This document shows, in pieces, positions 1 to 64,000 of a DNA stretch of 64,000 nucleotides (positions within the stretch are counted from its first letter, which is position 1; each line of letters starts with the position of its first letter). The notes beneath the pieces were generated by a model. It was not told the origin of the DNA. It was given only the letters and a program-made list of their open reading frames with translations, and did not search any database. The position numbers and the translations under genes are program-made. This DNA is from Desulfosoma sp. (GTDB lineage: Bacteria > Desulfobacterota > Syntrophobacteria > Syntrophobacterales > DSM-9756), in the NCBI GenBank assembly GCA_037481835.1, contig JBBFKW010000012.1:14695-78694 (forward strand), in the 5' to 3' direction.

Positions 1-145
1 GTTGGGGTGAGCGCAGCGAACCCCAACCTACGAGTTCAATGATATTTGGGAAGATATAGGTTGGGGTGAGCGCAGCGAACCCCAACCTACGAGTTCAATG
101 ATATTTGGGAAGATGTAGGTTGGGGTGAGCGCAGCGAACCCCAAC
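1..145. repeat. Tandem REP-like palindromes (3 copies, 59-bp period; truncated by window edge)
   Basis: GTTGGGGTGAGCGCAGCGAACCCCAAC at 1, 60 and 119 with near-identical linkers; hairpin GTAGGTTGGGGT...ACCCCAACCTAC; same motif recurs at 52878-53001. Confidence 0.85.
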
Positions 146-483
146 ACAAAACACCCCCCAACCCTGTGGTTTTTCCCCACCACGCTCACCATCGCCTTTC
201 CTCCGTCACGGCCCCCATCCCCTTTTCCGCAACGCCTTCGCACTTCGGCCCTTTCCCCATCCCCGTCCCCCTGACGCCTCCTGGCCCGTCGTGGCCCCCC
301 TGCCCCATCGTGCGCCTCCTGGCCCGTCGTGCGCCCCCTGCCACTTGAATTTGCGCCTCCGGGCTGCTAAGAGTGTCCGCGGCTCGGGGGACTCCGAAAA
401 CAAGCGCCGCAGCGAGGGGCGGGTCTGCCTCCCGCCGGACGGTTCGAATCCTTATGGGACACATCGCGGAGGATACAACGCTC

Positions 484-1782
484 ATGAGACGATACGGCAC
501 GGCTCGCCGGCTTCGTTCCTACACGCGGAAACTCGCGCTTTTGCCCTTCCTCATGGTTTCCCTCTTTTCAAACGCCCAACCCGCTCTGTGCACGGCGGCC
601 CCCTCCATGACCGTCAATGCCACCTCGGCCATGCTCGTCGATGTGACCCACAAGGAAACCCTCATCGAGCAAAACGCCGATGTCGCCATCGCCCCGGCCT
701 CATTCACCAAGGTCCTGACGCTCTACTTGGTTTTCGAAGCGCTGGAAAATGGCGATGTGAAACTGGACGATCCCATTTACATCAGTAAGACGGCCTGGCA
801 GACCAGCGGGTCCAAGATGTTCGTGGAACTGGGGAACAAAATCCCCCTTGAGGAACTCCTGAAGGGGATCGCCGTCGTGTCGGGAAACGACGCGTGCGTC
901 GCCGTGGCGGAACACTTGTACGGGTCCGTGGACGCCTTCGTTACCGCCATGAATCAAAAGGCCCAGGAACTGGGCATGAGCCGCAGCCGCTTCCTGAACC
1001 CTCACGGGCTTCCCGCCCCGGGGCAAGTGACCACGGCCCGCGACATGGCCACCCTGGCGACAGCCTATCTCACCCGCTTTCCCCAAAGCCTCCGGTTCCA
1101 TTCCATGACGGAATACACCTATCACGACATCACCCAGCCCAACCGCAACCGGTTGCTCCTCAAGGACAGTTCGGTGGACGGGCTGAAGACGGGCTTTGTG
1201 GCCGACGCCGGCTATCACCTCATGGCCACCGCCCAGCGCAACGGGCTTCGCCTTCTCGCCGTGGTCATGGGCGCGGCCACGCCGGCCGTCAGGGAAAAAG
1301 AGGCTCTGGCGCTTCTCAACTACGGATTTCGGCTCTACGCGTTCATCCCGCCGCCGAACCCGACGCAGCCGGCGGCGGTGGTCAAGGTCTGGAAAGGGGC
1401 CGCCCCTCAGGTGGCCCTCTACTTCAAGGAAACGACCCCGATCGTGGTCCGCAAGGAAAAAGCCCAGGGCGTGCAGTGGGTGATGGACGTTCCGCCGGCG
1501 GTTGTCGCTCCGATCCAAAAGGGCCAAACGCTGGGACACGCATTCCTTAAGGCGGGAGACGCCATTTTGGCCACGGTGGATCTCGTGAGCACCGCGGATA
1601 TTGCTCCGGCCAACGTGTTCGTCCGCCTGTGGCATTCCCTCTTGCTGCTAGGCCAATACCCGTGGCGGCAGGTCTGGAAGCCCGCGGCCTACACCATCGG
1701 CGGCGTCTTGGCGCTCGCCGCCCTGGCGGCCGTGGCCCTGCGCATCAAAAACCTCAGAAGGAAGAAACGGTCTTTGGACTAG
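484..1782 (+). CDS. dacA: D-alanyl-D-alanine carboxypeptidase (PBP5/6 family); start uncertain (ORF open from 373)
   Basis: SxxK (ASFTK), SxN (SGND), KTG motifs; N-terminal hydrophobic signal; C-terminal membrane anchor. Confidence 0.85.
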   Translation: MRRYGTARRLRSYTRKLALLPFLMVSLFSNAQPALCTAAPSMTVNATSAMLVDVTHKETLIEQNADVAIAPASFTKVLTLYLVFEALENGDVKLDDPIYISKTAWQTSGSKMFVELGNKIPLEELLKGIAVVSGNDACVAVAEHLYGSVDAFVTAMNQKAQELGMSRSRFLNPHGLPAPGQVTTARDMATLATAYLTRFPQSLRFHSMTEYTYHDITQPNRNRLLLKDSSVDGLKTGFVADAGYHLMATAQRNGLRLLAVVMGAATPAVREKEALALLNYGFRLYAFIPPPNPTQPAAVVKVWKGAAPQVALYFKETTPIVVRKEKAQGVQWVMDVPPAVVAPIQKGQTLGHAFLKAGDAILATVDLVSTADIAPANVFVRLWHSLLLLGQYPWRQVWKPAAYTIGGVLALAALAAVALRIKNLRRKKRSLD

Positions 1783-2068
1783 ACCCCATGAGGCCGGGGA
1801 CGACCCGGCCCTTGGAACCGTCGACGGCCGTTCAGCGGGGTGCGGAACCCTTGTCTTTCGTGCGAGGATGCCCGATCTCGCAAGAGTCCGCCATTCAGGT
1901 GCGAACGCCCAGCCTGGGCAAAATCCATTTGTTGAGAACGATCCAGAGCACGACGGCGCCGCCGAGCCACAGAAGATCTTCGTTCATGGGGGTGGTCCTC
2001 TCTTGAGGGCAAGTTTTCAAAGCCGGGGCTGTTTTCGACCGATAGCCTATCGGTCCCCGCTAGTTCGC

Positions 2069-2266
2069 TCAGCTGAAGCCGCCTGTTCCGCATCCGCTTC
2101 CCAAAACGGCGGAAAGGGAGGCCTTGCTGGCGAAGGAAGAAAGAAGCTTTTTGACGTCCTTGGAGCCGCACCGGGGGCATTCCACCGATTCCGCCTCACG
2201 CAACGACCAGACAAAACTCTCGAATTCGTTCCCGCACTTCTCGCAGCGATACTCGTAAATGGGCAT
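2069..2266 (-). CDS. FmdB-family zinc-ribbon protein
   Basis: MPIYEYRCEKCG...CPRCGS signature. Confidence 0.85.
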   Translation of the reverse strand: MPIYEYRCEKCGNEFESFVWSLREAESVECPRCGSKDVKKLLSSFASKASLSAVLGSGCGTGGFS

Positions 2267-2445
2267 GTCCGCGTCCTCCCGTGAAACCCGCAATTCGGCC
2301 CCTCAGGCGGGGCCCGTCGGCCCATAGGATAGTCATGGAAAAAACCGATGCAAGTCCTCCGTCGCCATCGGAACGGGGAACAGGCGAAGGACCGGGGGGG
2401 AGAAGCGGGAGGGGCGCCTCGCCGCCGTAAAGATCCCTGAAAGCC

Positions 2446-2480
2446 GCAGGTTGAAGTGCGCAAGCGAACCCCAACCCACG
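2446..2480. repeat. Degenerate single copy of the REP-like palindrome
   Basis: GCAGGTTGAAGTGCGCAAGCGAACCCCAACCCAC resembles GTAGGTTGGGGTGAGCGCAGCGAACCCCAACCTAC. Confidence 0.5.
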
Positions 2481-2579
2481 GATTCAGCCCGACCGACGCA
2501 AACCGCGCTCACGAGGCAAACCCGGGGACGAGACCGACCAGGCCGAGGACGGCGATCGGGGAAAGCGGAGGGCACGAGG

Positions 2580-2990
2580 CTACGTGTCGTCTTCGGAGGT
2601 GGGCGGCCATTGGCCCCGTTCCAGGAGCACCTCCTTCAGGACGGCCAGGGCTGCGTTCACCGCCGGGAACCCCGCGTAGACCCCAACCTGGAAAATGGCT
2701 TCCGCCACATGGCGGGGGTTCACCCCCACGTTCAAGGCCCCGTGGATGTGGATGCGCAGTTCCTCGCTCTTTTGCAGGGCGGCGAGGGCCGACACCGCCA
2801 CGAGTTGCCTTTCGGGAAGGGAAAGCACGGTTCGCGAGTACAAGTTGCCCGTGATGAAAAGGGAAAGATCCCGGGCCAAACCGGGGTCGAATTCCTTCCA
2901 CAGCTCGTAGGGCACCTTGAGCCGCACCGGCCCCCCGAAAAGCTTGGCGGCCGTCTGTTTCGTCTGTTCCACCAGGGTTTTTTCCAGCAT
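2580..2990 (-). CDS. Carboxymuconolactone decarboxylase (CMD/AhpD-like) family protein
   Basis: ERQLVAVSALAAL...ELRIHIHGALNVG...QVGVYAGFPA pattern; ATG at 2990 with GGAG upstream. Confidence 0.8.
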   Translation of the reverse strand: MLEKTLVEQTKQTAAKLFGGPVRLKVPYELWKEFDPGLARDLSLFITGNLYSRTVLSLPERQLVAVSALAALQKSEELRIHIHGALNVGVNPRHVAEAIFQVGVYAGFPAVNAALAVLKEVLLERGQWPPTSEDDT

Positions 2991-3090
2991 CCCGTCTTCT
3001 CCTTGTGTTCCAATCCCGTGAAAAGGTCCCACGGCCGACCCGCCGGGGCGCGAAAGCCTCCCGCACGCCGGCGGATCCGCCCCTACTCCG

Positions 3091-3119
3091 TTGACAATCC
3101 GGGACCCTGCCTTTACTTT
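3091..3119 (+). promoter_or_regulatory. Putative sigma70 promoter upstream of mrp
   Basis: TTGACA-17 bp-TACTTT. Confidence 0.5.
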
Positions 3120-3162
3120 AGCGCCGATTTCCCCGATCCCATCCAAGTGAGGAGAATACGCT

Positions 3163-4047
3163 ATGGGTACATGTGAAGGCAAATCGTGTTCCACCTGCGA
3201 AAGCCGAAAGAAAGGTTCCAAGGACGAGGTCCTTGCGTGCAAGCTCGCCCGTATCAAGAACAAGATCATCGTCATGAGCGGCAAGGGCGGCGTGGGTAAA
3301 AGCAGCGTGGCCGTCTACATCGCCTTGGCCCTGTCCCGCAAGGGCTATCAAGTGGGCCTCATGGACATCGATCTCCATGGGCCGAGCATTCCCAAGATGC
3401 TGGGCCTCCACGGCCTCCTGCGCGTGAGCCAGGACCAGGAAATCCTTCCCCACGAATACAGCCCCAATTTGAAAGTCGTCTCCATCGAATCCATGCTGGA
3501 AGACACCGATTCCGCCGTCATCTGGCGCGGCCCCTTGAAACACGGCGTCATCCAGCAGTTCATCAGCGATTGCACCTGGAACGACCTGGACTTCCTCGTC
3601 GTGGACTGCCCTCCGGGGACCGGCGACGAGCCCTTGAGCATCGCCCGCATCATCCCAGACGCCAAAGCGGTCATCGTCACCACGCCGCAGGAAGTGGCCC
3701 TGGCCGATGTGCGCAAGTCCATCAATTTTTGCAAGAAAGTCCAATTGGACATCGCCGGTTTGGTGGAAAACATGGCCGGGCTCTACTGCCCCCACTGCCA
3801 GGGCTTCATCCCCATTTTCAGCACCGGGGGCGGTCGCAAAACCGCCGAACTCATGCACATCGAATTTCTCGGTTCCCTCCCCTTCGATCCGGCCGTCGTC
3901 TCGGGCGGCGACCAAGGAAAGCCCGTCATGGAAGACGCCCCGGCCTCGTCGCCCTTCATCAAGGCGGTGGAAGAGGTGGTGGAACGGCTGGTGGCCCGGT
4001 TCGAACCCGTTGCAGAAAGCCGGGGGGAAAGCCAGGCCGTTCATTAA
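3163..4047 (+). CDS. mrp: Mrp/NBP35 (ApbC) Fe-S cluster carrier ATPase
   Basis: GKGGVGKS Walker A, DxDLHGPS, WRGP, DCPPGTGDE, ENM...CPHC; Cys-rich N-terminus. Confidence 0.92.
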   Translation: MGTCEGKSCSTCESRKKGSKDEVLACKLARIKNKIIVMSGKGGVGKSSVAVYIALALSRKGYQVGLMDIDLHGPSIPKMLGLHGLLRVSQDQEILPHEYSPNLKVVSIESMLEDTDSAVIWRGPLKHGVIQQFISDCTWNDLDFLVVDCPPGTGDEPLSIARIIPDAKAVIVTTPQEVALADVRKSINFCKKVQLDIAGLVENMAGLYCPHCQGFIPIFSTGGGRKTAELMHIEFLGSLPFDPAVVSGGDQGKPVMEDAPASSPFIKAVEEVVERLVARFEPVAESRGESQAVH

Positions 4048-4069
4048 AATGGCGGCGCCTTCCGTCGCC

Positions 4070-4891
4070 TCACAATCGGGCGGCGCCGAGTTCCACCGCA
4101 ATGCCGACGACGGATCGGGCCAGCAGCCTCCCGTCAAACGGGTGCAAGCCCAGGTGGAATTCGGGAAGGTCCGGCGCCATGGCCATGAGTTCGGCAAGGC
4201 GCGAGGCCCGGGGCACGAGCAGCGCCCCCAGGGGGCGGCCCCAGCGGCTGTGCAGCAAGCGCTCGTGCAGGCCGTCTCCCGGCGGGTCCGCAAAGAGCCC
4301 CAGAAGGGTCGCCTGCCAAAACAGGCATTTTCTCAGGGTTTTTTCCGAGGGCACGCCCCGTCCCAGGGCCCTTTCGAGGAACTTCCTGAGATAATGCGGG
4401 CCGGGATGGGTGCGGCACAGCCGGCTTTGGATTCTTTTGAGGGTTTTCCGGAACCCGTCCGGGGGGCCCAGGAGGGGAATCCAGTGGGCTTCCAGCTGGC
4501 TTTCCAGCCAGAAATGGCACGAGTTGGCCTTGAGCCGGTAGTATCGGCACGGCCAAAACGGGGGCACGCTGTAGTGGGAGACCAGCCCGTGCCAGAAGGC
4601 GTCGGCGATAAAATGGCTCATCATGCCCAGGAGCCACGAACGGTGCCGGACATCGCCCGGGTCGGCTTCATCCCAAAGGGCCCGGCACAGGGCCGCCCCC
4701 GGATCCCCCTGCAGCCGATGCAGGCGCCGTCCCAGCCGTGAAAGCCTCATGTGGGGCACCTCGTAAAACAAGGTGTCCGGCATGATGGAACCCAGCAGGT
4801 AGGATTCTTCGTCCACGGTGAACCCGGCGGCCCGGGGGAAGATTCGGGCCGCTTCGCGGGCGAGCAGCATATGAAAACGTTCTTTAGGCAT
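4070..4891 (-). CDS. Zinc-dependent phospholipase C family protein
   Basis: MPxxxxH N-terminus, GSIMPD, GMMSHFIAD..WH, HFWLES motifs. Confidence 0.65.
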   Translation of the reverse strand: MPKERFHMLLAREAARIFPRAAGFTVDEESYLLGSIMPDTLFYEVPHMRLSRLGRRLHRLQGDPGAALCRALWDEADPGDVRHRSWLLGMMSHFIADAFWHGLVSHYSVPPFWPCRYYRLKANSCHFWLESQLEAHWIPLLGPPDGFRKTLKRIQSRLCRTHPGPHYLRKFLERALGRGVPSEKTLRKCLFWQATLLGLFADPPGDGLHERLLHSRWGRPLGALLVPRASRLAELMAMAPDLPEFHLGLHPFDGRLLARSVVGIAVELGAARL

Positions 4892-4902
4892 CGGGGCCTT
4901 TC

Positions 4903-6216
4903 TTGAAAGCGACGCTTCGGCGGCTCGTGCCGGCAACCAAAGCCCAATGGGCCTGGTGTCTCTACGACTGGGCCGATTCCGCCTTCGCCACAAGTATTCT
5001 CGCCGTTTTGTTTCCCGTCTATTTCGCCAAGGTCGTCATGCCGCCGGAAGGGATCTCACTGGGGGTGGGTCCGCTGCGCTGGCACACCCATGCGGCCTCG
5101 CTATGGGGCTATACCGTCTCCGCATCCCTTCTCGGCGTCGCCCTCATCGCCCCCATGCTCGGCCGGTGGGCCGACGGCCGCGGCACCCGAAAGCCGGTGC
5201 TCCTCGCCGCAGCCTTCGCCGGTGCGGCCGCCACATCCCTTCTCGCATGGACCCAGCCCGGGGCCGTCTTTCGCGCCTTGGTCGTTTTCATCGTCGCCTA
5301 CGCCGGGTTTTCCGCAAGCGAAATCTTCTACAACGCCTTTTTGCCGCACATCAGCCCCGAATCCGAACAGGATTGGCTTTCGGGGTTGGGATACGCCTTC
5401 GGCTACGTGGGCGGCGGGCTGCTTCTCGCCATGCACCTCGTCCTTCTTTATCATCCCCGGTGGGTCGGCCTGGAAAACGCCGACCAGGTCGTGCGGTTTG
5501 CCTTTTTCACCGTGGGCCTCTGGTGGGCGCTCTTTACCGTTCCCTGCGCATTGTGGCTTCCGCCGAACCGTCCGAAACCGGCGAACGCCCCCAACGGCCC
5601 GGTGTCATCGGCCATCGCCCTGTGGAAGGATCTTCGATCCCGGCCCCGTGCCGCCGCCGTGATCGTCGCCTATTTCTTTTACAACAACGGCATCCAGACC
5701 GTGATCACCATGGCCTCCGTCTACGGCGCCACGGAACTGGGCCTTTCCACCCCTTCCCTTACGGGCGCCTTTCTCATGACCCAGTGGATCGCTTTTCCCG
5801 GAGCCACCCTGTTGGCGTGGGCGGCCCAACGATACGGGACGCGCCGGGTGCTCTTGGCCAGCCTGGCCGTGTGGTGCGCCGTCGTCCTTTTCGCCTATGG
5901 GATGCGCTCCGCCGTTCATTTCTGGATCCTGGCGGCCGTCGTGGGCTTTATCCTCGGCGGCAGCCAGGCCCTCAGCCGCTCCCTTTTCAGCCGCATGATC
6001 CCCCAGGAAAAGAGCGCGGAATTTTTCGGCTTCTTCGCCATCGGCGGGAAATTTTCGGCCATCCTCGGCCCTGCGGTTTTCGGCGTGCTGCGCGACTTTT
6101 TCGGCACCCCGCGGCCTGCCATCCTGGCCCTTCTCGTCTTTTTCGCCGTCGGGGCCGCCATCCTGGCCGCCGTCAAAGGCGAGGGACTCTCGCCTGAGGC
6201 GGCGCAGGCTTCGTAA
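4903..6216 (+). CDS. MFS transporter (UMF1/ATG22-like)
   Basis: WCLYDWADSAF, FYNAFLP, GGSQALSRSLF, EFFGFFAI..K motifs; many hydrophobic segments. Confidence 0.85.
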   Translation: MKATLRRLVPATKAQWAWCLYDWADSAFATSILAVLFPVYFAKVVMPPEGISLGVGPLRWHTHAASLWGYTVSASLLGVALIAPMLGRWADGRGTRKPVLLAAAFAGAAATSLLAWTQPGAVFRALVVFIVAYAGFSASEIFYNAFLPHISPESEQDWLSGLGYAFGYVGGGLLLAMHLVLLYHPRWVGLENADQVVRFAFFTVGLWWALFTVPCALWLPPNRPKPANAPNGPVSSAIALWKDLRSRPRAAAVIVAYFFYNNGIQTVITMASVYGATELGLSTPSLTGAFLMTQWIAFPGATLLAWAAQRYGTRRVLLASLAVWCAVVLFAYGMRSAVHFWILAAVVGFILGGSQALSRSLFSRMIPQEKSAEFFGFFAIGGKFSAILGPAVFGVLRDFFGTPRPAILALLVFFAVGAAILAAVKGEGLSPEAAQAS

Positions 6217-6224
6217 GAATTCTT

Positions 6225-6761
6225 TCAGCTCTTGCGCCGATTCATGAATTCCTCGATGGCCCGAGGGATGAGCTTGCGGACGAAAGCCGCCTGGTCCCCG
6301 GCGAAGGCCTTTTCGTATTGGGCATAGAGCGGGTGCGAAGGAAGGAGGCCCGGCGTCTGCTGGGTTCCCGGAGCGTCCCCGTCCACATAGCGGATGAGAA
6401 GATCCACGATGGGCCATTGGGTTCTGGGGTCCGGTTCCACCCATCCCAGCCGCCTCATGCACTCGAACCGGATCTGGTCCACCATGAGAAGGGTGAGATC
6501 GATGGCCCGGATCTTCTGAGGCGGGCTCAGCCCTTCCAGATCCGCGGCGTCTTCTCCCGTCATGACCTTGACGACCAAGGATTGCACCAATCGCGTGCAC
6601 ACATCCCCCGGCTGGACCAGGACGGCGAGCACCTCGTCGGGAAGGTCGTGCACCGAGGTGTTCTCGTCGAACAGGCGGCCGAAACGCTTTTCCCACAGAT
6701 GAAACGCCCGTCGGGCTCGAAGACGGCGGCGTTTTTCATCCAAAGCGATGACTTCTCCCAC
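6225..6761 (-). CDS. Hypothetical protein
   Basis: 178-aa ORF with natural composition, directly downstream of and co-oriented with the MEMO-AMMECR1 gene. Confidence 0.65.
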   Translation of the reverse strand: MGEVIALDEKRRRLRARRAFHLWEKRFGRLFDENTSVHDLPDEVLAVLVQPGDVCTRLVQSLVVKVMTGEDAADLEGLSPPQKIRAIDLTLLMVDQIRFECMRRLGWVEPDPRTQWPIVDLLIRYVDGDAPGTQQTPGLLPSHPLYAQYEKAFAGDQAAFVRKLIPRAIEEFMNRRKS

Positions 6762-6799
6762 GGACAGGTCCTTTCTTCGGCCTCGCTGTGGCGGCCGAT

Positions 6800-8221
6800 C
6801 TAAAAAACATCGGCGGAAAACCGATAGATCTCCACATCGCCCCGCTTCCAGCTATCGGCCGGCAAGCCGGCCTTCTTGCACGTCCAGGAAAGAAACTCTT
6901 CCTTGCCCCAGCCGTGTTCCACGGCCACCTGGGGGAGCAGGAGCCCGCTGTGGTAGCCCTTTCGGACCACAAGGCCGTGGCGCCCGATGGAAAAGTCCAG
7001 CGGGTCCCGAATGCGTTCCAGAGGGCTCAAGGCGGAAATTTCCAGCCGAAGCTCCTCAAGTTCGTCGGCGCGCACCGGGGGAAAGCGCGGATCGGAAAAA
7101 GCCGCTTGGATGGCGGCGTCCTTGACGGTTTCCCAGAGCGATTTATGGGCTTCCACATACCCGATGCAGCCGCGAAGGGCGTCTCCCTTGTGCAGCGTGA
7201 CGAAGGCGCCGCGTTTTTCCAAAAGCCTGGGCGAATCACCCCGGTAGAAGGGTTCGGGCTCCCCCACGAGTTTCCAACGGATCGCCTGCCGGGCGATGTC
7301 CTTCAAGGCCTCCTTTTCCTCTTGGGAAAAGGCGCCCTCCTCGGACTTTTCCCGGCTCGCCGCCTCCGCGGGGCGAGCCCGGCCCTTTCCGGGATTATCC
7401 ACAACGGCGGCGGCCATGTAGCCCACCACACCGCGCACATCCCCGGTGACATCGCCCGAGTTGGCGTAGTGGAGCACCCGCGCCTTCGTCGCCCCCAGGT
7501 CCCGGGCCGCAAGGAGTGCGGTCACCAGGGGGCCGCCGCCGCAGGCTTCGCATTCGCGCTTCCTGAGCGCCTCGAAGAGCCCCTCCGGGTCGAACCGATC
7601 CACCAGTTCGATGACGCGGGCATCCAGTTTCTTGGCTTCCTGGTAGGCGTAGTAATGGGAAAGGTCCGTGCTGGCCACGAGCAGCACGTCGTCTTGGCCC
7701 ACGGCTTCGGCGACGATCCGGGCGATCCGGCGGCATCCGTCCAGCGACACGTCGCCGATGAGCACGGGGGTCATGTGAAAGGTGCCCAGGACCACCTGCA
7801 GAAAGGGCAATTGGATTTCCAGGGAGTGCTCCTGGGCGTGGGCCTGGGGAACATAGGAAAAGATGTCCTTGTGGACCATGAGCTTTTCGGCCAGGCGGCG
7901 ATCCACCGGAACCACCCCCAGGGGCGTGCGGTACCCCGCCGCATCATCCACGCTGGCTCCGTTGAAATAGGCGCGGTGGCTCGGAGCCAGGATCACCACG
8001 CGGCCGACGGGTTTGCCTTCCAAGAGCTTGTAAGCGTAGGCCGCAACTTGGCCGGAATACATGTACCCGGCGTGCGGGGCCACAAGAGCCACCAGGCGAC
8101 CGGACAGGGACGCCCCCGGCGCCCGGGACAGATAGCCCTGGATTTCTTTGCGGAGCTTTTCCGGATTTCCGGGATACCACGTCCCGGCAATGACGGATTC
8201 CCGAATCTTATCCGATCCCAT
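6800..8221 (-). CDS. AmmeMemoRadiSam protein B (MEMO1) fused to protein A (AMMECR1), cytoplasmic
   Basis: AGTWYP, PHAGY, PSH, EHSLEIQLPF, STDLSHY, ACGG, then GAFVTL, LRGCIG, DPRF, GLLLPQV, CKKAGL. Confidence 0.9.
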   Translation of the reverse strand: MGSDKIRESVIAGTWYPGNPEKLRKEIQGYLSRAPGASLSGRLVALVAPHAGYMYSGQVAAYAYKLLEGKPVGRVVILAPSHRAYFNGASVDDAAGYRTPLGVVPVDRRLAEKLMVHKDIFSYVPQAHAQEHSLEIQLPFLQVVLGTFHMTPVLIGDVSLDGCRRIARIVAEAVGQDDVLLVASTDLSHYYAYQEAKKLDARVIELVDRFDPEGLFEALRKRECEACGGGPLVTALLAARDLGATKARVLHYANSGDVTGDVRGVVGYMAAAVVDNPGKGRARPAEAASREKSEEGAFSQEEKEALKDIARQAIRWKLVGEPEPFYRGDSPRLLEKRGAFVTLHKGDALRGCIGYVEAHKSLWETVKDAAIQAAFSDPRFPPVRADELEELRLEISALSPLERIRDPLDFSIGRHGLVVRKGYHSGLLLPQVAVEHGWGKEEFLSWTCKKAGLPADSWKRGDVEIYRFSADVF

Positions 8222-8347
8222 GGCTCCCCCCTTCCTGGATGGACCAACACCTTCTTGCATCCCCACGCCCACTCTTTATAATGGCGCGCCGCCTGACGAT
8301 GGGCTTTTTCGCACCCTTTGCCTTTCAAGGAGCATCCCCGGTAAGAC

Positions 8348-9151
8348 ATGGAAACGTGCCGCGCCGTTTTGGACAACATCGCCGTGGTCCTGCACCGGCC
8401 CCATTTCCCGGAAAACATCGGGGCCGCCGCTCGAGCCGCCAAGAACATGGGCATCCGGAGCCTCGTCGTCGTGGACCCCCTGGACTGCGACCTCACCCGG
8501 ATCCTCAAAATGGCCACCCACGCCGCCGAAGACGTGGTCGCGAACATGGAAGTCTACGACGACCTGGGCGATGCTTTAGGTTCTTTCCAATATATCATCG
8601 GAACGACGGCGCGAACAGGTTCCAACCGCCCCACGGTCATGGACCCGAGGGAAATGGCCCGAAAGGTGGTGGATATCAGCCGAAACAACCGCACGGCGCT
8701 CCTCTTCGGCCCCGAAAACCGCGGCCTGGCCAACCGGGAACTGACCTACTGCCATGCGCTGGTGACCATCCCCACGTCCAAGGAATTCGCATCGCTCAAT
8801 CTCGCCCAAGCGGTCATGATCATGACCTACGAAATCTTTCGGGCCGCCGAGGAACCGCCCGCCACGTTCACTCCCAAACTGGCCTCAAGCTTCGAATTGG
8901 AAGCCATGTACGCCCATTTGCAGGAAACCCTGGCCAAGATCCATTTCGTCAACCCGGAAAACCCGCAGTACTGGATGCGCAGTCTTCGCCGCTTTTTCAG
9001 CCGCATCGGGCTTCGGGCCCGGGAGGTGAAAATCATCCGGGGGATCTGCCGCCAGATCGACTGGTACGGGGAGATGAGAGCCGCCGAGGCGGCCCGAAGA
9101 GCGGGCGCGCACAGGGACAATTCGTTTGACTCGGGCCGGGGCGTTGACTAG
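8348..9151 (+). CDS. trmJ: SPOUT RNA methyltransferase, TrmJ/LasT family
   Basis: PENIGAAARAAKNMG, GTTAR, FGPENRGL, SLNLAQAV. Confidence 0.85.
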   Translation: METCRAVLDNIAVVLHRPHFPENIGAAARAAKNMGIRSLVVVDPLDCDLTRILKMATHAAEDVVANMEVYDDLGDALGSFQYIIGTTARTGSNRPTVMDPREMARKVVDISRNNRTALLFGPENRGLANRELTYCHALVTIPTSKEFASLNLAQAVMIMTYEIFRAAEEPPATFTPKLASSFELEAMYAHLQETLAKIHFVNPENPQYWMRSLRRFFSRIGLRAREVKIIRGICRQIDWYGEMRAAEAARRAGAHRDNSFDSGRGVD

Positions 9152-9216
9152 ATTGGCAGCCGTTTGCGGCTCGTGGACACTCGGATACGGAAAGGTTCAA
9201 CAGACGGAGGGTGGAT

Positions 9217-9720
9217 ATGCAGGGCACTGGCGACAAGCGCATCGTGGTTTCGGGAATCAACCGCAGTCTTCTCACAAAGGGTGCCGCAACCCTGGCCGTG
9301 GTCCTCGTGGTGGGAGCTCTGGTGCTCTTTGCGACACCGACCCACTATTACTTTCGCGCCGAACGCGGCGGCCTGGGCCTGTGCCAGGGCCGCCTGTGGG
9401 GGCTCATCGGCTCGGCCGTCCCCGGCTACGGCTTCATCCCGGTAACGGCCGAAGGCGCCCGTGCCCTGGCAGGAAAGCCCTTTGCCTCCCCGGAAGAGGC
9501 CTTAAAGGCGCTGCGGCCCATCGTGGAACAGGCCGCCCGGGACGGCGTCGCCGCCGTGGCCGCCAAGGAAAAGGAACTGGCCGAAGCCTACAAGACGGTG
9601 CTTCCGAACCTCCAGGGAGCCAAGCTCCTGGGGGTTCCCGGCTACGACGCCCGAGTGGAAGCCCTGGAAAAATGGATGGCCGTGGTCACGGGATCCCCAA
9701 AAGCCGCCCCGGCCCACTGA
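9217..9720 (+). CDS. Hypothetical single-TM membrane protein
   Basis: GGAGG upstream, one hydrophobic segment, followed by terminator. Confidence 0.6.
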   Translation: MQGTGDKRIVVSGINRSLLTKGAATLAVVLVVGALVLFATPTHYYFRAERGGLGLCQGRLWGLIGSAVPGYGFIPVTAEGARALAGKPFASPEEALKALRPIVEQAARDGVAAVAAKEKELAEAYKTVLPNLQGAKLLGVPGYDARVEALEKWMAVVTGSPKAAPAH

Positions 9721-9751
9721 ATTCTCTTCCCTCTTCTTGCCGGCTCAGGAA

Positions 9752-9789
9752 AAAACCCGGCTCCCCTTAAAGGAGGCCGGGTTTTCTTT
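9752..9789. terminator. Probable bidirectional intrinsic terminator
   Basis: AAAACCCGGCTCC...GGAGGCCGGGTTTT between convergent genes. Confidence 0.7.
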
Positions 9790-9979
9790 CCGGATAGCCC
9801 TCAAAACGTCATGGCCCATGCCTTCCGTCTCCACCGGAGAGCAAGCGTCTTGTCACGGTCTCTACCCGTGCCAAGTCCGTCCCCGGCTTCAGCGCAGCGC
9901 GGCCTACGGATCGCTCCCGCGGCTCACGGACTTCCCCCCTTTGTCCGGAGTGGGGGCCCATGCCCTTTCAGGCAAGGGC

Positions 9980-10399
9980 CTAGGGCCCAGGGGGATCGGC
10001 ATCCTCGGCCGGCAAGGCGGGTTGCCGGCCTTCGTGCTGAGCCCACTTCCTTCGGCTCATCATGCCGAAGGGGCTCAAAAGGGGGATGAGCCACAGGAGA
10101 TTCCACCAACTCAAGCCGGCGTTCTTCATGCCGCCGAAGGCCCAGAAGACCCACACCACGGCGGCAAGAAACACGCCGTAAGGGGCGAGCATGAGCTTCC
10201 AATACGGTGTGGAAGGATGCCTCCAAGGGGCGAAGGACATGACGGCGGCAACAGCCGCCGCGCACAACAAGAGCCCCGAAAAACCCGGGCCGATCCTCCT
10301 TTGATGGAAAAAGACGAGGGACAGGACAAACACCCACAGGAACCCACCCATCCACCCGCCGGTCCAGCCGACTTTTTCACCGCTTCTCTTTCCGCTCAT
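9980..10399 (-). CDS. Small multi-TM hypothetical membrane protein
   Basis: Trp/Gly-rich with about 4 hydrophobic segments; GGAGG upstream. Confidence 0.6.
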   Translation of the reverse strand: MSGKRSGEKVGWTGGWMGGFLWVFVLSLVFFHQRRIGPGFSGLLLCAAAVAAVMSFAPWRHPSTPYWKLMLAPYGVFLAAVVWVFWAFGGMKNAGLSWWNLLWLIPLLSPFGMMSRRKWAQHEGRQPALPAEDADPPGP

Positions 10400-10471
10400 A
10401 CCCCCCCCTCCTGCCCAAGCTCTGCCGTCCCGCCTCTCCGGCCTTCCGCCTTGGGTTCAAGTCGGTGCGGC

Positions 10472-11395
10472 TCAATAACCGCCTTCCACCCGGACGGAAA
10501 ATTCCAGCCATAGGATTTCCGGGCACCCGCCCTCGCCGGGCGCCAGTTGAAATTTCTCAATGGTCAGGCCCCCCCGGCCGAATTGCTCCACGGCTTCAAT
10601 GTCTTCCGGCCCGGCGAGGCTTTTGCCCACTTCGGGAGAAAAGATGAATTCTCTCGGGTTGCCGGGACCTGCATCGGCGGAATATTCGCGCGTCGGGCAC
10701 CGGGAAGGATCGTCAAGGAAGTGCCAGCCTTCAATAAAGCGCGGGTTGGGGACAAAGTGCAGAGGCGGCGTGAGCCGAGCAAGGTTTTCCTCGCGGCCGG
10801 ACTCTTCGATGCGAATCTCCCAGCCGCCCGATGAGGGTTCGAGGACGAAGACGAAACGGGGGCCGAATGGACGGGCGTACCGTTTCCCCTGATCCACCCG
10901 GTCGCGGAACGTCTCCTGGAAACGGGGATAAAGAAGCCGGCGCTTCAGCTCATCCAGGCTCATGCGCTTGGTCTCGGTTTGGGATCCGTCCAGGCTTCCG
11001 ACGACGTCCCCGTTTTCCACCCGGAGCCAATATTCCCCGCAGTGGGAAAGCGCCGGCCCTTCTGCGGGCTTGGACCCCGGCCCGTTGAGCGCCAGGATCC
11101 ACTCGGTGCCCACGGGAAAGCTTTCCAGGGGCGGGCGGCACAGCATCCCGTCCCCCATGTGCACCACCATGCCGGAATCGAGCACAGCCCCTCGAAGGGT
11201 TTCTAAAATGACGACATCCATGGCGGGGGATGTGCCGGGATCGTGGCGGGTCACCCGAGCCCGAACGATCAGCGGGGCCTCCTTGGCGACGGCGAGAAAC
11301 GGGCCGTTCCAGGAGCACGAGCAGGCATGGGCGGAAAAGGAAAGCCCCCAAGAGCCGGCGGCCATCACAAGCAGCCCCAGGATTCTTTGCAACAT
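10472..11395 (-). CDS. Secreted hypothetical protein with CSC motif after the signal peptide (TIMP/NTR-like N-domain?)
   Basis: Signal peptide ending AHA, then CSCS; further Cys residues. Confidence 0.65.
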   Translation of the reverse strand: MLQRILGLLVMAAGSWGLSFSAHACSCSWNGPFLAVAKEAPLIVRARVTRHDPGTSPAMDVVILETLRGAVLDSGMVVHMGDGMLCRPPLESFPVGTEWILALNGPGSKPAEGPALSHCGEYWLRVENGDVVGSLDGSQTETKRMSLDELKRRLLYPRFQETFRDRVDQGKRYARPFGPRFVFVLEPSSGGWEIRIEESGREENLARLTPPLHFVPNPRFIEGWHFLDDPSRCPTREYSADAGPGNPREFIFSPEVGKSLAGPEDIEAVEQFGRGGLTIEKFQLAPGEGGCPEILWLEFSVRVEGGY

Positions 11396-11396
11396 G

Positions 11397-12062
11397 TTAC
11401 GGCCTCCCGTGGCCTTCCAGGTAGACGAAGGGCCGGGCTTCCAGATCCGCCGCGAGACAAAGAATCAGCGGGTTGGGCGAGGATCGTGCCGCGTTCAGAG
11501 CTTCGGCGTATCGCCTGGCAAAAACCGACCACGCGTCGTCTTCATGACGGGCCCGTGCGGCCTCGTACGCGGCTCTCAGCCGGTGGGCCTTGAAAAGCTG
11601 AAGAAAAGGGGCGATGGAGGCGCCGGGGTGTTTTACGAGCCACTCGTCGGCGAAATCGGCCTCGCGCAGAGGCCCCTCGCTCGTCCCCTCCCACTCCGCC
11701 CCAAGAGGCAGTGCCGCCGTGAAGGTCTCGGCTTCGGCGCGGGCCTTTCGGCCGACGATGGTGACCATCTGCTCAACGAGATAACGCTTCCTTAGGGGAA
11801 CGGCGTCTTCCGGGGAGGCGGGGGCTTTAAAGCTTCGAAGGATGGAGCGCGCCGGAACGGCGGCGAGATACTTTTGAAGGCACCCCTGCTCCGTCGTGTC
11901 CCTTAAAGGCTTTAGAGCGTCCAGAGGCTGAAGCCCCGTAAAGACGACGTCCGTGAGCGAGGAGCCTTGGGACGACGGATACCCCTTTCCCGCCAGGGCT
12001 TCTTCACCCATCAAAACGGCCGCCACAAGGACCGCCCAAAGACCCCGGAAGATCCGTCTCAT
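11397..12062 (-). CDS. Secreted hypothetical protein
   Basis: MRRIFRGLWAVLVAAVL..ALA signal peptide; GGGGAG upstream; stop abuts next ATG. Confidence 0.6.
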   Translation of the reverse strand: MRRIFRGLWAVLVAAVLMGEEALAGKGYPSSQGSSLTDVVFTGLQPLDALKPLRDTTEQGCLQKYLAAVPARSILRSFKAPASPEDAVPLRKRYLVEQMVTIVGRKARAEAETFTAALPLGAEWEGTSEGPLREADFADEWLVKHPGASIAPFLQLFKAHRLRAAYEAARARHEDDAWSVFARRYAEALNAARSSPNPLILCLAADLEARPFVYLEGHGRP

Positions 12063-12127
12063 CGTTTTCTCCCCTGGAGGTTGGCCCTTCGGCCGGCCGC
12101 TTGCCCAAACCGGGCGTGGGCGGCGCA

Positions 12128-12364
12128 TCAACGCCGCCGCTCCGGCCTTTCCCCTTTCAGCCAAAAGATGCCGACGACAATGATGGAAAGGACGAGGAAC
12201 ACCGCATGAAACCACGCGGTCCCCTTCTTGGGCGCGAAAGCGGCGGCGGCCGTCACGAGGCCCACGTAAACGCCCAAGACCACCCACCCCTGCCACGCGC
12301 ACGGAAGCCCCCAGCCCCATCCGCACCGCTTGGCCGGAAACCAAATGCCTTTGCGCTTTTCCAT
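12128..12364 (-). CDS. Small membrane protein (WFPAKRxGWGWGLP..WQGW type)
   Basis: Trp/Gly-rich N-terminal motif plus two TM segments. Confidence 0.65.
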   Translation of the reverse strand: MEKRKGIWFPAKRCGWGWGLPCAWQGWVVLGVYVGLVTAAAAFAPKKGTAWFHAVFLVLSIIVVGIFWLKGERPERRR

Positions 12365-12467
12365 GGGGAAGCCTTCAGCCCAGGACGGCTTTCTAATCTA
12401 GAACACCATGCTCATAGGGACAATGATAAAACATACCACACATGACCACCGGAACACAGGCAATTCT

Positions 12468-13297
12468 CTTTCGGTTTTCTCTTTCTGGGAACAGCGGCTG
12501 AAACAACACGGCCTTCGGGCAGCCGAGGCATGCCGGATCACTTTCAGTTCACTCTTCACAGGGACAGCGGCTGAAACATGATCCGGTGGACTTCCCTCGG
12601 GTCGGTGATCCGCCTTTCAGTTCCCTCTTCATAGGGACGGCGGCTGAAACTTGTTAGATGCGTATTGCGACTACATGTATGTGTTGCACTTTCAGTTCCC
12701 TCTTCATAGGGACAGCGGCTGAAACTTTGCCCCGCTGCCCGGCCAGGGGGGCTTCATTGACTTTCAGTTCCCTCTTCATAGGGACAGCGGCTGAAACTCA
12801 CGCTCGGAAAGACCCCCATGCCTCGTCTTCGCACTTTCAGTTCCCTCTTCATAGGGACAGCGGCTGAAACATGTGTACTACGAACTGCTCAAGGGCGAGA
12901 AGGAGCCTTTCAGTTCCCTCTTCATAGGGACAGCGGCTGAAACATAACTCTCAAGAGGGCTCTCGACGTCGCCCGGACCTTTCAGTTCCCTCTTCATAGG
13001 GACAGCGGCTGAAACCTTTCCAGGACCGATTTCTTAGAAATCACACAAATCTTTCAGTTCCCTCTTCATAGGGACAGCGGCTGAAACAGCCATGTCATGA
13101 CACGGCCCCGGGGAATCCCCGCAATTTTCAGTTCCCTCTTCATAGGGACAGCGGCTGAAACTACACCATCGAGAAGTCTGACTTGGAGCCGGTCAACTTT
13201 CAGTTCCCTCTTCATAGGGACAGCGGCTGAAACGTTTGGAAAGGCCGTAAAGGTAGCCGTAAGGTTCTCTTTCAGTTCCCTCTTCATAGGGACAGCG
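12468..13297 (-). CRISPR. CRISPR array, trailer part (12 repeats incl. degenerate terminal ones and one truncated by the IS; 11 spacers)
   Basis: 37-bp repeat GTTTCAGCCGCTGTCCCTATGAAGAGGGAACTGAAAG (minus strand); mutated repeats at 12468, 12541, 12614 mark the trailer end. Confidence 0.97.
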
Positions 13298-13577
13298 TCG
13301 GAGTGACAACCGAAAATTGACCATCTGTGACAACCGAATTTTGACCACCCTGAGCCATGCGTCATTGAGGATGAGAAGGGGCGCGTCATCCTCCTTCCAC
13401 CCGTGTGTGAACTGCCGGAGAAACGAAGGGAGCCCGTAGGGCGACCCAAGTTTCTCCGGCTTCTGCCACCTGGTTCATCCTTCTTGGGGTGTCCGCCGTA
13501 TGATGAGATTCTTGACCCTTTTGAGCTGTGAACGCGATAAACCCAAATCCACCTCCCCCAGGCCGCAACCTGGTGAC

Positions 13578-14438
13578 TCATAGGGGGTCCGCCTCGACCC
13601 TTTCAGGCTCCGGGATAGGAGCCGCAATCTTGCCTCTGGGGAGCATCGTTTTTCCCCTGTCCCCTCCCTGCAGACTGTTTCGGGCTCCGCCTTTGGATTT
13701 CAGGCTCTGCTTCAGGCGGTAACTCTCCCAACTGCAGTTGATGATGTGGGCCCTGTGGGTGAGACGATCCAACAGGGCGGCCGTCATGGTCGGATCCCCA
13801 AAGACCTGGGTCCAGTCGGCAAACCCCAGGTTCGTTGTGATGATCACCGAGCCCTTCTCGTGGCGTTCCGCCAGGACTTGGAACAACAGCTCCGAACCTT
13901 CCTTGGAAAAAGGAATGTAGCCCAGCTCGTCCAGAATCAGCAGGTCGTAGCGAACGTATTTTTGAATCAGCCGCTGGAGCCCCCTTTCCTCTCTGGCCTC
14001 CACCAGTTCGTTGACCAACCCGTAGCAGGTGACAAAACGGGTCCGATAGTTCTTTCGGCACGCTTCCATCCCCAGCGCCGTCGCCATGTGGGTTTTGCCC
14101 GTTCCGCTTCGGCCCAGGAAAATGACATTGCGCCTTTGTTGGACATACTCACCCTCCACCAGATCTCGGAAGAGCCTCATGTCCAGGTCCGGCACCGCCT
14201 CGAAATCAAAGCTTTCCAGGGGCTTGAGAAGGGGAAATTTGGCTTCCTTGATTCGCCGATTCAGACGACTTTCCGCCCGAGCCTGGAGTTCGGCATGGGT
14301 CAGCGCCAAAAGGAACTCTTCACAGCCGATCCCTGCCTCTTTCGCCTGACGCAGCAAGACTTCCACGCTGCGAGCCACTCTCGAAAGATTCAAGGCTTTC
14401 AGGTTGGCCTGCAGTTCCACCAAAGCAGCCGGCCTCAT
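13578..14438 (-). CDS. istB: IS21 helper AAA+ ATPase IstB
   Basis: GRSGTGKTH, LLILDELGY, ITTN, DRLTH, SYR; ATGA overlap with the istA tail. Confidence 0.95.
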   Translation of the reverse strand: MRPAALVELQANLKALNLSRVARSVEVLLRQAKEAGIGCEEFLLALTHAELQARAESRLNRRIKEAKFPLLKPLESFDFEAVPDLDMRLFRDLVEGEYVQQRRNVIFLGRSGTGKTHMATALGMEACRKNYRTRFVTCYGLVNELVEAREERGLQRLIQKYVRYDLLILDELGYIPFSKEGSELLFQVLAERHEKGSVIITTNLGFADWTQVFGDPTMTAALLDRLTHRAHIINCSWESYRLKQSLKSKGGARNSLQGGDRGKTMLPRGKIAAPIPEPERVEADPL

Positions 14439-15933
14439 AGCGCACCCCCCAGCTGCCCGTAGACGGACACATCGGCCGGTAGAAGCGATGACCAAGCCCT
14501 CAGGGGCTCCGATTTATGAACCTCGCAGGCCTTTTGCGCCAAAAGATGACGAACTCCGTCGCTCGTGCTCACTCGGTTTGTGCCGGCCTCCTCCACGGCC
14601 GCTTCCATCTCATCAGCCGGATGTTCTCGGTACAGCATGAGCACCGTGATGAAATCCTTGATTCCTTTGGTCTCCCCCTGGGCCTCGCAAAACCGCTCCA
14701 GAAGGACATGAAGACCATGGGGCCGGCTCTCACGCCATTGGCGAATCGGTCTCGCACTATGAAGGCCCTCGGCCGCTGCTGGATCAACTCCAGATAATGA
14801 TCCGCCTGGAGGCACCACTTGTTGTTGCCGTACATCCGCTCATGAAGGGCCAGCTTTTTCCCGTTACTGAAAACCTCCACCCGATCCACGTAGAGCAGAA
14901 CCTTGGCCTTGAAACCCGCGTAAGCACTGGGTACCGAGTAGCGATTCTTGTCCGCAACCACCGTGGCGTACTTATCGACACGCGCCTCCAAAAACCTCAC
15001 GTTGCTGAACCCCTCCCGCGGAAGCGGCAAAAGGTGCTTCTTTTCCTCCTCGTACAAAGCGTTCACCGTCCGATCCCGCCCCGCCATCTTGTGGTTCCCG
15101 TAGGACAAGCACTGTTGCAAAATCTTCTCGTTGAGCTCCTCGAGGCTTTCGGCCTCCGGAATCGGCACCATGGAATTGCGCCGAGCCAGACCCACCAGGC
15201 CTTCAACGCCTCCCTTTTCATGGGCCTTGCCCGGAGTGCAAAATCTCGCCTCGAAACTGTAATAGGCCTTGAACTTGGAAAAGTCTTCTTGTTCCTGGCG
15301 GTCCTTGCCTCGCATGACCTTGCCCACAGCGGTGGTCAAGTTGTCGTAGATCAGAACCGGGAAAACTCCCCCGAAAAACTCAAAGGCACGCATATGGGCG
15401 TCAAAAAAGGCTTGCTGCCGTTCGCAGGGATAAAACCGTACAAAGTGCTTGCCCGAATATGTGCTGCGCATGCAGAAAAACTTCAGTCGCTGCCTCTCCC
15501 CTGCAATCAGCGCTGTCGCTTGGCCCCAATCCACCTCCCCTTCGTAGCCCGCCTCCGGATCGCACGGGATGAAGGCACCGGATCCCCCCAACCCAAACTG
15601 CATCTTGGCCAGCCTCACATATCGGCGAACGGCCGATTCACTGCCCTTAAAGCCGTGTTCATGAACCAAGCGATTGTAGATCCGCCGCGCTGTATGGCGC
15701 TGCTTGGAAGGCTTGTCCTTGTCGCTCTCCAACCATCCGTCGATAATCTTCAGGTACTTGCCCAGGGCCGGAAACGGCTGCTGCTGCCGCTCCCTGTATC
15801 CCCAAGGTTCCCCACGAATCGCCTTCTTCACCGTATTGCGGGAATGGGCGGTCAGACGTGCCGGCTCACTGATGCTTTTCCCATAGACCCGATAACCCGT
15901 TCTGATCAACTCGTATTGGTCCATCTTGAGCAC
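14435..15933 (-). pseudogene. istA: IS21 transposase IstA with an apparent 1-nt frameshift near 14760
   Basis: HTH, EVDWG, YDNL, EKGGVE in 14569-15933 frame; natural C-terminus (HSARPIRQW...PADVSVYGQLGGAL*) lies in another frame ending 14435. Confidence 0.8.
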
Positions 15934-16086
15934 TTTTCTCCTCCCGTCTTGTTGCTCCCGTTCTCGCCAACTTAACAGGAGGACTACCGCCCAGGATGGT
16001 CAATTTTCGGTTATCACTCGCCCCTTTTCCTGGTCAATTTTGGGTTATCACAACCAGATTGGCCGTTGATGACATCTCGACCATAA

Positions 16087-18881
16087 CTTTCAGTTCCCTC
16101 TTCATAGGGACAGCGGCTGAAACTGGGGATCGAACGGATTCCCCGCCCCGCCCATGAGGCCCTTTCAGTTCCCTCTTCATAGGGACAGCGGCTGAAACGT
16201 TTTCTCACTCCGCGGCGTCATGAAATGGCAATGGCTTTCAGTTCCCTCTTCATAGGGACAGCGGCTGAAACCATTTTTTTGGGGGGCTTTTTGTGCTCAA
16301 CGAGACTTTCAGTTCCCTCTTCATAGGGACAGCGGCTGAAACGATAGGGGCACCCTTCCCGCGGGAACCATCCTCCGCCTTTCAGTTCCCTCTTCATAGG
16401 GACAGCGGCTGAAACTGATTGTTCGTGTGCGAATAGTTCGTGTGATAATCTTTCAGTTCCCTCTTCATAGGGACAGCGGCTGAAACTAAAATGTAAATAT
16501 TTAAACAAACATTTTAAAACACTTTCAGTTCCCTCTTCATAGGGACAGCGGCTGAAACAGTATATCGAAAGTTTTGGATACAGACAAAAGACCTTTCAGT
16601 TCCCTCTTCATAGGGACAGCGGCTGAAACTCTTTCGTTTGTCGGATATAGAAGGCGATAATTGTTCTTTCAGTTCCCTCTTCATAGGGACAGCGGCTGAA
16701 ACTGGAAATCCCTCAAGTTGTCTCCGAAATGGATGATCTTTCAGTTCCCTCTTCATAGGGACAGCGGCTGAAACCGATCGCGTTGGCGCGGATGCGTTTT
16801 ATCTAGCAGACTTTCAGTTCCCTCTTCATAGGGACAGCGGCTGAAACCATAACATCAGGAAGTTATGGGTCTTATCTGCTTTACCTTTCAGTTCCCTCTT
16901 CATAGGGACAGCGGCTGAAACTACTACACTGGAACGAAGGCCGACAAAAGCCTTGCCCTTTCAGTTCCCTCTTCATAGGGACAGCGGCTGAAACTGAATG
17001 GGTGATCGTCAAGCCCATCGCATCATAAAGAACTTTCAGTTCCCTCTTCATAGGGACAGCGGCTGAAACCCATGAATAATGGTACATACGGCATACAAAA
17101 CAACCACTTTCAGTTCCCTCTTCATAGGGACAGCGGCTGAAACTTCCCGCTTTGTTTGAAAAGCGGCCTCCCTGTCGGCCTTTCAGTTCCCTCTTCATAG
17201 GGACAGCGGCTGAAACCAAAATCCAAAAACCTGCGCCTAAACCCCAGCACTTTCAGTTCCCTCTTCATAGGGACAGCGGCTGAAACCAAAATCCAAAAAC
17301 CTGCGCCTAAACCCCAGCACTTTCAGTTCCCTCTTCATAGGGACAGCGGCTGAAACATGCTTGAGGCATACCGGCAAAAGTATAGAATCCCCTTTCAGTT
17401 CCCTCTTCATAGGGACAGCGGCTGAAACTCAATGACGACGAGGTCAGAGGTGTCGGCTTCCCAGCTTTCAGTTCCCTCTTCATAGGGACAGCGGCTGAAA
17501 CTCAATGACGACGAGGTCAGAGGTGTCGGCTTCCCAGCTTTCAGTTCCCTCTTCATAGGGACAGCGGCTGAAACCTAAGAGAGCCGTGCATCGGCCGCAC
17601 GTTCCTCTCTTTCAGTTCCCTCTTCATAGGGACAGCGGCTGAAACTCCAATCCTCCTTGACGGGGATCCAGGTCAAGAAGCTTTCAGTTCCCTCTTCATA
17701 GGGACAGCGGCTGAAACTCCAACCTGGCCCGTGGAATATGAAACCCGCATCAACTTTCAGTTCCCTCTTCATAGGGACAGCGGCTGAAACGTCGTGAATT
17801 CCGTCGTTCCGACGTCACATGACTGCTTTCAGTTCCCTCTTCATAGGGACAGCGGCTGAAACTTCTTGGTAGGTCTTCGCGACATACTTGGCATGGAACC
17901 TTTCAGTTCCCTCTTCATAGGGACAGCGGCTGAAACAACGCGGAATTTCTCGCCCACGAGCTCGAAAACAACTTTCAGTTCCCTCTTCATAGGGACAGCG
18001 GCTGAAACGTTTTGACGGCCCCGAGGCCGGGGGACATTCCCCGCTTTCAGTTCCCTCTTCATAGGGACAGCGGCTGAAACTTGGAAGGTCATTCAGCTTG
18101 AGACGTCAGCGTCCGCCTTTCAGTTCCCTCTTCATAGGGACAGCGGCTGAAACCGCAGGGGCGGTGCGAAGTGGTCTCTAAAATCGTTCTTTCAGTTCCC
18201 TCTTCATAGGGACAGCGGCTGAAACAGGAGGATGCCGAGACAAAAAACTCCTAGACTACCTTTCAGTTCCCTCTTCATAGGGACAGCGGCTGAAACTGGT
18301 CTGACCATTCCATGACGACGTGTGCGGGTTATCTTTCAGTTCCCTCTTCATAGGGACAGCGGCTGAAACGAACAGGCCGTTCGGCAGCAACTGGAATTAA
18401 AAATCACTTTCAGTTCCCTCTTCATAGGGACAGCGGCTGAAACATGAATCCCGAGACCGGCGAACCTTACTTCACGATCCTTTCAGTTCCCTCTTCATAG
18501 GGACAGCGGCTGAAACAGAACCTCATGGAAAAGGCGGAATTTGAAAGAGCGTCTTTCAGTTCCCTCTTCATAGGGACAGCGGCTGAAACTAAAATTTTTG
18601 GATCCAAGGTAGCCCCTCATCAAGCCTTTCAGTTCCCTCTTCATAGGGACAGCGGCTGAAACTTGAAGTCGTCGTCCAAGCGGTGGACCATACCAAGGCT
18701 TTCAGTTCCCTCTTCATAGGGACAGCGGCTGAAACTCGAACTCCGCCGAGAGACGCACGAGGCTGTCTAACCTTTCAGTTCCCTCTTCATAGGGACAGCG
18801 GCTGAAACCTTCAAGAAGTACAGAACAAGGTCTTTCAATTCGTTCTTTCAGTTCCCTCTTCATAGGGACAGCGGCTGAAAC
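16087..18881 (-). CRISPR. CRISPR array, leader-proximal part (39 repeats, 38 spacers of about 33-38 bp, plus a 30-bp spacer remnant at 16057-16086)
   Basis: Identical 37-bp repeats ending GAAAG on the minus strand; counted by eye. Confidence 0.98.
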
Positions 18882-19037
18882 AGATAGCTGACGGGCCGAT
18901 TTTCCTCGCTTTGCGGCTTTCGGCCAACGAGATTTTTTCGAAAACCATCCAACCGCATTATGACCCCCACCCTTTTGCGAAAATGCCTCACTCGCACTAC
19001 GCCAAGTCCCTCCCTCCTGGCAAGGCAGAAACAGCTC
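18882..19037 (-). promoter_or_regulatory. CRISPR leader
   Basis: Non-coding segment between the cas4 stop and the first perfect repeat, opposite the degenerate end. Confidence 0.75.
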
Positions 19038-19661
19038 TTACCATATGTCCCGACAGAAATTTCGGTATTCACAGTCTATACATTTTGCCCTTTCCTTAGC
19101 CGCCCTTGGAAAATCTTCCCCTCGGATCATTCCGCGAATCTTCTCCAAAGTGGCAAGACATTCGTCTTTTAAGGCTCTTGTCATGGGACAGGCAACGACA
19201 TCCCCTTGCTTTAGCAGGTAGACAAAACCCGTGGAGACCTTCTTTCCCAGCTGGTCTTCCACAAGAAGGGAATAGCCTCCAAGCTGCAAGATATGATTTC
19301 GCCGCACCGTGCCAGGCGTCCACTTGAAATCGACTGGAAAGCACTCGGAGTCCGTCTCCACAAGCAGGTCCAGCTTCCCCGAAAGGCCAAGTTTTCTTGA
19401 ATAAAGCCAAACGTCGAAGCTTCTCCTTCCCTCAGCGAGATTATAGCGTTTGAGCTTGCGCCGCTTTTCAAGCCTTTGGATGTCCTCCTGAGCCACCTTC
19501 CCTTTCTCCATCTTGTAGGTGGCCTTGTGTTCCACGGGCATGACATATTGGTAGTAAACCACTCTTGGGCAGTAGGCATACTGCTTAAGATCATTCACTC
19601 TCAGTTCCAACAAACCGGCGTTTTCAGGAACGATCACCGGATCACGGCCGATGGCCATCAT
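19038..19661 (-). CDS. cas4: CRISPR-associated exonuclease Cas4
   Basis: DLKQYAYCPR, GKLDLL, PVDFK, QLGGY, C-terminal CxxCxxxxxC. Confidence 0.92.
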   Translation of the reverse strand: MMAIGRDPVIVPENAGLLELRVNDLKQYAYCPRVVYYQYVMPVEHKATYKMEKGKVAQEDIQRLEKRRKLKRYNLAEGRRSFDVWLYSRKLGLSGKLDLLVETDSECFPVDFKWTPGTVRRNHILQLGGYSLLVEDQLGKKVSTGFVYLLKQGDVVACPMTRALKDECLATLEKIRGMIRGEDFPRAAKERAKCIDCEYRNFCRDIW

Positions 19662-20010
19662 GGTCGGCCTCCCTCTGCCACTTGACGAATTCTTTGCACT
19701 CTCGGAAGTCTTTCTCACACACCGGTTGAATCAACACCTTGCCTATGCAGCCGTCAAGGCTGTCCCGAAGGCGAACGGCCAATTCCTCCCTCCGATTTCT
19801 CGAAAGGTATCCAACGAATCCACTGTATTGGATTCGTCTCAGTCCGTAATTTTTACAAATGGATGCAAGGCGGTTCCTGATCTTTTCTACATCGATGTCA
19901 TAGAAGACATAGACCAGAACTTCACCCGGCCTGAATACAAGGTCCAAAGCCTCAATGCCCGATTTGACCACATCCGCTCTCTTGCCCGCACCGCCCATCA
20001 TCTTCACCAC
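19642..20010 (-). CDS. cas2: CRISPR-associated endonuclease Cas2 (start uncertain)
   Basis: YVFYDI...R...CKNYGLRRIQYSGF motif. Confidence 0.92.
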   Translation of the reverse strand: MVKMMGGAGKRADVVKSGIEALDLVFRPGEVLVYVFYDIDVEKIRNRLASICKNYGLRRIQYSGFVGYLSRNRREELAVRLRDSLDGCIGKVLIQPVCEKDFRECKEFVKWQREADHDGHRP

Positions 20011-21101
20011 TTAAACGAAAAGGCTCGATAAGGCCTTTGCCCCCGCAAATACGCTGCTACGTTGCGCGCCTGAATCTGAATGATGGATCTCATCTGATAG
20101 CTCTTACCTTGGTACCTTTCCGGGGATTCCAACCGTTCGAGGATTTTTTCGCTCAAAGCCTTTCTGGACTCGGCACTGAGAAGCCCGTTCTCCATGCGAA
20201 CAGATTCGCCTCGATTCACATGGGCGATGACCGTGCGATCCACGACCGGCTGCCGGAATTCCTCCACAAGGTCCAAAACCAAAGAGGGTTTGCCTGGGCG
20301 ATCCACATGCAAAAAGCCGGCGAAAGGCTCCAGGCCCGCACTGATTAAGGCACCCCAGACCTGGGCGTAGAGGATTCCGTACCCGTAGTTCAGCATAGAG
20401 TTGACCTCGTCCGTAGCCCCTCGCCTGACCCGGCCTGGAAAGGAGATTTTCTCGGAAAGAATGTTCTGCACCGCACCCCAGTAAATACGGCCGGCCGTTC
20501 CTTCGATGCCGAGAAGGGTGTTGCGCACGTCATCCATATGATCGCCTTGCACTCTTGTTGCCTCCCTTAGGAGCCCTTTTAGATTGGCTGCGGCCTGGTT
20601 CACAAGATCGTAGCGTTCTTGAGCCGTGTGCTTCATATATTTGCCGAAATAAAGGAGCAGGCTTCTCTGGTTCCTGATTTTGCCCGCGATCACCTCTTTG
20701 GACAACACGACGGCTCGGTGGTCGTCGAGGGCTTTAAACTGCTCGCGCCTCGCCTGGACGGTCGCCGAAAGCGCCGGCGCGACGATCTTCGCACAGGGCC
20801 TCCCGGAACCTCGAAGGAAGTTGATCTGGACCCCCCTTTCACAAAGCTCCATGATGAGGTCGGAGGAAAGGGTAATTCCGCGCGATGCGAGGGTGAGCTC
20901 ATTGATGCGAAAAAAGGGGAACTCATAGAGGAGCTCTTTCCCTTTGCGCACGAGAAGCCGCTCGTCTTTTTTGCCCACAAAAAGTCCGAAGCCGGAGAGT
21001 ATCAGCTGAGAGGCATCTCCTGTTCGAGCTAAGAAGATCGCCTCATCGATGCGGCCGTCCTCGTTGGAGGCACAATCCACAACAGTCGGGGTCTCTGCCA
21101 T
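20004..21101 (-). CDS. cas1: CRISPR-associated endonuclease Cas1
   Basis: GKIRNQ, LLGIEGTAGRIYW, NSMLNYGYGILY, GFLH, LDLVEEFRQPVVDR. Confidence 0.96.
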   Translation of the reverse strand: MAETPTVVDCASNEDGRIDEAIFLARTGDASQLILSGFGLFVGKKDERLLVRKGKELLYEFPFFRINELTLASRGITLSSDLIMELCERGVQINFLRGSGRPCAKIVAPALSATVQARREQFKALDDHRAVVLSKEVIAGKIRNQRSLLLYFGKYMKHTAQERYDLVNQAAANLKGLLREATRVQGDHMDDVRNTLLGIEGTAGRIYWGAVQNILSEKISFPGRVRRGATDEVNSMLNYGYGILYAQVWGALISAGLEPFAGFLHVDRPGKPSLVLDLVEEFRQPVVDRTVIAHVNRGESVRMENGLLSAESRKALSEKILERLESPERYQGKSYQMRSIIQIQARNVAAYLRGQRPYRAFSFKW

Positions 21102-21138
21102 AATCGTCGCCTCCTCAGCGAACCTACACGTTGGACTC

Positions 21139-22110
21139 CTAGGATGTCGGGGGCCGGTTCTCGTAATCCGCAGCTGTTACCTTGTACCAGCCCTGTCCGA
21201 AGGCGGCTGCTTTTCCCACGTGCACATATTGGCCGATCCATAAATAGGGCCAAAATTCCTTGAACTCCCCTTGGTAGATCACATGACCCACCCATCCTTT
21301 CAGCCTGTGGTCCACGCTCTGGGATTTCGACGGCCGGAACTCTTCCACCCAATCCAAATCTTCTGCAATGACCTTCACGTCACGATCGGCTTGGAGTCCG
21401 AAGGATTGAAAGTCCATGTTCAGTGCCTCGCCGCAGTAGAAATAGGAAAGGGCATTGAGCCTGTCTCTAAGCCGTCTCATAAGGATGCCGAAAGCCGGCC
21501 GCGACCACTGATTCTCATGCCTGAGAAGAACCGGAGTCAAAAAGTCCACCCGCAGCGTGGAAGGGGGCGAGGCCGCAAGGTCGCTGAATCGGATTACCTT
21601 TTGCGGGAAATTCACGACGGGGTCGCCCGCCTTCATCAGCGTCTCGCACTCCCCTGAGGCATCCAGCGCCTCGATGGCCCAAATATCGAATCGTCCCCGA
21701 CCGGTTCCTATGCCGCGATCACCCAGAGCGTGGAAACTCAGGACGACGTAGGGAAAGAGATCCACAGATCTTCCGACAAGAACGAGGTCGAATGAGAGCG
21801 GCTCGTCCCTCTCGTAGCGTTCTTTCCCACACGATGGGGGCTTGATGACAAACGGCCTGGGAAGATCTCGATTCAGGCGCAGGCGCTTCGAGTCTTCGGG
21901 TACGCGCGGGCAAAAGATCGCAGCGTATTGACAGTGCGAACTCACGGGGCACGTGCCGCAGAAACCCTGCCCTTGGGAACACACCAAACGCCGCAATTCT
22001 TCCCCGAAAGCTCCCCTCAGGGTGATCCCTTTATTCAACCTGGGAAGTCGAATTTCTCCCCTAGGCCGCAAAGTAAACCGAAGATGCGTAAGGTAGAATG
22101 CCTCGTTCAT
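21139..22110 (-). CDS. cas6: CRISPR pre-crRNA endoribonuclease Cas6
   Basis: TLRGAFG, CxxxxxxCxxCxxxxxC, PRPF, FLTP, C-terminal HVGKAAAFGQG Gly-loop. Confidence 0.9.
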   Translation of the reverse strand: MNEAFYLTHLRFTLRPRGEIRLPRLNKGITLRGAFGEELRRLVCSQGQGFCGTCPVSSHCQYAAIFCPRVPEDSKRLRLNRDLPRPFVIKPPSCGKERYERDEPLSFDLVLVGRSVDLFPYVVLSFHALGDRGIGTGRGRFDIWAIEALDASGECETLMKAGDPVVNFPQKVIRFSDLAASPPSTLRVDFLTPVLLRHENQWSRPAFGILMRRLRDRLNALSYFYCGEALNMDFQSFGLQADRDVKVIAEDLDWVEEFRPSKSQSVDHRLKGWVGHVIYQGEFKEFWPYLWIGQYVHVGKAAAFGQGWYKVTAADYENRPPTS

Positions 22111-22389
22111 TGTGACCGCTCGGCGTCCTTTGCTTTGAGCCCTGAGACAAAACAAATTGCAATCCCATCTCGCGGAAACGTTCCAAACCTTCCATAGACC
22201 TACAGATCGCAAAGGTCTTATAAGCAGTGCTCGATGGGCACGACGAGATCAGCTGCCTTTGGGCCAGATCAGATACCCGTTCGGGTAGGATATCGGCTCC
22301 CCCCTGTGATGCCTACGCTCTCTTAATTTTGTATGGCCACCGACCGTATGGACCCGAAGCACTACCTCCATCCGTTCCGCACTGTGATT

Positions 22390-24759
22390 TTATTTCTCCT
22401 CAGACCTCCTCTCGAAAGTCAACCCCAGCTCGGAACTGTAGCCCGTCAACACAACAGGCGGAATGTCCCGATCTCCACGTTTGAGGTATCCCTTGCCCGC
22501 CAGAGCGTGATACCGGCCCCAGGAGATCGGCACCAGCAGCTCGTAAGCCCGGATCGGCTCCTCCTCTTTGAGCCGCATGAACTCATCGTAGAGGTCGTTG
22601 GGCAACACCTCGATGCTATCGAAAGCCTTGTAGAATAGCTCCTCCAGCGAGCGATCCGCATGGAACGCCCGCAAAGGCCGGATGCAACTGGCCTCGAACT
22701 CGATGGCTGCGTGCTCAAACTCCTCACGCCAACGATCAGCGATGTCGCCCGCGTAGATCTTGTCCAGCCAGCCGCCAATGGCGCTTTCGTCAACAGGCCG
22801 GCCGCTCTCGCGCACCAGGATCCGGAGAGTTGCCTGCACCAGTGCCGGATCATAGATCTTTTGGCCGTCATCCGGCTGCCGGAAGACGTACACGGGTGCC
22901 AGATCGGCCTGCTTGCGCCGCCGGTTGACCCGCCCAAAGCGCTGCACCAGGGCTTCCAGCGGCGCTGGGTCGGAGTAGATAGTATCCAGGTCAATGTCCA
23001 GGCTGACCTCGACAACCTGGGTGGCGACGAGGACAATCGGGCGGCGCGCCTGGCTGGTAGAACCAGCCGCATCACACACCAACTGCTCCTTGGCCAGCCG
23101 ATCGCGCACGTTGAACCGCCCGTGAATCAGCTCGACGGCGATGCCGTCCGCCGCCAGCGTCGGGCTCAGCCGGTTGTAGACCCCTTGCGCCCGATCCACC
23201 AGGTTGCAGGCCACCAGCACCGACTTGCCGGCACGCGCGTCGCTGATGATGCGTGCCAGGCCCTCCTCGGAGGTTAGCTCGCCGTCCAGCAGGCGCAACC
23301 TGTGCCGACGAAACGCTGCGAACACCTCCGGTGCAGCCACGATTTCAGCAGCCGCGCCCAACGCCTCCCGCAGCCAGCCCTTGATCAGGCTGGGGAAAGT
23401 AGCCGACATGACCAGGAACCGGGCATCGAAGTTCCGGGCCAGGTAGGCGATGGTTCGCAAGATCAGTGCCAGCCGCGTCACCTCGTAGGCGTGAATCTCG
23501 TCGAAGATGAAGGCCGCACCGTGGTAGTCGCTGAGCAGCGCCTCATAGCCCTTAAGCCGGTAGATGCCCTTGAGCATCTGGTAGGGGCTGAAGATGCGCA
23601 CCGGCGGGTAGTTCAGTTGCGCCAGGTTACGCGCCCATTTCGCCTCGCGAGTCGCCTGCTGCGGATCATAGTCCCTGTCCAACAACTGGCGATAGAGCGC
23701 CAGCAGGCTGCGCCCGTGCTGTAGCCCGACCTGTGCCTCGCCGAAGGTCTCCCGCAGACGCAACAGCATGGCATTCATGCTGGCCTGATAGGGCAGGGTG
23801 TAGAACAGCCGCGGTAAGCCGCTGTCGGCCCCTTGTCGCGCCGCCCACAGCAGGGCCGCTTCGGTCTTGCCGCTGCCTGTCGGCGCCGTCAGCAGGGCAG
23901 ATCCGGCAACCCCGGCAGCTTCAGCTTGATGCGGGAACAGAACGGACGGTGCGATGCCACGGCTTTGCAAGACAACTTCGGCCGTGAAGCTCGCACGCGG
24001 CAACCGGCCGGCGTGGGCCGAGGCGCTCTGATCCGCGTTGACGAGATAACCACGCAACGCCAGGGTGCCGATCACCCACGGCCGACGGTCGTCGGCGTCC
24101 AGAGTTCCGACAAAGCATCGGTAGACCTTCAGCCAGTGGTAGATGCGCTGCACGCCCTGCCCGGTCACGGCAGCAACCGCACCGTCTGCCTTTGGCCATG
24201 CCGGCATGGCAATGCCTGCTTCCGCCAGGCCCAGGGCCGTCACCCATGCCTCGGCGCATTCGCTCAACCAGCGCCACAGCCCGCGCACCACGGCTGGCGA
24301 CAGCTCTGCTACTACCTCAGCCAACTGGTCGTCGTCGGGGTCGTCGGGGGGAGGATACAGATGTGCGATCTCTCCGGCATCCTTGTGGTGCGAAACGATA
24401 GCGGCCACGACCCAGGCCTGCTCGTCGCGCTCCAGCCCATCGGCGATCCAGTCGATGAATGCCAGGGAGAGCACCTCATGGCGGTGAGGCCAGCGCTTTT
24501 TTTCGTCGCGCAGTCTGGCCTGAAACCCCGCTGCGGCCTTGCCAAAGTCATGCAAAAAGGCGGCCCAGAACAGGATGTTCCACAGCCTGGGCACGCCGAC
24601 GGCCTGCGGCAGAGCCGGCCGTAGCCGGATGAAGTCGGCCAGCCGTTCCAACACCAGCCAAGTATGCTCGGCCAGGGACTCCCCCCGGCCGCCGGCGCCT
24701 TTTTCGGGACTTTTGGCCCAGATCCCATCCAGCCAGTCCGGCCAACAAGGCGGTCTCAT
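22390..24759 (-). CDS. cas3: CRISPR helicase/nuclease Cas3
   Basis: HD (LHDFGK), APTGSGKTE, DEIH, SAT, QVVEVSLDID, QRFGRVNR; ATGA overlap with cas5. Confidence 0.96.
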   Translation of the reverse strand: MRPPCWPDWLDGIWAKSPEKGAGGRGESLAEHTWLVLERLADFIRLRPALPQAVGVPRLWNILFWAAFLHDFGKAAAGFQARLRDEKKRWPHRHEVLSLAFIDWIADGLERDEQAWVVAAIVSHHKDAGEIAHLYPPPDDPDDDQLAEVVAELSPAVVRGLWRWLSECAEAWVTALGLAEAGIAMPAWPKADGAVAAVTGQGVQRIYHWLKVYRCFVGTLDADDRRPWVIGTLALRGYLVNADQSASAHAGRLPRASFTAEVVLQSRGIAPSVLFPHQAEAAGVAGSALLTAPTGSGKTEAALLWAARQGADSGLPRLFYTLPYQASMNAMLLRLRETFGEAQVGLQHGRSLLALYRQLLDRDYDPQQATREAKWARNLAQLNYPPVRIFSPYQMLKGIYRLKGYEALLSDYHGAAFIFDEIHAYEVTRLALILRTIAYLARNFDARFLVMSATFPSLIKGWLREALGAAAEIVAAPEVFAAFRRHRLRLLDGELTSEEGLARIISDARAGKSVLVACNLVDRAQGVYNRLSPTLAADGIAVELIHGRFNVRDRLAKEQLVCDAAGSTSQARRPIVLVATQVVEVSLDIDLDTIYSDPAPLEALVQRFGRVNRRRKQADLAPVYVFRQPDDGQKIYDPALVQATLRILVRESGRPVDESAIGGWLDKIYAGDIADRWREEFEHAAIEFEASCIRPLRAFHADRSLEELFYKAFDSIEVLPNDLYDEFMRLKEEEPIRAYELLVPISWGRYHALAGKGYLKRGDRDIPPVVLTGYSSELGLTFERRSEEK

Positions 24760-25490
24760 TGCGACGCGTTCTCTACAAAGCATAGGAAGGCCAGGCCCTG
24801 AGGGATGCCATTGTGGGTCGGGGCCGTCGGATCAACCCAGTACGGCCCGTATTGCAGATCGGCGAAGCGGGGCACCTCGTCATTGGGCAACACCACCCGC
24901 TCCGTGACGACCAGGTATTGCGCCCACGACGGTTGTCGGTTGGCGCCATAGTCCAGGAACCGCGGCATCAGCACTGTAAGGCCACGACCGATCTGCAAGG
25001 CCATCTCGTGGGGCACGAGGGTGTGCTGAAAGTAAGCCCGCTCGGCTTGTTCCAGCTCGATCACCCGCACATCGGTGTAGGTGAACAGGTCCTGCGATCG
25101 GCCCAGCGCCACGGCGAAGCGCGGGCTACGAAAGGCCGGCTCCCATTCCGGCCGGTTGATGTACAGCGTCAACCGCGGCTGAAACAACAATTGCCGCTTG
25201 AAAGGATTGACGTTTCCCTCCAGCACCTTGGGCGTCCGGCTGCCTGGCAGCTTGCCCGTGGCCGGCTTGAGCACGATGATGTGCTCCGTGTCGCGGACTT
25301 CGCCGGCGTAGGTGAAGGTGTAGGCAAAGCGCACCCCGGCCGGATCGAACCACTCGCCCAGAGCGCTGCAGATGTGGCCGTAGATAGTGGCCGGCGGCGG
25401 CATGGGGTAGCTGGGATGCACCCCTTGCATGAAGTGGGGGTAGCGGAAGGAGGTGGTCAACCCTTCCGCCACCACTTTGAGCACTCGCAT
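24756..25490 (-). CDS. cas5: Type I-B Cas5 (Cas5b/Cas5t)
   Basis: TSFRYP, PPPATIYG, LGRSQDL. Confidence 0.92.
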   Translation of the reverse strand: MRVLKVVAEGLTTSFRYPHFMQGVHPSYPMPPPATIYGHICSALGEWFDPAGVRFAYTFTYAGEVRDTEHIIVLKPATGKLPGSRTPKVLEGNVNPFKRQLLFQPRLTLYINRPEWEPAFRSPRFAVALGRSQDLFTYTDVRVIELEQAERAYFQHTLVPHEMALQIGRGLTVLMPRFLDYGANRQPSWAQYLVVTERVVLPNDEVPRFADLQYGPYWVDPTAPTHNGIPQGLAFLCFVENASQ

Positions 25491-25505
25491 GGCGACCTCC
25501 CGGGT

Positions 25506-26594
25506 TCAGTCGAGCCAGAAGCAATTCTTCTGCTCGCGCAAGTCGTTGGCAACAGAGCGGAATGCTTCCCTGGGGTGACTGACCTTGATCTTGTCGGCGA
25601 ATTCGGCCAACGCGCCGTCTTCTCTAAGCGCCGCCTCGAACCTGGCGCGCTCGTCATGCAGGTAGCCTTCAACCCAGCCAACATAAACATCCGAAAGGAT
25701 TTCCTCCCGAAACACGGTCAAGGCCTCGCGCAGCGCGTCCAACTTGAGCTCCGGCCGGCCGCGGCTGTTGGCGCCGACCACGTGGCCGAAAATGTGATTG
25801 CCGCCCCTGGTCACGGCCATGATCACCAAGGCCGGTGCCACGTCGGTGTAGTGCAGGGTCTGCTTGGCGCCGCCCTCCAGGTAGGCCAGACCCTCGAAGA
25901 GGGTGCTGATGCGACGCACCCGCTCTTCCGCCGACAGCCGGTAGGATTTTTCGCCTTCCAGGTGGATCAGCCCAAGCTTCTCCGCCTGGTCCCGGCGCAC
26001 ATCATCCAGGTTGCGATACCCGGTCTTCTGCCGATAGGAAAAGGTTCCGCACGCATGCAGGTCAAGTGAGAACAGGCCTCTGAGCGTCGTGCGATAGAAC
26101 TGATGCTCGTGGGGTACCGGGTCGCCCTCGTGCCGTGACATGACGCCGAAGTCCTCGGTGAGGTTGACCGGCGCGATGGAGACGAGGGTGCTCACGCGGA
26201 AGGGTGAAACCCGTGTGACGGTATCGGTGGTGGGGGTTTCACTGACGCGTGAGGCGTCCGTCTTGCGCGCTTCCGTCGCCGAAGCCCGCTTGGAAGGCGC
26301 GCGCATGTAGCCGAACAGGTCATCGTCCCAGTAGAGGATCGGATTGGCGTCGGTGTAAGCCACCTTCTCCTCGCGATAGATGGGCGCAGCCTTCCAGCCC
26401 AGGTCAGCGTTTTCCAGGGTCGTGCGCAGCCAATAGCGAAATGCCTGAGCCGAGACATACGGATACGCGCCATCCCTGGCCCGGATGACTTTGACGCCCA
26501 CCGTGTTGTCGGTGCGGGCGCCGGGGATGTTGCCCAGATTGTTCAGCGCCGACGCCGGCGCGTCGATCAGAAAAAGACCGGTAACGAATGACAT
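25506..26594 (-). CDS. cas7: Type I-B Cas7 (Cst2/DevR)
   Basis: ALNN, YPYVSAQAFRYWLR, DDDLFGYMRA, RVSP, GGAKQT. Confidence 0.93.
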   Translation of the reverse strand: MSFVTGLFLIDAPASALNNLGNIPGARTDNTVGVKVIRARDGAYPYVSAQAFRYWLRTTLENADLGWKAAPIYREEKVAYTDANPILYWDDDLFGYMRAPSKRASATEARKTDASRVSETPTTDTVTRVSPFRVSTLVSIAPVNLTEDFGVMSRHEGDPVPHEHQFYRTTLRGLFSLDLHACGTFSYRQKTGYRNLDDVRRDQAEKLGLIHLEGEKSYRLSAEERVRRISTLFEGLAYLEGGAKQTLHYTDVAPALVIMAVTRGGNHIFGHVVGANSRGRPELKLDALREALTVFREEILSDVYVGWVEGYLHDERARFEAALREDGALAEFADKIKVSHPREAFRSVANDLREQKNCFWLD

Positions 26595-26626
26595 AGGTGT
26601 GTACTCCTTTCGTGTAGATGGTCGAC

Positions 26627-26992
26627 CTAGGTGGCATCAGCAGTGGCTTCCTCGGTTTCAGCCGGCAGCGCATCGGGATGCGCGCCCAGCCAGCCCTTGT
26701 TGTACAATTGCTCGATCATGCGAATCAGCACCAGGTCGCGCGCAAACTGCCAGTCGGCGCGCGCAACCTCATCCCCCTCTTCGAACACGGCGATGTAGGG
26801 GTCGAGGGCGATCAGCGGCGGATTGCCCCGACGGACGTGGGCGATGTTGGCCTTGATCAGCGCCGTGCGGAAGTAGTCGTAGCGCCGCTCCGTGAAGAAA
26901 TCACGAAAGAAGCGTCGGTCGTTCTGACTGCTTACATAGTCGGCCAGCCGATCGCCCAGGTTGCGAATGGCTTCGATGCGAACTTTCTCCAT
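26627..26992 (-). CDS. cas11: Putative Cas11 small subunit translated from an internal start in cas8b (121 aa)
   Basis: In-frame GGAGG-ATC-ATG-AAC-ATG (SD at 27006-27002; ATGs at 26998 and 26992) before the helical C-terminal domain. Confidence 0.65.
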   Translation of the reverse strand: MEKVRIEAIRNLGDRLADYVSSQNDRRFFRDFFTERRYDYFRTALIKANIAHVRRGNPPLIALDPYIAVFEEGDEVARADWQFARDLVLIRMIEQLYNKGWLGAHPDALPAETEEATADAT

Positions 26993-28135
26993 GTTCATGA
27001 TCCTCCGTAAAAAGCGTGCTGTGATTTTCCAGGATACCAGGTCGGCTTCGCTGCGTGGCGAATAGCCGCCTCGTGGATCACCTTGATCGGCACGGGCATA
27101 GCGCAACGCAACCCGCAGAAAGTAGGTGCGCAGGAACTGTGGGGCATTGTCGGGCAGCCCAAACAAGTCCTCGTACAGGTAATTGCGGCGGGGTCGGAAA
27201 TCGGTCGTCGGCCCGCCCCGCTTCTTGGGCGGAGCCACCTCCCAGGCCCGATGCACGATCACCGACCAGCCGTCGCGATACTGGGCCTGCAGCATGTCGC
27301 TGAGAAAGCTGGTGACCTGCAGCGGCAGGTAGTAGATGTCCAGGTCCACACCCTGGCCGCTGTTGGTGAGATGGTAGGCCGTCAGTGAGAACGGCCGGTC
27401 GTCCTGTCTCGCTTCCCGCTGCAAGCGGTCGGCTTGCAACAGGGTGTCTACCAGCAACGTGCGCTGGGAGTAGCGCGCTTCCTCCAACTTGCTGCTGCCG
27501 GCCTGTTGGGCCAGTTGGATCAGCTTGCGGTTCTCCCTCAGGAAGCTGGCCGCAAAGTGCAACGTCAACTCCCCGTTGTCCGAGTGCACGGCCAGCAGCC
27601 GTCCCGCTACTTTGGCGCAGCCCAGGGGGAAGGCCTGCAAAGCAAGGACCGCTTTGGCCGAAACCGGTAGACCTTGGAGCCCATAAGGGTAGAAATTGAT
27701 GTACTCGTCACCGAGTAAAAGTGGTACTTGCGCACGACCGGCGCGCCCGGCTGACAGTCTTCCAGAGAGTTCTACGGTGGTGGCTGGATGATCTGTGAAT
27801 ACATCGCGTCCAGTGGTTGCCTGAGCTTCCGTCACTGACCATTGCCAGAGGTGATACCTGGCCAGAGCATCTCTCTTCTTGAGACGCTCTGCTCGTTGTT
27901 CGTGTGACAGGTCTGGCTTGTCTGGATTGAAAGCATCCTGGCTGAACCACGCGTTGCTTGTAAATGCGACAGTTAAGAATGACTTGAGCGGTTGTCGCAC
28001 GTACTCACGGTTCATGTACTCTGCGATTTTGGTCAGATCACCTTCGGTCAAGTCCTCAGGGGACCGCTTTTCTGCAAACGCCGCAATGGTGGCTACTCCG
28101 ATGTCGAAAAGGGGATGTCCAGTGTATTTCAACAT
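26627..28135 (-). CDS. cas8b: Type I-B large subunit Cas8b1/Cst1
   Basis: MLKYTGHPLFDIG N-terminus, PLLxG..INFYP, TNSGQG, NYLYEDL; position between WYL and cas7; GGAGG upstream of 28135. Confidence 0.85.
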   Translation of the reverse strand: MLKYTGHPLFDIGVATIAAFAEKRSPEDLTEGDLTKIAEYMNREYVRQPLKSFLTVAFTSNAWFSQDAFNPDKPDLSHEQRAERLKKRDALARYHLWQWSVTEAQATTGRDVFTDHPATTVELSGRLSAGRAGRAQVPLLLGDEYINFYPYGLQGLPVSAKAVLALQAFPLGCAKVAGRLLAVHSDNGELTLHFAASFLRENRKLIQLAQQAGSSKLEEARYSQRTLLVDTLLQADRLQREARQDDRPFSLTAYHLTNSGQGVDLDIYYLPLQVTSFLSDMLQAQYRDGWSVIVHRAWEVAPPKKRGGPTTDFRPRRNYLYEDLFGLPDNAPQFLRTYFLRVALRYARADQGDPRGGYSPRSEADLVSWKITARFLRRIMNMEKVRIEAIRNLGDRLADYVSSQNDRRFFRDFFTERRYDYFRTALIKANIAHVRRGNPPLIALDPYIAVFEEGDEVARADWQFARDLVLIRMIEQLYNKGWLGAHPDALPAETEEATADAT

Positions 28136-28140
28136 CTCAT

Positions 28141-29163
28141 TCAAACCTCCTGCTCGAGATTCGACTGGCCGGCGCCAAAACTGTCCGCCGCCCGCCGGTG
28201 CTCCTCCGCCACCCGCTCCCGCAACCAAGCCGGCTCCAGCACCTGCACCCGTGCGCCGTAGGAGAGGAGCCAGCCCACCATCTCCGGTGTGACGCCCACC
28301 AGGAAGGTCACCCGCACCCGGCCGTCTGGCAGGGTCTCGCACTGCTGGCTCTTGTGCCAGTGCTCCTCGGCCACCCAGCGGCCGGCCTCTGGTTCGAAAA
28401 GCAGCTCCACCCGCTCCGTCGGCCCTGCCACCCCTCGCATAATGCCCCAGGCATCGCCCAAATAGGCGTCGATGTCAAAGTCGTCCGGCACGGTGTAACG
28501 CGTTTCCAAGAGATGAGCCTCCTGCACCCGGTCCACCTTGAACACCAACACTTCATCGCGGTAGTGGTCGAAGGCGACCAGCTGCCATGAGCGCCCATAG
28601 GGAAGGATGTTATAGGGTTCGATAATGCGTTCTGTAGGCTTTGCCCCGCGCGAACTCGTGGCGTAAACGATTCTCAGTTGCCGGCCTTCGATCCACGCGC
28701 GATGAAGCAGTGCGAGCATTTGTTGGCGGTGAGTCTTGTCCGCGCGGTCAGGCGGCTTTATAGTCGGATCCCCAAGGAGCCGCCGCATTTCGTCAGGAAA
28801 AAGGAGCTCAAGGCGCTTTACGGCTGCCGCCAGCTGCGTTGAATCCACACCCGGAATGGCTCTGACCGTCCGAATCGCCGTAAGCAAAGCCAAGGCTTCC
28901 GAAAACGAGAATACCGTTGTCGGCAGTTGCGGAAGGGTTTGAAAGTAGTAGCCCTGACGGGCGTTTTCCAAAGGTAACTTCAGCCCATGGCGGATCATCT
29001 CCACGTCCTTCTGGATCATCCGCTCGCTGACTTCAAAGCGGCGCGCCAAATCAGCACGACGGAAATAGCGCGGCCTGCGGGTGACCAGCTGGACGATTTC
29101 CAAGATCCTGGCCGTGCGCTTTGTCTCTTCCAACTTGGTCCTCGACTCCCCTGAAAGGCGCAC
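28141..29163 (-). CDS. HTH-WYL-WCX transcriptional regulator heading the cas operon
   Basis: LARRFEVSERMIQKD HTH; RIIEPY...WQLVAFD..R...FKVDRV WYL core; WLLSYGARVQVLEP tail. Confidence 0.92.
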   Translation of the reverse strand: MRLSGESRTKLEETKRTARILEIVQLVTRRPRYFRRADLARRFEVSERMIQKDVEMIRHGLKLPLENARQGYYFQTLPQLPTTVFSFSEALALLTAIRTVRAIPGVDSTQLAAAVKRLELLFPDEMRRLLGDPTIKPPDRADKTHRQQMLALLHRAWIEGRQLRIVYATSSRGAKPTERIIEPYNILPYGRSWQLVAFDHYRDEVLVFKVDRVQEAHLLETRYTVPDDFDIDAYLGDAWGIMRGVAGPTERVELLFEPEAGRWVAEEHWHKSQQCETLPDGRVRVTFLVGVTPEMVGWLLSYGARVQVLEPAWLRERVAEEHRRAADSFGAGQSNLEQEV

Positions 29164-29277
29164 CTCCGATCGCCTCCTCCGTCGGTGAATTGACCCTGAA
29201 ATCTAAGCGGTCCTCGGGTGCGAAGACATGATGGATCCTTGGATACCGCAGCGGATGGGAAGACTCCAGTTCCCTTA

Positions 29278-30261
29278 TCAATGTCCCGAGATTATTTTGG
29301 TTGGTCCCAATGCCGAAGCCGGGCCGGGCCGCAACCGTTGCGCGGCGCAGAGGGTGGGGGCGGTGCAGACGCGGTTTCGGCCCGTGCGTTTGGCCTGGTA
29401 GAGGGCTTCGTCGGCCGCTTGGATGAGGGCATCAACGGCGGGGGCGGTGCCCGCCTCGGCCACGCCGGCGCTCAGGGTCACGGTGACAGAAACCGCCCCG
29501 TCGGTGACGGGCTGGGCGGAGACGGCGGCCCGGATTCTTTCGGCGACCCGCACGGCGATCTCCCCGTTTGCGTTGGGAAGGATCACCACGAACTCTTCGC
29601 CGCCGAAACGGCCCACCACGTCGTAGGAACGCACCGAGCTCTGGATGCGCCGCACCGTTTCCTTGAGCACCGCATCCCCCGCAAGATGGCCGTAGGTGTC
29701 GTTGATCTTCTTGAAATGATCGATATCCATCATGAGCACGCTCAGGGGCGTGCGTTCCCGTTTCGCCCGGTCCAATTCCTCATCCAGGCGGCGCAGGGCC
29801 GCGCCCCGGTTGTAGACCCCCGTCAAGGCGTCCCGCGTGGCCTGAAACCGCAAGGCTTCCCGGGCCGCCACGAGTTCCTCGTGGAGGGTGAGGATGCGCT
29901 TGCCGATGCCCACCCGCACATGAAGTTCGCTGGGATCGAACGGCTTGACCATGTAGTCGTCCGCGCCGGCTTCCAAGCCCGCGACGATTTCCTCGCGGCT
30001 CGTCTTGGCGGTGAGCAAGATGAGATAAAAGTACCGGTCCCGCCCGGGCATCTCACGGCGCACCTTGCGGCACAGTTCCACCCCGTCCAGGCCCGGCATG
30101 ACCCAGTCCAAGACGGCCAGCCGCGGCGGGTCGCCGCCCTGGAGCACCGCCCAGGCTTCGTCTCCCGTCGACACCGCAAAGACCTCGTAGCCCCACTTCC
30201 CAAGCATGGCCGCCACCATCTTTCGGGTGACGGCATCGTCGTCGGCCAGAAGAACCCTCAT
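29278..30261 (-). CDS. Response-regulator diguanylate cyclase (REC-GGDEF)
   Basis: ADDD...LDWVMP...KPF; DALTG, DIDHFKKINDTYGH, RxxD I-site (RSYD), GGEEF. Confidence 0.93.
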   Translation of the reverse strand: MRVLLADDDAVTRKMVAAMLGKWGYEVFAVSTGDEAWAVLQGGDPPRLAVLDWVMPGLDGVELCRKVRREMPGRDRYFYLILLTAKTSREEIVAGLEAGADDYMVKPFDPSELHVRVGIGKRILTLHEELVAAREALRFQATRDALTGVYNRGAALRRLDEELDRAKRERTPLSVLMMDIDHFKKINDTYGHLAGDAVLKETVRRIQSSVRSYDVVGRFGGEEFVVILPNANGEIAVRVAERIRAAVSAQPVTDGAVSVTVTLSAGVAEAGTAPAVDALIQAADEALYQAKRTGRNRVCTAPTLCAAQRLRPGPASALGPTKIISGH

Positions 30262-30279
30262 CCTTCTTCCTTCCGTGCT

Positions 30280-33200
30280 CTAAAAACTCACCGCCTCGGA
30301 CGGCGCCCCCACCTCATGCACCGCCATCCTCAATCGGTCCGCCTGTTCCTTTAAGACCGCATACAAGCCGTCCCACGACCCCGTATCCCCCCGGGAGGCG
30401 GCCTGTTCCACCGCCAAAGCCGCTTCGCTCAGCCGGCGGGCCGAGATGTTGGCCGAAGCCCCTTTCAACGTGTGGGCCAACCGCTTGACAAGGCCCGCAT
30501 CGGCTCGGCGCACGGCCTCTTCGATTTCGGCAAGGCGCTCCGGCAGGCTTTCCACGAATTCCGAAAGAACCTCCCAGGAAAGATCCATGTCCCCCGCAAG
30601 CCGATCCACCAGTTCGTCCCAGTCCAAGACGTCGCGTTCCACGCCCCCGTTGCCCGCTTCAGCCCACGCCGGGCTCGCTCCGGAAGATCCCGTCTCCGCC
30701 CCGCCCTCGGTGCGCCGTTCAAGCTGCCGCTCCATGGCGGCCTGCAGGTCTTCCAGCCGGATCGGTTTGGAGACGTAATCGTCCATGCCGGCCTTGAGGC
30801 ACATTTCCCGATCCCCATGGAGGGCATGGGCCGTCATGGCGATGATGGGCACCCGGGGATCCGTGACCTTGACAAGCCCCTTTCGGATCATCCGCGTCGC
30901 TTCCATCCCGTCCAAAACGGGCATCTGCACGTCCATGAAGACAAGGTCGTAGGGTTCTCTTTGTAGAGCCTCCAGGGCTTCCTGCCCCGTGCCCACCACG
31001 TCCACGCGGCATCCCAGCTTTTTCAGGCAGCCGACGGCGACTTTTTGGTTCACGGGGTTGTCTTCCGCCAAGAGCACCTTGAGGGAGCGTCGTTGTTCGG
31101 CCGGTTCGGCCTGAGGCGGCGCGCCGGCGAGCGGCGCCTGCGCCATGGACGAAAGATCGAGACAGGCGAGCAGCGCGTTATAAAGCTTGGAATAGCGAAC
31201 GGGCTTGGTCAAAAAGGCCTGGAAAAGCCCTTCGGCCTTGAACCTTTCCCAGAGTGCCGGGGATACCACGGTCGTCAAGAGAACGCAAAGTGTGGAGGAA
31301 AGCGCTGGATCGTTTTTGATTCGGCGCGCCAGGGCTTCGCCGTCCCCGTCCGCCATGTGCAGGTCCAGTAAAGCCACGGCAAAGGGGGCGCCTTCGTGCC
31401 GAGCCGCCCGGAGCTTGCGAAGAGCCGTCAGCCCGTCGGAAGCCTGGTCGCAGGGGTAGCCCCATGCGCGCAACATCTCCGTCACCACGAAGCGGTTCGT
31501 CGCGTTATCGTCCACCACGAGAACCCGGCTGGTGCGCACGCGTTCCAAGACCACTTCATCCGGCCTTTCGCCCGCGTCCTGCAAAATCTCGCGGCCTTCC
31601 CCCAGCACCGCCGTAAACCAAAAGGTGGACCCCGCGCCTTCCTCGCTTTCCACCTTCATGACGCCGCCCATCATTTCCGCAAGCTTTTTGGAAATGGTCA
31701 GGCCCAAGCCCGTGCCGCCGTACTTTCGCGTGATGGAGGCGTCCGCCTGGGAAAACGACTGAAAGACCGAATCGATCCGATCCTTGGGAATGCCGATGCC
31801 CGTATCGCGAACGGCAAAGCGCAGGCCCACCTTTCCGGCCGGCACCGCCGGCGTGTCGGATCGGGAGACACGGACGACCACTTCGCCCCTTTCGGTGAAC
31901 TTTATGGCGTTCCCCACGAGGTTCATGAGGATCTGGCGCAGCCGCACCGGGTCCCCCCGCACATACCGGGGCACGTCGCGATCCGCCAGGCACGCCAGTT
32001 CCAGGCCCTTTTCGTGGGCTTTCACCGCCAGAGTTTCCACCACGCTTTCCACGGCCGAACGCAGATCGAAATCCACGTGCTCCAGTTCCATCTTGCCCGC
32101 TTCGATCTTGGAAAGGTCCAGAATATCGTTGAGGATCGTCAGGAGCGCTTCGCCGCTTTTTTGGATGATTTCCACGTATTCCCTCTGGACGGGATCCAGC
32201 GCCGTGTCCTGGAGGAGCCGGTTCATGCCCAGGATGCCGTTCATGGGCGTGCGGATTTCATGGCTCATGTTGGCCAAAAAGAGGCTTTTCGCCTGGTTGG
32301 CCACTTCCGCTTCCACCGCCAACCGGTTGGCGCGCCCGATGGCCTCTTCCAACTGCTGGTTGGATTGTTCCAAGGCCTGGAGCGCCTCGCGAAGTTCCCG
32401 TTCCCGGGCGGTGACGGTTTCCGCCATCTCCCTCACCGCCCCGACGACGCGGTCCAGTTCCGCCACACCGCACGGTTCCAAGCGGTCCAAAGACTCGGGG
32501 CGGCCTCCGGCCACGTATTCCAGGGCACGGGAAAAGCGCTCCAGGGGTTTTCCCACAACGTCTTCCAGCCGCCTCTTGGCCGCCGCCAGCATGACGGCTG
32601 TAGCCCCGCAGAACACAGCGAGGGCTGCGGCCGACATGGCCCCAATGGGCTTCAGGATATGCCAAAGGGGTGTGGCCACAACGATCACCCACCCGCTCTT
32701 TTCCACAGGCGTCGCCGTCGCCAGATGCCATGTGGTCCCCAAGCGCACCAAGGCCGTCTGCGCCGTCTTTTCCCTTTGGGCGCGGCGCACCACATCCAGA
32801 TGGCTCATGTCGCCATGGCGAACCGCAAGGTTGTGGTCCGGATGGGCCATCACGGACCCGAACCGGTCCAGGACGAAAGCCAGATCGCCTTCCTCCGTGC
32901 CCTCTACCAGAGAATCCACGTAGCGCTCAATGTCCGAAAGGTTGAGCTCCCCGACCACATGCCCGCCGTCCGGCATCTTCACGGCCGTGAGCACCGCCAC
33001 CTTTCCCGGCTCCAGGTATTCGCAGGGGTCGGAAAAACTCCCCAGGCGGGAGGGGTCTTGCTCCAAGGGCTTGAGATACATGGAAAAATCCATGCCTTGC
33101 ACGCCTGCGGGAAAAGCGGCGACGACGATGCCTCGAGAATCCGTCACGACCAGGCGGTCGAAATAGGGCACGGCATCCTTCACGGCGGCAAGGAGCGCCG

Positions 33201-33444
33201 GCACATTGCGGTCTTGCCCGCTGCCGACCGAAACGGGGATTTTGAGAGCGGCTGTGGCATGATCCAGGTAAGCGCCGAGGGAGGCCTCCAAGGGGCGAAC
33301 CATCTGCCGATGGCGGCTTCCCACGGTGGACACCTGTTGGTATCCGGCGAGAATGGTCCCGAGGAGCACGATGACCAGGCCCAAGCCGAAGATCTTGGGC
33401 CCCATTTGCGACCGCACGACGGCCGCCAGCGGCGCACTGTCCAT
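30280..33444 (-). CDS. Hybrid sensor histidine kinase (Cache-HAMP-HisKA-HATPase-REC-REC-HPt)
   Basis: Two TM segments, [30 protein letters not shown], two receiver domains, AHTLKGAS. Confidence 0.92.
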
Positions 33445-33629
33445 CCCCTCTCCCCCCCGTTGAGGGACGACACACGTCCTTGGGAAACGCTTTCCGCAAG
33501 GCACGAAAGGACGCGATCCCCGTAGGGATCTCACCCGAGCGGCCCGCTCGGGCCGGAGCCGGGCTCCGACCCCAAAGGCTATTTCAGCAGTCGGCACGAT
33601 GTTTCAGAAACTAAAGACTTTTTTGAGCC

Positions 33630-36143
33630 CTAAAGGGCGCGCCCGGGGCTTTCGGGAAGAAAGGCGCAGGAGGCCGATTCTTCCAGGGTGCGAAGGCACC
33701 GCTTTTGGGCCGCGGAGGGATCGAAGGTTTGGAGCCTGGCGGCCAGTTCCCCCCACAGGGTCGGGACCCACCAGTCGTGAAAGGTCAGTTTCAAGGCTTG
33801 GGCGATTTGGACGAGAAGGCACAGCCGGTCCAGGGAAAGCCGGCTGGAGGCCAGAATGCGGCGCATTTCCCGGCACAGAGCCCCGGTCACGGTTCGATGG
33901 ACTTCCGGCAAATCGTCGGCGACACCCCACGAGGCCAGGGACGATCTTAAAAACTGCAGGCGGGCGAGAAAAATCTGGCGCTGAAAGCTTCCTTCCGCCC
34001 CGTTTTCCCGAAGATGGGCCGTTCCGCCCTCTTCAGCTCGGAGCAGCGGCGCCAACACGTCCAAAATCTGGCGTTCCACGATGCGGCGCAAGGAATCCTT
34101 GATATCCCCCGGGAGGGTGATCCCCCATTCCCGCAAGGACCATAGGAGCGCGTGATGGGCGTTGAAAAAGCGCCTCTGGAACTCGGTGTAGAAAACCAGG
34201 TGGTCCTGAGCCAGTCGATAGGCGATGTTCATGCGCACGTCCTCGGGGATGTCCTTGAGGGAAAAGGCCTCGGCCTCCGGCAGATCGTCCAGGCACTGGA
34301 CCATGGAAGCCGTCCCTTCCACGGCGCAGGCTTTGAGTTCCTTGACCAAGGGCTCGAAGGCCGCCTCATCGGTCAGGCGCTTGACGGACGCCCGCAGGTC
34401 CAACCCGCCGAAGTGCATGGTGGCGTGGACCAGAGCCACGGAGCGCCCCGTTCGGGTGTCTTCCACGTCCATGGTCCCGACCTGGCAGGGCACGGGGTAT
34501 TCCCCGAGAAAGACTTCGTGGCGCGGGCGGATGGCGTACGTGTGGACCCGGTCCCGGTAGGGGGTTTTAAGAGCCAGGGCTTCCATGGCCGCCGCGGCGC
34601 CGATGTGTTCGGGGCTGATTTTCTTTTCCAAGACAAAGCGACGGTACACGGCGGCGCCGTGTCCCATTTCCGGAAGATTGCTCGGCGCCTTTTCCAACAC
34701 CTCCAAGAAGGCCGGCTCCGGATCCGGAGCCCCGGAGGCTCGAGCCAATTCCATGGCCCGGCACGCATGGGCGAGGATGATCTGGGTTTCCAGGCCGCTC
34801 ACGTCATCGAAAAACCAGCCGCAGGACGTGTACATGGCCATGGCTTCCCGCTGCATTTCCATGAGTTCCAAGAGGCGGATTTTGTCTTCGGCCGAGAAGT
34901 TCCCTTTGGCGTGCCTTCGGAGGAACGCTTCCCTTTCCGAGGCCCCGTTCAAGACCACGTGGATGTAGTCGTCTCGCGCCGCCCACGGGTCCCGAACGAG
35001 TCGCGAGGCTTCCTTTTCGAAATGCCGGGCCAGGGCGTCCCGCACCCCGTCCAGGGCCTCCCGCAAAGGGGCCCGCCATTTCTGGTGCCAGTCCGGATGG
35101 GCCCCGCTTTGGCAGCCGCAGTCAGTCCGCCACCGTCCGACCCCGTGGGCGCAGCTCCATGCCGTCTCGGGGACGATTTCCACTTCCGCCTTCACGGGAA
35201 ACCGGTCCAAGAAGGTTGCATAATTGACCACTTCCACGGACGGGTCCTTTTCCAGCTCTTTGAAGGCGGCCGCCAGGGCCATATCCCCGAACTTGAAGTG
35301 GTGCCCGTAGGATTCGCCGTCCGTGGCGGCATGGACGAGCCAGGCTTCTCCGGGGACGACGGCGGGGTCTGCAAAGCCTTCCCGAAGCGCCGAAAGGAGC
35401 CGCGAACTGTGTTCCAGGAGCCGTTCGAAGGCGATGCCCCGGGAAATGCGGCCATTGTAGAAAAAAAGGTGGATCCAGGCGCCGTTGGGGCACCGGTACC
35501 GGTATGCGCGGCCGTACGGGATGGATCCGTCCCGAACGTCGCGCCACGCCGTGGATTCGCCGTCCAGCCGGCGCCATCGCGAGGCCTGGTGGGGGGCCAA
35601 GACGGTGAAGCGAATGCCGGCTTCGGCGAGCAGGCCCAGGGTTTCAGGGTCCACGGCCGTTTCCGGAAGCCACATGCCGTCGGGGTTTCGCCCGTAACGG
35701 TGGCGGAATTCGGCGATCCCCCACGCGATTTGGGTTTTCTTGTCCCGGCGGTTGGCCAAGGGGAGGATGATGTGGTGGTAGGCCTGGGCCATGGCGTTGC
35801 CGAAACCGCCCAGGCGCTTGGCGCTTTCCCGGTCCGCTCTCACGAGCTGCCGCACCACCCAAGGCTCGTGGCGTTCCAGCCAGGCCAGCAGTGTGGGCCC
35901 GAAATTGAAGCTGAGGTACTGGTAATTGTTCAGGAGACTGATAATGCGATTGCGGGAATCCACAAGGCGGGCGGCGGCGTTGGGCCGGTAGCATTCGTTG
36001 GTGATCCGGCGGTTCCAGTCGTGGTCGGGATCGGCGCTGGGTTCCCGCGGGACGGCTTCAAGCCAGGGGTTTTCTCGAGGCGGCTGGTAAAAATGGCCGT
36101 GCAGGCACACGCACCGAAGCGCGCCCTGGGAATCCTTCACCAT
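33630..36143 (-). CDS. GH57-family / DUF3536 domain protein
   Basis: HGHFYQPPRENPW, ECYRPN, WLPETAVD, ATDGESYGHH, WSCAHGV, MYTSCGWFFDD. Confidence 0.88.
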   Translation of the reverse strand: MVKDSQGALRCVCLHGHFYQPPRENPWLEAVPREPSADPDHDWNRRITNECYRPNAAARLVDSRNRIISLLNNYQYLSFNFGPTLLAWLERHEPWVVRQLVRADRESAKRLGGFGNAMAQAYHHIILPLANRRDKKTQIAWGIAEFRHRYGRNPDGMWLPETAVDPETLGLLAEAGIRFTVLAPHQASRWRRLDGESTAWRDVRDGSIPYGRAYRYRCPNGAWIHLFFYNGRISRGIAFERLLEHSSRLLSALREGFADPAVVPGEAWLVHAATDGESYGHHFKFGDMALAAAFKELEKDPSVEVVNYATFLDRFPVKAEVEIVPETAWSCAHGVGRWRTDCGCQSGAHPDWHQKWRAPLREALDGVRDALARHFEKEASRLVRDPWAARDDYIHVVLNGASEREAFLRRHAKGNFSAEDKIRLLELMEMQREAMAMYTSCGWFFDDVSGLETQIILAHACRAMELARASGAPDPEPAFLEVLEKAPSNLPEMGHGAAVYRRFVLEKKISPEHIGAAAAMEALALKTPYRDRVHTYAIRPRHEVFLGEYPVPCQVGTMDVEDTRTGRSVALVHATMHFGGLDLRASVKRLTDEAAFEPLVKELKACAVEGTASMVQCLDDLPEAEAFSLKDIPEDVRMNIAYRLAQDHLVFYTEFQRRFFNAHHALLWSLREWGITLPGDIKDSLRRIVERQILDVLAPLLRAEEGGTAHLRENGAEGSFQRQIFLARLQFLRSSLASWGVADDLPEVHRTVTGALCREMRRILASSRLSLDRLCLLVQIAQALKLTFHDWWVPTLWGELAARLQTFDPSAAQKRCLRTLEESASCAFLPESPGRAL

Positions 36144-36168
36144 GAGAGCCCTCCTCTTTGCAGGCCTT

Positions 36169-37038
36169 TCAGTCCCGATCCCGGTCCAGTTCCAGTGCCG
36201 TGCGATAGGCTTCGCGACGGCTCACCTTGAACGCCCTGTGGATCTTTTCCACCGCATCCTTGACCGTCTCTCCCCGGGCGAGACAATCCGCCAGGGCGTC
36301 TTTCCACACCGCTTCGGTGTCGGCCTTCGGCGCCCAAGACGCCGAAGCACCCTCCACGACCAGGGTGATCTCCCCCCGGACCGGCCCCTGGAAGGCCTCC
36401 ACGGCCTGGGACACCGTCCCCCGAAAGACCTCTTCGTGCACCTTGGTGAGTTCCCGGGCGACGGCCAGCCGGCGGTTTCCCCAATGGTGGAGGATGTCCC
36501 GGAGCGTTCGGGCGAGGCGCCGCGGGGATTCGTAGAGGACGAGGGTCATGGGGAGGGCGGCGTATTCTTCGAAAAAGGTGGTCCGACGCCCTCCTTTCGG
36601 GGGAGGAAAGCCGATGAAGGCAAAGGGCTGGGGCGGCAGCCCGGACACACTCAAGGCCGTGATGACGGCGCTCGGGCCCGGAACCGGCACCACCGGCCGG
36701 CCGTTTTCCAGGGCCTGGTGGATCAGGGCCGTGCCGGGATCGGAAATGCCCGGGGTGCCGGCGTCGGTGACGACGGCGACGCTCCGCCCGCTCTTGAGAA
36801 TGCCGACGATTTTTTCCAGGCCTTGGGGGGAGGTGTGGGCGTGGCAGCTGAGAACGGGCACGCGGATGCCGTGGGCGCTGAGGAGCTTTCGCGTGTGGCG
36901 CGTGTCTTCGGCCACGACGAAGGCCACGGAACGCAGAACTTCAAGGGCCCTTAGGGTGATGTCCGCCAGGTTGCCGATGGGGGTCGCCACGACGTAAAGG
37001 ATTCCGGCGCTTTCTTCGGCTGCCTGATGTCCCGCCAT
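36169..37038 (-). CDS. rsmI: 16S rRNA C1402 2'-O-methyltransferase
   Basis: LYVVATPIGNL, AEDTR, DAGTPGISDPG, YESPRR, RELTKVHEE. Confidence 0.95.
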   Translation of the reverse strand: MAGHQAAEESAGILYVVATPIGNLADITLRALEVLRSVAFVVAEDTRHTRKLLSAHGIRVPVLSCHAHTSPQGLEKIVGILKSGRSVAVVTDAGTPGISDPGTALIHQALENGRPVVPVPGPSAVITALSVSGLPPQPFAFIGFPPPKGGRRTTFFEEYAALPMTLVLYESPRRLARTLRDILHHWGNRRLAVARELTKVHEEVFRGTVSQAVEAFQGPVRGEITLVVEGASASWAPKADTEAVWKDALADCLARGETVKDAVEKIHRAFKVSRREAYRTALELDRDRD

Positions 37039-37049
37039 GGCCCCGTCCC

Positions 37050-37424
37050 TCACACCGCCCCGTGGGCGTCGAAAGCCCCCGGAATCCAGCGCACTTGAGC
37101 CTCATCGCGGCGCCATCGCACGGTCACCACATCGAAGCGGACCGGGACACGGTCGAGCCCCGAGCGTTTCAGATACCACAGGGCCACCCGAACCACGCGC
37201 TTCCTCTTTTCAGGGCCCACGGATTCTTCCGCCGCCCCCCGGCGACCGCTTCGCTGGGATCGGATTTCCACAAAGACGTAGGTCGGCCCGTCCCGCGCGA
37301 TGAGGTCCACTTCGCCCAAAGGGCAGCGCAGGTTCCTTTCCACGATTTCCAGGCCGTGTTTTTCGAGATAGGCCGCCGCCACAGCCTCGCCGTCACGGCC
37401 GGTGGCAATGCGATCCCGGTCCAT
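37050..37424 (-). CDS. yraN: YraN (UPF0102) family protein
   Basis: GEAVAAAYL, GEVDLIA, VFVEIR, RFDVV. Confidence 0.9.
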   Translation of the reverse strand: MDRDRIATGRDGEAVAAAYLEKHGLEIVERNLRCPLGEVDLIARDGPTYVFVEIRSQRSGRRGAAEESVGPEKRKRVVRVALWYLKRSGLDRVPVRFDVVTVRWRRDEAQVRWIPGAFDAHGAV

Positions 37425-38085
37425 GGGCCGGATCCTTTCCCGAGAGCACGCCTTGAAACGATCGGCGATGAATGGGACATGGGCCGAACCGCCGGAGCGC
37501 TTCCCGGTGCTCCGCCGTCGGGTACCCCTTGTGGCGATGAAATCCATACGCGGGGTAGAGGGCGTGGTAGTCGTCCATGAGCCGATCGCGATGGACTTTG
37601 GCGATGATGGAGGCGGCCGCGATGGAAAGGCTTCGAGCGTCTCCTCGAATGAGGCCGCGCTGCGGCATGGGCAGGGGCAGGCTGTAGGGCCCGTCGATGA
37701 GCACGAAATCGGGGGGCACCCCGAGGCCCTGGAGCGCTCGAAGCATGGCCGAAAACGTGGCCCTAAGGATGTCCGTGCGGTCGATTTCCTCGGGCTCGGC
37801 GCACCCTATGCCCACCGCCACGGCTCGAGCCCGGATCTCGGCGGCCAGTTGTTCCCTCCGGCGGGCCGTCACTTTCTTGGAATCGGTGACGCCGGGAAAA
37901 GGGGTCTTTTCAGGAAGAATGACGGCCGCCGCCACAACGGGTCCGGCCAAGGGACCGCGGCCCGCCTCGTCGATTCCCGCCACCAAACGAAAACCCCGCC
38001 GGCGGATGGCGTCGTCCAGGGCCAATCCGTCCGCCGGCGGGGTTTCAAACAGACTTCTTTGCACGAGCATGCCGTCCGACACCAC
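37393..38085 (-). CDS. rnhB: Ribonuclease HII
   Basis: GIDEAGRGPLAGPV, DSKK, LIDG, IAAASIIAKVHRD, HKGYPT. Confidence 0.95.
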   Translation of the reverse strand: MVSDGMLVQRSLFETPPADGLALDDAIRRRGFRLVAGIDEAGRGPLAGPVVAAAVILPEKTPFPGVTDSKKVTARRREQLAAEIRARAVAVGIGCAEPEEIDRTDILRATFSAMLRALQGLGVPPDFVLIDGPYSLPLPMPQRGLIRGDARSLSIAAASIIAKVHRDRLMDDYHALYPAYGFHRHKGYPTAEHREALRRFGPCPIHRRSFQGVLSGKDPAHGPGSHCHRP

Positions 38086-38181
38086 CCTCGGATGCCGTTT
38101 TGTTCTTTACCGTCGCCGCTGGAGCCATCCGGGCCGCGCCTGAGCGGGGCTGTCGGGCGCCGTTTTTATTTCGTTGGGCTC

Positions 38182-38529
38182 CTAGCGGCGTTCCTTGATG
38201 CGGGCCGCCTTGCCCAGGCGTTCGCGCAGGTAGTAGAGGCGGCTTCGGCGCACGCGGCCTTTCCGCACCACTTCGATCTTGTCGATCTGCGGCGAATGGA
38301 GGGGGAAGATGCGTTCCACGCCGATTCCGTAGGACACTTTTCTCACCGTAAAGGTCGCCCCCACGCCGCCCCGATGCCGGCGAATGACCACGCCTTCGAA
38401 GACCTGGATCCGCTCTTTGTCGCCTTCGCGGATTTTCACGTGCACCTTGACCGTATCGCCCACACGGAACGGTGGAATATCCACCCGCATGAGATCGCGT
38501 TCGAGACTCTGAATGAGATTCCAACCCAT
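38182..38529 (-). CDS. rplS: 50S ribosomal protein L19
   Basis: [35 protein letters not shown]. Confidence 0.97.
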
Positions 38530-38659
38530 GACCGTCCTCCACTTGTCCACCACATACCGTCTTAAAGTCGTGCGGCGCTTTCGGCCGCGCGTTGTTTCGC
38601 GTCTCGCCCTCAAAACCGCGGTGCGCCTTCTTACTCCAAACCGGGCGCCCTCGTAAACA

Positions 38660-39259
38660 TCAAAGTGCCGGCGGCGCCTGGGCCCGAAAGAATCGGTCCA
38701 CCAAAATGGCGGCGGCACAGCGCACCGAAAGATGATTGTAGTCCGAGCGGCCTTCCACGGGCCGCAACGTTCCGTGGCACAGCCTCCACACCCGCTCGGC
38801 CAACCCCCACCCGGTGCCGAACACCATGACGCCCGGGCGTCCCGTCGTTTCCAGGATGAGCCGGGCTTCGGCAGGTTCCACATCGGCGCCGCTGGACCGT
38901 GCCGAGGTGGCCCACAGGAAAGGCGCTCGACCGCACTCCCTTTCCACATCGGCCACCACGTCTTCCAAAGCGGCCTGGACCCGAAGGCGCCTCAAGGCCC
39001 GTTCCCTGTCCGGGTGCAGCCGGCTTCCCACTCCGTGGAGCCAATGATGGAGCAGGCGATGCACCAGTTCCTGCTGGTCCTGGAGCGGGGTCACCACGTA
39101 ACAGGCCGGAAGATCGTACGTGCAGGCCAATCGCCCCAGATCGTGCAGATCCAAGTTGGTGATCGCCGCAGCGATTTCTTCCCCCCGGCGGTTGCGCACG
39201 GGGGCGTGGACCAGGGCGAGGTAAAGGACGGGCTCTTTCAGAGTCCCGGGAGCGCTCAT
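38660..39259 (-). CDS. SPOUT-class RNA methyltransferase (TrmD-associated)
   Basis: [34 protein letters not shown]. Confidence 0.85.
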
Positions 39260-39987
39260 GGGGCCTCTTCCCCCTCGTTCAGGAGCCTCCGGTCCTCTTC
39301 GGAAAGGGTCAGCCGAGCGAAAAGGTCCGGCCGCCTTTCCCGGGTCCTCAAAAGAGCCTGCCGGCGACGCCACCGGGCGATGCGCCCGTGATCCCCGGAA
39401 AGGAGCACGTCCGGCACCCGATACCCGCGGAACTCCTGGGGCCTGGTGTACTGCGGGTGTTCCAAGACGGGCTCGCGGAAGGATTCGGCTTCCGCCGACG
39501 CCTCGTTGCCCAGCACTCCGGGAATCAAGCGGGAGACGGCATCCACGACCACCATGGCCGCCAATTCGCCGCCCGTGAGGATATAATCCCCGATGGAAAT
39601 TTCCTCGTCCACGAAATACCGGGCGATGCGTTCATCCACCCCTTCGTAGCGGCCGCAGATGAGCACCAATCGTTCCAGGGCGCTAAAGCGGCGCGCCGTC
39701 GCCTGGTCGAAGAGTCTTCCCTGGGGGCTCAGGAGCACCACATGGGGCGGCGGGCCCAGGGGAGCCAGGGCTTCCAGAGCGTGCACGATGGGTTCCGGCT
39801 TCATGACCATGCCCTCCCCGCCCCCGAAAGGCCGATCGTCGGTCATCTGGTGCCGGTCCGGAGCGTAATCGCGAAGGTTGTGCACCCGAACGACAATTTG
39901 TCCTCGCCCCTGCGCTTTGCCCAGGATGCTTTCGCTCAGCGGCCCGTGAAACATGCCCGGGAAAAGGGTCACGATGTCAAAGATCAT
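39256..39987 (-). CDS. trmD: tRNA (guanine37-N1)-methyltransferase
   Basis: [42 protein letters not shown]. Confidence 0.97.
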
Positions 39988-40504
39988 CCAACAAACCTTC
40001 AGGGGGATCCACCACCATGACGCCGCGGGAGACATCGACCCGCTTGATGATCTCTTCCACGGCGGGCAGAAGAATTTCCCGACCCGAGCCCGTCTTTACG
40101 GCATAGAGGTCGTGGGCCTTGGTTTCCATCACGCCCACAACCCGCCCGAGTGGCACACCGGCTTCGGTCACCACCTCCAGCCCCACCAGCTGGTGGTAGT
40201 AGTATTCGCCGTCTTCCAGGGGATCCAGGTCTTCTTCGGGCACCCCCACTTCCAAACCAACGAGGCGGCGCGCCCCGTCCAGGTCTTCGATGCCTTCAAA
40301 ACCAAACACCCACGCCTGCCCCGCGGGACGCTTGTCCGCAATGCGAAGCGCCCGAGGCACACCGCCGCGGGCCGCCTGCACGAACAACCGCTCCCCAGGT
40401 TGGCGCCGACCCAGCGTCTCCCCGTAAGGGGCAACGACGACGGCGCCGTGAATCCCATGAGTCCTCAGGATCTTTCCCACGGGAACCCAGCGCGGACTGT
40501 CCAT
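39977..40504 (-). CDS. rimM: Ribosome maturation factor RimM
   Basis: [27 protein letters not shown], operon position. Confidence 0.92.
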
Positions 40505-40507
40505 GGC

Positions 40508-40741
40508 CTATTCGATGATTTCCAAGACCGCCCGTTTTCGAATCTTTGTGGACGCGGCGCTGAGGATCGTCCGCATGGCGCGGGCTGTGCGGCCTTGCTT
40601 GCCGATGACTTTCCCCAAGTCTTCCTTGGCCACCCGCAGTTCAATGACGGAGGTCTGTTCCCCTTCAATTTCCGAGACACGCACCTGTTCCGGCTTATCC
40701 ACCAACGCCCGCGCCATGTACTCGATGAGCTCTTTCAACAT
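40508..40741 (-). CDS. khpA: KH-domain RNA-binding protein
   Basis: [20 protein letters not shown]. Confidence 0.93.
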
Positions 40742-40784
40742 GGTCCACCCCTCCGTGTTCTCCGCGCCGCCCACCTCGGGTCCC

Positions 40785-41045
40785 TCAGGAAGCCTTCGAC
40801 ACGCCCAACCCCGCATGCTTGCGAATGAGGCTCATCACGGTCCGGGTCGGTTCCACACCCTGTTCGAGCCAATACTGGAGGCGCTCCGTGTTGAAAGTGA
40901 CCGTTTCCGGCTGGGTCAAAGGATTGTAAGTCCCGACGCGTTCAATGAACCGACCGTCACGAGGGGCTTCCGAATGGGCCACCACGATGGAATAGTAGGG
41001 TCTTTTCTTGCTGCCCCGACGAGCCAAACGGATACGAACCGGCAT
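40785..41045 (-). CDS. rpsP: 30S ribosomal protein S16
   Basis: [30 protein letters not shown]. Confidence 0.97.
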
Positions 41046-41135
41046 GATGATCTCTTACCTCCTGTTAAGTCACTTTACCTCACGGCCCACACGGCCTCAA
41101 AACAAATTTTTGCTCTATACACCAAGAGGGGGGCC

Positions 41136-42491
41136 TTAGAAAGGGAAAAATGCCTTGACCTTCTTTTTCTTGGCCTTCTTGCCCGGCTTCGCCCCGCCGC
41201 CGCCCATCATCTGGCGCATCATGCGACGGGCGTCCTGGTAGCTGCGCAGGAGTTGGTTCACTTCCTGGACGCTGGTGCCGCTGCCCATGGCGATGCGCCG
41301 CTTGCGGCTCGCGTTGATGATGGACGCATCCCGGCGCTCCTCCTTGGTCATGGAATTGATGATGGCCTCGGTGCGCACCAGCGCCTTTTCGTCGATCTGC
41401 ATCTTCTTGAGTTCCTTGAGCGCCCCCATGCCCGGAAGCATCTTCAGGATGGATTCCAAGGACCCCAGTTTCTTCATTTGCCGAAGCTGCCGCCGGAAGT
41501 CTTCCAGCGTGAAGGCGTCTTCCCGAAACTTTCGGGCCAGATCCAGCGCCTCTTCCTCGTCGAACGCCTCCTGGGCCTTTTCGATGATGGTGAGCACATC
41601 GCCCATGCCCAAGATGCGGGAACTCATCCGATCCGGGTGGAACGTTTCAAGGGCGTCCAACTTTTCGCCGACCCCGACGAATTTGATGGGGCATCCCGTG
41701 ACGGCCTTGATGGAAAGAGCCGCGCCGCCTCGAGCGTCCCCGTCCAGCTTGGTGAGGATGACCCCGGTAAGCTGCAGCGCGTCGTGGAAGGATCCCGCCA
41801 CCTGGACGGCGTCCTGACCGGTCATGGCGTCGGCCACCAAGAGGATTTCCTTGGGGTTGAGGATCCCCTTGAGCCGCCTGAGTTCGTCCATGAGTTCCGC
41901 GTCGATGTGGAGCCGCCCCGCCGTATCCACCAGGATGACATCGCACTGGTTTTCCTTGGCGAAAGGCAGGGCCGCGGCGGCGATGTCTTCCGGCTTGTCT
42001 CGGGTCGATGCCGGATAGACCGGGACTTTCAGTTGCCGTCCCAGGGTCATGAGCTGATCGATGGCCGCGGGGCGGTAGACGTCCGCGGGGATGAGGCACG
42101 GCTTTCTGCCGTTCTTGGCCAAGTGATGGGCCAGCTTGGCCGCCGTGGTGGTTTTGCCCGATCCCTGGAGCCCCACCAGGAGGAGGACCTGAGGGGGCTT
42201 GCCCGACAGATCCAGGGGAACGGCCGAACCCCCCATGAGCTCGGTCAGGGATTCATTGACGATCTTGATGACCTGCTGGCCCGGAGTGAGGCTCCGCATC
42301 ACCTCCTGGCCCACGGCCCTTTGGGCGACGGTCTGGACGAAATCCTTGGCCACTTTGTAGTGGACATCCGCCTCCAGCAGAGCGAGGCGCACTTCCCGCA
42401 AGGCGTCCTGAATGTTCTGCTCGGTGAGCTTTCCGTAGCCTTTCAAGTGGCGAAAAACTTTTTGCAGTTTGCTGCTCAGGCTGTCAAACAT
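41136..42491 (-). CDS. ffh: Signal recognition particle protein
   Basis: LLEADV, GLQGSGKTT, DTAGR, TKLDGDARGG, Met-rich M domain, RIAMGSG. Confidence 0.98.
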   Translation of the reverse strand: MFDSLSSKLQKVFRHLKGYGKLTEQNIQDALREVRLALLEADVHYKVAKDFVQTVAQRAVGQEVMRSLTPGQQVIKIVNESLTELMGGSAVPLDLSGKPPQVLLLVGLQGSGKTTTAAKLAHHLAKNGRKPCLIPADVYRPAAIDQLMTLGRQLKVPVYPASTRDKPEDIAAAALPFAKENQCDVILVDTAGRLHIDAELMDELRRLKGILNPKEILLVADAMTGQDAVQVAGSFHDALQLTGVILTKLDGDARGGAALSIKAVTGCPIKFVGVGEKLDALETFHPDRMSSRILGMGDVLTIIEKAQEAFDEEEALDLARKFREDAFTLEDFRRQLRQMKKLGSLESILKMLPGMGALKELKKMQIDEKALVRTEAIINSMTKEERRDASIINASRKRRIAMGSGTSVQEVNQLLRSYQDARRMMRQMMGGGGAKPGKKAKKKKVKAFFPF

Positions 42492-42552
42492 GATCCCATC
42501 CGTTTCGGGGCCCGCTGTCGGGATTTCTCCGCTTTGTTTTCATCGGCGGCTC

Positions 42553-42581
42553 ATGCTATATTTTGCGTACCTTTGTGTCAA
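42553..42581 (-). promoter_or_regulatory. Putative sigma70 promoter of the ffh operon
   Basis: TTGACA-17 bp-TAGCAT on the minus strand. Confidence 0.6.
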
Positions 42582-42739
42582 GAAACGAGAAATCCAGAAG
42601 ATTTACCCCCGAACCCGTCCCGCGGTGCGGGAGGACGTGGGGGTGGAATGACGGTTCTTCCCGTGGGGATCCATCGAAGCAACGGTTTAAAAGAGCGGGC
42701 GCACATTTGTGTGGAAACTCGGGTGCCGGGAGGGCGGTT

Positions 42740-43357
42740 ATGGCGGTGATCACCATCAGCAAGGAATACGCGTCCCAGAGTGAGGAGTTTGCGAAAAAAC
42801 TGGCGGACCGTTTGGGCTACAGCATCCTGGACCGGCAAATCGTCGCCGATGCAGCCAAAGAACTGCGCATCAGCCCCAGCGAAGCGCAAAGCTTTCACAA
42901 GGAGCGGGAGTCCAAGCTCCTGCGCCTCATCGACCGCTACACGTCCAGCGTCGTTCAGAAGGTGGTGGACCGATCCTACGGTCGGCTGGACGACAAGAAT
43001 TACCACGAGGTCACCGTCAAGCTCGTCCAAAAGGTGGCCGACGAAGACAACGTGATCATCCTCGGCTGGGGCGCCCAGTGCATCCTTTCCAACCGTCCCA
43101 ACGCCATTCACTTGCGCATCGTCAAGACGCTGGAAGACCGCATCCGTTGGCTTCGCGAAAACATGGACATGGACGATCGTTCGGCGCGGGACCTCATCGA
43201 GCGTGAAGAAAAGGAATCCGCGGAATACGTGGAACATTACTTCAATCGCGCGTGGGACGATGCGCATTTGTACCACGCGGTCTTGAACCTGAGCCGCATC
43301 CCTTTGGATGAGGCGGTGGACTTGGTGGCCGGATGGATCGAGACCAAAAAATTCTGA
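42740..43357 (+). CDS. Cytidylate kinase-like family protein
   Basis: MAVITISKEY N-terminus, NVIILGWGAQ, YHAVLN; P-loop glycines absent. Confidence 0.75.
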   Translation: MAVITISKEYASQSEEFAKKLADRLGYSILDRQIVADAAKELRISPSEAQSFHKERESKLLRLIDRYTSSVVQKVVDRSYGRLDDKNYHEVTVKLVQKVADEDNVIILGWGAQCILSNRPNAIHLRIVKTLEDRIRWLRENMDMDDRSARDLIEREEKESAEYVEHYFNRAWDDAHLYHAVLNLSRIPLDEAVDLVAGWIETKKF

Positions 43358-44892
43358 CGCCTTTCAGAGGACTCCGGGGCCTTGGGGCCGCTTGTGTCGT
43401 CGCGGCGGCCGTCCTGGCGGCCTTCCCACAGGCCCTTGCGGCGTCGGCCTCCGCCTCGGACGGCGAGCCGGTTCGGCGATCCATCCTCGCCGGCACCTGG
43501 TACCCGGCGGATCCCAAGGAACTCAGGGCCACCCTCAGCGGTTTTCTCGAACGCGCCACGGTGCCGGACACGCTCCCTCCTCCCGATTCCCTGGCGGGGA
43601 TCGTCGTTCCCCATGCCGGCATCCGCTACAGCGGCGCCGTCGCCGCCCACGCCTACAAGGTCGTCCAGAAATCTTCCGTCCAAACCGTCGTCGTCCTCGC
43701 ACCCAGCCATCGCGTGCCCTTTTCAGGCGTTTCCGTCCACCGCCGAGGTCCTTTCGAAACCCCGCTGGGCCGGGTGCCTCTGGATACCGAACTCATCGAA
43801 GCGCTCATGGAGCTCGACCCGGACGTGCGCGACTTTCCCGAGGCCCACGCCCAGGAACATTCCCTGGAAATCCAACTGCCGTTCCTCCAAACCGTGCTCC
43901 CCTCATTCCGCTTGGTGCCTCTGGTCATGGGCAGCCTGTCCTGGACCACGTGCGAAAGGCTGGCTCAGGCCTTGAGCGTTCTATCGCGGTCCCGCCGTTT
44001 CCTCGTGGCGGCCAGCACGGATCTTTCCCACTACCACAGCGAAAAGGAAGCCAAAACTTTGGACCAGCGGCTTCTCGAGCGGCTGCGGCGGCTGGAAGCC
44101 CGGGAACTCATGGACGATGTGGCGGCCGGGAACTGCGAAGCGTGCGGCGCCGCCCCGCTCGTCACCCTCATGCTCTACGCCCGAACGGTGGGGGCGCACG
44201 ACATGCGGATCCTCAAATACGCCACCTCGGCCGACGTCACGGGAGAGACGAACCGGGTCGTGGGCTATGCGGCCGCCGCCGTGTATAAAAACTCCGGCGC
44301 CCCGGCGGAAGGATCCCAAGCCGTTCCCGCCAAGGCGGCATTCCCCCCTTCCCTCGGCGCGGAAGACAAGGCGCGCCTCAAGGACATCGCCCGGCAAACC
44401 CTCGTTGCCAAGCTCTTCGGAACCGTCCCTTCGCCCGATCTCACCCTTTCCGAACTGCCGCCGGCTCTTCGGGAACCGGGAGGAGCCTTTGTGACCTTGA
44501 AGCGGCACGGGCAGCTGAGAGGCTGTATCGGTCAGATCGAAGCCCGCCGGCCGTTGGCCCACACGGTTTCCCGGATGGCCCTGGCGGCGGCCTTTGAGGA
44601 CCCACGGTTTCCGCCCGTGACGGCCGACGAATGGAACGACCTGGAACTGGAAATCTCGGTGCTCTCTCCCTTGGAGAAACTCGACGACCCGACCCGGGTG
44701 CGGGTGGGCACCCACGGCCTGGTCGTGCGCAAGGGATCCCGAAGCGGTCTTCTGCTTCCCCAAGTCGCCGTGGAGCAGGGATGGGACCGGGAAACCTTCC
44801 TTCGCCAGACATGCCGCAAAGCGGGACTCCCGCCTGAGGCCTGGCAGGATCCGGATACGGAAATCTTCACCTTCACCGCGGAAGTCTTCTAG
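43333..44892 (+). CDS. MEMO1-AMMECR1 fusion (AmmeMemoRadiSam B+A) with N-terminal signal peptide
   Basis: Hydrophobic leader ...AAAVLAAFPQALA; AGTWYP, PHAG, EHSLE, STDLSHY, LRGCIG, DPRF, GLLLPQV. Confidence 0.9.
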   Translation: MDRDQKILTPFRGLRGLGAACVVAAAVLAAFPQALAASASASDGEPVRRSILAGTWYPADPKELRATLSGFLERATVPDTLPPPDSLAGIVVPHAGIRYSGAVAAHAYKVVQKSSVQTVVVLAPSHRVPFSGVSVHRRGPFETPLGRVPLDTELIEALMELDPDVRDFPEAHAQEHSLEIQLPFLQTVLPSFRLVPLVMGSLSWTTCERLAQALSVLSRSRRFLVAASTDLSHYHSEKEAKTLDQRLLERLRRLEARELMDDVAAGNCEACGAAPLVTLMLYARTVGAHDMRILKYATSADVTGETNRVVGYAAAAVYKNSGAPAEGSQAVPAKAAFPPSLGAEDKARLKDIARQTLVAKLFGTVPSPDLTLSELPPALREPGGAFVTLKRHGQLRGCIGQIEARRPLAHTVSRMALAAAFEDPRFPPVTADEWNDLELEISVLSPLEKLDDPTRVRVGTHGLVVRKGSRSGLLLPQVAVEQGWDRETFLRQTCRKAGLPPEAWQDPDTEIFTFTAEVF

Positions 44893-44902
44893 GAACACGG
44901 CC

Positions 44903-46075
44903 ATGGACCGACGCACGTTCTGCCGCACGCTCGCTGGATGCACCGCCTGGGCGCTGTGTGCGTCCTGGGCCGGCCCCGCCGTCCGATCCGCGGCCTCTTC
45001 CTCCCTTTCTTTCCAAAAGGGTTTCATCCGGCCCAAGGTTTCTCCCTACTTTACACCCTTGGGAAGCGGCCGGATCCGCTGCCTCCTATGCCCCCGCCTG
45101 TGCGAAGTGGACCCGGGAGAAAGGGGCTACTGCGAAGTGCGGGAAAATCGAGACGGCCTCTATTACACCCTGGTTTACGGCAATCCGTGCGCCGTCCACG
45201 TGGATCCGGTGGAAAAGAAACCCTTCTTCCACGTGCTGCCGGGAAGCCGATCCTTTTCTTTGGCCACGGCGGGCTGCAACCTGGATTGCAAGTTCTGCCA
45301 AAATTGGGAGATTTCCCAAGCCCGGCCTGAAAACACGCACAACGCCTTTCTTCCGCCCCAAGACGTCGTCGCCTCAGCCGTCCGATACGGCTGCGCCTCC
45401 ATTGCGTCCACCTACGTGGAACCCACCATTTTCATGGAATACATGACGGATATCGGAGCGGCCGCATCCCAAGCGGGGATCCTCAACGTCATGCATTCCA
45501 ACGGCTTCGTCAATCCCGGCCCGCTCAACGACCTCATCCCCAACCTGCACGCCGCCTGCATCGATCTCAAATCCATCCGGGACGACTACTACCGCGACAT
45601 GACCGAAGGATGGCTGGAGCCGGTTCTGAACACCCTCAAGGAACTGAAAAAACACCGGGTCCATACGGAACTGGTGACCCTGCTGGTACCGGGCCGAAAC
45701 GATTCGGATAAGGACATCCGGGACCTCAGCCGCTGGGTCCTGGAAGAACTCGGGGAAGACACCCCTTTGCATTTCAGCCGGTTCTACCCGCGCTACAAGC
45801 TCCAGAGCCTTCCGCCGACGCCCGTGGAAACCCTGGAAAGAGCTCGCGATACCGCAATGAAGGAAGGGTTGCGGTTCGTCTACATCGGAAACGTTCCGGG
45901 CCATCCGGGGGAACACACGTATTGCCCCACGTGCCGAACGGTCGTCATCCGACGGACGGGCTACGTGGTGCAGGCGGAAGCCTTCGAAAAAGGCCGGTGC
46001 ACCCGGTGCGGGACCCTTCTTCCCGGCATATGGACCAATCCGCTCAAAGCCTCCGGAGCGCCCGCAGGCTCATAA
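44903..46075 (+). CDS. AmmeMemoRadiSam radical SAM enzyme with Tat-like signal
   Basis: MDRRTFC leader; CLLCPRLC, DPVEKKP, CNLDCKFCQN (CX3CX2C), PLHFSRFYP, YIGNV, CPTC/CTRC. Confidence 0.92.
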   Translation: MDRRTFCRTLAGCTAWALCASWAGPAVRSAASSSLSFQKGFIRPKVSPYFTPLGSGRIRCLLCPRLCEVDPGERGYCEVRENRDGLYYTLVYGNPCAVHVDPVEKKPFFHVLPGSRSFSLATAGCNLDCKFCQNWEISQARPENTHNAFLPPQDVVASAVRYGCASIASTYVEPTIFMEYMTDIGAAASQAGILNVMHSNGFVNPGPLNDLIPNLHAACIDLKSIRDDYYRDMTEGWLEPVLNTLKELKKHRVHTELVTLLVPGRNDSDKDIRDLSRWVLEELGEDTPLHFSRFYPRYKLQSLPPTPVETLERARDTAMKEGLRFVYIGNVPGHPGEHTYCPTCRTVVIRRTGYVVQAEAFEKGRCTRCGTLLPGIWTNPLKASGAPAGS

Positions 46076-48365
46076 CCCACGCGCACCCCAGCACAGCCCC
46101 ATAGGCGAGAAAGACTTTCGGCACCCCGAGAAAGGGCACCAGGACCCACGGGGTCGCCACGGCGGCCGCGGCCGCCCCCAAAAGGTCCGTGCCGTAGAGG
46201 ATGCCGCCCACGGCGCCCCGTTTCAAGCCGACCCTTTCCCCGACAAGACACCCCAGGGCGAAATGGGCGCCTCCGAAAACGCCCGCACAAAACCCGAAAG
46301 CGGCGAATATTGAAAGAACCGCCCAGGACGGCCAGAGGCGGAGCGCCGCGAGCCCGCCGGTTTCCCATGGAAGAAACATGGCGCCGATAAAAAGGGTCGC
46401 CGCCCCGTGCACGCCGAGGAAACCTCGAACCTCTCCCAAGGCCGTTCCCCTCCCTTTCACGAAGGATCCCACGAGAAAGGCTCCCACTGAAAGCCCGGCC
46501 ATGCACATGGAAACGAGCACGGTGATGTGGGCGTAGAGCGCCCCGGCGACGATTTGGTAAAGGAAAAGGAGCAGGATTTGGAACGCCATCTGAGCCGCCC
46601 CCATGGCACCCACGGCCCCTGCGAGGGCCGCCTCGGGCCGGGTTTTCCAAAAAACCGCTGGACCCCCCAAAAGGAGAACAGATAGAGCCGCTGCGGCAAT
46701 GAGCGCCCACAACGGGCCGGGCGATGACTCCGGCCGATGCATGAACGCGGCAAGCCCTGGATGAAACTGGGCCGCCCACAGTCGGGATGCAGCGATGAAG
46801 CCCGCGGGATCCATGTCGCGGTTGATGTCGTTGCGGTCTTTTCGGACGGCGAGGGATCGAAAGTAGTCCAGGCGGAACGGATCGAGAAGATTGACCAGGC
46901 GGTCATGCCGGACATAGCGCAAGGCCAGGCCGAAACTTTCGGCCCGATGGGAAAGGGCCGTGGGATCTTCGGTAAGACCCTGCGGGTCCATGGAAGCCGC
47001 AAGGCGAATCCTTTCTCCGGGATAGACCACATGGGCGGGAAAAACGGAACGCAGGGTTGTCATCACGCCTCCGAAGTAGGCCGCCTGAGCCTCTCCCAGC
47101 ATGTCCTCGGCGCCGGAAACCGCGAAGCTGAAAAGACCGCCGGGTCTCAGCACCCGCGCCACGGATTGGTAAAATTCCCGGGTATGAAAACGGTTCGTGC
47201 CGAGGGAAAAAGGATCGCCTGCGTTCAGCAACACCACGTCGTAGGCCGACTCCGCCCTTTCCACAAAGCGCCGGATGTCCATGTCCCAGAGGAAAACCCT
47301 GGGATCGTCCCCGAAAGGCGGCGTCCCGGCCGCCGTCACCACGGCGGCGCACAGGCTCACTGTCTTGTCCGGATCGACCAGATCGATTCTTCGAATCCCC
47401 GGGTACCGCAGAATTTCCCGCACACCTTCAGGGCTCACCGGCCCGAGCACCAGGACAAACTGCGGATCCGGGTGCTGGAGCATGGCGAGGTGCACTGCGT
47501 CTTCGGCGCTCTGAGGATCGGGATAAGAAAAGAGCCACAACCCGTCGGCCATGAAAGACCACTGGGATTCCTGGCGCACGACGGCCGTGTTCCCATAGGG
47601 GCTGTCCACGACGGTGACGACCTCTCCTCCCCATTGCCACCGCCGGCTGGGCTTTTCCAAAACCGCGAAACCCGACACCGCAAGGAGCGTGAAGAGTCCT
47701 ATGAGAATGCAGCCGCCGCGGGCGGTTTTTGGAGCCTGGGCGGCGAGCGCCCAGAACCCCAAGGCGGCCAGGGCGGCTCCCAAAAAAGCGGCCCCGTAGA
47801 GCACAGGGAACCTGGGCGCAAGGAAAAGATAGAGCCAGATCCCTCCGAGGGCGGCTCCCAAGGCTTCCAAGGCGTAAAGGCGGAAGGTCCCTTGGGGCGT
47901 CCTCGCGAGGGCGGCGGTAAGAGACCATGCGCTTGCGAAAAAAACACCGAAAAAGACACAAACGGGCGCGGTCACTGCGGCGATCACCGCCACCGTGAGC
48001 TCCAGGGGGACCATTTCCCCCAGCCCGAGGCCGAAAAGGCGCCGGGACGCCCGGACCCACAGCACCGTCGAAGGGAGCAGCACCCCGTAGAGCGCAACCA
48101 AGACGAGAACGAAGCGAAGCCGAGCGGACGGTGCGGGAAAGAGCTTGGGGCACAGGCGCCCGGCCGCAAGGCTTCCCAAGCCCGTCCAAAAGAGCCAGAA
48201 GAAGAGCACGAGCCCGACGGTGAGCTCACTCCCGTAAAAGAGCGCCAGGCATTCGCGCAGGACGATGATCTGGGTCGCCGCGGCAGCGCACCCTCCACCG
48301 ACGATCGCTGGTGCCGGCACTCCGTCTTTCTTTACGAGATGCTCGGGGTCTTTCGCGCCCGTCAT
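46044..48365 (-). CDS. Membrane protein with spermidine-synthase-like SAM-binding domain (fused MFS/SpeE-like)
   Basis: QIIVLRE..GSEL, YALEALG, DSPYGN, central Rossmann-like region (NRFHTREFY), N- and C-terminal TM bundles, YGTDLLG. Confidence 0.75.
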   Translation of the reverse strand: MTGAKDPEHLVKKDGVPAPAIVGGGCAAAATQIIVLRECLALFYGSELTVGLVLFFWLFWTGLGSLAAGRLCPKLFPAPSARLRFVLVLVALYGVLLPSTVLWVRASRRLFGLGLGEMVPLELTVAVIAAVTAPVCVFFGVFFASAWSLTAALARTPQGTFRLYALEALGAALGGIWLYLFLAPRFPVLYGAAFLGAALAALGFWALAAQAPKTARGGCILIGLFTLLAVSGFAVLEKPSRRWQWGGEVVTVVDSPYGNTAVVRQESQWSFMADGLWLFSYPDPQSAEDAVHLAMLQHPDPQFVLVLGPVSPEGVREILRYPGIRRIDLVDPDKTVSLCAAVVTAAGTPPFGDDPRVFLWDMDIRRFVERAESAYDVVLLNAGDPFSLGTNRFHTREFYQSVARVLRPGGLFSFAVSGAEDMLGEAQAAYFGGVMTTLRSVFPAHVVYPGERIRLAASMDPQGLTEDPTALSHRAESFGLALRYVRHDRLVNLLDPFRLDYFRSLAVRKDRNDINRDMDPAGFIAASRLWAAQFHPGLAAFMHRPESSPGPLWALIAAAALSVLLLGGPAVFWKTRPEAALAGAVGAMGAAQMAFQILLLFLYQIVAGALYAHITVLVSMCMAGLSVGAFLVGSFVKGRGTALGEVRGFLGVHGAATLFIGAMFLPWETGGLAALRLWPSWAVLSIFAAFGFCAGVFGGAHFALGCLVGERVGLKRGAVGGILYGTDLLGAAAAAVATPWVLVPFLGVPKVFLAYGAVLGCAWVMSLRALRRL

Positions 48366-48390
48366 GAACCCGCCGGTGAAATGTCCCCTC

Positions 48391-49596
48391 TCAGGAGACG
48401 ACTTTATGGCCGGAGGCCTTGAGTGCCGAGAGGATGTCCTCCGCATGAGAGAACCCTCGGGTTTCCACCTCAAGGGTCACCAAGGTGATATGGATGGGAA
48501 GATGGGGCACATGGCGGTTATGGGAAATATGCAGCACATTGGCGCCGCAAGATGCGACAACGGCAAGCAATCCGGCCAAAGCCCCGGGCACATCCGGCAA
48601 TTCCACGGTGAGCCGTGTCACTCGACCGCCTTTGACAAGCCCTTTGGTGAGGATCCGCCCCAAGAGGGGACTGTCCACATTGCCGCCGCTCACCACCAAA
48701 ACGATCTTGGCCCCGGCAGGCCAGTGCGTTTCCCCCATGAGCAAAGCGCCCAGAGGAACCGCCCCCGCCCCTTCGGCGAGCACTTTTTTTCTTTCCAGAA
48801 GAAGGAGCACCGCTTCGGCGATGTGTTCCTCGTCGACGAGGACCACCCGGGACACCGTCCGCGAGAGGATCTCGAAGGTCAGCCGCCCCAGTTCCTTCAC
48901 CGTGATGCCGTCGGCGATGGACTGGGCTCCTTCCACGCGCACCACGGTGCCTTGCTGAAGGGCTTGAAACGCGGAGGGGCACACGGCCGCCTGGACTCCG
49001 ATGATCTGCGCTTCGGGCCGCACAGCTTTCACGGCCGAGGCGATCCCGGCGATGAGGCCTCCGCCTCCTACGGGGACGAGCACGGCATGGACGTCGGGGC
49101 ACTCTTCCACGATTTCCAAGCCGATGGTTCCCTGGCCCGTGATGATGTCCGGATCATCGTAAGGGTGGATGAACGTGTAGCCTTGGGCGCTCAATTCCCG
49201 GGCCTTTTCCAGGCTCTCTCCCAAGGTTTTTCCGTGCAGGACAATCGTCCCGCCGTAGGATCGCGTGGCTTCCTGCTTGGTGAGGGAAGCCCATTCCGGC
49301 ATGACGATGAAGGCGGCAACACCCGCGTTCCGCGCCGCCAGGGCCACTCCCTGGGCGTGGTTTCCCGCCGAGGCCGCCACCACACCCTGAGGGCCCAGGG
49401 ATTGGCGATGCCGGAGGATCTTGTAGGAGGCCCCGCGAATCTTGAAGGAGCCTGTCTTTTGGAGATTTTCCAGCTTGAGGAAGACCTCGGCGCCGAACAG
49501 GCGGCTGAAAGTGGGCGAATACACCAAAGGGGTCCGAAGTATGCGGCCCTGCAGCATGCGGGCGGCCTGTCGAATATCGTCCAGGGCTACGGCCAT
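48391..49596 (-). CDS. ilvA: Threonine ammonia-lyase with C-terminal ACT domain
   Basis: KLENLQKTGSFKIRGA, SAGNHAQG, PVGGGGL, SGGN. Confidence 0.9.
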   Translation of the reverse strand: MAVALDDIRQAARMLQGRILRTPLVYSPTFSRLFGAEVFLKLENLQKTGSFKIRGASYKILRHRQSLGPQGVVAASAGNHAQGVALAARNAGVAAFIVMPEWASLTKQEATRSYGGTIVLHGKTLGESLEKARELSAQGYTFIHPYDDPDIITGQGTIGLEIVEECPDVHAVLVPVGGGGLIAGIASAVKAVRPEAQIIGVQAAVCPSAFQALQQGTVVRVEGAQSIADGITVKELGRLTFEILSRTVSRVVLVDEEHIAEAVLLLLERKKVLAEGAGAVPLGALLMGETHWPAGAKIVLVVSGGNVDSPLLGRILTKGLVKGGRVTRLTVELPDVPGALAGLLAVVASCGANVLHISHNRHVPHLPIHITLVTLEVETRGFSHAEDILSALKASGHKVVS

Positions 49597-49672
49597 GGTC
49601 TCCCTCCTTCGACCCGATGGAGTGAACACGCACTCCCCGTCCCGGAAAGCCAATGCGAAAAGGTGCGGCCGC

Positions 49673-50326
49673 TCATGGGAAGCCCGGCGGCGCCGCATTG
49701 TTTTTCGACGAACGCACGGCCAAAAGGGCGCACCACGTGAAACTTCCCGACGGCGGCACGCCGAAAAAGGTCAAATCCCCCTGGCGGCGCTCCACCGGGT
49801 TCAGGCCCTTTTCTTTGAGGCGCCCTTCCAGGATCGCGGCATGAATGTCCTGAAACCCCGACGCGATGAGCGCGCCGCCATGGGCTACGCGCTCCGTGAC
49901 GGCATCAAGGAGGCTCTCCCAAACGGTCCAGGGAACATTGGCCGCCACACAGGAAAATGAGCCTCCGAGGGCCTCCACGGACCCATGGACCCACCAAACT
50001 TTTTCGCAAAGGCCGTTGAGCCGCGCGTTTTCCCGAGAACACGCGATGGCCGAACCGGATATGTCCACGCCGACGGCTCGAGCGGCCCCGAGTTTCACGG
50101 CGGCCAGGGCCAAGATGCCGGTGCCGCACCCCACGTCGAGAAAACGGGTGTGGGCTTGAAAGAGCCGGTCTTTCCAGGCCCCGAGAAGCTCCAGGCACAG
50201 GCGCGTCGTCACGTGAAAGGGATGGAAAGCCCGGCGGGTGCGCACCGTCAACCACGCCGTCTTCTTCTCCCAGGGAAAGAAGGGACTGATACGGACGGGA
50301 GGAAACCCGTGGATGCCGAGATTCAC
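49673..50326 (-). CDS. PrmA-like (L11) SAM-dependent methyltransferase, short form
   Basis: HVTTRLCL, LDVGCGTGILA, GVDI, ENARLN; GTGA overlap with the nth stop. Confidence 0.7.
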   Translation of the reverse strand: MNLGIHGFPPVRISPFFPWEKKTAWLTVRTRRAFHPFHVTTRLCLELLGAWKDRLFQAHTRFLDVGCGTGILALAAVKLGAARAVGVDISGSAIACSRENARLNGLCEKVWWVHGSVEALGGSFSCVAANVPWTVWESLLDAVTERVAHGGALIASGFQDIHAAILEGRLKEKGLNPVERRQGDLTFFGVPPSGSFTWCALLAVRSSKNNAAPPGFP

Positions 50327-51009
50327 GGCCGTTCCGCCTCCCCATCCTGCAAGCGTCCTCGGGCGCACCAGGCGGCGACGACGCACTGCGCGCACTTCGG
50401 CGTTCGCGGCAGGCACGTCGTTTGGCCGTGCTTGACCAGAAGCTCGTTCACATGAAGGATCCACCGGGGCGGAACGATTCTTTCCAGGACCTGCCGGGTT
50501 TCTTCGGGGGTGCGCGTTTGGGCGACACCCAGCCTTCGACTGATCCGATGGACGTGGACATCCACGGGAATGGCGGGTTTTCGAAAGCCGTAGACCAGAA
50601 CACACGCCGCCGTCTTCGGGCCGACTCCCGGCAGGGCCAGGAGATCGGCTTCGCGGTCCGGGACCGCGCCGCCGTGGCGTTCCACCAGGAGGGCCGCCAC
50701 GTTCTTAAGGCGCCGGGCCTTGGTTTTGTAAAAATTCACGGGCCGCGCCAGGGCCGCGAGGCTTTCCACGGGGGCCTCGGCCAATGCGAAGGCCGTGGGG
50801 TATCTTTCGAGCACCGCCCGTGCGGCCTCGTCCGTTTTGGGATCCCGGGTGCGATGGGACAGGATCGTCCCGACGAGCACCCGGAAAGGATCGCCGTCGG
50901 TGTGCCAGTTCCAGGGGCTCAGCCCGTAGAGATCCGCCAGCGCCCGAAACACGGCGGAGAGTCTCTCCCTTTCGTCGCGTGCCGGATCCGCCTTTTTCCT
51001 CGGCGCCAT
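50323..51009 (-). CDS. nth: Endonuclease III (HhH-GPD, 4Fe-4S)
   Basis: LPGVGPKTA, PVDVHVHR, CxxxxxxCxxCxxxxxC. Confidence 0.9.
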   Translation of the reverse strand: MAPRKKADPARDERERLSAVFRALADLYGLSPWNWHTDGDPFRVLVGTILSHRTRDPKTDEAARAVLERYPTAFALAEAPVESLAALARPVNFYKTKARRLKNVAALLVERHGGAVPDREADLLALPGVGPKTAACVLVYGFRKPAIPVDVHVHRISRRLGVAQTRTPEETRQVLERIVPPRWILHVNELLVKHGQTTCLPRTPKCAQCVVAAWCARGRLQDGEAERP

Positions 51010-51331
51010 GCCCTCTTCCACCTTCGCGCGTCGTCTTCCGCCCCGCCTCTCGAGGGACTCTCTGGGGAGGTGTCCCCATTTTTATCACGATTTTTCTCAC
51101 TAAGGTGGCGATAATTTTCTTGTGTCTTGCCGCGGTCTCGGCTAGAAGGGGGTGTGGTTTGCGGGAAACGGGGTGTTTTCCCGCGTTTTATGGTTGTGCG
51201 TACGTGCAGTTGCGGTCGGTTTCCGGGGCCCGCGGACGTTCGGTCTTCCCCCTTTTGGATAGGACCACCTCCAGGGAGCCGCCGAACGAGACCCGACGAG
51301 GCGTACCAGAGAAGAGAGGAGTTTGGGAACG

Positions 51332-51529
51332 ATGGAAGGCCGAGTCAAGTGGTTCAATGAAAAGAAGGGGTATGGCTTTATTGAGACCGAAAATCAGGGG
51401 GACGTTTTCGTCCACTACACGGGCATCCAGGGGGAAGGGTTCCGCACCCTGACCGACGGGGAAGCCGTGAGTTTCGACATTACGGAAACCCCCAAAGGGC
51501 CCCAGGCGATCAATGTGCGCAGAATTTAG
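51332..51529 (+). CDS. csp: Cold-shock protein
   Basis: [26 protein letters not shown]. Confidence 0.96.
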
Positions 51530-51555
51530 CCTCTCCGACGGCTAGCCGGAAAGGC

Positions 51556-51588
51556 GCACCCCAAGGGATCTCCCTGGGGTGCTTTTTT
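51556..51588 (+). terminator. Intrinsic terminator after csp
   Basis: GCACCCCAAGGGA...CCCTGGGGTGC followed by T6. Confidence 0.8.
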
Positions 51589-51603
51589 ATTGGGAGGATT
51601 CTC

Positions 51604-52614
51604 ATGAGAGAAGCATGGAAGAGATTTCGCTCCATCCTGATGGTGGCCCTCGCGCTGTGCTTGGCGGGCTCCGTCTCCGCCACGGCCGCCGAAGCGGCGA
51701 AAGACAAAGAAACTGAAAAGAAGCCGGCGGCCACGGTAAACGGCAAGGCCATCTCGCGAGCCCAGTTCGACCGCCAGATGAACGGGGTGCGCCAACGCCT
51801 GTTGCAGTCGGGGCATCTTTTGAGCGACGTGGAGCTGCGGGACGTGAAAACCCGCGTCCTGGAAAGCCTCATCGACCGGGAACTGCTCTACCAGGAAAGC
51901 CAGAAGCGCGGGTTCAAGGGGGATCCCCAGGCCGTGGACGGGCAAATCGCCCAATTCAAGCAGCGGTTTGAAACACCGGAAGCCTACCAGCAGGCCCTCA
52001 AGAGCATGAACCTCACGGAAAACAGCATCCGCGACGAACTGCTGAAAAACAGCGCCATCGACCAAATGGTCCAGGATCGGTTCGCCAAGGGGATCACGGT
52101 TTCCGACGAGGAAACCAAGGCCTTTTACAACGACCGGCATGATCTTTTCGAACGGCCGGAGCGGGTGCACGCCCGGCATATTTTGGTGAGCGTCAAGCCG
52201 GACGCGTCGCCGGAAGACAAGAAGGCCGCCCGCAAGAAGATCGACGATCTCAAGGCGCGTCTCAAGAAGGGCGAAGACTTCGCCGCCTTGGCCGGGGCCA
52301 ATTCCGATTGCCCCAGCAAGGAACGGGGCGGCGATTTGGGCTTTTTCGCCCGCGGGCAGATGGTCAAGCCCTTTGAAGACGCCGCCTTTTCCCTGGCCCC
52401 CGGTGCGGTGAGCGACGTGGTGGAAACCGATTTCGGCTACCACCTCATCCAGGTCATCGAAAAGAAGCCTCAGGAAACCGTACCCTACGAACAAGTGCAG
52501 CCGACCATCAGCGAGCACCTGCAAAAGCAGAAGACGCAGCAGAAGGTGGAGGAATTCTTGACCCAAGCCAAGAAAGACGCCAAAATCACGCGAACCGCCG
52601 TGGATGAGCTCTAG
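51604..52614 (+). CDS. Exported parvulin-type PPIase (PrsA/SurA-like)
   Basis: Signal peptide, [32 protein letters not shown]. Confidence 0.92.
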
Positions 52615-52640
52615 GCGACCGTCCGACAAATCCCGAAACG

Positions 52641-52708
52641 GTCACCTGCGCGAAAGCGGGAGTCCAAGCTTCCTGGAAATTTTGGATCCCCGCTCTCGCG
52701 GGGACGGC
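52641..52708. repeat. Degenerate inverted palindrome pair (second REP-like family)
   Basis: GTCACCTGCGCGAAAGCGGGAGTCCA ... TGGATCCCCGCTCTCGCGGGGAC. Confidence 0.55.
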
Positions 52709-52877
52709 GGGTGGGTGCCCAGCGGGGCACATTGACTGTGCCTGGAGAAGCTCGTAGGGCTTCGAGTTTCGGCCTTCGTTTCGAGGCCGCGACGCGAGAG
52801 CCCTTGCGCGGTTCTTGTCGCGTTCAAGACGTGAAAAGTCCGGACTTTCATGGTTCGGTGTCTCGAGGGGGCCTGAC

Positions 52878-53011
52878 GTAGGTTGGGGTGAGCGCAGCGA
52901 ACCCCAACGGACCTCGGGTGTAGGTGTAGGTTGGGGTGAGCGTAGCGAACCCCAACGGTCCTCGGGTGTAGGTTGGGATGAGGAGCGCAGCGAACCCCAA
53001 CGGTCCTCGGG
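52878..53011. repeat. Cluster of three GTAG-type REP-like palindromes
   Basis: GTAGGTTGGGGTGAGCGYAGCGAACCCCAAC x3 with CGGTCCTCGGGT-type linkers. Confidence 0.85.
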
Positions 53012-53239
53012 CCCCGGCGAGAAAACCAACCCTGGAAATCCGGCTTTCCGAGGGCCTGAACGCAACTTTCATTCAAACGGCCCTAAGCTCTTGTGGGACG
53101 AACGGCTGGGCGGCCTTTGGGATAAGACGCACAGCTTTCAACAAATCATTTCGCGGCTCGGGATGGGTGCGCCCGTGCCTTCGGGCGCGGGACCCGAAAG
53201 ACTCTGTGGCCCGGCATCATACCCATGGAGGGGCGACCC

Positions 53240-53434
53240 ATGAGCGACGAAATGGAATGCATGTGCCTGGAATGCGGCATCTCTTCTCACTTCCCCGCCA
53301 TTGACCTCAGTTTCGACGACTTTCCGGGTTTTGCGGGAAAGCGCTTCGTCACCAATCTTTCGTGCCCCCAATGCGGCGGCGCCCTGTTTGTCGTCGGGCG
53401 CGTGGGCGAAGAGCCCCTCTATCGCACGGGGTGA
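53240..53434 (+). CDS. Small zinc-ribbon-like hypothetical protein
   Basis: GGAGG RBS; CLECG and CPQCG pairs; terminator follows. Confidence 0.65.
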   Translation: MSDEMECMCLECGISSHFPAIDLSFDDFPGFAGKRFVTNLSCPQCGGALFVVGRVGEEPLYRTG

Positions 53435-53464
53435 GCGCCCGCAGCCCCCAAGCGATGGGAGACC

Positions 53465-53500
53465 AACAAAAAACCCCCGCGGTCGCGGGGGTTTTTTGTT
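53465..53500. terminator. Bidirectional intrinsic terminator
   Basis: AACAAAAAACCCCCGC-GGTC-GCGGGGGTTTTTTGTT perfect hairpin. Confidence 0.88.
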
Positions 53501-53519
53501 TACGAGCTTTGGGGAATCT

Positions 53520-53990
53520 TCAGCACGAGCAGCCGCATCCGCACGTGGTCGGGCACGGGGCGTCGGAGATTTCCACGAGTTCCACGTCGAAATTGAGGGC
53601 TTGGCCGGCGAGGAAGTGGTTCAGATCGAGGGTGATGGAATGATCCGTCACCGCGGTCACCGTGGCGTAAACGGTTTGGTTGTCGCTGGTGGTGAGCGAA
53701 AGCACTTGCCCCAAGGGAGGATCGAAGTCGGGAGGCAGCTCCGACCTTTCAAAAACCTTGGTCAACCTTTCGTCCCTTTCGCCGTAGGCTTCTTCGGCGG
53801 GGATGCGGAAGGATTTCTTCTCATGGACGGCCATCCCCATGACGGCGTTTTCGAATCCCGGGATCACGTGGCCGGAGCCGACCTGGAAGTGCAGCGGCTG
53901 GCTGCCTTCACTGGAATCGAAAACCTGACCGTCGTCCAAGCGCCCCGTGTAGTGCACCTTGACAAAATCGCCTTTTTCCACTCGTTTCAT
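53520..53990 (-). CDS. FKBP-type PPIase (SlyD-like) with Cys-rich tail
   Basis: VHYTGRL, FDSS, IPGFE, EEAYG, DLNHFLAG; C-terminus CPTTCGCGCSC. Confidence 0.9.
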   Translation of the reverse strand: MKRVEKGDFVKVHYTGRLDDGQVFDSSEGSQPLHFQVGSGHVIPGFENAVMGMAVHEKKSFRIPAEEAYGERDERLTKVFERSELPPDFDPPLGQVLSLTTSDNQTVYATVTAVTDHSITLDLNHFLAGQALNFDVELVEISDAPCPTTCGCGCSC

Positions 53991-54036
53991 TCGTCTCTCC
54001 TTGGGGTTGTCATTCAACTTTAAAACCTTTGCCTTC

Positions 54037-54065
54037 ACCCTAGTAAGCCCTCCGAGGGAAGTCAA
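54037..54065 (-). promoter_or_regulatory. Putative sigma70 promoter of the SlyD-like gene
   Basis: TTGACT-17 bp-TAGGGT on the minus strand. Confidence 0.4.
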
Positions 54066-54287
54066 GCGTCCAGAAGGTCAACGCGGCATTTTTCCCGGCC
54101 TGGGGCCTGGGCGGCAACGGTTCGCAGGTGTCGATCCCGACTTTCATCGAACGACTTCACAGACCGGAGTCGACCGGGGTAAGTATTGCCGACAGGCTTA
54201 CAAGGAATCCCCCCCCGGGGATTTTTTCGGGCATCTTCGGAAAGAGCCCGGAAGGGCTAAAAGACGACGCACGCAAAGGAGCGACCC

Positions 54288-54908
54288 ATGAGCGCCATCG
54301 CCTACACGGGTATCCATCACCTGGCTCTGGTCACTCGGGACATGGACCAAACGATCCGCTTCTGGCGGGACCTCCTGGGCCTCCCCCTCGTGGTGGCCAT
54401 GGGCCGGCCCGGGTATCGTCACTATTTTTTCGCCCTTTCGGAACACGACACCGTGGCGTTTTTCGAATGGAACGAAGCGGAACCCGTGCCCGAAAAGGAT
54501 CACGGCGTTCCGGTCAAGGGCCCCGTCGCTTTCGATCACGTCTCGTTCGGCGTCGCCCGCCGGGAGGCTCTCTGGGAGCTCAAGGCCCGGCTGGAAGCCG
54601 CCGGTTTTTGGGCTTCGGAAGTCATTGACCACGGGTTCATTCTCTCCCTGTATTCCTTCGATCCCAACGGCATCGCCATTGAGTTCAGTTACGCTGTCCC
54701 CGAAGTGGACGTGAGGCGCGAACCCCGCCTCGTGGACCCCAAACCGTCTGCGGTCACTCTGGAAGGTCCGGAACCGCAGTGGGACGTGTGGCCTTCCGGC
54801 GCGGCCGTCCCGGAAAAGGATCAACTCGTCTATCCGGGCGAAGGGGAAAAATTGCGGGCCCCCGAGAGCATCTGGAAGCGGGGGGCGTCCGTGACGAGCA
54901 CGGCTTGA
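54288..54908 (+). CDS. VOC/glyoxalase family protein
   Basis: GIHHLAL, FDHVSF, YSFDPNGIAIEF. Confidence 0.88.
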   Translation: MSAIAYTGIHHLALVTRDMDQTIRFWRDLLGLPLVVAMGRPGYRHYFFALSEHDTVAFFEWNEAEPVPEKDHGVPVKGPVAFDHVSFGVARREALWELKARLEAAGFWASEVIDHGFILSLYSFDPNGIAIEFSYAVPEVDVRREPRLVDPKPSAVTLEGPEPQWDVWPSGAAVPEKDQLVYPGEGEKLRAPESIWKRGASVTSTA

Positions 54909-55010
54909 AAACGTCTCGCCGATGCGTTAGGTATGCTCTTCAGTGGGATCTCGTGAAGCGTGGACCCCCCTGGGACGGACACGGCGGGGACGGTTGAAGG
55001 CGAAGAGGTG

Positions 55011-55988
55011 ATGGCGACGGCGCAGGCGGCACCAGGTTCCCCTCCAAAGCGCTTTCTCGTGCAACCCGTGATGATGCGGGTCGTCGTGGGATTGATTCCT
55101 TGTCTTTTCGGCGCGGTGCTCTTCTTCGGCCTGAGGGCCCTCGTGGTCACGGCCGTCGTTGTCGCCGCCGGGCTGCTCGCGGAAGCGGCCTTTACCCTGC
55201 GTCAAGGCAAACCCGTCACTTCGGCCGTCTTGGTCACGGGGCTCATTTACGCGTTGAGCCTTCCGCCCACGGTGCCGCTGTGGATCGCCGTCGTGGGTGT
55301 CGTCTTCGGGGTCGTCTTCGGCAAGATGGCTTTCGGCGGCTTCGGCTACAACATTTACAATCCCGCCATGGTCGGGCGCTGCTTTGTTTACATCAGCTTT
55401 CCCATCGCCTTGACCGCCGGGTGGATTTCCCCGTTCCAAAGCCTTTCTCAAGGCTTCGTGTCGTGGCTTCCTCCCGTGGATGCCGTCACTGCGGCAACGC
55501 CGCTTCGGCTGATCCACGCCGGTCAGGCCGTAGCCCTCAAGCCCCTCGTGTGGGGAAACATTTCCGGGTCCATGGGGGAAACCAGCGCCGTGCTCATCGC
55601 CCTCGGTGGTGCTTATATCCTTTACAAGAAGGCGGCCCAATGGCGTCTTGCCGCTTCCTGCCTTCTCGGCGCCTTCCTTACCGCTTCCGTTCTCTTTATG
55701 CTCAAGACTCCCGGCGTTCCGGATCCGCTGACGTTCATGATGGCCGGATCCCTCCTTTTCGGAGCCTTTTTCGTCGTCACAGAACCCATCAGCGGCCCGA
55801 AGACCAAACCCGCCCAATGGATCTACGGGCTCGCCATCGGGGCGCTGACCATCGTCTTGCGCCGCTGGTCCAATTTTCCTGAAGGCATCATGTTTTCCGT
55901 GCTCTTCATGAACACGTTCGTGCCGCTTTTGGACCGCGGCGTGCAGCAGTATCAAAAGAGGCTCGCGGCCAAAGGGGGCGCCTCATGA
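55011..55988 (+). CDS. RnfD/NqrB-family membrane flavoprotein
   Basis: FGGFGYNIYNPA, FMN site DAVTAATPL, GSMGETS, FPEG. Confidence 0.9.
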   Translation: MATAQAAPGSPPKRFLVQPVMMRVVVGLIPCLFGAVLFFGLRALVVTAVVVAAGLLAEAAFTLRQGKPVTSAVLVTGLIYALSLPPTVPLWIAVVGVVFGVVFGKMAFGGFGYNIYNPAMVGRCFVYISFPIALTAGWISPFQSLSQGFVSWLPPVDAVTAATPLRLIHAGQAVALKPLVWGNISGSMGETSAVLIALGGAYILYKKAAQWRLAASCLLGAFLTASVLFMLKTPGVPDPLTFMMAGSLLFGAFFVVTEPISGPKTKPAQWIYGLAIGALTIVLRRWSNFPEGIMFSVLFMNTFVPLLDRGVQQYQKRLAAKGGAS

Positions 55989-56626
55989 AAGGGCGTCTTT
56001 TTTCGGTGCTCTACATGTTTGTCTTGTCTTTGGTTTTCACGTCCGTGGTGAGCGCCCTCAACGTGCTCAACAAGGACCGCATTCGCCAAAACGAAGCCCT
56101 TCGGTTGCAGGGTTTGGTCCTGACCGTCTTGAACATCGGTCCTTCGGAAAAGGGATCGGCGGCGGAACTGGCTCAGCTTTTTTCCCGGCGGGTGCGGGAA
56201 GCCTCCCTCGGGGACCGCCCCTTGTACGTAGGGCTGGCCGAGGACGGAAAAACGGTCGTCGGCTATGCCTTCCCCGTCTCCGGCCCGGGTTTTTGGGGTC
56301 CCATCGAGGCCATGGTGGCCGTGGCCCCGGACATCCAAAAAGTTCTCGGGATCGCCTTCTATCGGCACAGCGAAACACCGGGCCTGGGCGGGCGCATCAC
56401 GGAAGCCTGGTTCCAGAACCAGTTCCAAGGACGGCCCCTGCAGGTGCCGCCCGCCGGGATGCGCTTCTTCTATCTCAAACCGCCGGGGACGGCTCACGGC
56501 CCTACGGAATTGGATGCCATCACCGGGGCGACGGAGACGAGCCGCCGCCTGGAAAAATTTTTGGACGAAGAACTCAAGAAAACCATTCCCCTCTTGTTGG
56601 ACCAGAAAGCGAGGAGCCGCGTTTAG
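55985..56626 (+). CDS. NqrC/RnfG-family FMN-binding subunit
   Basis: N-terminal TM, GFWGPI, ETPGLG, DAITGATETS. Confidence 0.9.
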   Translation: MKGRLFSVLYMFVLSLVFTSVVSALNVLNKDRIRQNEALRLQGLVLTVLNIGPSEKGSAAELAQLFSRRVREASLGDRPLYVGLAEDGKTVVGYAFPVSGPGFWGPIEAMVAVAPDIQKVLGIAFYRHSETPGLGGRITEAWFQNQFQGRPLQVPPAGMRFFYLKPPGTAHGPTELDAITGATETSRRLEKFLDEELKKTIPLLLDQKARSRV

Positions 56627-56628
56627 GT

Positions 56629-57243
56629 ATGGCTTCCCCCAAGGCACGAACCATCTTTCGAAAAGGCGTCTGGGACGAAAACCCGGTCTTTCGCCAGATT
56701 CTCGGCATCTGTTCCGCCCTGGCCGTCACGAACCTCATGACCAACACGTTGATCATGGGGTTGGGACTGATTTTCGTCACGGCCATGTCCGGCGCCACGG
56801 TGTCCGCACTGCGAAAGATCACGCCCGATCGGATCCGAATGATGGTCCAGGTGCTCATCATCGCCTCCTATGTCATGATGGTGGACATCTTCCTCCAGGC
56901 CTACCTGCCGGACATCAGCAAAGCCCTCGGGCCCTATGTGGGCCTGATCATCACCAACTGCATCATCATGGGACGGTGCGAAGGCTACGCGCGGGTCAAT
57001 CCCGTGTGGCCTGCCTTCCTGGACGGGATCGCTTCAGGGACAGGCTATGCCCTGGTGCTCCTGGCCATCGCCTTCATTCGGGAACTGCTCGGCTTCGGGT
57101 CGGTTTTCGGTATCCGCGTGCTCCCCGAAGGATGGGTGCCTTGGACCATCATGGTCATGGCCCCTGCGGGGTTTTTCATGCTGGCGGTGTTCATCTGGGT
57201 CGCCTACAGTGTGGAAAACCGAGCGACCCGGAAAAGAGGCTGA
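56629..57243 (+). CDS. NqrD/RnfE-family subunit
   Basis: ENPVFRQILGICSALAVT, VGLIITNCIIMGR, IRELLG. Confidence 0.9.
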   Translation: MASPKARTIFRKGVWDENPVFRQILGICSALAVTNLMTNTLIMGLGLIFVTAMSGATVSALRKITPDRIRMMVQVLIIASYVMMVDIFLQAYLPDISKALGPYVGLIITNCIIMGRCEGYARVNPVWPAFLDGIASGTGYALVLLAIAFIRELLGFGSVFGIRVLPEGWVPWTIMVMAPAGFFMLAVFIWVAYSVENRATRKRG

Positions 57244-57410
57244 GCGCCGCGGGAGCCTTCAGGCGCCCTTCCGGGCCCGTGCGACGACCGAATGAGCCTG
57301 AAACGCGCGGGGCTCTTCCGGCAAAGGCGCTTCGGCGGCAGGCCGCACGGAGGCCGAGGCCGCCTCACCAAAGGACGAATGGCGCGGCTCTTTCGCTTTG
57401 AGGACATGCC

Positions 57411-58004
57411 ATGGAAAGTTCGTTGAACGCCCCGGTCATCTTTTTTGCCTCGATTTTTACCAACAACATCCTTTTGGCCAACTTCCTGGGCATGTGCTCC
57501 TTTCTGGCGATCTCCCGGGAACTCTCGTCGGCCGTGGGGCTCGGAGTGGCCGTCACCTTCGTCATGACGTGCACCACCGCTTTGAACTACCTCGTCTACC
57601 ACTACCTCTTGGTTCCTTTCGACCTGGTCCATTTTCGCTTCATCGCCTTTATCATCGTCATCGCCGCCTTCGTGCAGCTTGTGGAAATGCTCATCGACCG
57701 CTACTCCCCCCGCTTGTACGTCGTCTTAGGCGTTTTCTTACCGCTCATCACCGTCAATTGCGCCATTCTCGGCGTGTGCCTCTTTATGGTCATCCGCAAG
57801 TACAACTTCATCCAATCGGTGGCTTATGGTTTCGGGGGCGGCCTGGGCTGGCTCCTGGCCATCGCGGCCTTGGCCGGGATCCGCGAAAAACTCAAGAAAG
57901 CCCCCATCCCCAAGGCTCTCGAAGGCCCCGGCATCAGTCTCATTGCGGCCGGGCTTATGGCTCTTTCCTTCATGGCCTTCAGCGGCATGATCCAAGTCGG
58001 GTGA
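57411..58004 (+). CDS. NqrE/RnfA-family subunit
   Basis: FLGMCSFL, FLPLITVNCAILG, AGIREK. Confidence 0.9.
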   Translation: MESSLNAPVIFFASIFTNNILLANFLGMCSFLAISRELSSAVGLGVAVTFVMTCTTALNYLVYHYLLVPFDLVHFRFIAFIIVIAAFVQLVEMLIDRYSPRLYVVLGVFLPLITVNCAILGVCLFMVIRKYNFIQSVAYGFGGGLGWLLAIAALAGIREKLKKAPIPKALEGPGISLIAAGLMALSFMAFSGMIQVG

Positions 58005-58014
58005 GGCGGCGTTC

Positions 58015-59118
58015 ATGGTGACCTTGGTGCTGGGACTTCTGTCCCTGAGCGGCTTGTGCGCTTTCCTTGCGCTGCTCTTGGAAGCGGCTCACGCCGTTTT
58101 CGCCGACTACGGGCCGTGCCGGATTTCCATCAACGACGGAGCCAAGGACCTGAACGTCAAGGGGGGAGGACGCCTGCTGGGAACGCTCATGGACCAAGGG
58201 ATTTTCATTCCATCGGCGTGCGGCGGTCGAGGAAGCTGCGGCTTATGCAAGGTGAGGGTTCTGGAAGGCGGAGGCCCGATCTTGCCTACGGAAACGCCGT
58301 ACATGAGCGTTGAGGAAATTGCCGACGGAACGCGGCTGTCCTGCCAGGTTCGGGTGCGCACGGACCTTGTCATTCAGATTCCCGAGGCGTTTTTCCTCAT
58401 CAAGGAGTTTCGAGCCCGGGTGGTCGGTTTGAAGCCTCTGACGCCCTTCATCAAGGAAGTGCACCTGAAGCTCGTGGATCCGCCTGAAATCGTTTTCAAG
58501 CCCGGACAGTTCATTCAGTTCCAGGTCCCCGAGTACGAAGGGTCGCCGGAGCCGGTCTATCGAGCCTATTCCATCGCTTCGCCGGCCCGGCTCAAAAATG
58601 AAATCAAGCTGGTCATCACTCGAGTGGAACGGGGCGTCGCCACCACCTATATCCACACCCTGCTGAAGGAAGGGGACGAGGTCCGCATCAACGGCCCGTA
58701 CGGTGACTTTTATCTGCGGCATTCGGAGCGCGAAATGATCATGATCGGTACGGGTTCGGGCCTGGCCCCGCTCATGTCGATCCTCCACCAAATGGCCGAC
58801 GAAAAGATCGATCGTCCCTGCACACTCTATTTCGGCGTCAAGAGCCGCCAGGATCTCTTTTACCAGGACGAAATCCACGAATTGGCAGGGAAACTCCCCC
58901 GCTTCCGCTACGTGCCCGTCCTGTCGCAGCCCCTTGCCGAAGACCGGTGGGACGGCGAAACGGGTTTTGTCACCGATGTGGTCGCTCGGGACGTCACGGA
59001 CGGATCCCGCCTGGAAGCTTACCTTTGCGGGAATCCATTGATGATCAACGCCGCCGTAAAACTTCTCATGGAACGCGGTGTGACCGAAGACCGCATCTTT
59101 TTCGACAAGTTCGGCTGA
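58015..59118 (+). CDS. nqrF: NqrF-like NADH-oxidising subunit (TM + 2Fe-2S + FAD/NAD)
   Basis: SACGGRGSCGLC..RLSC, RAYSIAS, GPYG, GTGSGLAP, YLCG, FFDKFG. Confidence 0.85.
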   Translation: MVTLVLGLLSLSGLCAFLALLLEAAHAVFADYGPCRISINDGAKDLNVKGGGRLLGTLMDQGIFIPSACGGRGSCGLCKVRVLEGGGPILPTETPYMSVEEIADGTRLSCQVRVRTDLVIQIPEAFFLIKEFRARVVGLKPLTPFIKEVHLKLVDPPEIVFKPGQFIQFQVPEYEGSPEPVYRAYSIASPARLKNEIKLVITRVERGVATTYIHTLLKEGDEVRINGPYGDFYLRHSEREMIMIGTGSGLAPLMSILHQMADEKIDRPCTLYFGVKSRQDLFYQDEIHELAGKLPRFRYVPVLSQPLAEDRWDGETGFVTDVVARDVTDGSRLEAYLCGNPLMINAAVKLLMERGVTEDRIFFDKFG

Positions 59119-59149
59119 TAGGGTGCGCAAACGGAGGAGTCCGCCCAAT

Positions 59150-59626
59150 ATGGGACGTTATCCCGTCTATCAGAGCCCCCAACTGGATGCGGTGGAAAGC
59201 CGCCTGCGCCGTTCCGGCGATCCGCACGGTTATCTGGCTGGCGATCCGAGGCCGCTCATTACGGTCCTCACGGAAGACGATCGGGCTGTGAAGGCCTTGG
59301 GACTGACCCATGAGGCCATTGCGGCTCGGCTGCGCGCCTTTACGGACGCCGCCAAGAGCGCCTTCGGGGGGCCCGTGGTGGTGGAAGGGCTTTGGAGGGT
59401 GCACCTCGAAGATTTTCGCGGACGTCTGCCCTGCCCGTGGGGACACCCGGGGCTCTATCCCAAAACCCACGTGCGCCTGGAACGGCTCGACACCGGGGAA
59501 ACCCTGCAGTGGACCGACCTTTCCCTCCACATGATCGAAGCCCACGGGTTTTACCAGGGGCTCGGAAGCCCGTACCGTCTGGACCCGGAAAGGGTCGCAG
59601 CCCTCTGCGCCATCGTTCCCCAATAG
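59150..59626 (+). CDS. Hypothetical protein with CPWGH and HMIEAHGFYQG motifs
   Basis: GGAGGAG RBS; immediately follows nqrF on the same strand. Confidence 0.7.
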   Translation: MGRYPVYQSPQLDAVESRLRRSGDPHGYLAGDPRPLITVLTEDDRAVKALGLTHEAIAARLRAFTDAAKSAFGGPVVVEGLWRVHLEDFRGRLPCPWGHPGLYPKTHVRLERLDTGETLQWTDLSLHMIEAHGFYQGLGSPYRLDPERVAALCAIVPQ

Positions 59627-59711
59627 GCGGTCGCGGTCCCGGAACTTTGCCCGCGCAACCCCGCGTTGCTCTCATTCGGTTTTCGACATGACTTCCCGCG
59701 GGTCCAGGGCA

Positions 59712-60770
59712 TCATTCCACGAGCCTTACGCCTTGGGCGGCAAGATGGCGCTCGTCGAGAGGGTACGCCTCCCGAAAGCCTTTTGAAACCCTTAGAGCCA
59801 GTTCTTCCCCCTCCCCTTCCGTCACAATGGCCGCGTGGACGCCGGGAAGGGATTCCGCGAGGGCCAGCCCCTCTTCCGGTCCGAGGACCAACATGCCTGT
59901 GGCCAGCCCGTCGGCATAGGCGGCGCTGGAAGCCACCACGGTGACGCTCGCCGTTCTTTGGGCGGTCACGCCGCTTCGAGGGTCGACGATGTGGCTGTAG
60001 CGCTTCCCGTCCACGAGGAAGTAGCGCTCATAGTCGCCTGAGGTGACCACGGCCTTGTCCGTTAACGGGAGTGCGGCGAGGAGCTCCTGCGGATTTCGGG
60101 GATGACGCAGCCCGACCCGCCAGGGTTGGTTCCCGGGCTTTTTGCCGTAGGCAAAAACATCTCCGCCCGCGTTGACCAAAGCCGCTTCAATCCCCCGCTC
60201 TTTCAGCACCGCCACGGCCCGGTCGATGGCATAGCCCTTGGCGATGCCGCCCAAATCCAGGGCCATCCCGGAAACGGCGAAGGAGACGGTGCGCTCTTGC
60301 GGCGACAAGTTCACAAGCCCATAGCCGACGCGGCGCAGGACCTCCCGAATTTCTTCAGCCGAAGGGACCCTTTTTTCCGGTGCGTAAAACGGCCACAGCT
60401 TCATCAAGGGCCCCACCGTGATATCGAAAGCGCCTCGGGTGGTCCGGGAAAGGGCGAGAGCCATTTTGATGACCTCAAAGAGTTCGGGCGAAACCCGAAC
60501 CGGCCGGGAAGAAGCTTCCCGGTTCAGCCGGCTGAGCTCGCTGTCATCCCGAAAGGCGCTCATCATGGCTTCCAGGCGCGCCATTTCTTCAAAGGCGGCC
60601 TGAAGGGCCAAAGAGCCGTGCCGGGGGTCGCCGGAAACCACGCTGATTTCCACCACGGTCCCCATGAGCGGCTTGGCGACCTTCTCCACGTCCGCTTTGG
60701 GCGCGCATGAAATGGCCCAAATCGGCACAAGGATCCCCACGAGCCCTTTAAAAAAAGGCGACATTTTCAT
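59712..60770 (-). CDS. apbE: FAD:protein FMN transferase, probable lipoprotein
   Basis: Lipobox-like AISC, MGT, GAFDITVGPL, DLGGIAKGY, NAGGD, TSGDYER, SHIVDPRSG, ADGLAT. Confidence 0.93.
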   Translation of the reverse strand: MKMSPFFKGLVGILVPIWAISCAPKADVEKVAKPLMGTVVEISVVSGDPRHGSLALQAAFEEMARLEAMMSAFRDDSELSRLNREASSRPVRVSPELFEVIKMALALSRTTRGAFDITVGPLMKLWPFYAPEKRVPSAEEIREVLRRVGYGLVNLSPQERTVSFAVSGMALDLGGIAKGYAIDRAVAVLKERGIEAALVNAGGDVFAYGKKPGNQPWRVGLRHPRNPQELLAALPLTDKAVVTSGDYERYFLVDGKRYSHIVDPRSGVTAQRTASVTVVASSAAYADGLATGMLVLGPEEGLALAESLPGVHAAIVTEGEGEELALRVSKGFREAYPLDERHLAAQGVRLVE

Positions 60771-60902
60771 TACGCACCTTCTATCCGATTTGCGGAACCT
60801 ACCATTGTCGTACTCCCCTTGAGGACGAAGAGAGTGTAATGTGCTTGGAAAAGCTCCGAGCAGGGACCAAACAAACGAAAACTCAAAGAAGGGATTGAGG
60901 TC

Positions 60903-61613
60903 ATGAACCGATTTTCGGCCATCGGGACCGAGCGCGGGGTGGATCTTTTCGACAGGGTGCTGGGGCTGCTGGAGGCCTGGGCGCCTGAGCGCCTCGCTTT
61001 GGATGAAAATCCCATCGCCTTCAGTTCGCTGGTGCACATGCGGACGGCTTCGGAACTTTTTTCGGAAGAATTTCTCGTCCACCAGAAACAACAAACCCTC
61101 CTGCGCGGGGGCGACGTGGGGACCATCGCCGCCCTGGTCTATGCTCTCCGGCACGGGTCCGTGCCCGTCCATTTCGCCGACGGCGCTCCCGGAGAGATCC
61201 TTTCCCCGTCGGGAGACCTCATCGGCGCCTACCCTTATGTGGGCGATGCGGCCTTCGCCGTGGAAACCGACATGATGCGGGCGCCCATCGAACTCATCAA
61301 ACAGCGCATCCCGCGCTATCCCGGCCGCGACTTCGACTACGAACTCATCCACGCCTACCAGGTGGAAGCCCCGGAGCCGCTCATGGACCGGGCCCTTCCC
61401 GTGCGCAATCGGTTTACGGCTGAGGTCATCAACGGGATCATGGAAACTTACGACGGAGAGCTCCTCGTCTTCGTCGGGCTGAGAAAGCGCTTCCGAAAGG
61501 AGCTCTTCGCCGCGACCGAGGGCGTCCTCCCCGAGGATGTGGAAAATTTCATCCCCCTGATGGACCTCATCCGATCGGACAACAAAACCTTCGTGGACCT
61601 CATGGAAGGCTGA
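60903..61613 (+). CDS. Hypothetical protein
   Basis: GAGG RBS, host-like codon usage, no family recognised. Confidence 0.65.
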   Translation: MNRFSAIGTERGVDLFDRVLGLLEAWAPERLALDENPIAFSSLVHMRTASELFSEEFLVHQKQQTLLRGGDVGTIAALVYALRHGSVPVHFADGAPGEILSPSGDLIGAYPYVGDAAFAVETDMMRAPIELIKQRIPRYPGRDFDYELIHAYQVEAPEPLMDRALPVRNRFTAEVINGIMETYDGELLVFVGLRKRFRKELFAATEGVLPEDVENFIPLMDLIRSDNKTFVDLMEG

Positions 61614-61683
61614 CCCGCTGGAGCTCGAACTTCGCGATGGCGCCTTTTCCCTGGAAGTCCGGACCCGAAGCAGGGACCGTCTT

Positions 61684-62772
61684 TCATGCGGGCCAAGAAT
61701 CCGCACGACGGGGATTGCTGATGCGGGCCGCCGTCTTCCCATCCTCGGCAAGCCGATTCACATACCGGCGAAGATGGGGAAAATCGGACCCGGGAGGTCC
61801 GTTTAGAAGCTCTTGCAAGCGGTTCCATCCCCCGGGGATGTGTTCCAAGAAATCCGGCTTTGCCTTGACGCCTCCGAGGAAGGCGAAGGCCGCGAGGCAT
61901 TGGAAGCACCGGCACAGAGCCGCAGCGCCGAAGCGCTGAGCGAACCGTTCTTCGCCCGCTCCAAGAAAATCGTGCGCCGCATGCCAATACAACTGCCTGA
62001 GATCCTCCCTAAACGATAAAGGAAGCATCGCGTAAGGATCCAAAAGGAGGGCCGCCAGGTCGTATTCCGGCGGCCCGAAACGCATCCCCTGAAAATCGAT
62101 GATCCACAGCGATCCGTCGCAGACCATGAGGTTTCGGCTTTGAAAATCCCGGTGAAACACCAGGGCGCCGCGGTCCTCCCCCGCCTTTTCCGAAAGTCGC
62201 CGGAAGTCACCGTCCACGTCCTCGGGGATGGTCTCGAGACCCAGAAATCCTTGGAGAAAGGCGCGCCGGAAGTACTGCAATTCCCGTTCGTAGACAAAAC
62301 CGGGATCATAACGGCTCCCGTCATGGCACCATTGGGGAAGGAAGCCTTCCCGAGCGCTCCGATGGCACTGGGCTAAAAGCAAGACAGCCTGACGGTACAA
62401 GGCCGCAAGATCGGCGTCCGGCACCTTTTTTCGCACCAAATCGTAGAGGTGGACGGATCCCAGATCCCGGAAAACGAAGACACCCCGGCGAGGATCGCCG
62501 TGAAGGACGGGCGGCACGGGAAGGCCCGCCCGGTGCAGATGTCGGCCGATGTGCCAGACGGCGTCGTTTTCGTCCACCGGGTCCTTCTTTCGAGGGCTCA
62601 CCAGGACCACATACGTCTGGTTTGCATCATGAAAGCGGAAAAAGCGCCGATCCGATCCATCCCCTGCAAGAGGGACCAAGCGTCCCGAAAATGGGCCGTA
62701 CCCCCACTGTCTGAGAAGCTCGGAGACGGCGTCCAAATCCACTGCCTGAAGTGCGGAAACGTTTCCCCCCAC
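61684..62772 (-). CDS. Aminoglycoside-phosphotransferase-fold kinase (AmgK-like)
   Basis: LAGDGSDRRFFR, DLG, HRDFQSRNLM, IIDFQ, YDLAALL. Confidence 0.85.
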   Translation of the reverse strand: MGGNVSALQAVDLDAVSELLRQWGYGPFSGRLVPLAGDGSDRRFFRFHDANQTYVVLVSPRKKDPVDENDAVWHIGRHLHRAGLPVPPVLHGDPRRGVFVFRDLGSVHLYDLVRKKVPDADLAALYRQAVLLLAQCHRSAREGFLPQWCHDGSRYDPGFVYERELQYFRRAFLQGFLGLETIPEDVDGDFRRLSEKAGEDRGALVFHRDFQSRNLMVCDGSLWIIDFQGMRFGPPEYDLAALLLDPYAMLPLSFREDLRQLYWHAAHDFLGAGEERFAQRFGAAALCRCFQCLAAFAFLGGVKAKPDFLEHIPGGWNRLQELLNGPPGSDFPHLRRYVNRLAEDGKTAARISNPRRADSWPA

Positions 62773-62887
62773 AATCCGCTCCCCGTTTTTTCCTTTCCTT
62801 GAGATGCCGTCCGCGAGCGGTGCACGGAAAAAGCCGGCCTAAGACCGAGCGGCCGACCGATTCCTTAAGGATGCGCCTCGGGATCGA

Positions 62888-63943
62888 TCATCTTTCCGGA
62901 AAAGCCCTTTGTCGTTCCCAATGGAGAGGACGGGTGTCCCCCGAGGGCAGGAAGATCTCCGCCCGATGCCGGCCGGAGACCACGGCTCCGTCTGTTACAA
63001 TGCAGTTTTCTAGATCGCTGCCGGGCTGAAGGGCACAACGATCCCAGACCACCACGTTTCGAAGGACGCATCCTTCACCGACCACGGTGCCTTGGCCGAG
63101 GACGACACAGCCCGAAAGGTCCGCAGAGGGCCCGACCGTCGCCGATGAATGCACTCGAAGCCCCGACGGCGGGATCTCCAAAAAGGCCGTGCCGATTTCA
63201 CCGTGCCGTTCATAGGCCGCATGCAGGTCCCAATAGGTCTCCAGCGAGCCCACATCATGCCATGGCAGTTTTTCACAGCACACGGCCGCGGGCAAGACCC
63301 CTCGAGCGATCCAGTCCCGGTAAAGATCGATGACATGAAAAGGCCGGCCTCGGGGAAGGGATCCCATCCACGATGGGTCGACCACTTGGATGCCCGAAAA
63401 GGTCCAAAGATCCCGGTCCGCCGTGGGGCTTGGTCCGCAAGAAGCCTGTGCCGAGCCCCGGGCCGGCTGGAAAAATCCCGTGATCCTGGTGCGGTCGGCA
63501 GTGACGGCCACCGAATCGAAGCGGCCCGTTCGGCACAGGAGCAGGGTTACGGGAGCTCGCTCGGTTGCGTGTTTTTCCCAGAGACTCCGCAAAGAGACGT
63601 GGGCCGCCACGTCCCCATTGACCACCACGAAGGGATCGTCCCCGAGAAGGTCCAGGGCGTTTCGCACGCCGCCGCCGGTGCCGAGGATCTCCTTTTCCAC
63701 GATCACGTGCACTGGAATCGGCCACGTTCGCCTTTGGACATGTTCCCGGAGCTTGTGCGGCATGTGATGAGCGTTGATGACCACCTTCCGGAAGCCTTCT
63801 CGAACGGCCTGTCGAATCCAGCGATCGAGGAGCGGCTCACCCCACACGGGGCACAGCGGCTTGGGGCGCACGTCGCTTAGCGGGCGAAGGCGCGTTCCGT
63901 AGCCGGCGGCAAGGATCATGAGATGCACGAACGGACTCCTCAA
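62888..63943 (-). CDS. Sugar-phosphate nucleotidyltransferase (MurU-like)
   Basis: MILAAGYGTRLRPL, PKPL, INAHH, GTGGG, VNGD, WHDVG; hexapeptide-like tail. Confidence 0.85.
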   Translation of the reverse strand: MRSPFVHLMILAAGYGTRLRPLSDVRPKPLCPVWGEPLLDRWIRQAVREGFRKVVINAHHMPHKLREHVQRRTWPIPVHVIVEKEILGTGGGVRNALDLLGDDPFVVVNGDVAAHVSLRSLWEKHATERAPVTLLLCRTGRFDSVAVTADRTRITGFFQPARGSAQASCGPSPTADRDLWTFSGIQVVDPSWMGSLPRGRPFHVIDLYRDWIARGVLPAAVCCEKLPWHDVGSLETYWDLHAAYERHGEIGTAFLEIPPSGLRVHSSATVGPSADLSGCVVLGQGTVVGEGCVLRNVVVWDRCALQPGSDLENCIVTDGAVVSGRHRAEIFLPSGDTRPLHWERQRAFPER

Positions 63944-64000
63944 AGATCGACAATATCTTGACAGCAGGCCGTTCTTGGTCGAAATTGCGTTCTTGTCGGC

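Follow-up and report, generated by a model that had tools for sequence, protein, structure and literature searches.

Radical SAM enzymes depend on three things that are normally cytoplasmic: SAM, a strong reductant and a reduced Fe-S cluster. One family of these enzymes belongs to the AmmeMemoRadiSam system, which is described by the models TIGR04335 (AMMECR1), TIGR04336 (Memo) and TIGR04337 (radical SAM enzyme, AmrS) and for which, to our knowledge, neither a function nor a biochemical activity is established. In the parts of the literature drawn on here, MEMO1 is described as having no known primary molecular function (PMC11081632) and modification of RNA bases is the standing proposal for AMMECR1 (PMC2034487; PMC4075521). 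The nearest solved relative of the radical SAM profile is the pyruvate formate-lyase (PFL) activating enzyme (PDB 3c8f; TIGR02493; E 7.5e-17). Literature searches yielded no paper on an exported radical SAM member, on a bacterial SAM exporter or on the system presented here.

A stretch of 64,000 nucleotides from Desulfosoma sp., in the following called the window, contains adjacent genes that match all three models above the cut-offs with intact catalytic motifs. What appears to be new compared to the known trio is that both polypeptides carry predicted leaders, that an MFS-SpeE partner with a predicted outer docking site is co-inherited and that the genome has a leaderless paralogous set. The features are as follows:

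42740..43357, + strand: cytidylate-kinase-like gene (PF13189), judged to be a local neighbour
43333..44892, + strand: Memo-AMMECR1 fusion (AmrB-AmrA), 519 aa, with profile matches and conserved motifs
43333..43440, + strand: predicted Sec/SPI signal peptide of the fusion, with a basic n-region, an h-region at residues 19-31 and ALA at residues 34-36
44903..46075, + strand: radical SAM enzyme AmrS (TIGR04337), 390 aa, related to PFL-activating enzymes
44903..44995, + strand: predicted twin-arginine (Tat) signal peptide of AmrS, DRRTFC, based on pattern and conservation
46044..48365, - strand: MFS-SpeE-like membrane protein, convergent, 773 aa, predicted 14 TM helices
46722..47654, - strand: predicted outward-facing spermidine-synthase-like domain, residues 238-548 of the MFS protein
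6800..8272, - strand: second Memo-AMMECR1 fusion of the same genome, leaderless, internal control

Genes of the locus and the leaderless paralogues

The fusion matches the Memo model with residues 48-317 (279.7 bits, cut-off 26) and the AMMECR1 model with residues 349-519 (193.5 bits, cut-off 99). Alignment to MEMO1, using the ligands given in the part of PMC11081632 drawn on, shows that H94, H126, D230 and H233 are retained, of which H94 and H126 count among the metal ligands together with C271; C271 takes the expected place of MEMO1 C244, as placed by motif only. The AMMECR1 part carries RGCIG (396-400) and DPRF (423-426), in agreement with the expected RGChG and DxRa pattern. The radical SAM gene begins 10 nt past the end of the fusion gene. 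AmrS reaches 362 bits against TIGR04337 (cut-off 220) and only 52 bits against TIGR02493 (equivalog cut-off 232). Its CxxxCxxC motif is formed by C125, C129 and C132 (45275-45298), and unlike the PFL activating enzyme it has a signal peptide as well as additional conserved cysteines in an N-terminal (C60, C63, C67, C77) and a C-terminal group (C341, C344, C366, C369). The second fusion is 49% identical to the exported-type fusion and lacks a leader; the leaderless radical SAM counterpart is encoded on another contig of the genome (C17, 104378-105394). The same genome thus holds a leader-bearing and a leaderless AmmeMemoRadiSam set.

The gene of the membrane protein is convergent, its stop codon (46044-46046) resulting in a 32-nt overlap with the 3' end of the radical SAM gene, and most likely starts at the ATG at 48365, which matches the start of the closest orthologues. 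With 14 predicted TM helices and a match to PF01564 this bears out the preliminary description, which had reported a convergent, overlapping multi-TM protein with a SpeE-like domain. An Rfam search of the window gave no match, and a promoter and terminator scan revealed nothing exceeding shuffled sequences. The upstream cytidylate-kinase-like gene (PF13189, 159 bits) shares 25 nt with the beginning of the fusion gene and lacks P-loop glycines, as had been noted (SKEYASQS compared to SREYGSGG in a distant family member); features of an active kinase were not found (TIGR02173, 20.8 bits, cut-off 102). A part in the system is not supported for this gene: it adjoins only 7/20 fetched relatives, all in the window's own family, which points to local synteny, and among the matches listed for 80 GTDB loci there is one distant match about 8 kb off.

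Leaders and predicted export routes

Leaders were assessed by regular expression, hydropathy and conservation. For the fusion, a hydrophobic Sec-like leader ending in ALA and the absence of an alternative start after 43333 had been proposed. Both hold: the single hydrophobic 19-mer of the protein covers residues 19-37 (KD 2.02), ALA is at residues 34-36 and codon 1 is the sole ATG/GTG/TTG within codons 1-57. The leader is also conserved, since the Memo partner carries a hydrophobic leader in 46/46 export-type loci compared to 2/11 leaderless-type loci. Likewise, AmrS begins with the twin-arginine-like MDRRTFC recognized earlier, with no further in-frame start before the TTG at codon 53. As a chance control, the RRxF-plus-h-region pattern was found in 12 of the 8083 open frames of the genome, AmrS among them, and most of the other positive frames resemble ordinary Tat substrates by eye. 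The RR motif is present in all 20 orthologue loci fetched and in 110 of the top 120 AmrS homologues, the remaining ten being gene calls that start inside or past the leader. AxA-type cleavage sites accompany the RR leaders, the AmrS leader is likely cleaved near A30-A31 judged from its sequence, and tatC was found in this genome. Seven homologues carry a CxxCH insert ahead of the core.

Across 80 GTDB loci, 42 leaders were classified as Tat and 13 as Sec-like, while 5 loci are split, 19 leaderless and 1 is cut off. One leader, at locus L087, carries RRDML and was assigned by eye. In the radical SAM tree, from which 20 near-duplicate rows were dropped, the export-type group has an SH-aLRT of only 73 and contains a single triple fusion without a leader (L111). 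TatC was detected in 29/32 RR-leader genomes tested, in 6/6 split-type genomes and in 2/13 Sec-leader genomes. As the 11 Sec-leader genomes without detected TatC are MAGs of 0.8–4.1 Mb, its absence is not proven, and TatC was likewise not found in 3 RR-leader MAGs. If TatC is indeed missing in Sec-leader genomes, the Fe-S enzyme would there mature outside or be tethered otherwise.

Such tethering could be the general rule: the leaders might merely hold the radical SAM enzyme at the cytoplasmic face, with the MFS protein moving the product out. Thirteen loci have hydrophobic leaders without RR and mostly no detectable TatC, which fits this, as do the split forms, in which a leaderless core is accompanied by a separate membrane-anchored peptide. 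Moreover, we know of no established Fe-S assembly outside the cytoplasm. Against it, the RR leaders track TatC and have AxA-type cleavage sites. A separate small ORF with a Tat-like signal follows the leaderless export-type cores directly downstream in 10/10 cases inspected, and CcdA-like DsbD_2 genes, in which two PC cysteines are conserved, adjoin 11/13 Sec-leader loci compared to 0/86 others. Tethering is regarded as improbable and export of AmrS remains the preferred reading.

In split relatives the small ORF is barely more than a signal, usually plus one strand of the passenger. A strand profile on these donor segments scored mostly weakly (E 2e-4 to above 1), so that homology of the donor strand rests mainly on position and motif. 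Split-gene junctions were inspected for programmed frameshifting; stops and starts overlap there, and no slippery run was evident. This arrangement resembles the Tat hitchhiker export of hydrogenase and formate dehydrogenase, where, according to the part of PMC10924467 drawn on, a signal-less subunit is exported with a signal-bearing partner. It differs in that the predicted carrier of the split relatives is a small, near-signal-only ORF; at the window locus the hitchhiker arrangement is not found.

The leaders also bear on the possibility that the trio modifies RNA bases and that the leaders are incidental. This follows the published contextual prediction for the AMMECR1 family, as given in the parts of PMC2034487 and PMC4075521 drawn on. 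RNA is no normal periplasmic substrate, and leaders on both proteins are conserved across many phyla, tracking TatC; for the exported set this alternative is extremely improbable. For the leaderless set the RNA-base prediction may still hold.

The membrane partner and its predicted docking

An AF2 model from a 47-row alignment reached a pLDDT of 87.5 and a pTM of 0.88 (single-sequence model: pLDDT 43). It predicts an MFS N-half (6 TM), TM7, an outer domain, TM8 and an MFS C-half (6 TM), i.e., two six-helix bundles in the MFS fold with both termini inside. A Pfam search of the protein sequence gave no MFS match. The preliminary description did not mention a complete MFS transporter fold. The model superimposes on VMAT2 (9kqa) with Z 32.2 and an rmsd of 3.4 Å (347 aligned residues over model residues 8-773). 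Compared to the MFS carriers VMAT2, VAChT (8zmr) and SotB (6kki), with which it shares the fold at 10–13% identity, the window protein has two extra helices bearing the 300-residue outer domain. Conserved polar residues lie within the helices or next to them (Q32, R37, E38, E47, W57, Y164, E167, Q604, Y611, Y724, D727). N-terminal helices followed by a SpeE-like domain are also common to the fused MFS/spermidine synthase NF037959 (19.6 bits, cut-off 40, reached by the relative P0157 with 41.5 bits) and to the membrane polyamine aminopropyltransferase PRK03612 (113.5 bits, cut-off 472). Here, a second MFS half past the domain would result in a full 12+2 helix transporter, and the catalytic Asp is replaced. 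P0157 itself had been considered as a radical SAM-MFS fusion and was rejected as a frameshift artefact, as its radical SAM part is out of frame at both ends.

The SpeE-like domain is predicted to face outward. Loops that are cytoplasmic with the N-terminus inside contain on average 20.2 K+R compared to 9.4 in the outer loops, with the same direction in 47/47 sequences. This answers the topology check proposed for the SAM-type domain, and an outer position of the predicted docking domain in all 47 sequences also argues against mere tethering of AmrS at the cytoplasmic face.

The outer domain adopts the SpeE fold in the model (1uir: Z 28.4, rmsd 2.5 Å, 273 aligned; TM-score about 0.7 by target) and retains the acidic residues D331, D333 and D363. 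An active membrane-bound transferase for aminopropyl or methyl groups, modifying polyamines or lipids in a pathway with the trio, could be suspected from the fold, the PF01564 match and the below-cut-off matches to PRK03612 and TIGR00417. The first Asp of DxxDP and the acid of GGG[DE]G, which we take to be functional residues of spermidine synthase, speak against it. The former is replaced by N381 in this copy and is Asn in 25/47 family members, Asp being outside the five commonest residues. The latter is present in the two soluble SpeE proteins of the genome and mostly missing in the membrane family, with GPVSPEG at this site in the window. A working transferase is very improbable. The degenerate glycine loop reported earlier was found in this copy (VLGPVSPEG, 47424-47450) and is not a family-wide property, since Gly occupies position 309 in 27/47 and position 310 in 24/47 sequences. 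As the loop is degenerate in this lineage, it is less certain that this copy binds SAM.

The expected co-occurrence with the membrane gene was observed in neighbourhoods collected from the radical SAM side: the MFS gene is present in 38/38 export-type relatives, non-adjacent in 11 of the 38, compared to 3/23 others. Across phyla, 60/61 genomes with an export-type enzyme contain it, the exception (G069) giving no MFS match. Of 251 genomes of the phylum, 87 carry both markers, 5 only the radical SAM enzyme, 8 only the MFS gene and 151 neither. This count is a score proxy, as 2/20 late-starting matches checked were canonical leaderless enzymes, and in all these counts kin are not independent.

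Moreover, modelling predicts the outer SpeE-like domain to be a docking site for AmrS. The complex model of both proteins scored 0.69 compared to 0.02 for the best of 3 controls; the mark applied is reached by 116/157 solved complexes and 2/215 mismatched pairs, a calibration that carries over only roughly to the alignments built for this analysis and to riding ligands. At least 90% of the contacts are common to the runs, with a partner pLDDT of 81–82. The predicted docking site comprises residues 265-283, 421-428 and 483-505 of the outer domain and takes in AmrS residues 133-137, directly after CxxxCxxC. L303, a further predicted interface residue of AmrS, is Leu in 65/74 export-type sequences; at this position Arg is the most frequent residue of canonical sequences (10/31).

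With the same location and partners, the MFS protein might instead mainly recover 5'-deoxyadenosine, MTA or SAH, or move substrate or product, while SAM is supplied otherwise, e.g., by loading the enzyme prior to Tat export or by scavenging. Import is the usual task of outer binding domains. The domain here retains the acids 331, 333 and 363 with a glycine loop that is variable and lost in this copy, and the closest MFS folds, those of amine, choline and drug carriers, do not indicate SAM. However, a predicted interface at AmrS 133-137 suits hand-over at the active site, and an enzyme with only pre-loaded SAM would presumably turn over once. This alternative role is considered unlikely, and SAM supply by the MFS transporter is given a slight preference.

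Proposed mechanism and implications

Export of the enzymes and their partnership with the membrane protein are very likely. The earlier suggestion, namely activity of both catalytic parts beyond the cytoplasm together with a membrane protein that handles SAM or substrate, is in line with the leaders, the TatC tracking, the co-occurrence, the predicted topology and the complex model, and none of the counter-findings named with it appeared where computation could reveal them. Here, leaders, intact motifs, co-inheritance and leaderless paralogues are read from sequence, and transporter fold, outward domain and docking from structural models. The whole explanation, an envelope-facing AmmeMemoRadiSam copy with exported enzymes and a docking MFS transporter likely supplying SAM, is judged to be fairly probable. 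AmrS would be exported folded via Tat and the Memo-AMMECR1 fusion via Sec. Exported AmrS would dock on the outer SpeE-like domain of the 14-helix MFS transporter, which may feed SAM to it, SAM export probably being coupled to the return of 5'-deoxyadenosine or methionine. The AMMECR1 cysteine and the Memo metal site would serve to modify or repair the substrate. The leading candidate, though at odds well below even, is a protein-bound or small sulfur- or metal-linked group that occurs on both sides of the membrane, in preference to RNA.

Electrons might arrive via a trans-membrane conduit, which was not identified in this genome and may be of NapH/FMN-type, DUF362-linked or CcdA-type in other lineages. 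In the 20 fetched relatives, a distance of about 8 kb around the system contains no conduit, and no glycyl radical enzyme was seen among recurring neighbours. In other lineages FMN_bind plus Fer4_5 and DsbD_2 domains are encoded next to the system or as fusions with the MFS protein; these domains are shared with extracytosolic electron conduits of the flavinylated NapH-like and DsbD types (PMC8238504), a work whose main text, as far as drawn on, does not mention Memo, DUF362, spermidine or radical SAM. A Tat-DUF362 and polyferredoxin pair on contig C4 was rejected as electron donor, because it does not track the system; the unlinked Tat-DUF362 gene is present in 56/61 relatives and serves as a negative control.

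At a chance slightly below even, radical-SAM chemistry beyond the cytoplasm is carried out by many bacteria by means of a docking, SAM-exporting MFS protein. The export route would then have been rewired between Tat in cis, Tat on a small hitchhiker lending the first strand, and Sec with a CcdA-like reductant without TatC, the latter needing Fe-S assembly beyond the membrane, and the Memo/AMMECR1 substrate would not be RNA.

About one third of the sampled genomes of the phylum carry the system, as judged from both markers. The exported set is dispensable, as it was lost in some members of single genera, and it is separable from the cytoplasmic set. The exported copy furthermore constrains the Memo/AMMECR1 question, as acting on RNA would not be easy for it. 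Should this reading be right, the system would reveal how radical chemistry is powered in the envelope, and a chemistry regarded as cytoplasmic would move there.

Leaders of the radical SAM enzyme and of the Memo-AMMECR1 fusion

The closest named homologues carry the label Desulfosoma sp. The genes of the region are arranged as follows.

Genes in the region of the putatively exported AmmeMemoRadiSam system
42740-43357, +, cytidylate-kinase-like gene (PF13189, profile match)
43333-44892, +, Memo-AMMECR1 fusion (profile match)
44903-46075, +, radical SAM gene (TIGR04337, profile match)
48365-46044, −, convergent membrane gene, 3' end overlapping the radical SAM gene end by 32 nt

The preliminary description had proposed genuine leaders on the fusion and the radical SAM enzyme, and these proved conserved as judged by sequence pattern and hydropathy rather than SignalP/TatP. 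Among 30 relative loci, an RRxF-type motif begins all 12 radical SAM enzymes 58-81% identical to that of the window, and 12 of 18 at 42-47% identity start leaderless, the remaining six being not clearly displayed. The RR motif was found in 20/20 orthologue loci taken with wide flanks and in 110 of the top 120 homologues in the database; in the other ten, gene calls begin within or past the leader. As a chance control, the pattern was run on the 8083 open frames of the genome, of which 12 fit it. Moreover, a hydrophobic leader is present on Memo in 46/46 export-type loci vs 2/11 leaderless-type loci. A CxxCH insert (haem-c-type motif) lies between radical SAM leader and core in L072, L079, L081, L094, L138, L161 and L166 and is absent from the window's enzyme.

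The genome encodes tatC, two ordinary soluble SpeE genes and a second, leaderless set: a Memo-AMMECR1 fusion at 6800-8272 of the window (49% identical to the 43333-44892 fusion) and a radical SAM enzyme on contig C17 (46% identical to the window's). Contig C10 encodes a third protein of the Memo family, which stands alone and is extended at its N-terminus (G000 C10:111887-113212). At four loci (L034, L040, L045, L048) a TrkA-domain potassium channel gene lies directly 3' of the radical SAM gene, probably reflecting local synteny.

Elsewhere, the window holds a CRISPR array with a 37-nt repeat (12686-13233 and 16162-18881), apparently interrupted by an insertion of IS21-type genes (istB and Mu-like transposase, 13578-15933) between its two segments, adjacent cas genes (19038-28342: cas4, cas1, cas6, cas3 and a DevR/Cas7-like gene), and tandem copies of a REP-like short imperfect palindrome (1-145 and 52878-53011).

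The membrane partner and its co-inheritance

The AF model of the membrane protein, from a 47-sequence alignment (pLDDT 87.5, pTM 0.88), predicts 14 helices matching MFS carriers over the whole length, as with VMAT2 (Z 32.2, rmsd 3.4 Å, 347 aligned), with an insert of SpeE fold (1uir, Z 28.4) after helix 7. With loop limits set by hand from the model, loops cytoplasmic for an N-in MFS carry on average 20.2 K+R vs 9.4 on the opposite side, a bias of the same direction in 47/47 sequences, so that the SpeE-like domain is predicted outside. The degenerate glycine loop described earlier holds for the window lineage and some others but not family-wide, since about half have GGG. Within this domain, D333 (45/47) and D363 (46/47) are kept, the first Asp of DxxDP is replaced by Asn or another residue, and across the family GGG[DE]G has mostly lost its acidic position. 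In terms of SpeE enzymology, this would suggest adenosyl binding without aminopropyl transfer.

Furthermore, a complex model placed the radical SAM core on the outer domain with a score of 0.69 vs 0.02 for the best of three controls; runs agree in ≥90% of contacts (partner pLDDT 81-82), and the score mark is reached by 116/157 solved complexes and 2/215 mismatched pairs, counts that are only approximate here. Contacts centre on radical SAM residues 295-310, 96-102 and 133-137 and on partner W277; L303 is Leu in 65/74 export-type enzymes, and among 31 canonical ones the most frequent residue there is Arg. No solved close relative of the enzyme was found, the best being PFL-AE, so the prediction is unlikely to reproduce a known complex. 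Binding of the core to the outer domain is a prediction that this model supports.

The predicted co-occurrence of both genes was borne out. In a set of 61 relatives that includes the window's genome, an export-type radical SAM enzyme (≥395 bits vs ≤357 for others; leaders read for 25, three being RK variants) is present in 38 and a full-length membrane gene in 41: 38 have both, three the membrane gene only and 20 neither. In 11 of these 38 the two genes do not sit within 10 kb of each other, and joint absence is seen within genera g8, g14 and g15. An unlinked Tat-DUF362 gene, used as control, does not track the system, being present in 56/61 relatives. In 251 phylum genomes, overlapping the relatives by at least eight and classed by a score proxy, 87 have both, five the enzyme only, eight the membrane gene only and 151 neither, i.e., 87 vs 13 single; a proxy check of 20 late-starting matches gave 14 RR/RK leaders, four split and two canonical. 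Across phyla (best 80 of 599 confirmed stretches), the membrane gene lies within 2.1 kb at 35/61 export-type loci, and for 25 of the remaining 26 it is encoded at another site in the genome; it is near 0/19 leaderless loci, and the three of these 19 genomes that have it each encode a second, export-type enzyme.

Split signals and export machines

In the same best 80 of 599, 42 loci have Tat leaders, 13 Sec-like, five split, one is cut off and 19 are leaderless. At first sight, leaderless export-type cores speak against export; a small ORF with a Tat-like signal lies directly 3' of the radical SAM gene in 10/10 inspected (L059, L090, L097, L099, L109, L139, L159, L163, L165, L168), with RR in eight, RK in L097 and KR in L090.

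Examples of small Tat-like ORFs
L059:4801-4944
L097:6380-6604
L139:7539-7763
L090:3331-3594

In 8/10 the ORF terminates in, or close to, a motif that looks like the first strand lacking from the enzyme, a homology with weak profile scores. A comparable motif closes a separate upstream peptide with a membrane anchor in L090, L097, L139 and probably L159, and the C-terminus of MFS-SpeE fusions in L099, L109 and P0169-P0171; it was not seen on those of L165 and L168. The ORFs are candidate minimal hitchhiker adaptors, and the cores of split types might leave the cytoplasm as Tat hitchhikers and then be captured at the membrane. Heterodimer hitchhiking via Tat is established, according to the accessible part of PMC10924467.

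The leader type follows the export machine. Across 51 genomes (32 of 42 Tat loci, all 13 Sec-like and six split loci), TatC was found in 29/32 Tat-leader, 2/13 Sec-leader and 6/6 split genomes, these being MAGs of unknown completeness and related genomes not being independent; it was detected even in Tat-leader or split-type genomes of 0.6, 0.9 and 1.1 Mb. Next to 11/13 Sec-leader loci vs 0/86 other classified loci lies a CcdA-like (DsbD_2) gene or domain in which two PC cysteines are conserved, by a profile built from nine of those same Sec-locus sequences. These 11 (L055, L056, L069, L077, L078, L082, L084, L088, L089, L100, L105) lie in genomes mostly without detectable TatC, where Fe-S assembly might have to occur outside the cytoplasm, and DsbD_2 may reduce cysteines of the Sec-exported apoprotein.

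Spread, electrons and substrate

Among the matches listed, the records with export types bear the labels Thermodesulfobacteriota, Acidobacteriota, Omnitrophota, Planctomycetota, Myxococcota, Nitrospirota, Zixiibacteriota, Chloroflexota, Bacillota, an Aenigmatarchaeota archaeon and others. The Aenigmatarchaeota record L106 (0.6 Mb genome) is an archaeal MAG with a Tat-type enzyme, an MFS-SpeE gene and tatC. In a tree of radical SAM cores without leaders (85 of 105 rows), a weakly supported branch (SH-aLRT 73) sets the export types apart, together with a leaderless triple fusion; a single origin is compatible with this tree. That fusion, a radical SAM-Memo-AMMECR1 protein (L111:9983-12385) nested within export types, possibly represents a return to the cytoplasm; a search of its genome for MFS-SpeE gave no match.

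Regarding electrons, DUF362 genes adjoin 15/42 Tat loci and, wherever their start could be read, mostly bear an RR leader themselves, and FMN_bind/Fer4_5 domains occur in neighbour genes or fused to the MFS protein at other loci; neither was found within ~8 kb of the system in 20 close relatives. About 6.5 kb from the system, the window encodes an Rnf/Nqr-like operon with an ApbE gene (54960-61751; RnfD-type, Rnf-Nqr membrane subunit, NqrF-like ferredoxin reductase), a possible candidate for the electron source.

The substrate is the weakest step of the explanation. In their accessible parts, PMC2034487 and PMC4075521 predict RNA base modification for the AMMECR1 family, and PMC11081632 gives the iron ligands of MEMO1, for which it reports that dioxygenase activity was not detected. 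That one genome encodes parallel sets, one inside and one putatively outside the cytoplasm, suggests a target shared by the two compartments; for the exported copy this would speak against RNA.

In the literature as far as accessible, AmmeMemoRadiSam receives annotation mentions only, and the accessible portions of PMC8238504, PMC6393860, PMC3924187 and bioRxiv 10.64898/2026.08.21.746120 do not describe the system; members may sit in gene-cluster tables of PMC8238504 or the Tat dataset of PMC10924467. No publication describing this transporter or the export of a radical SAM enzyme was found in mainly open-access main texts, and the exported variant is apparently unpublished. The variant, which belongs to a known orphan system, is real and widespread, and computational evidence from sequences and models converges on a predicted envelope localization and a membrane partner.
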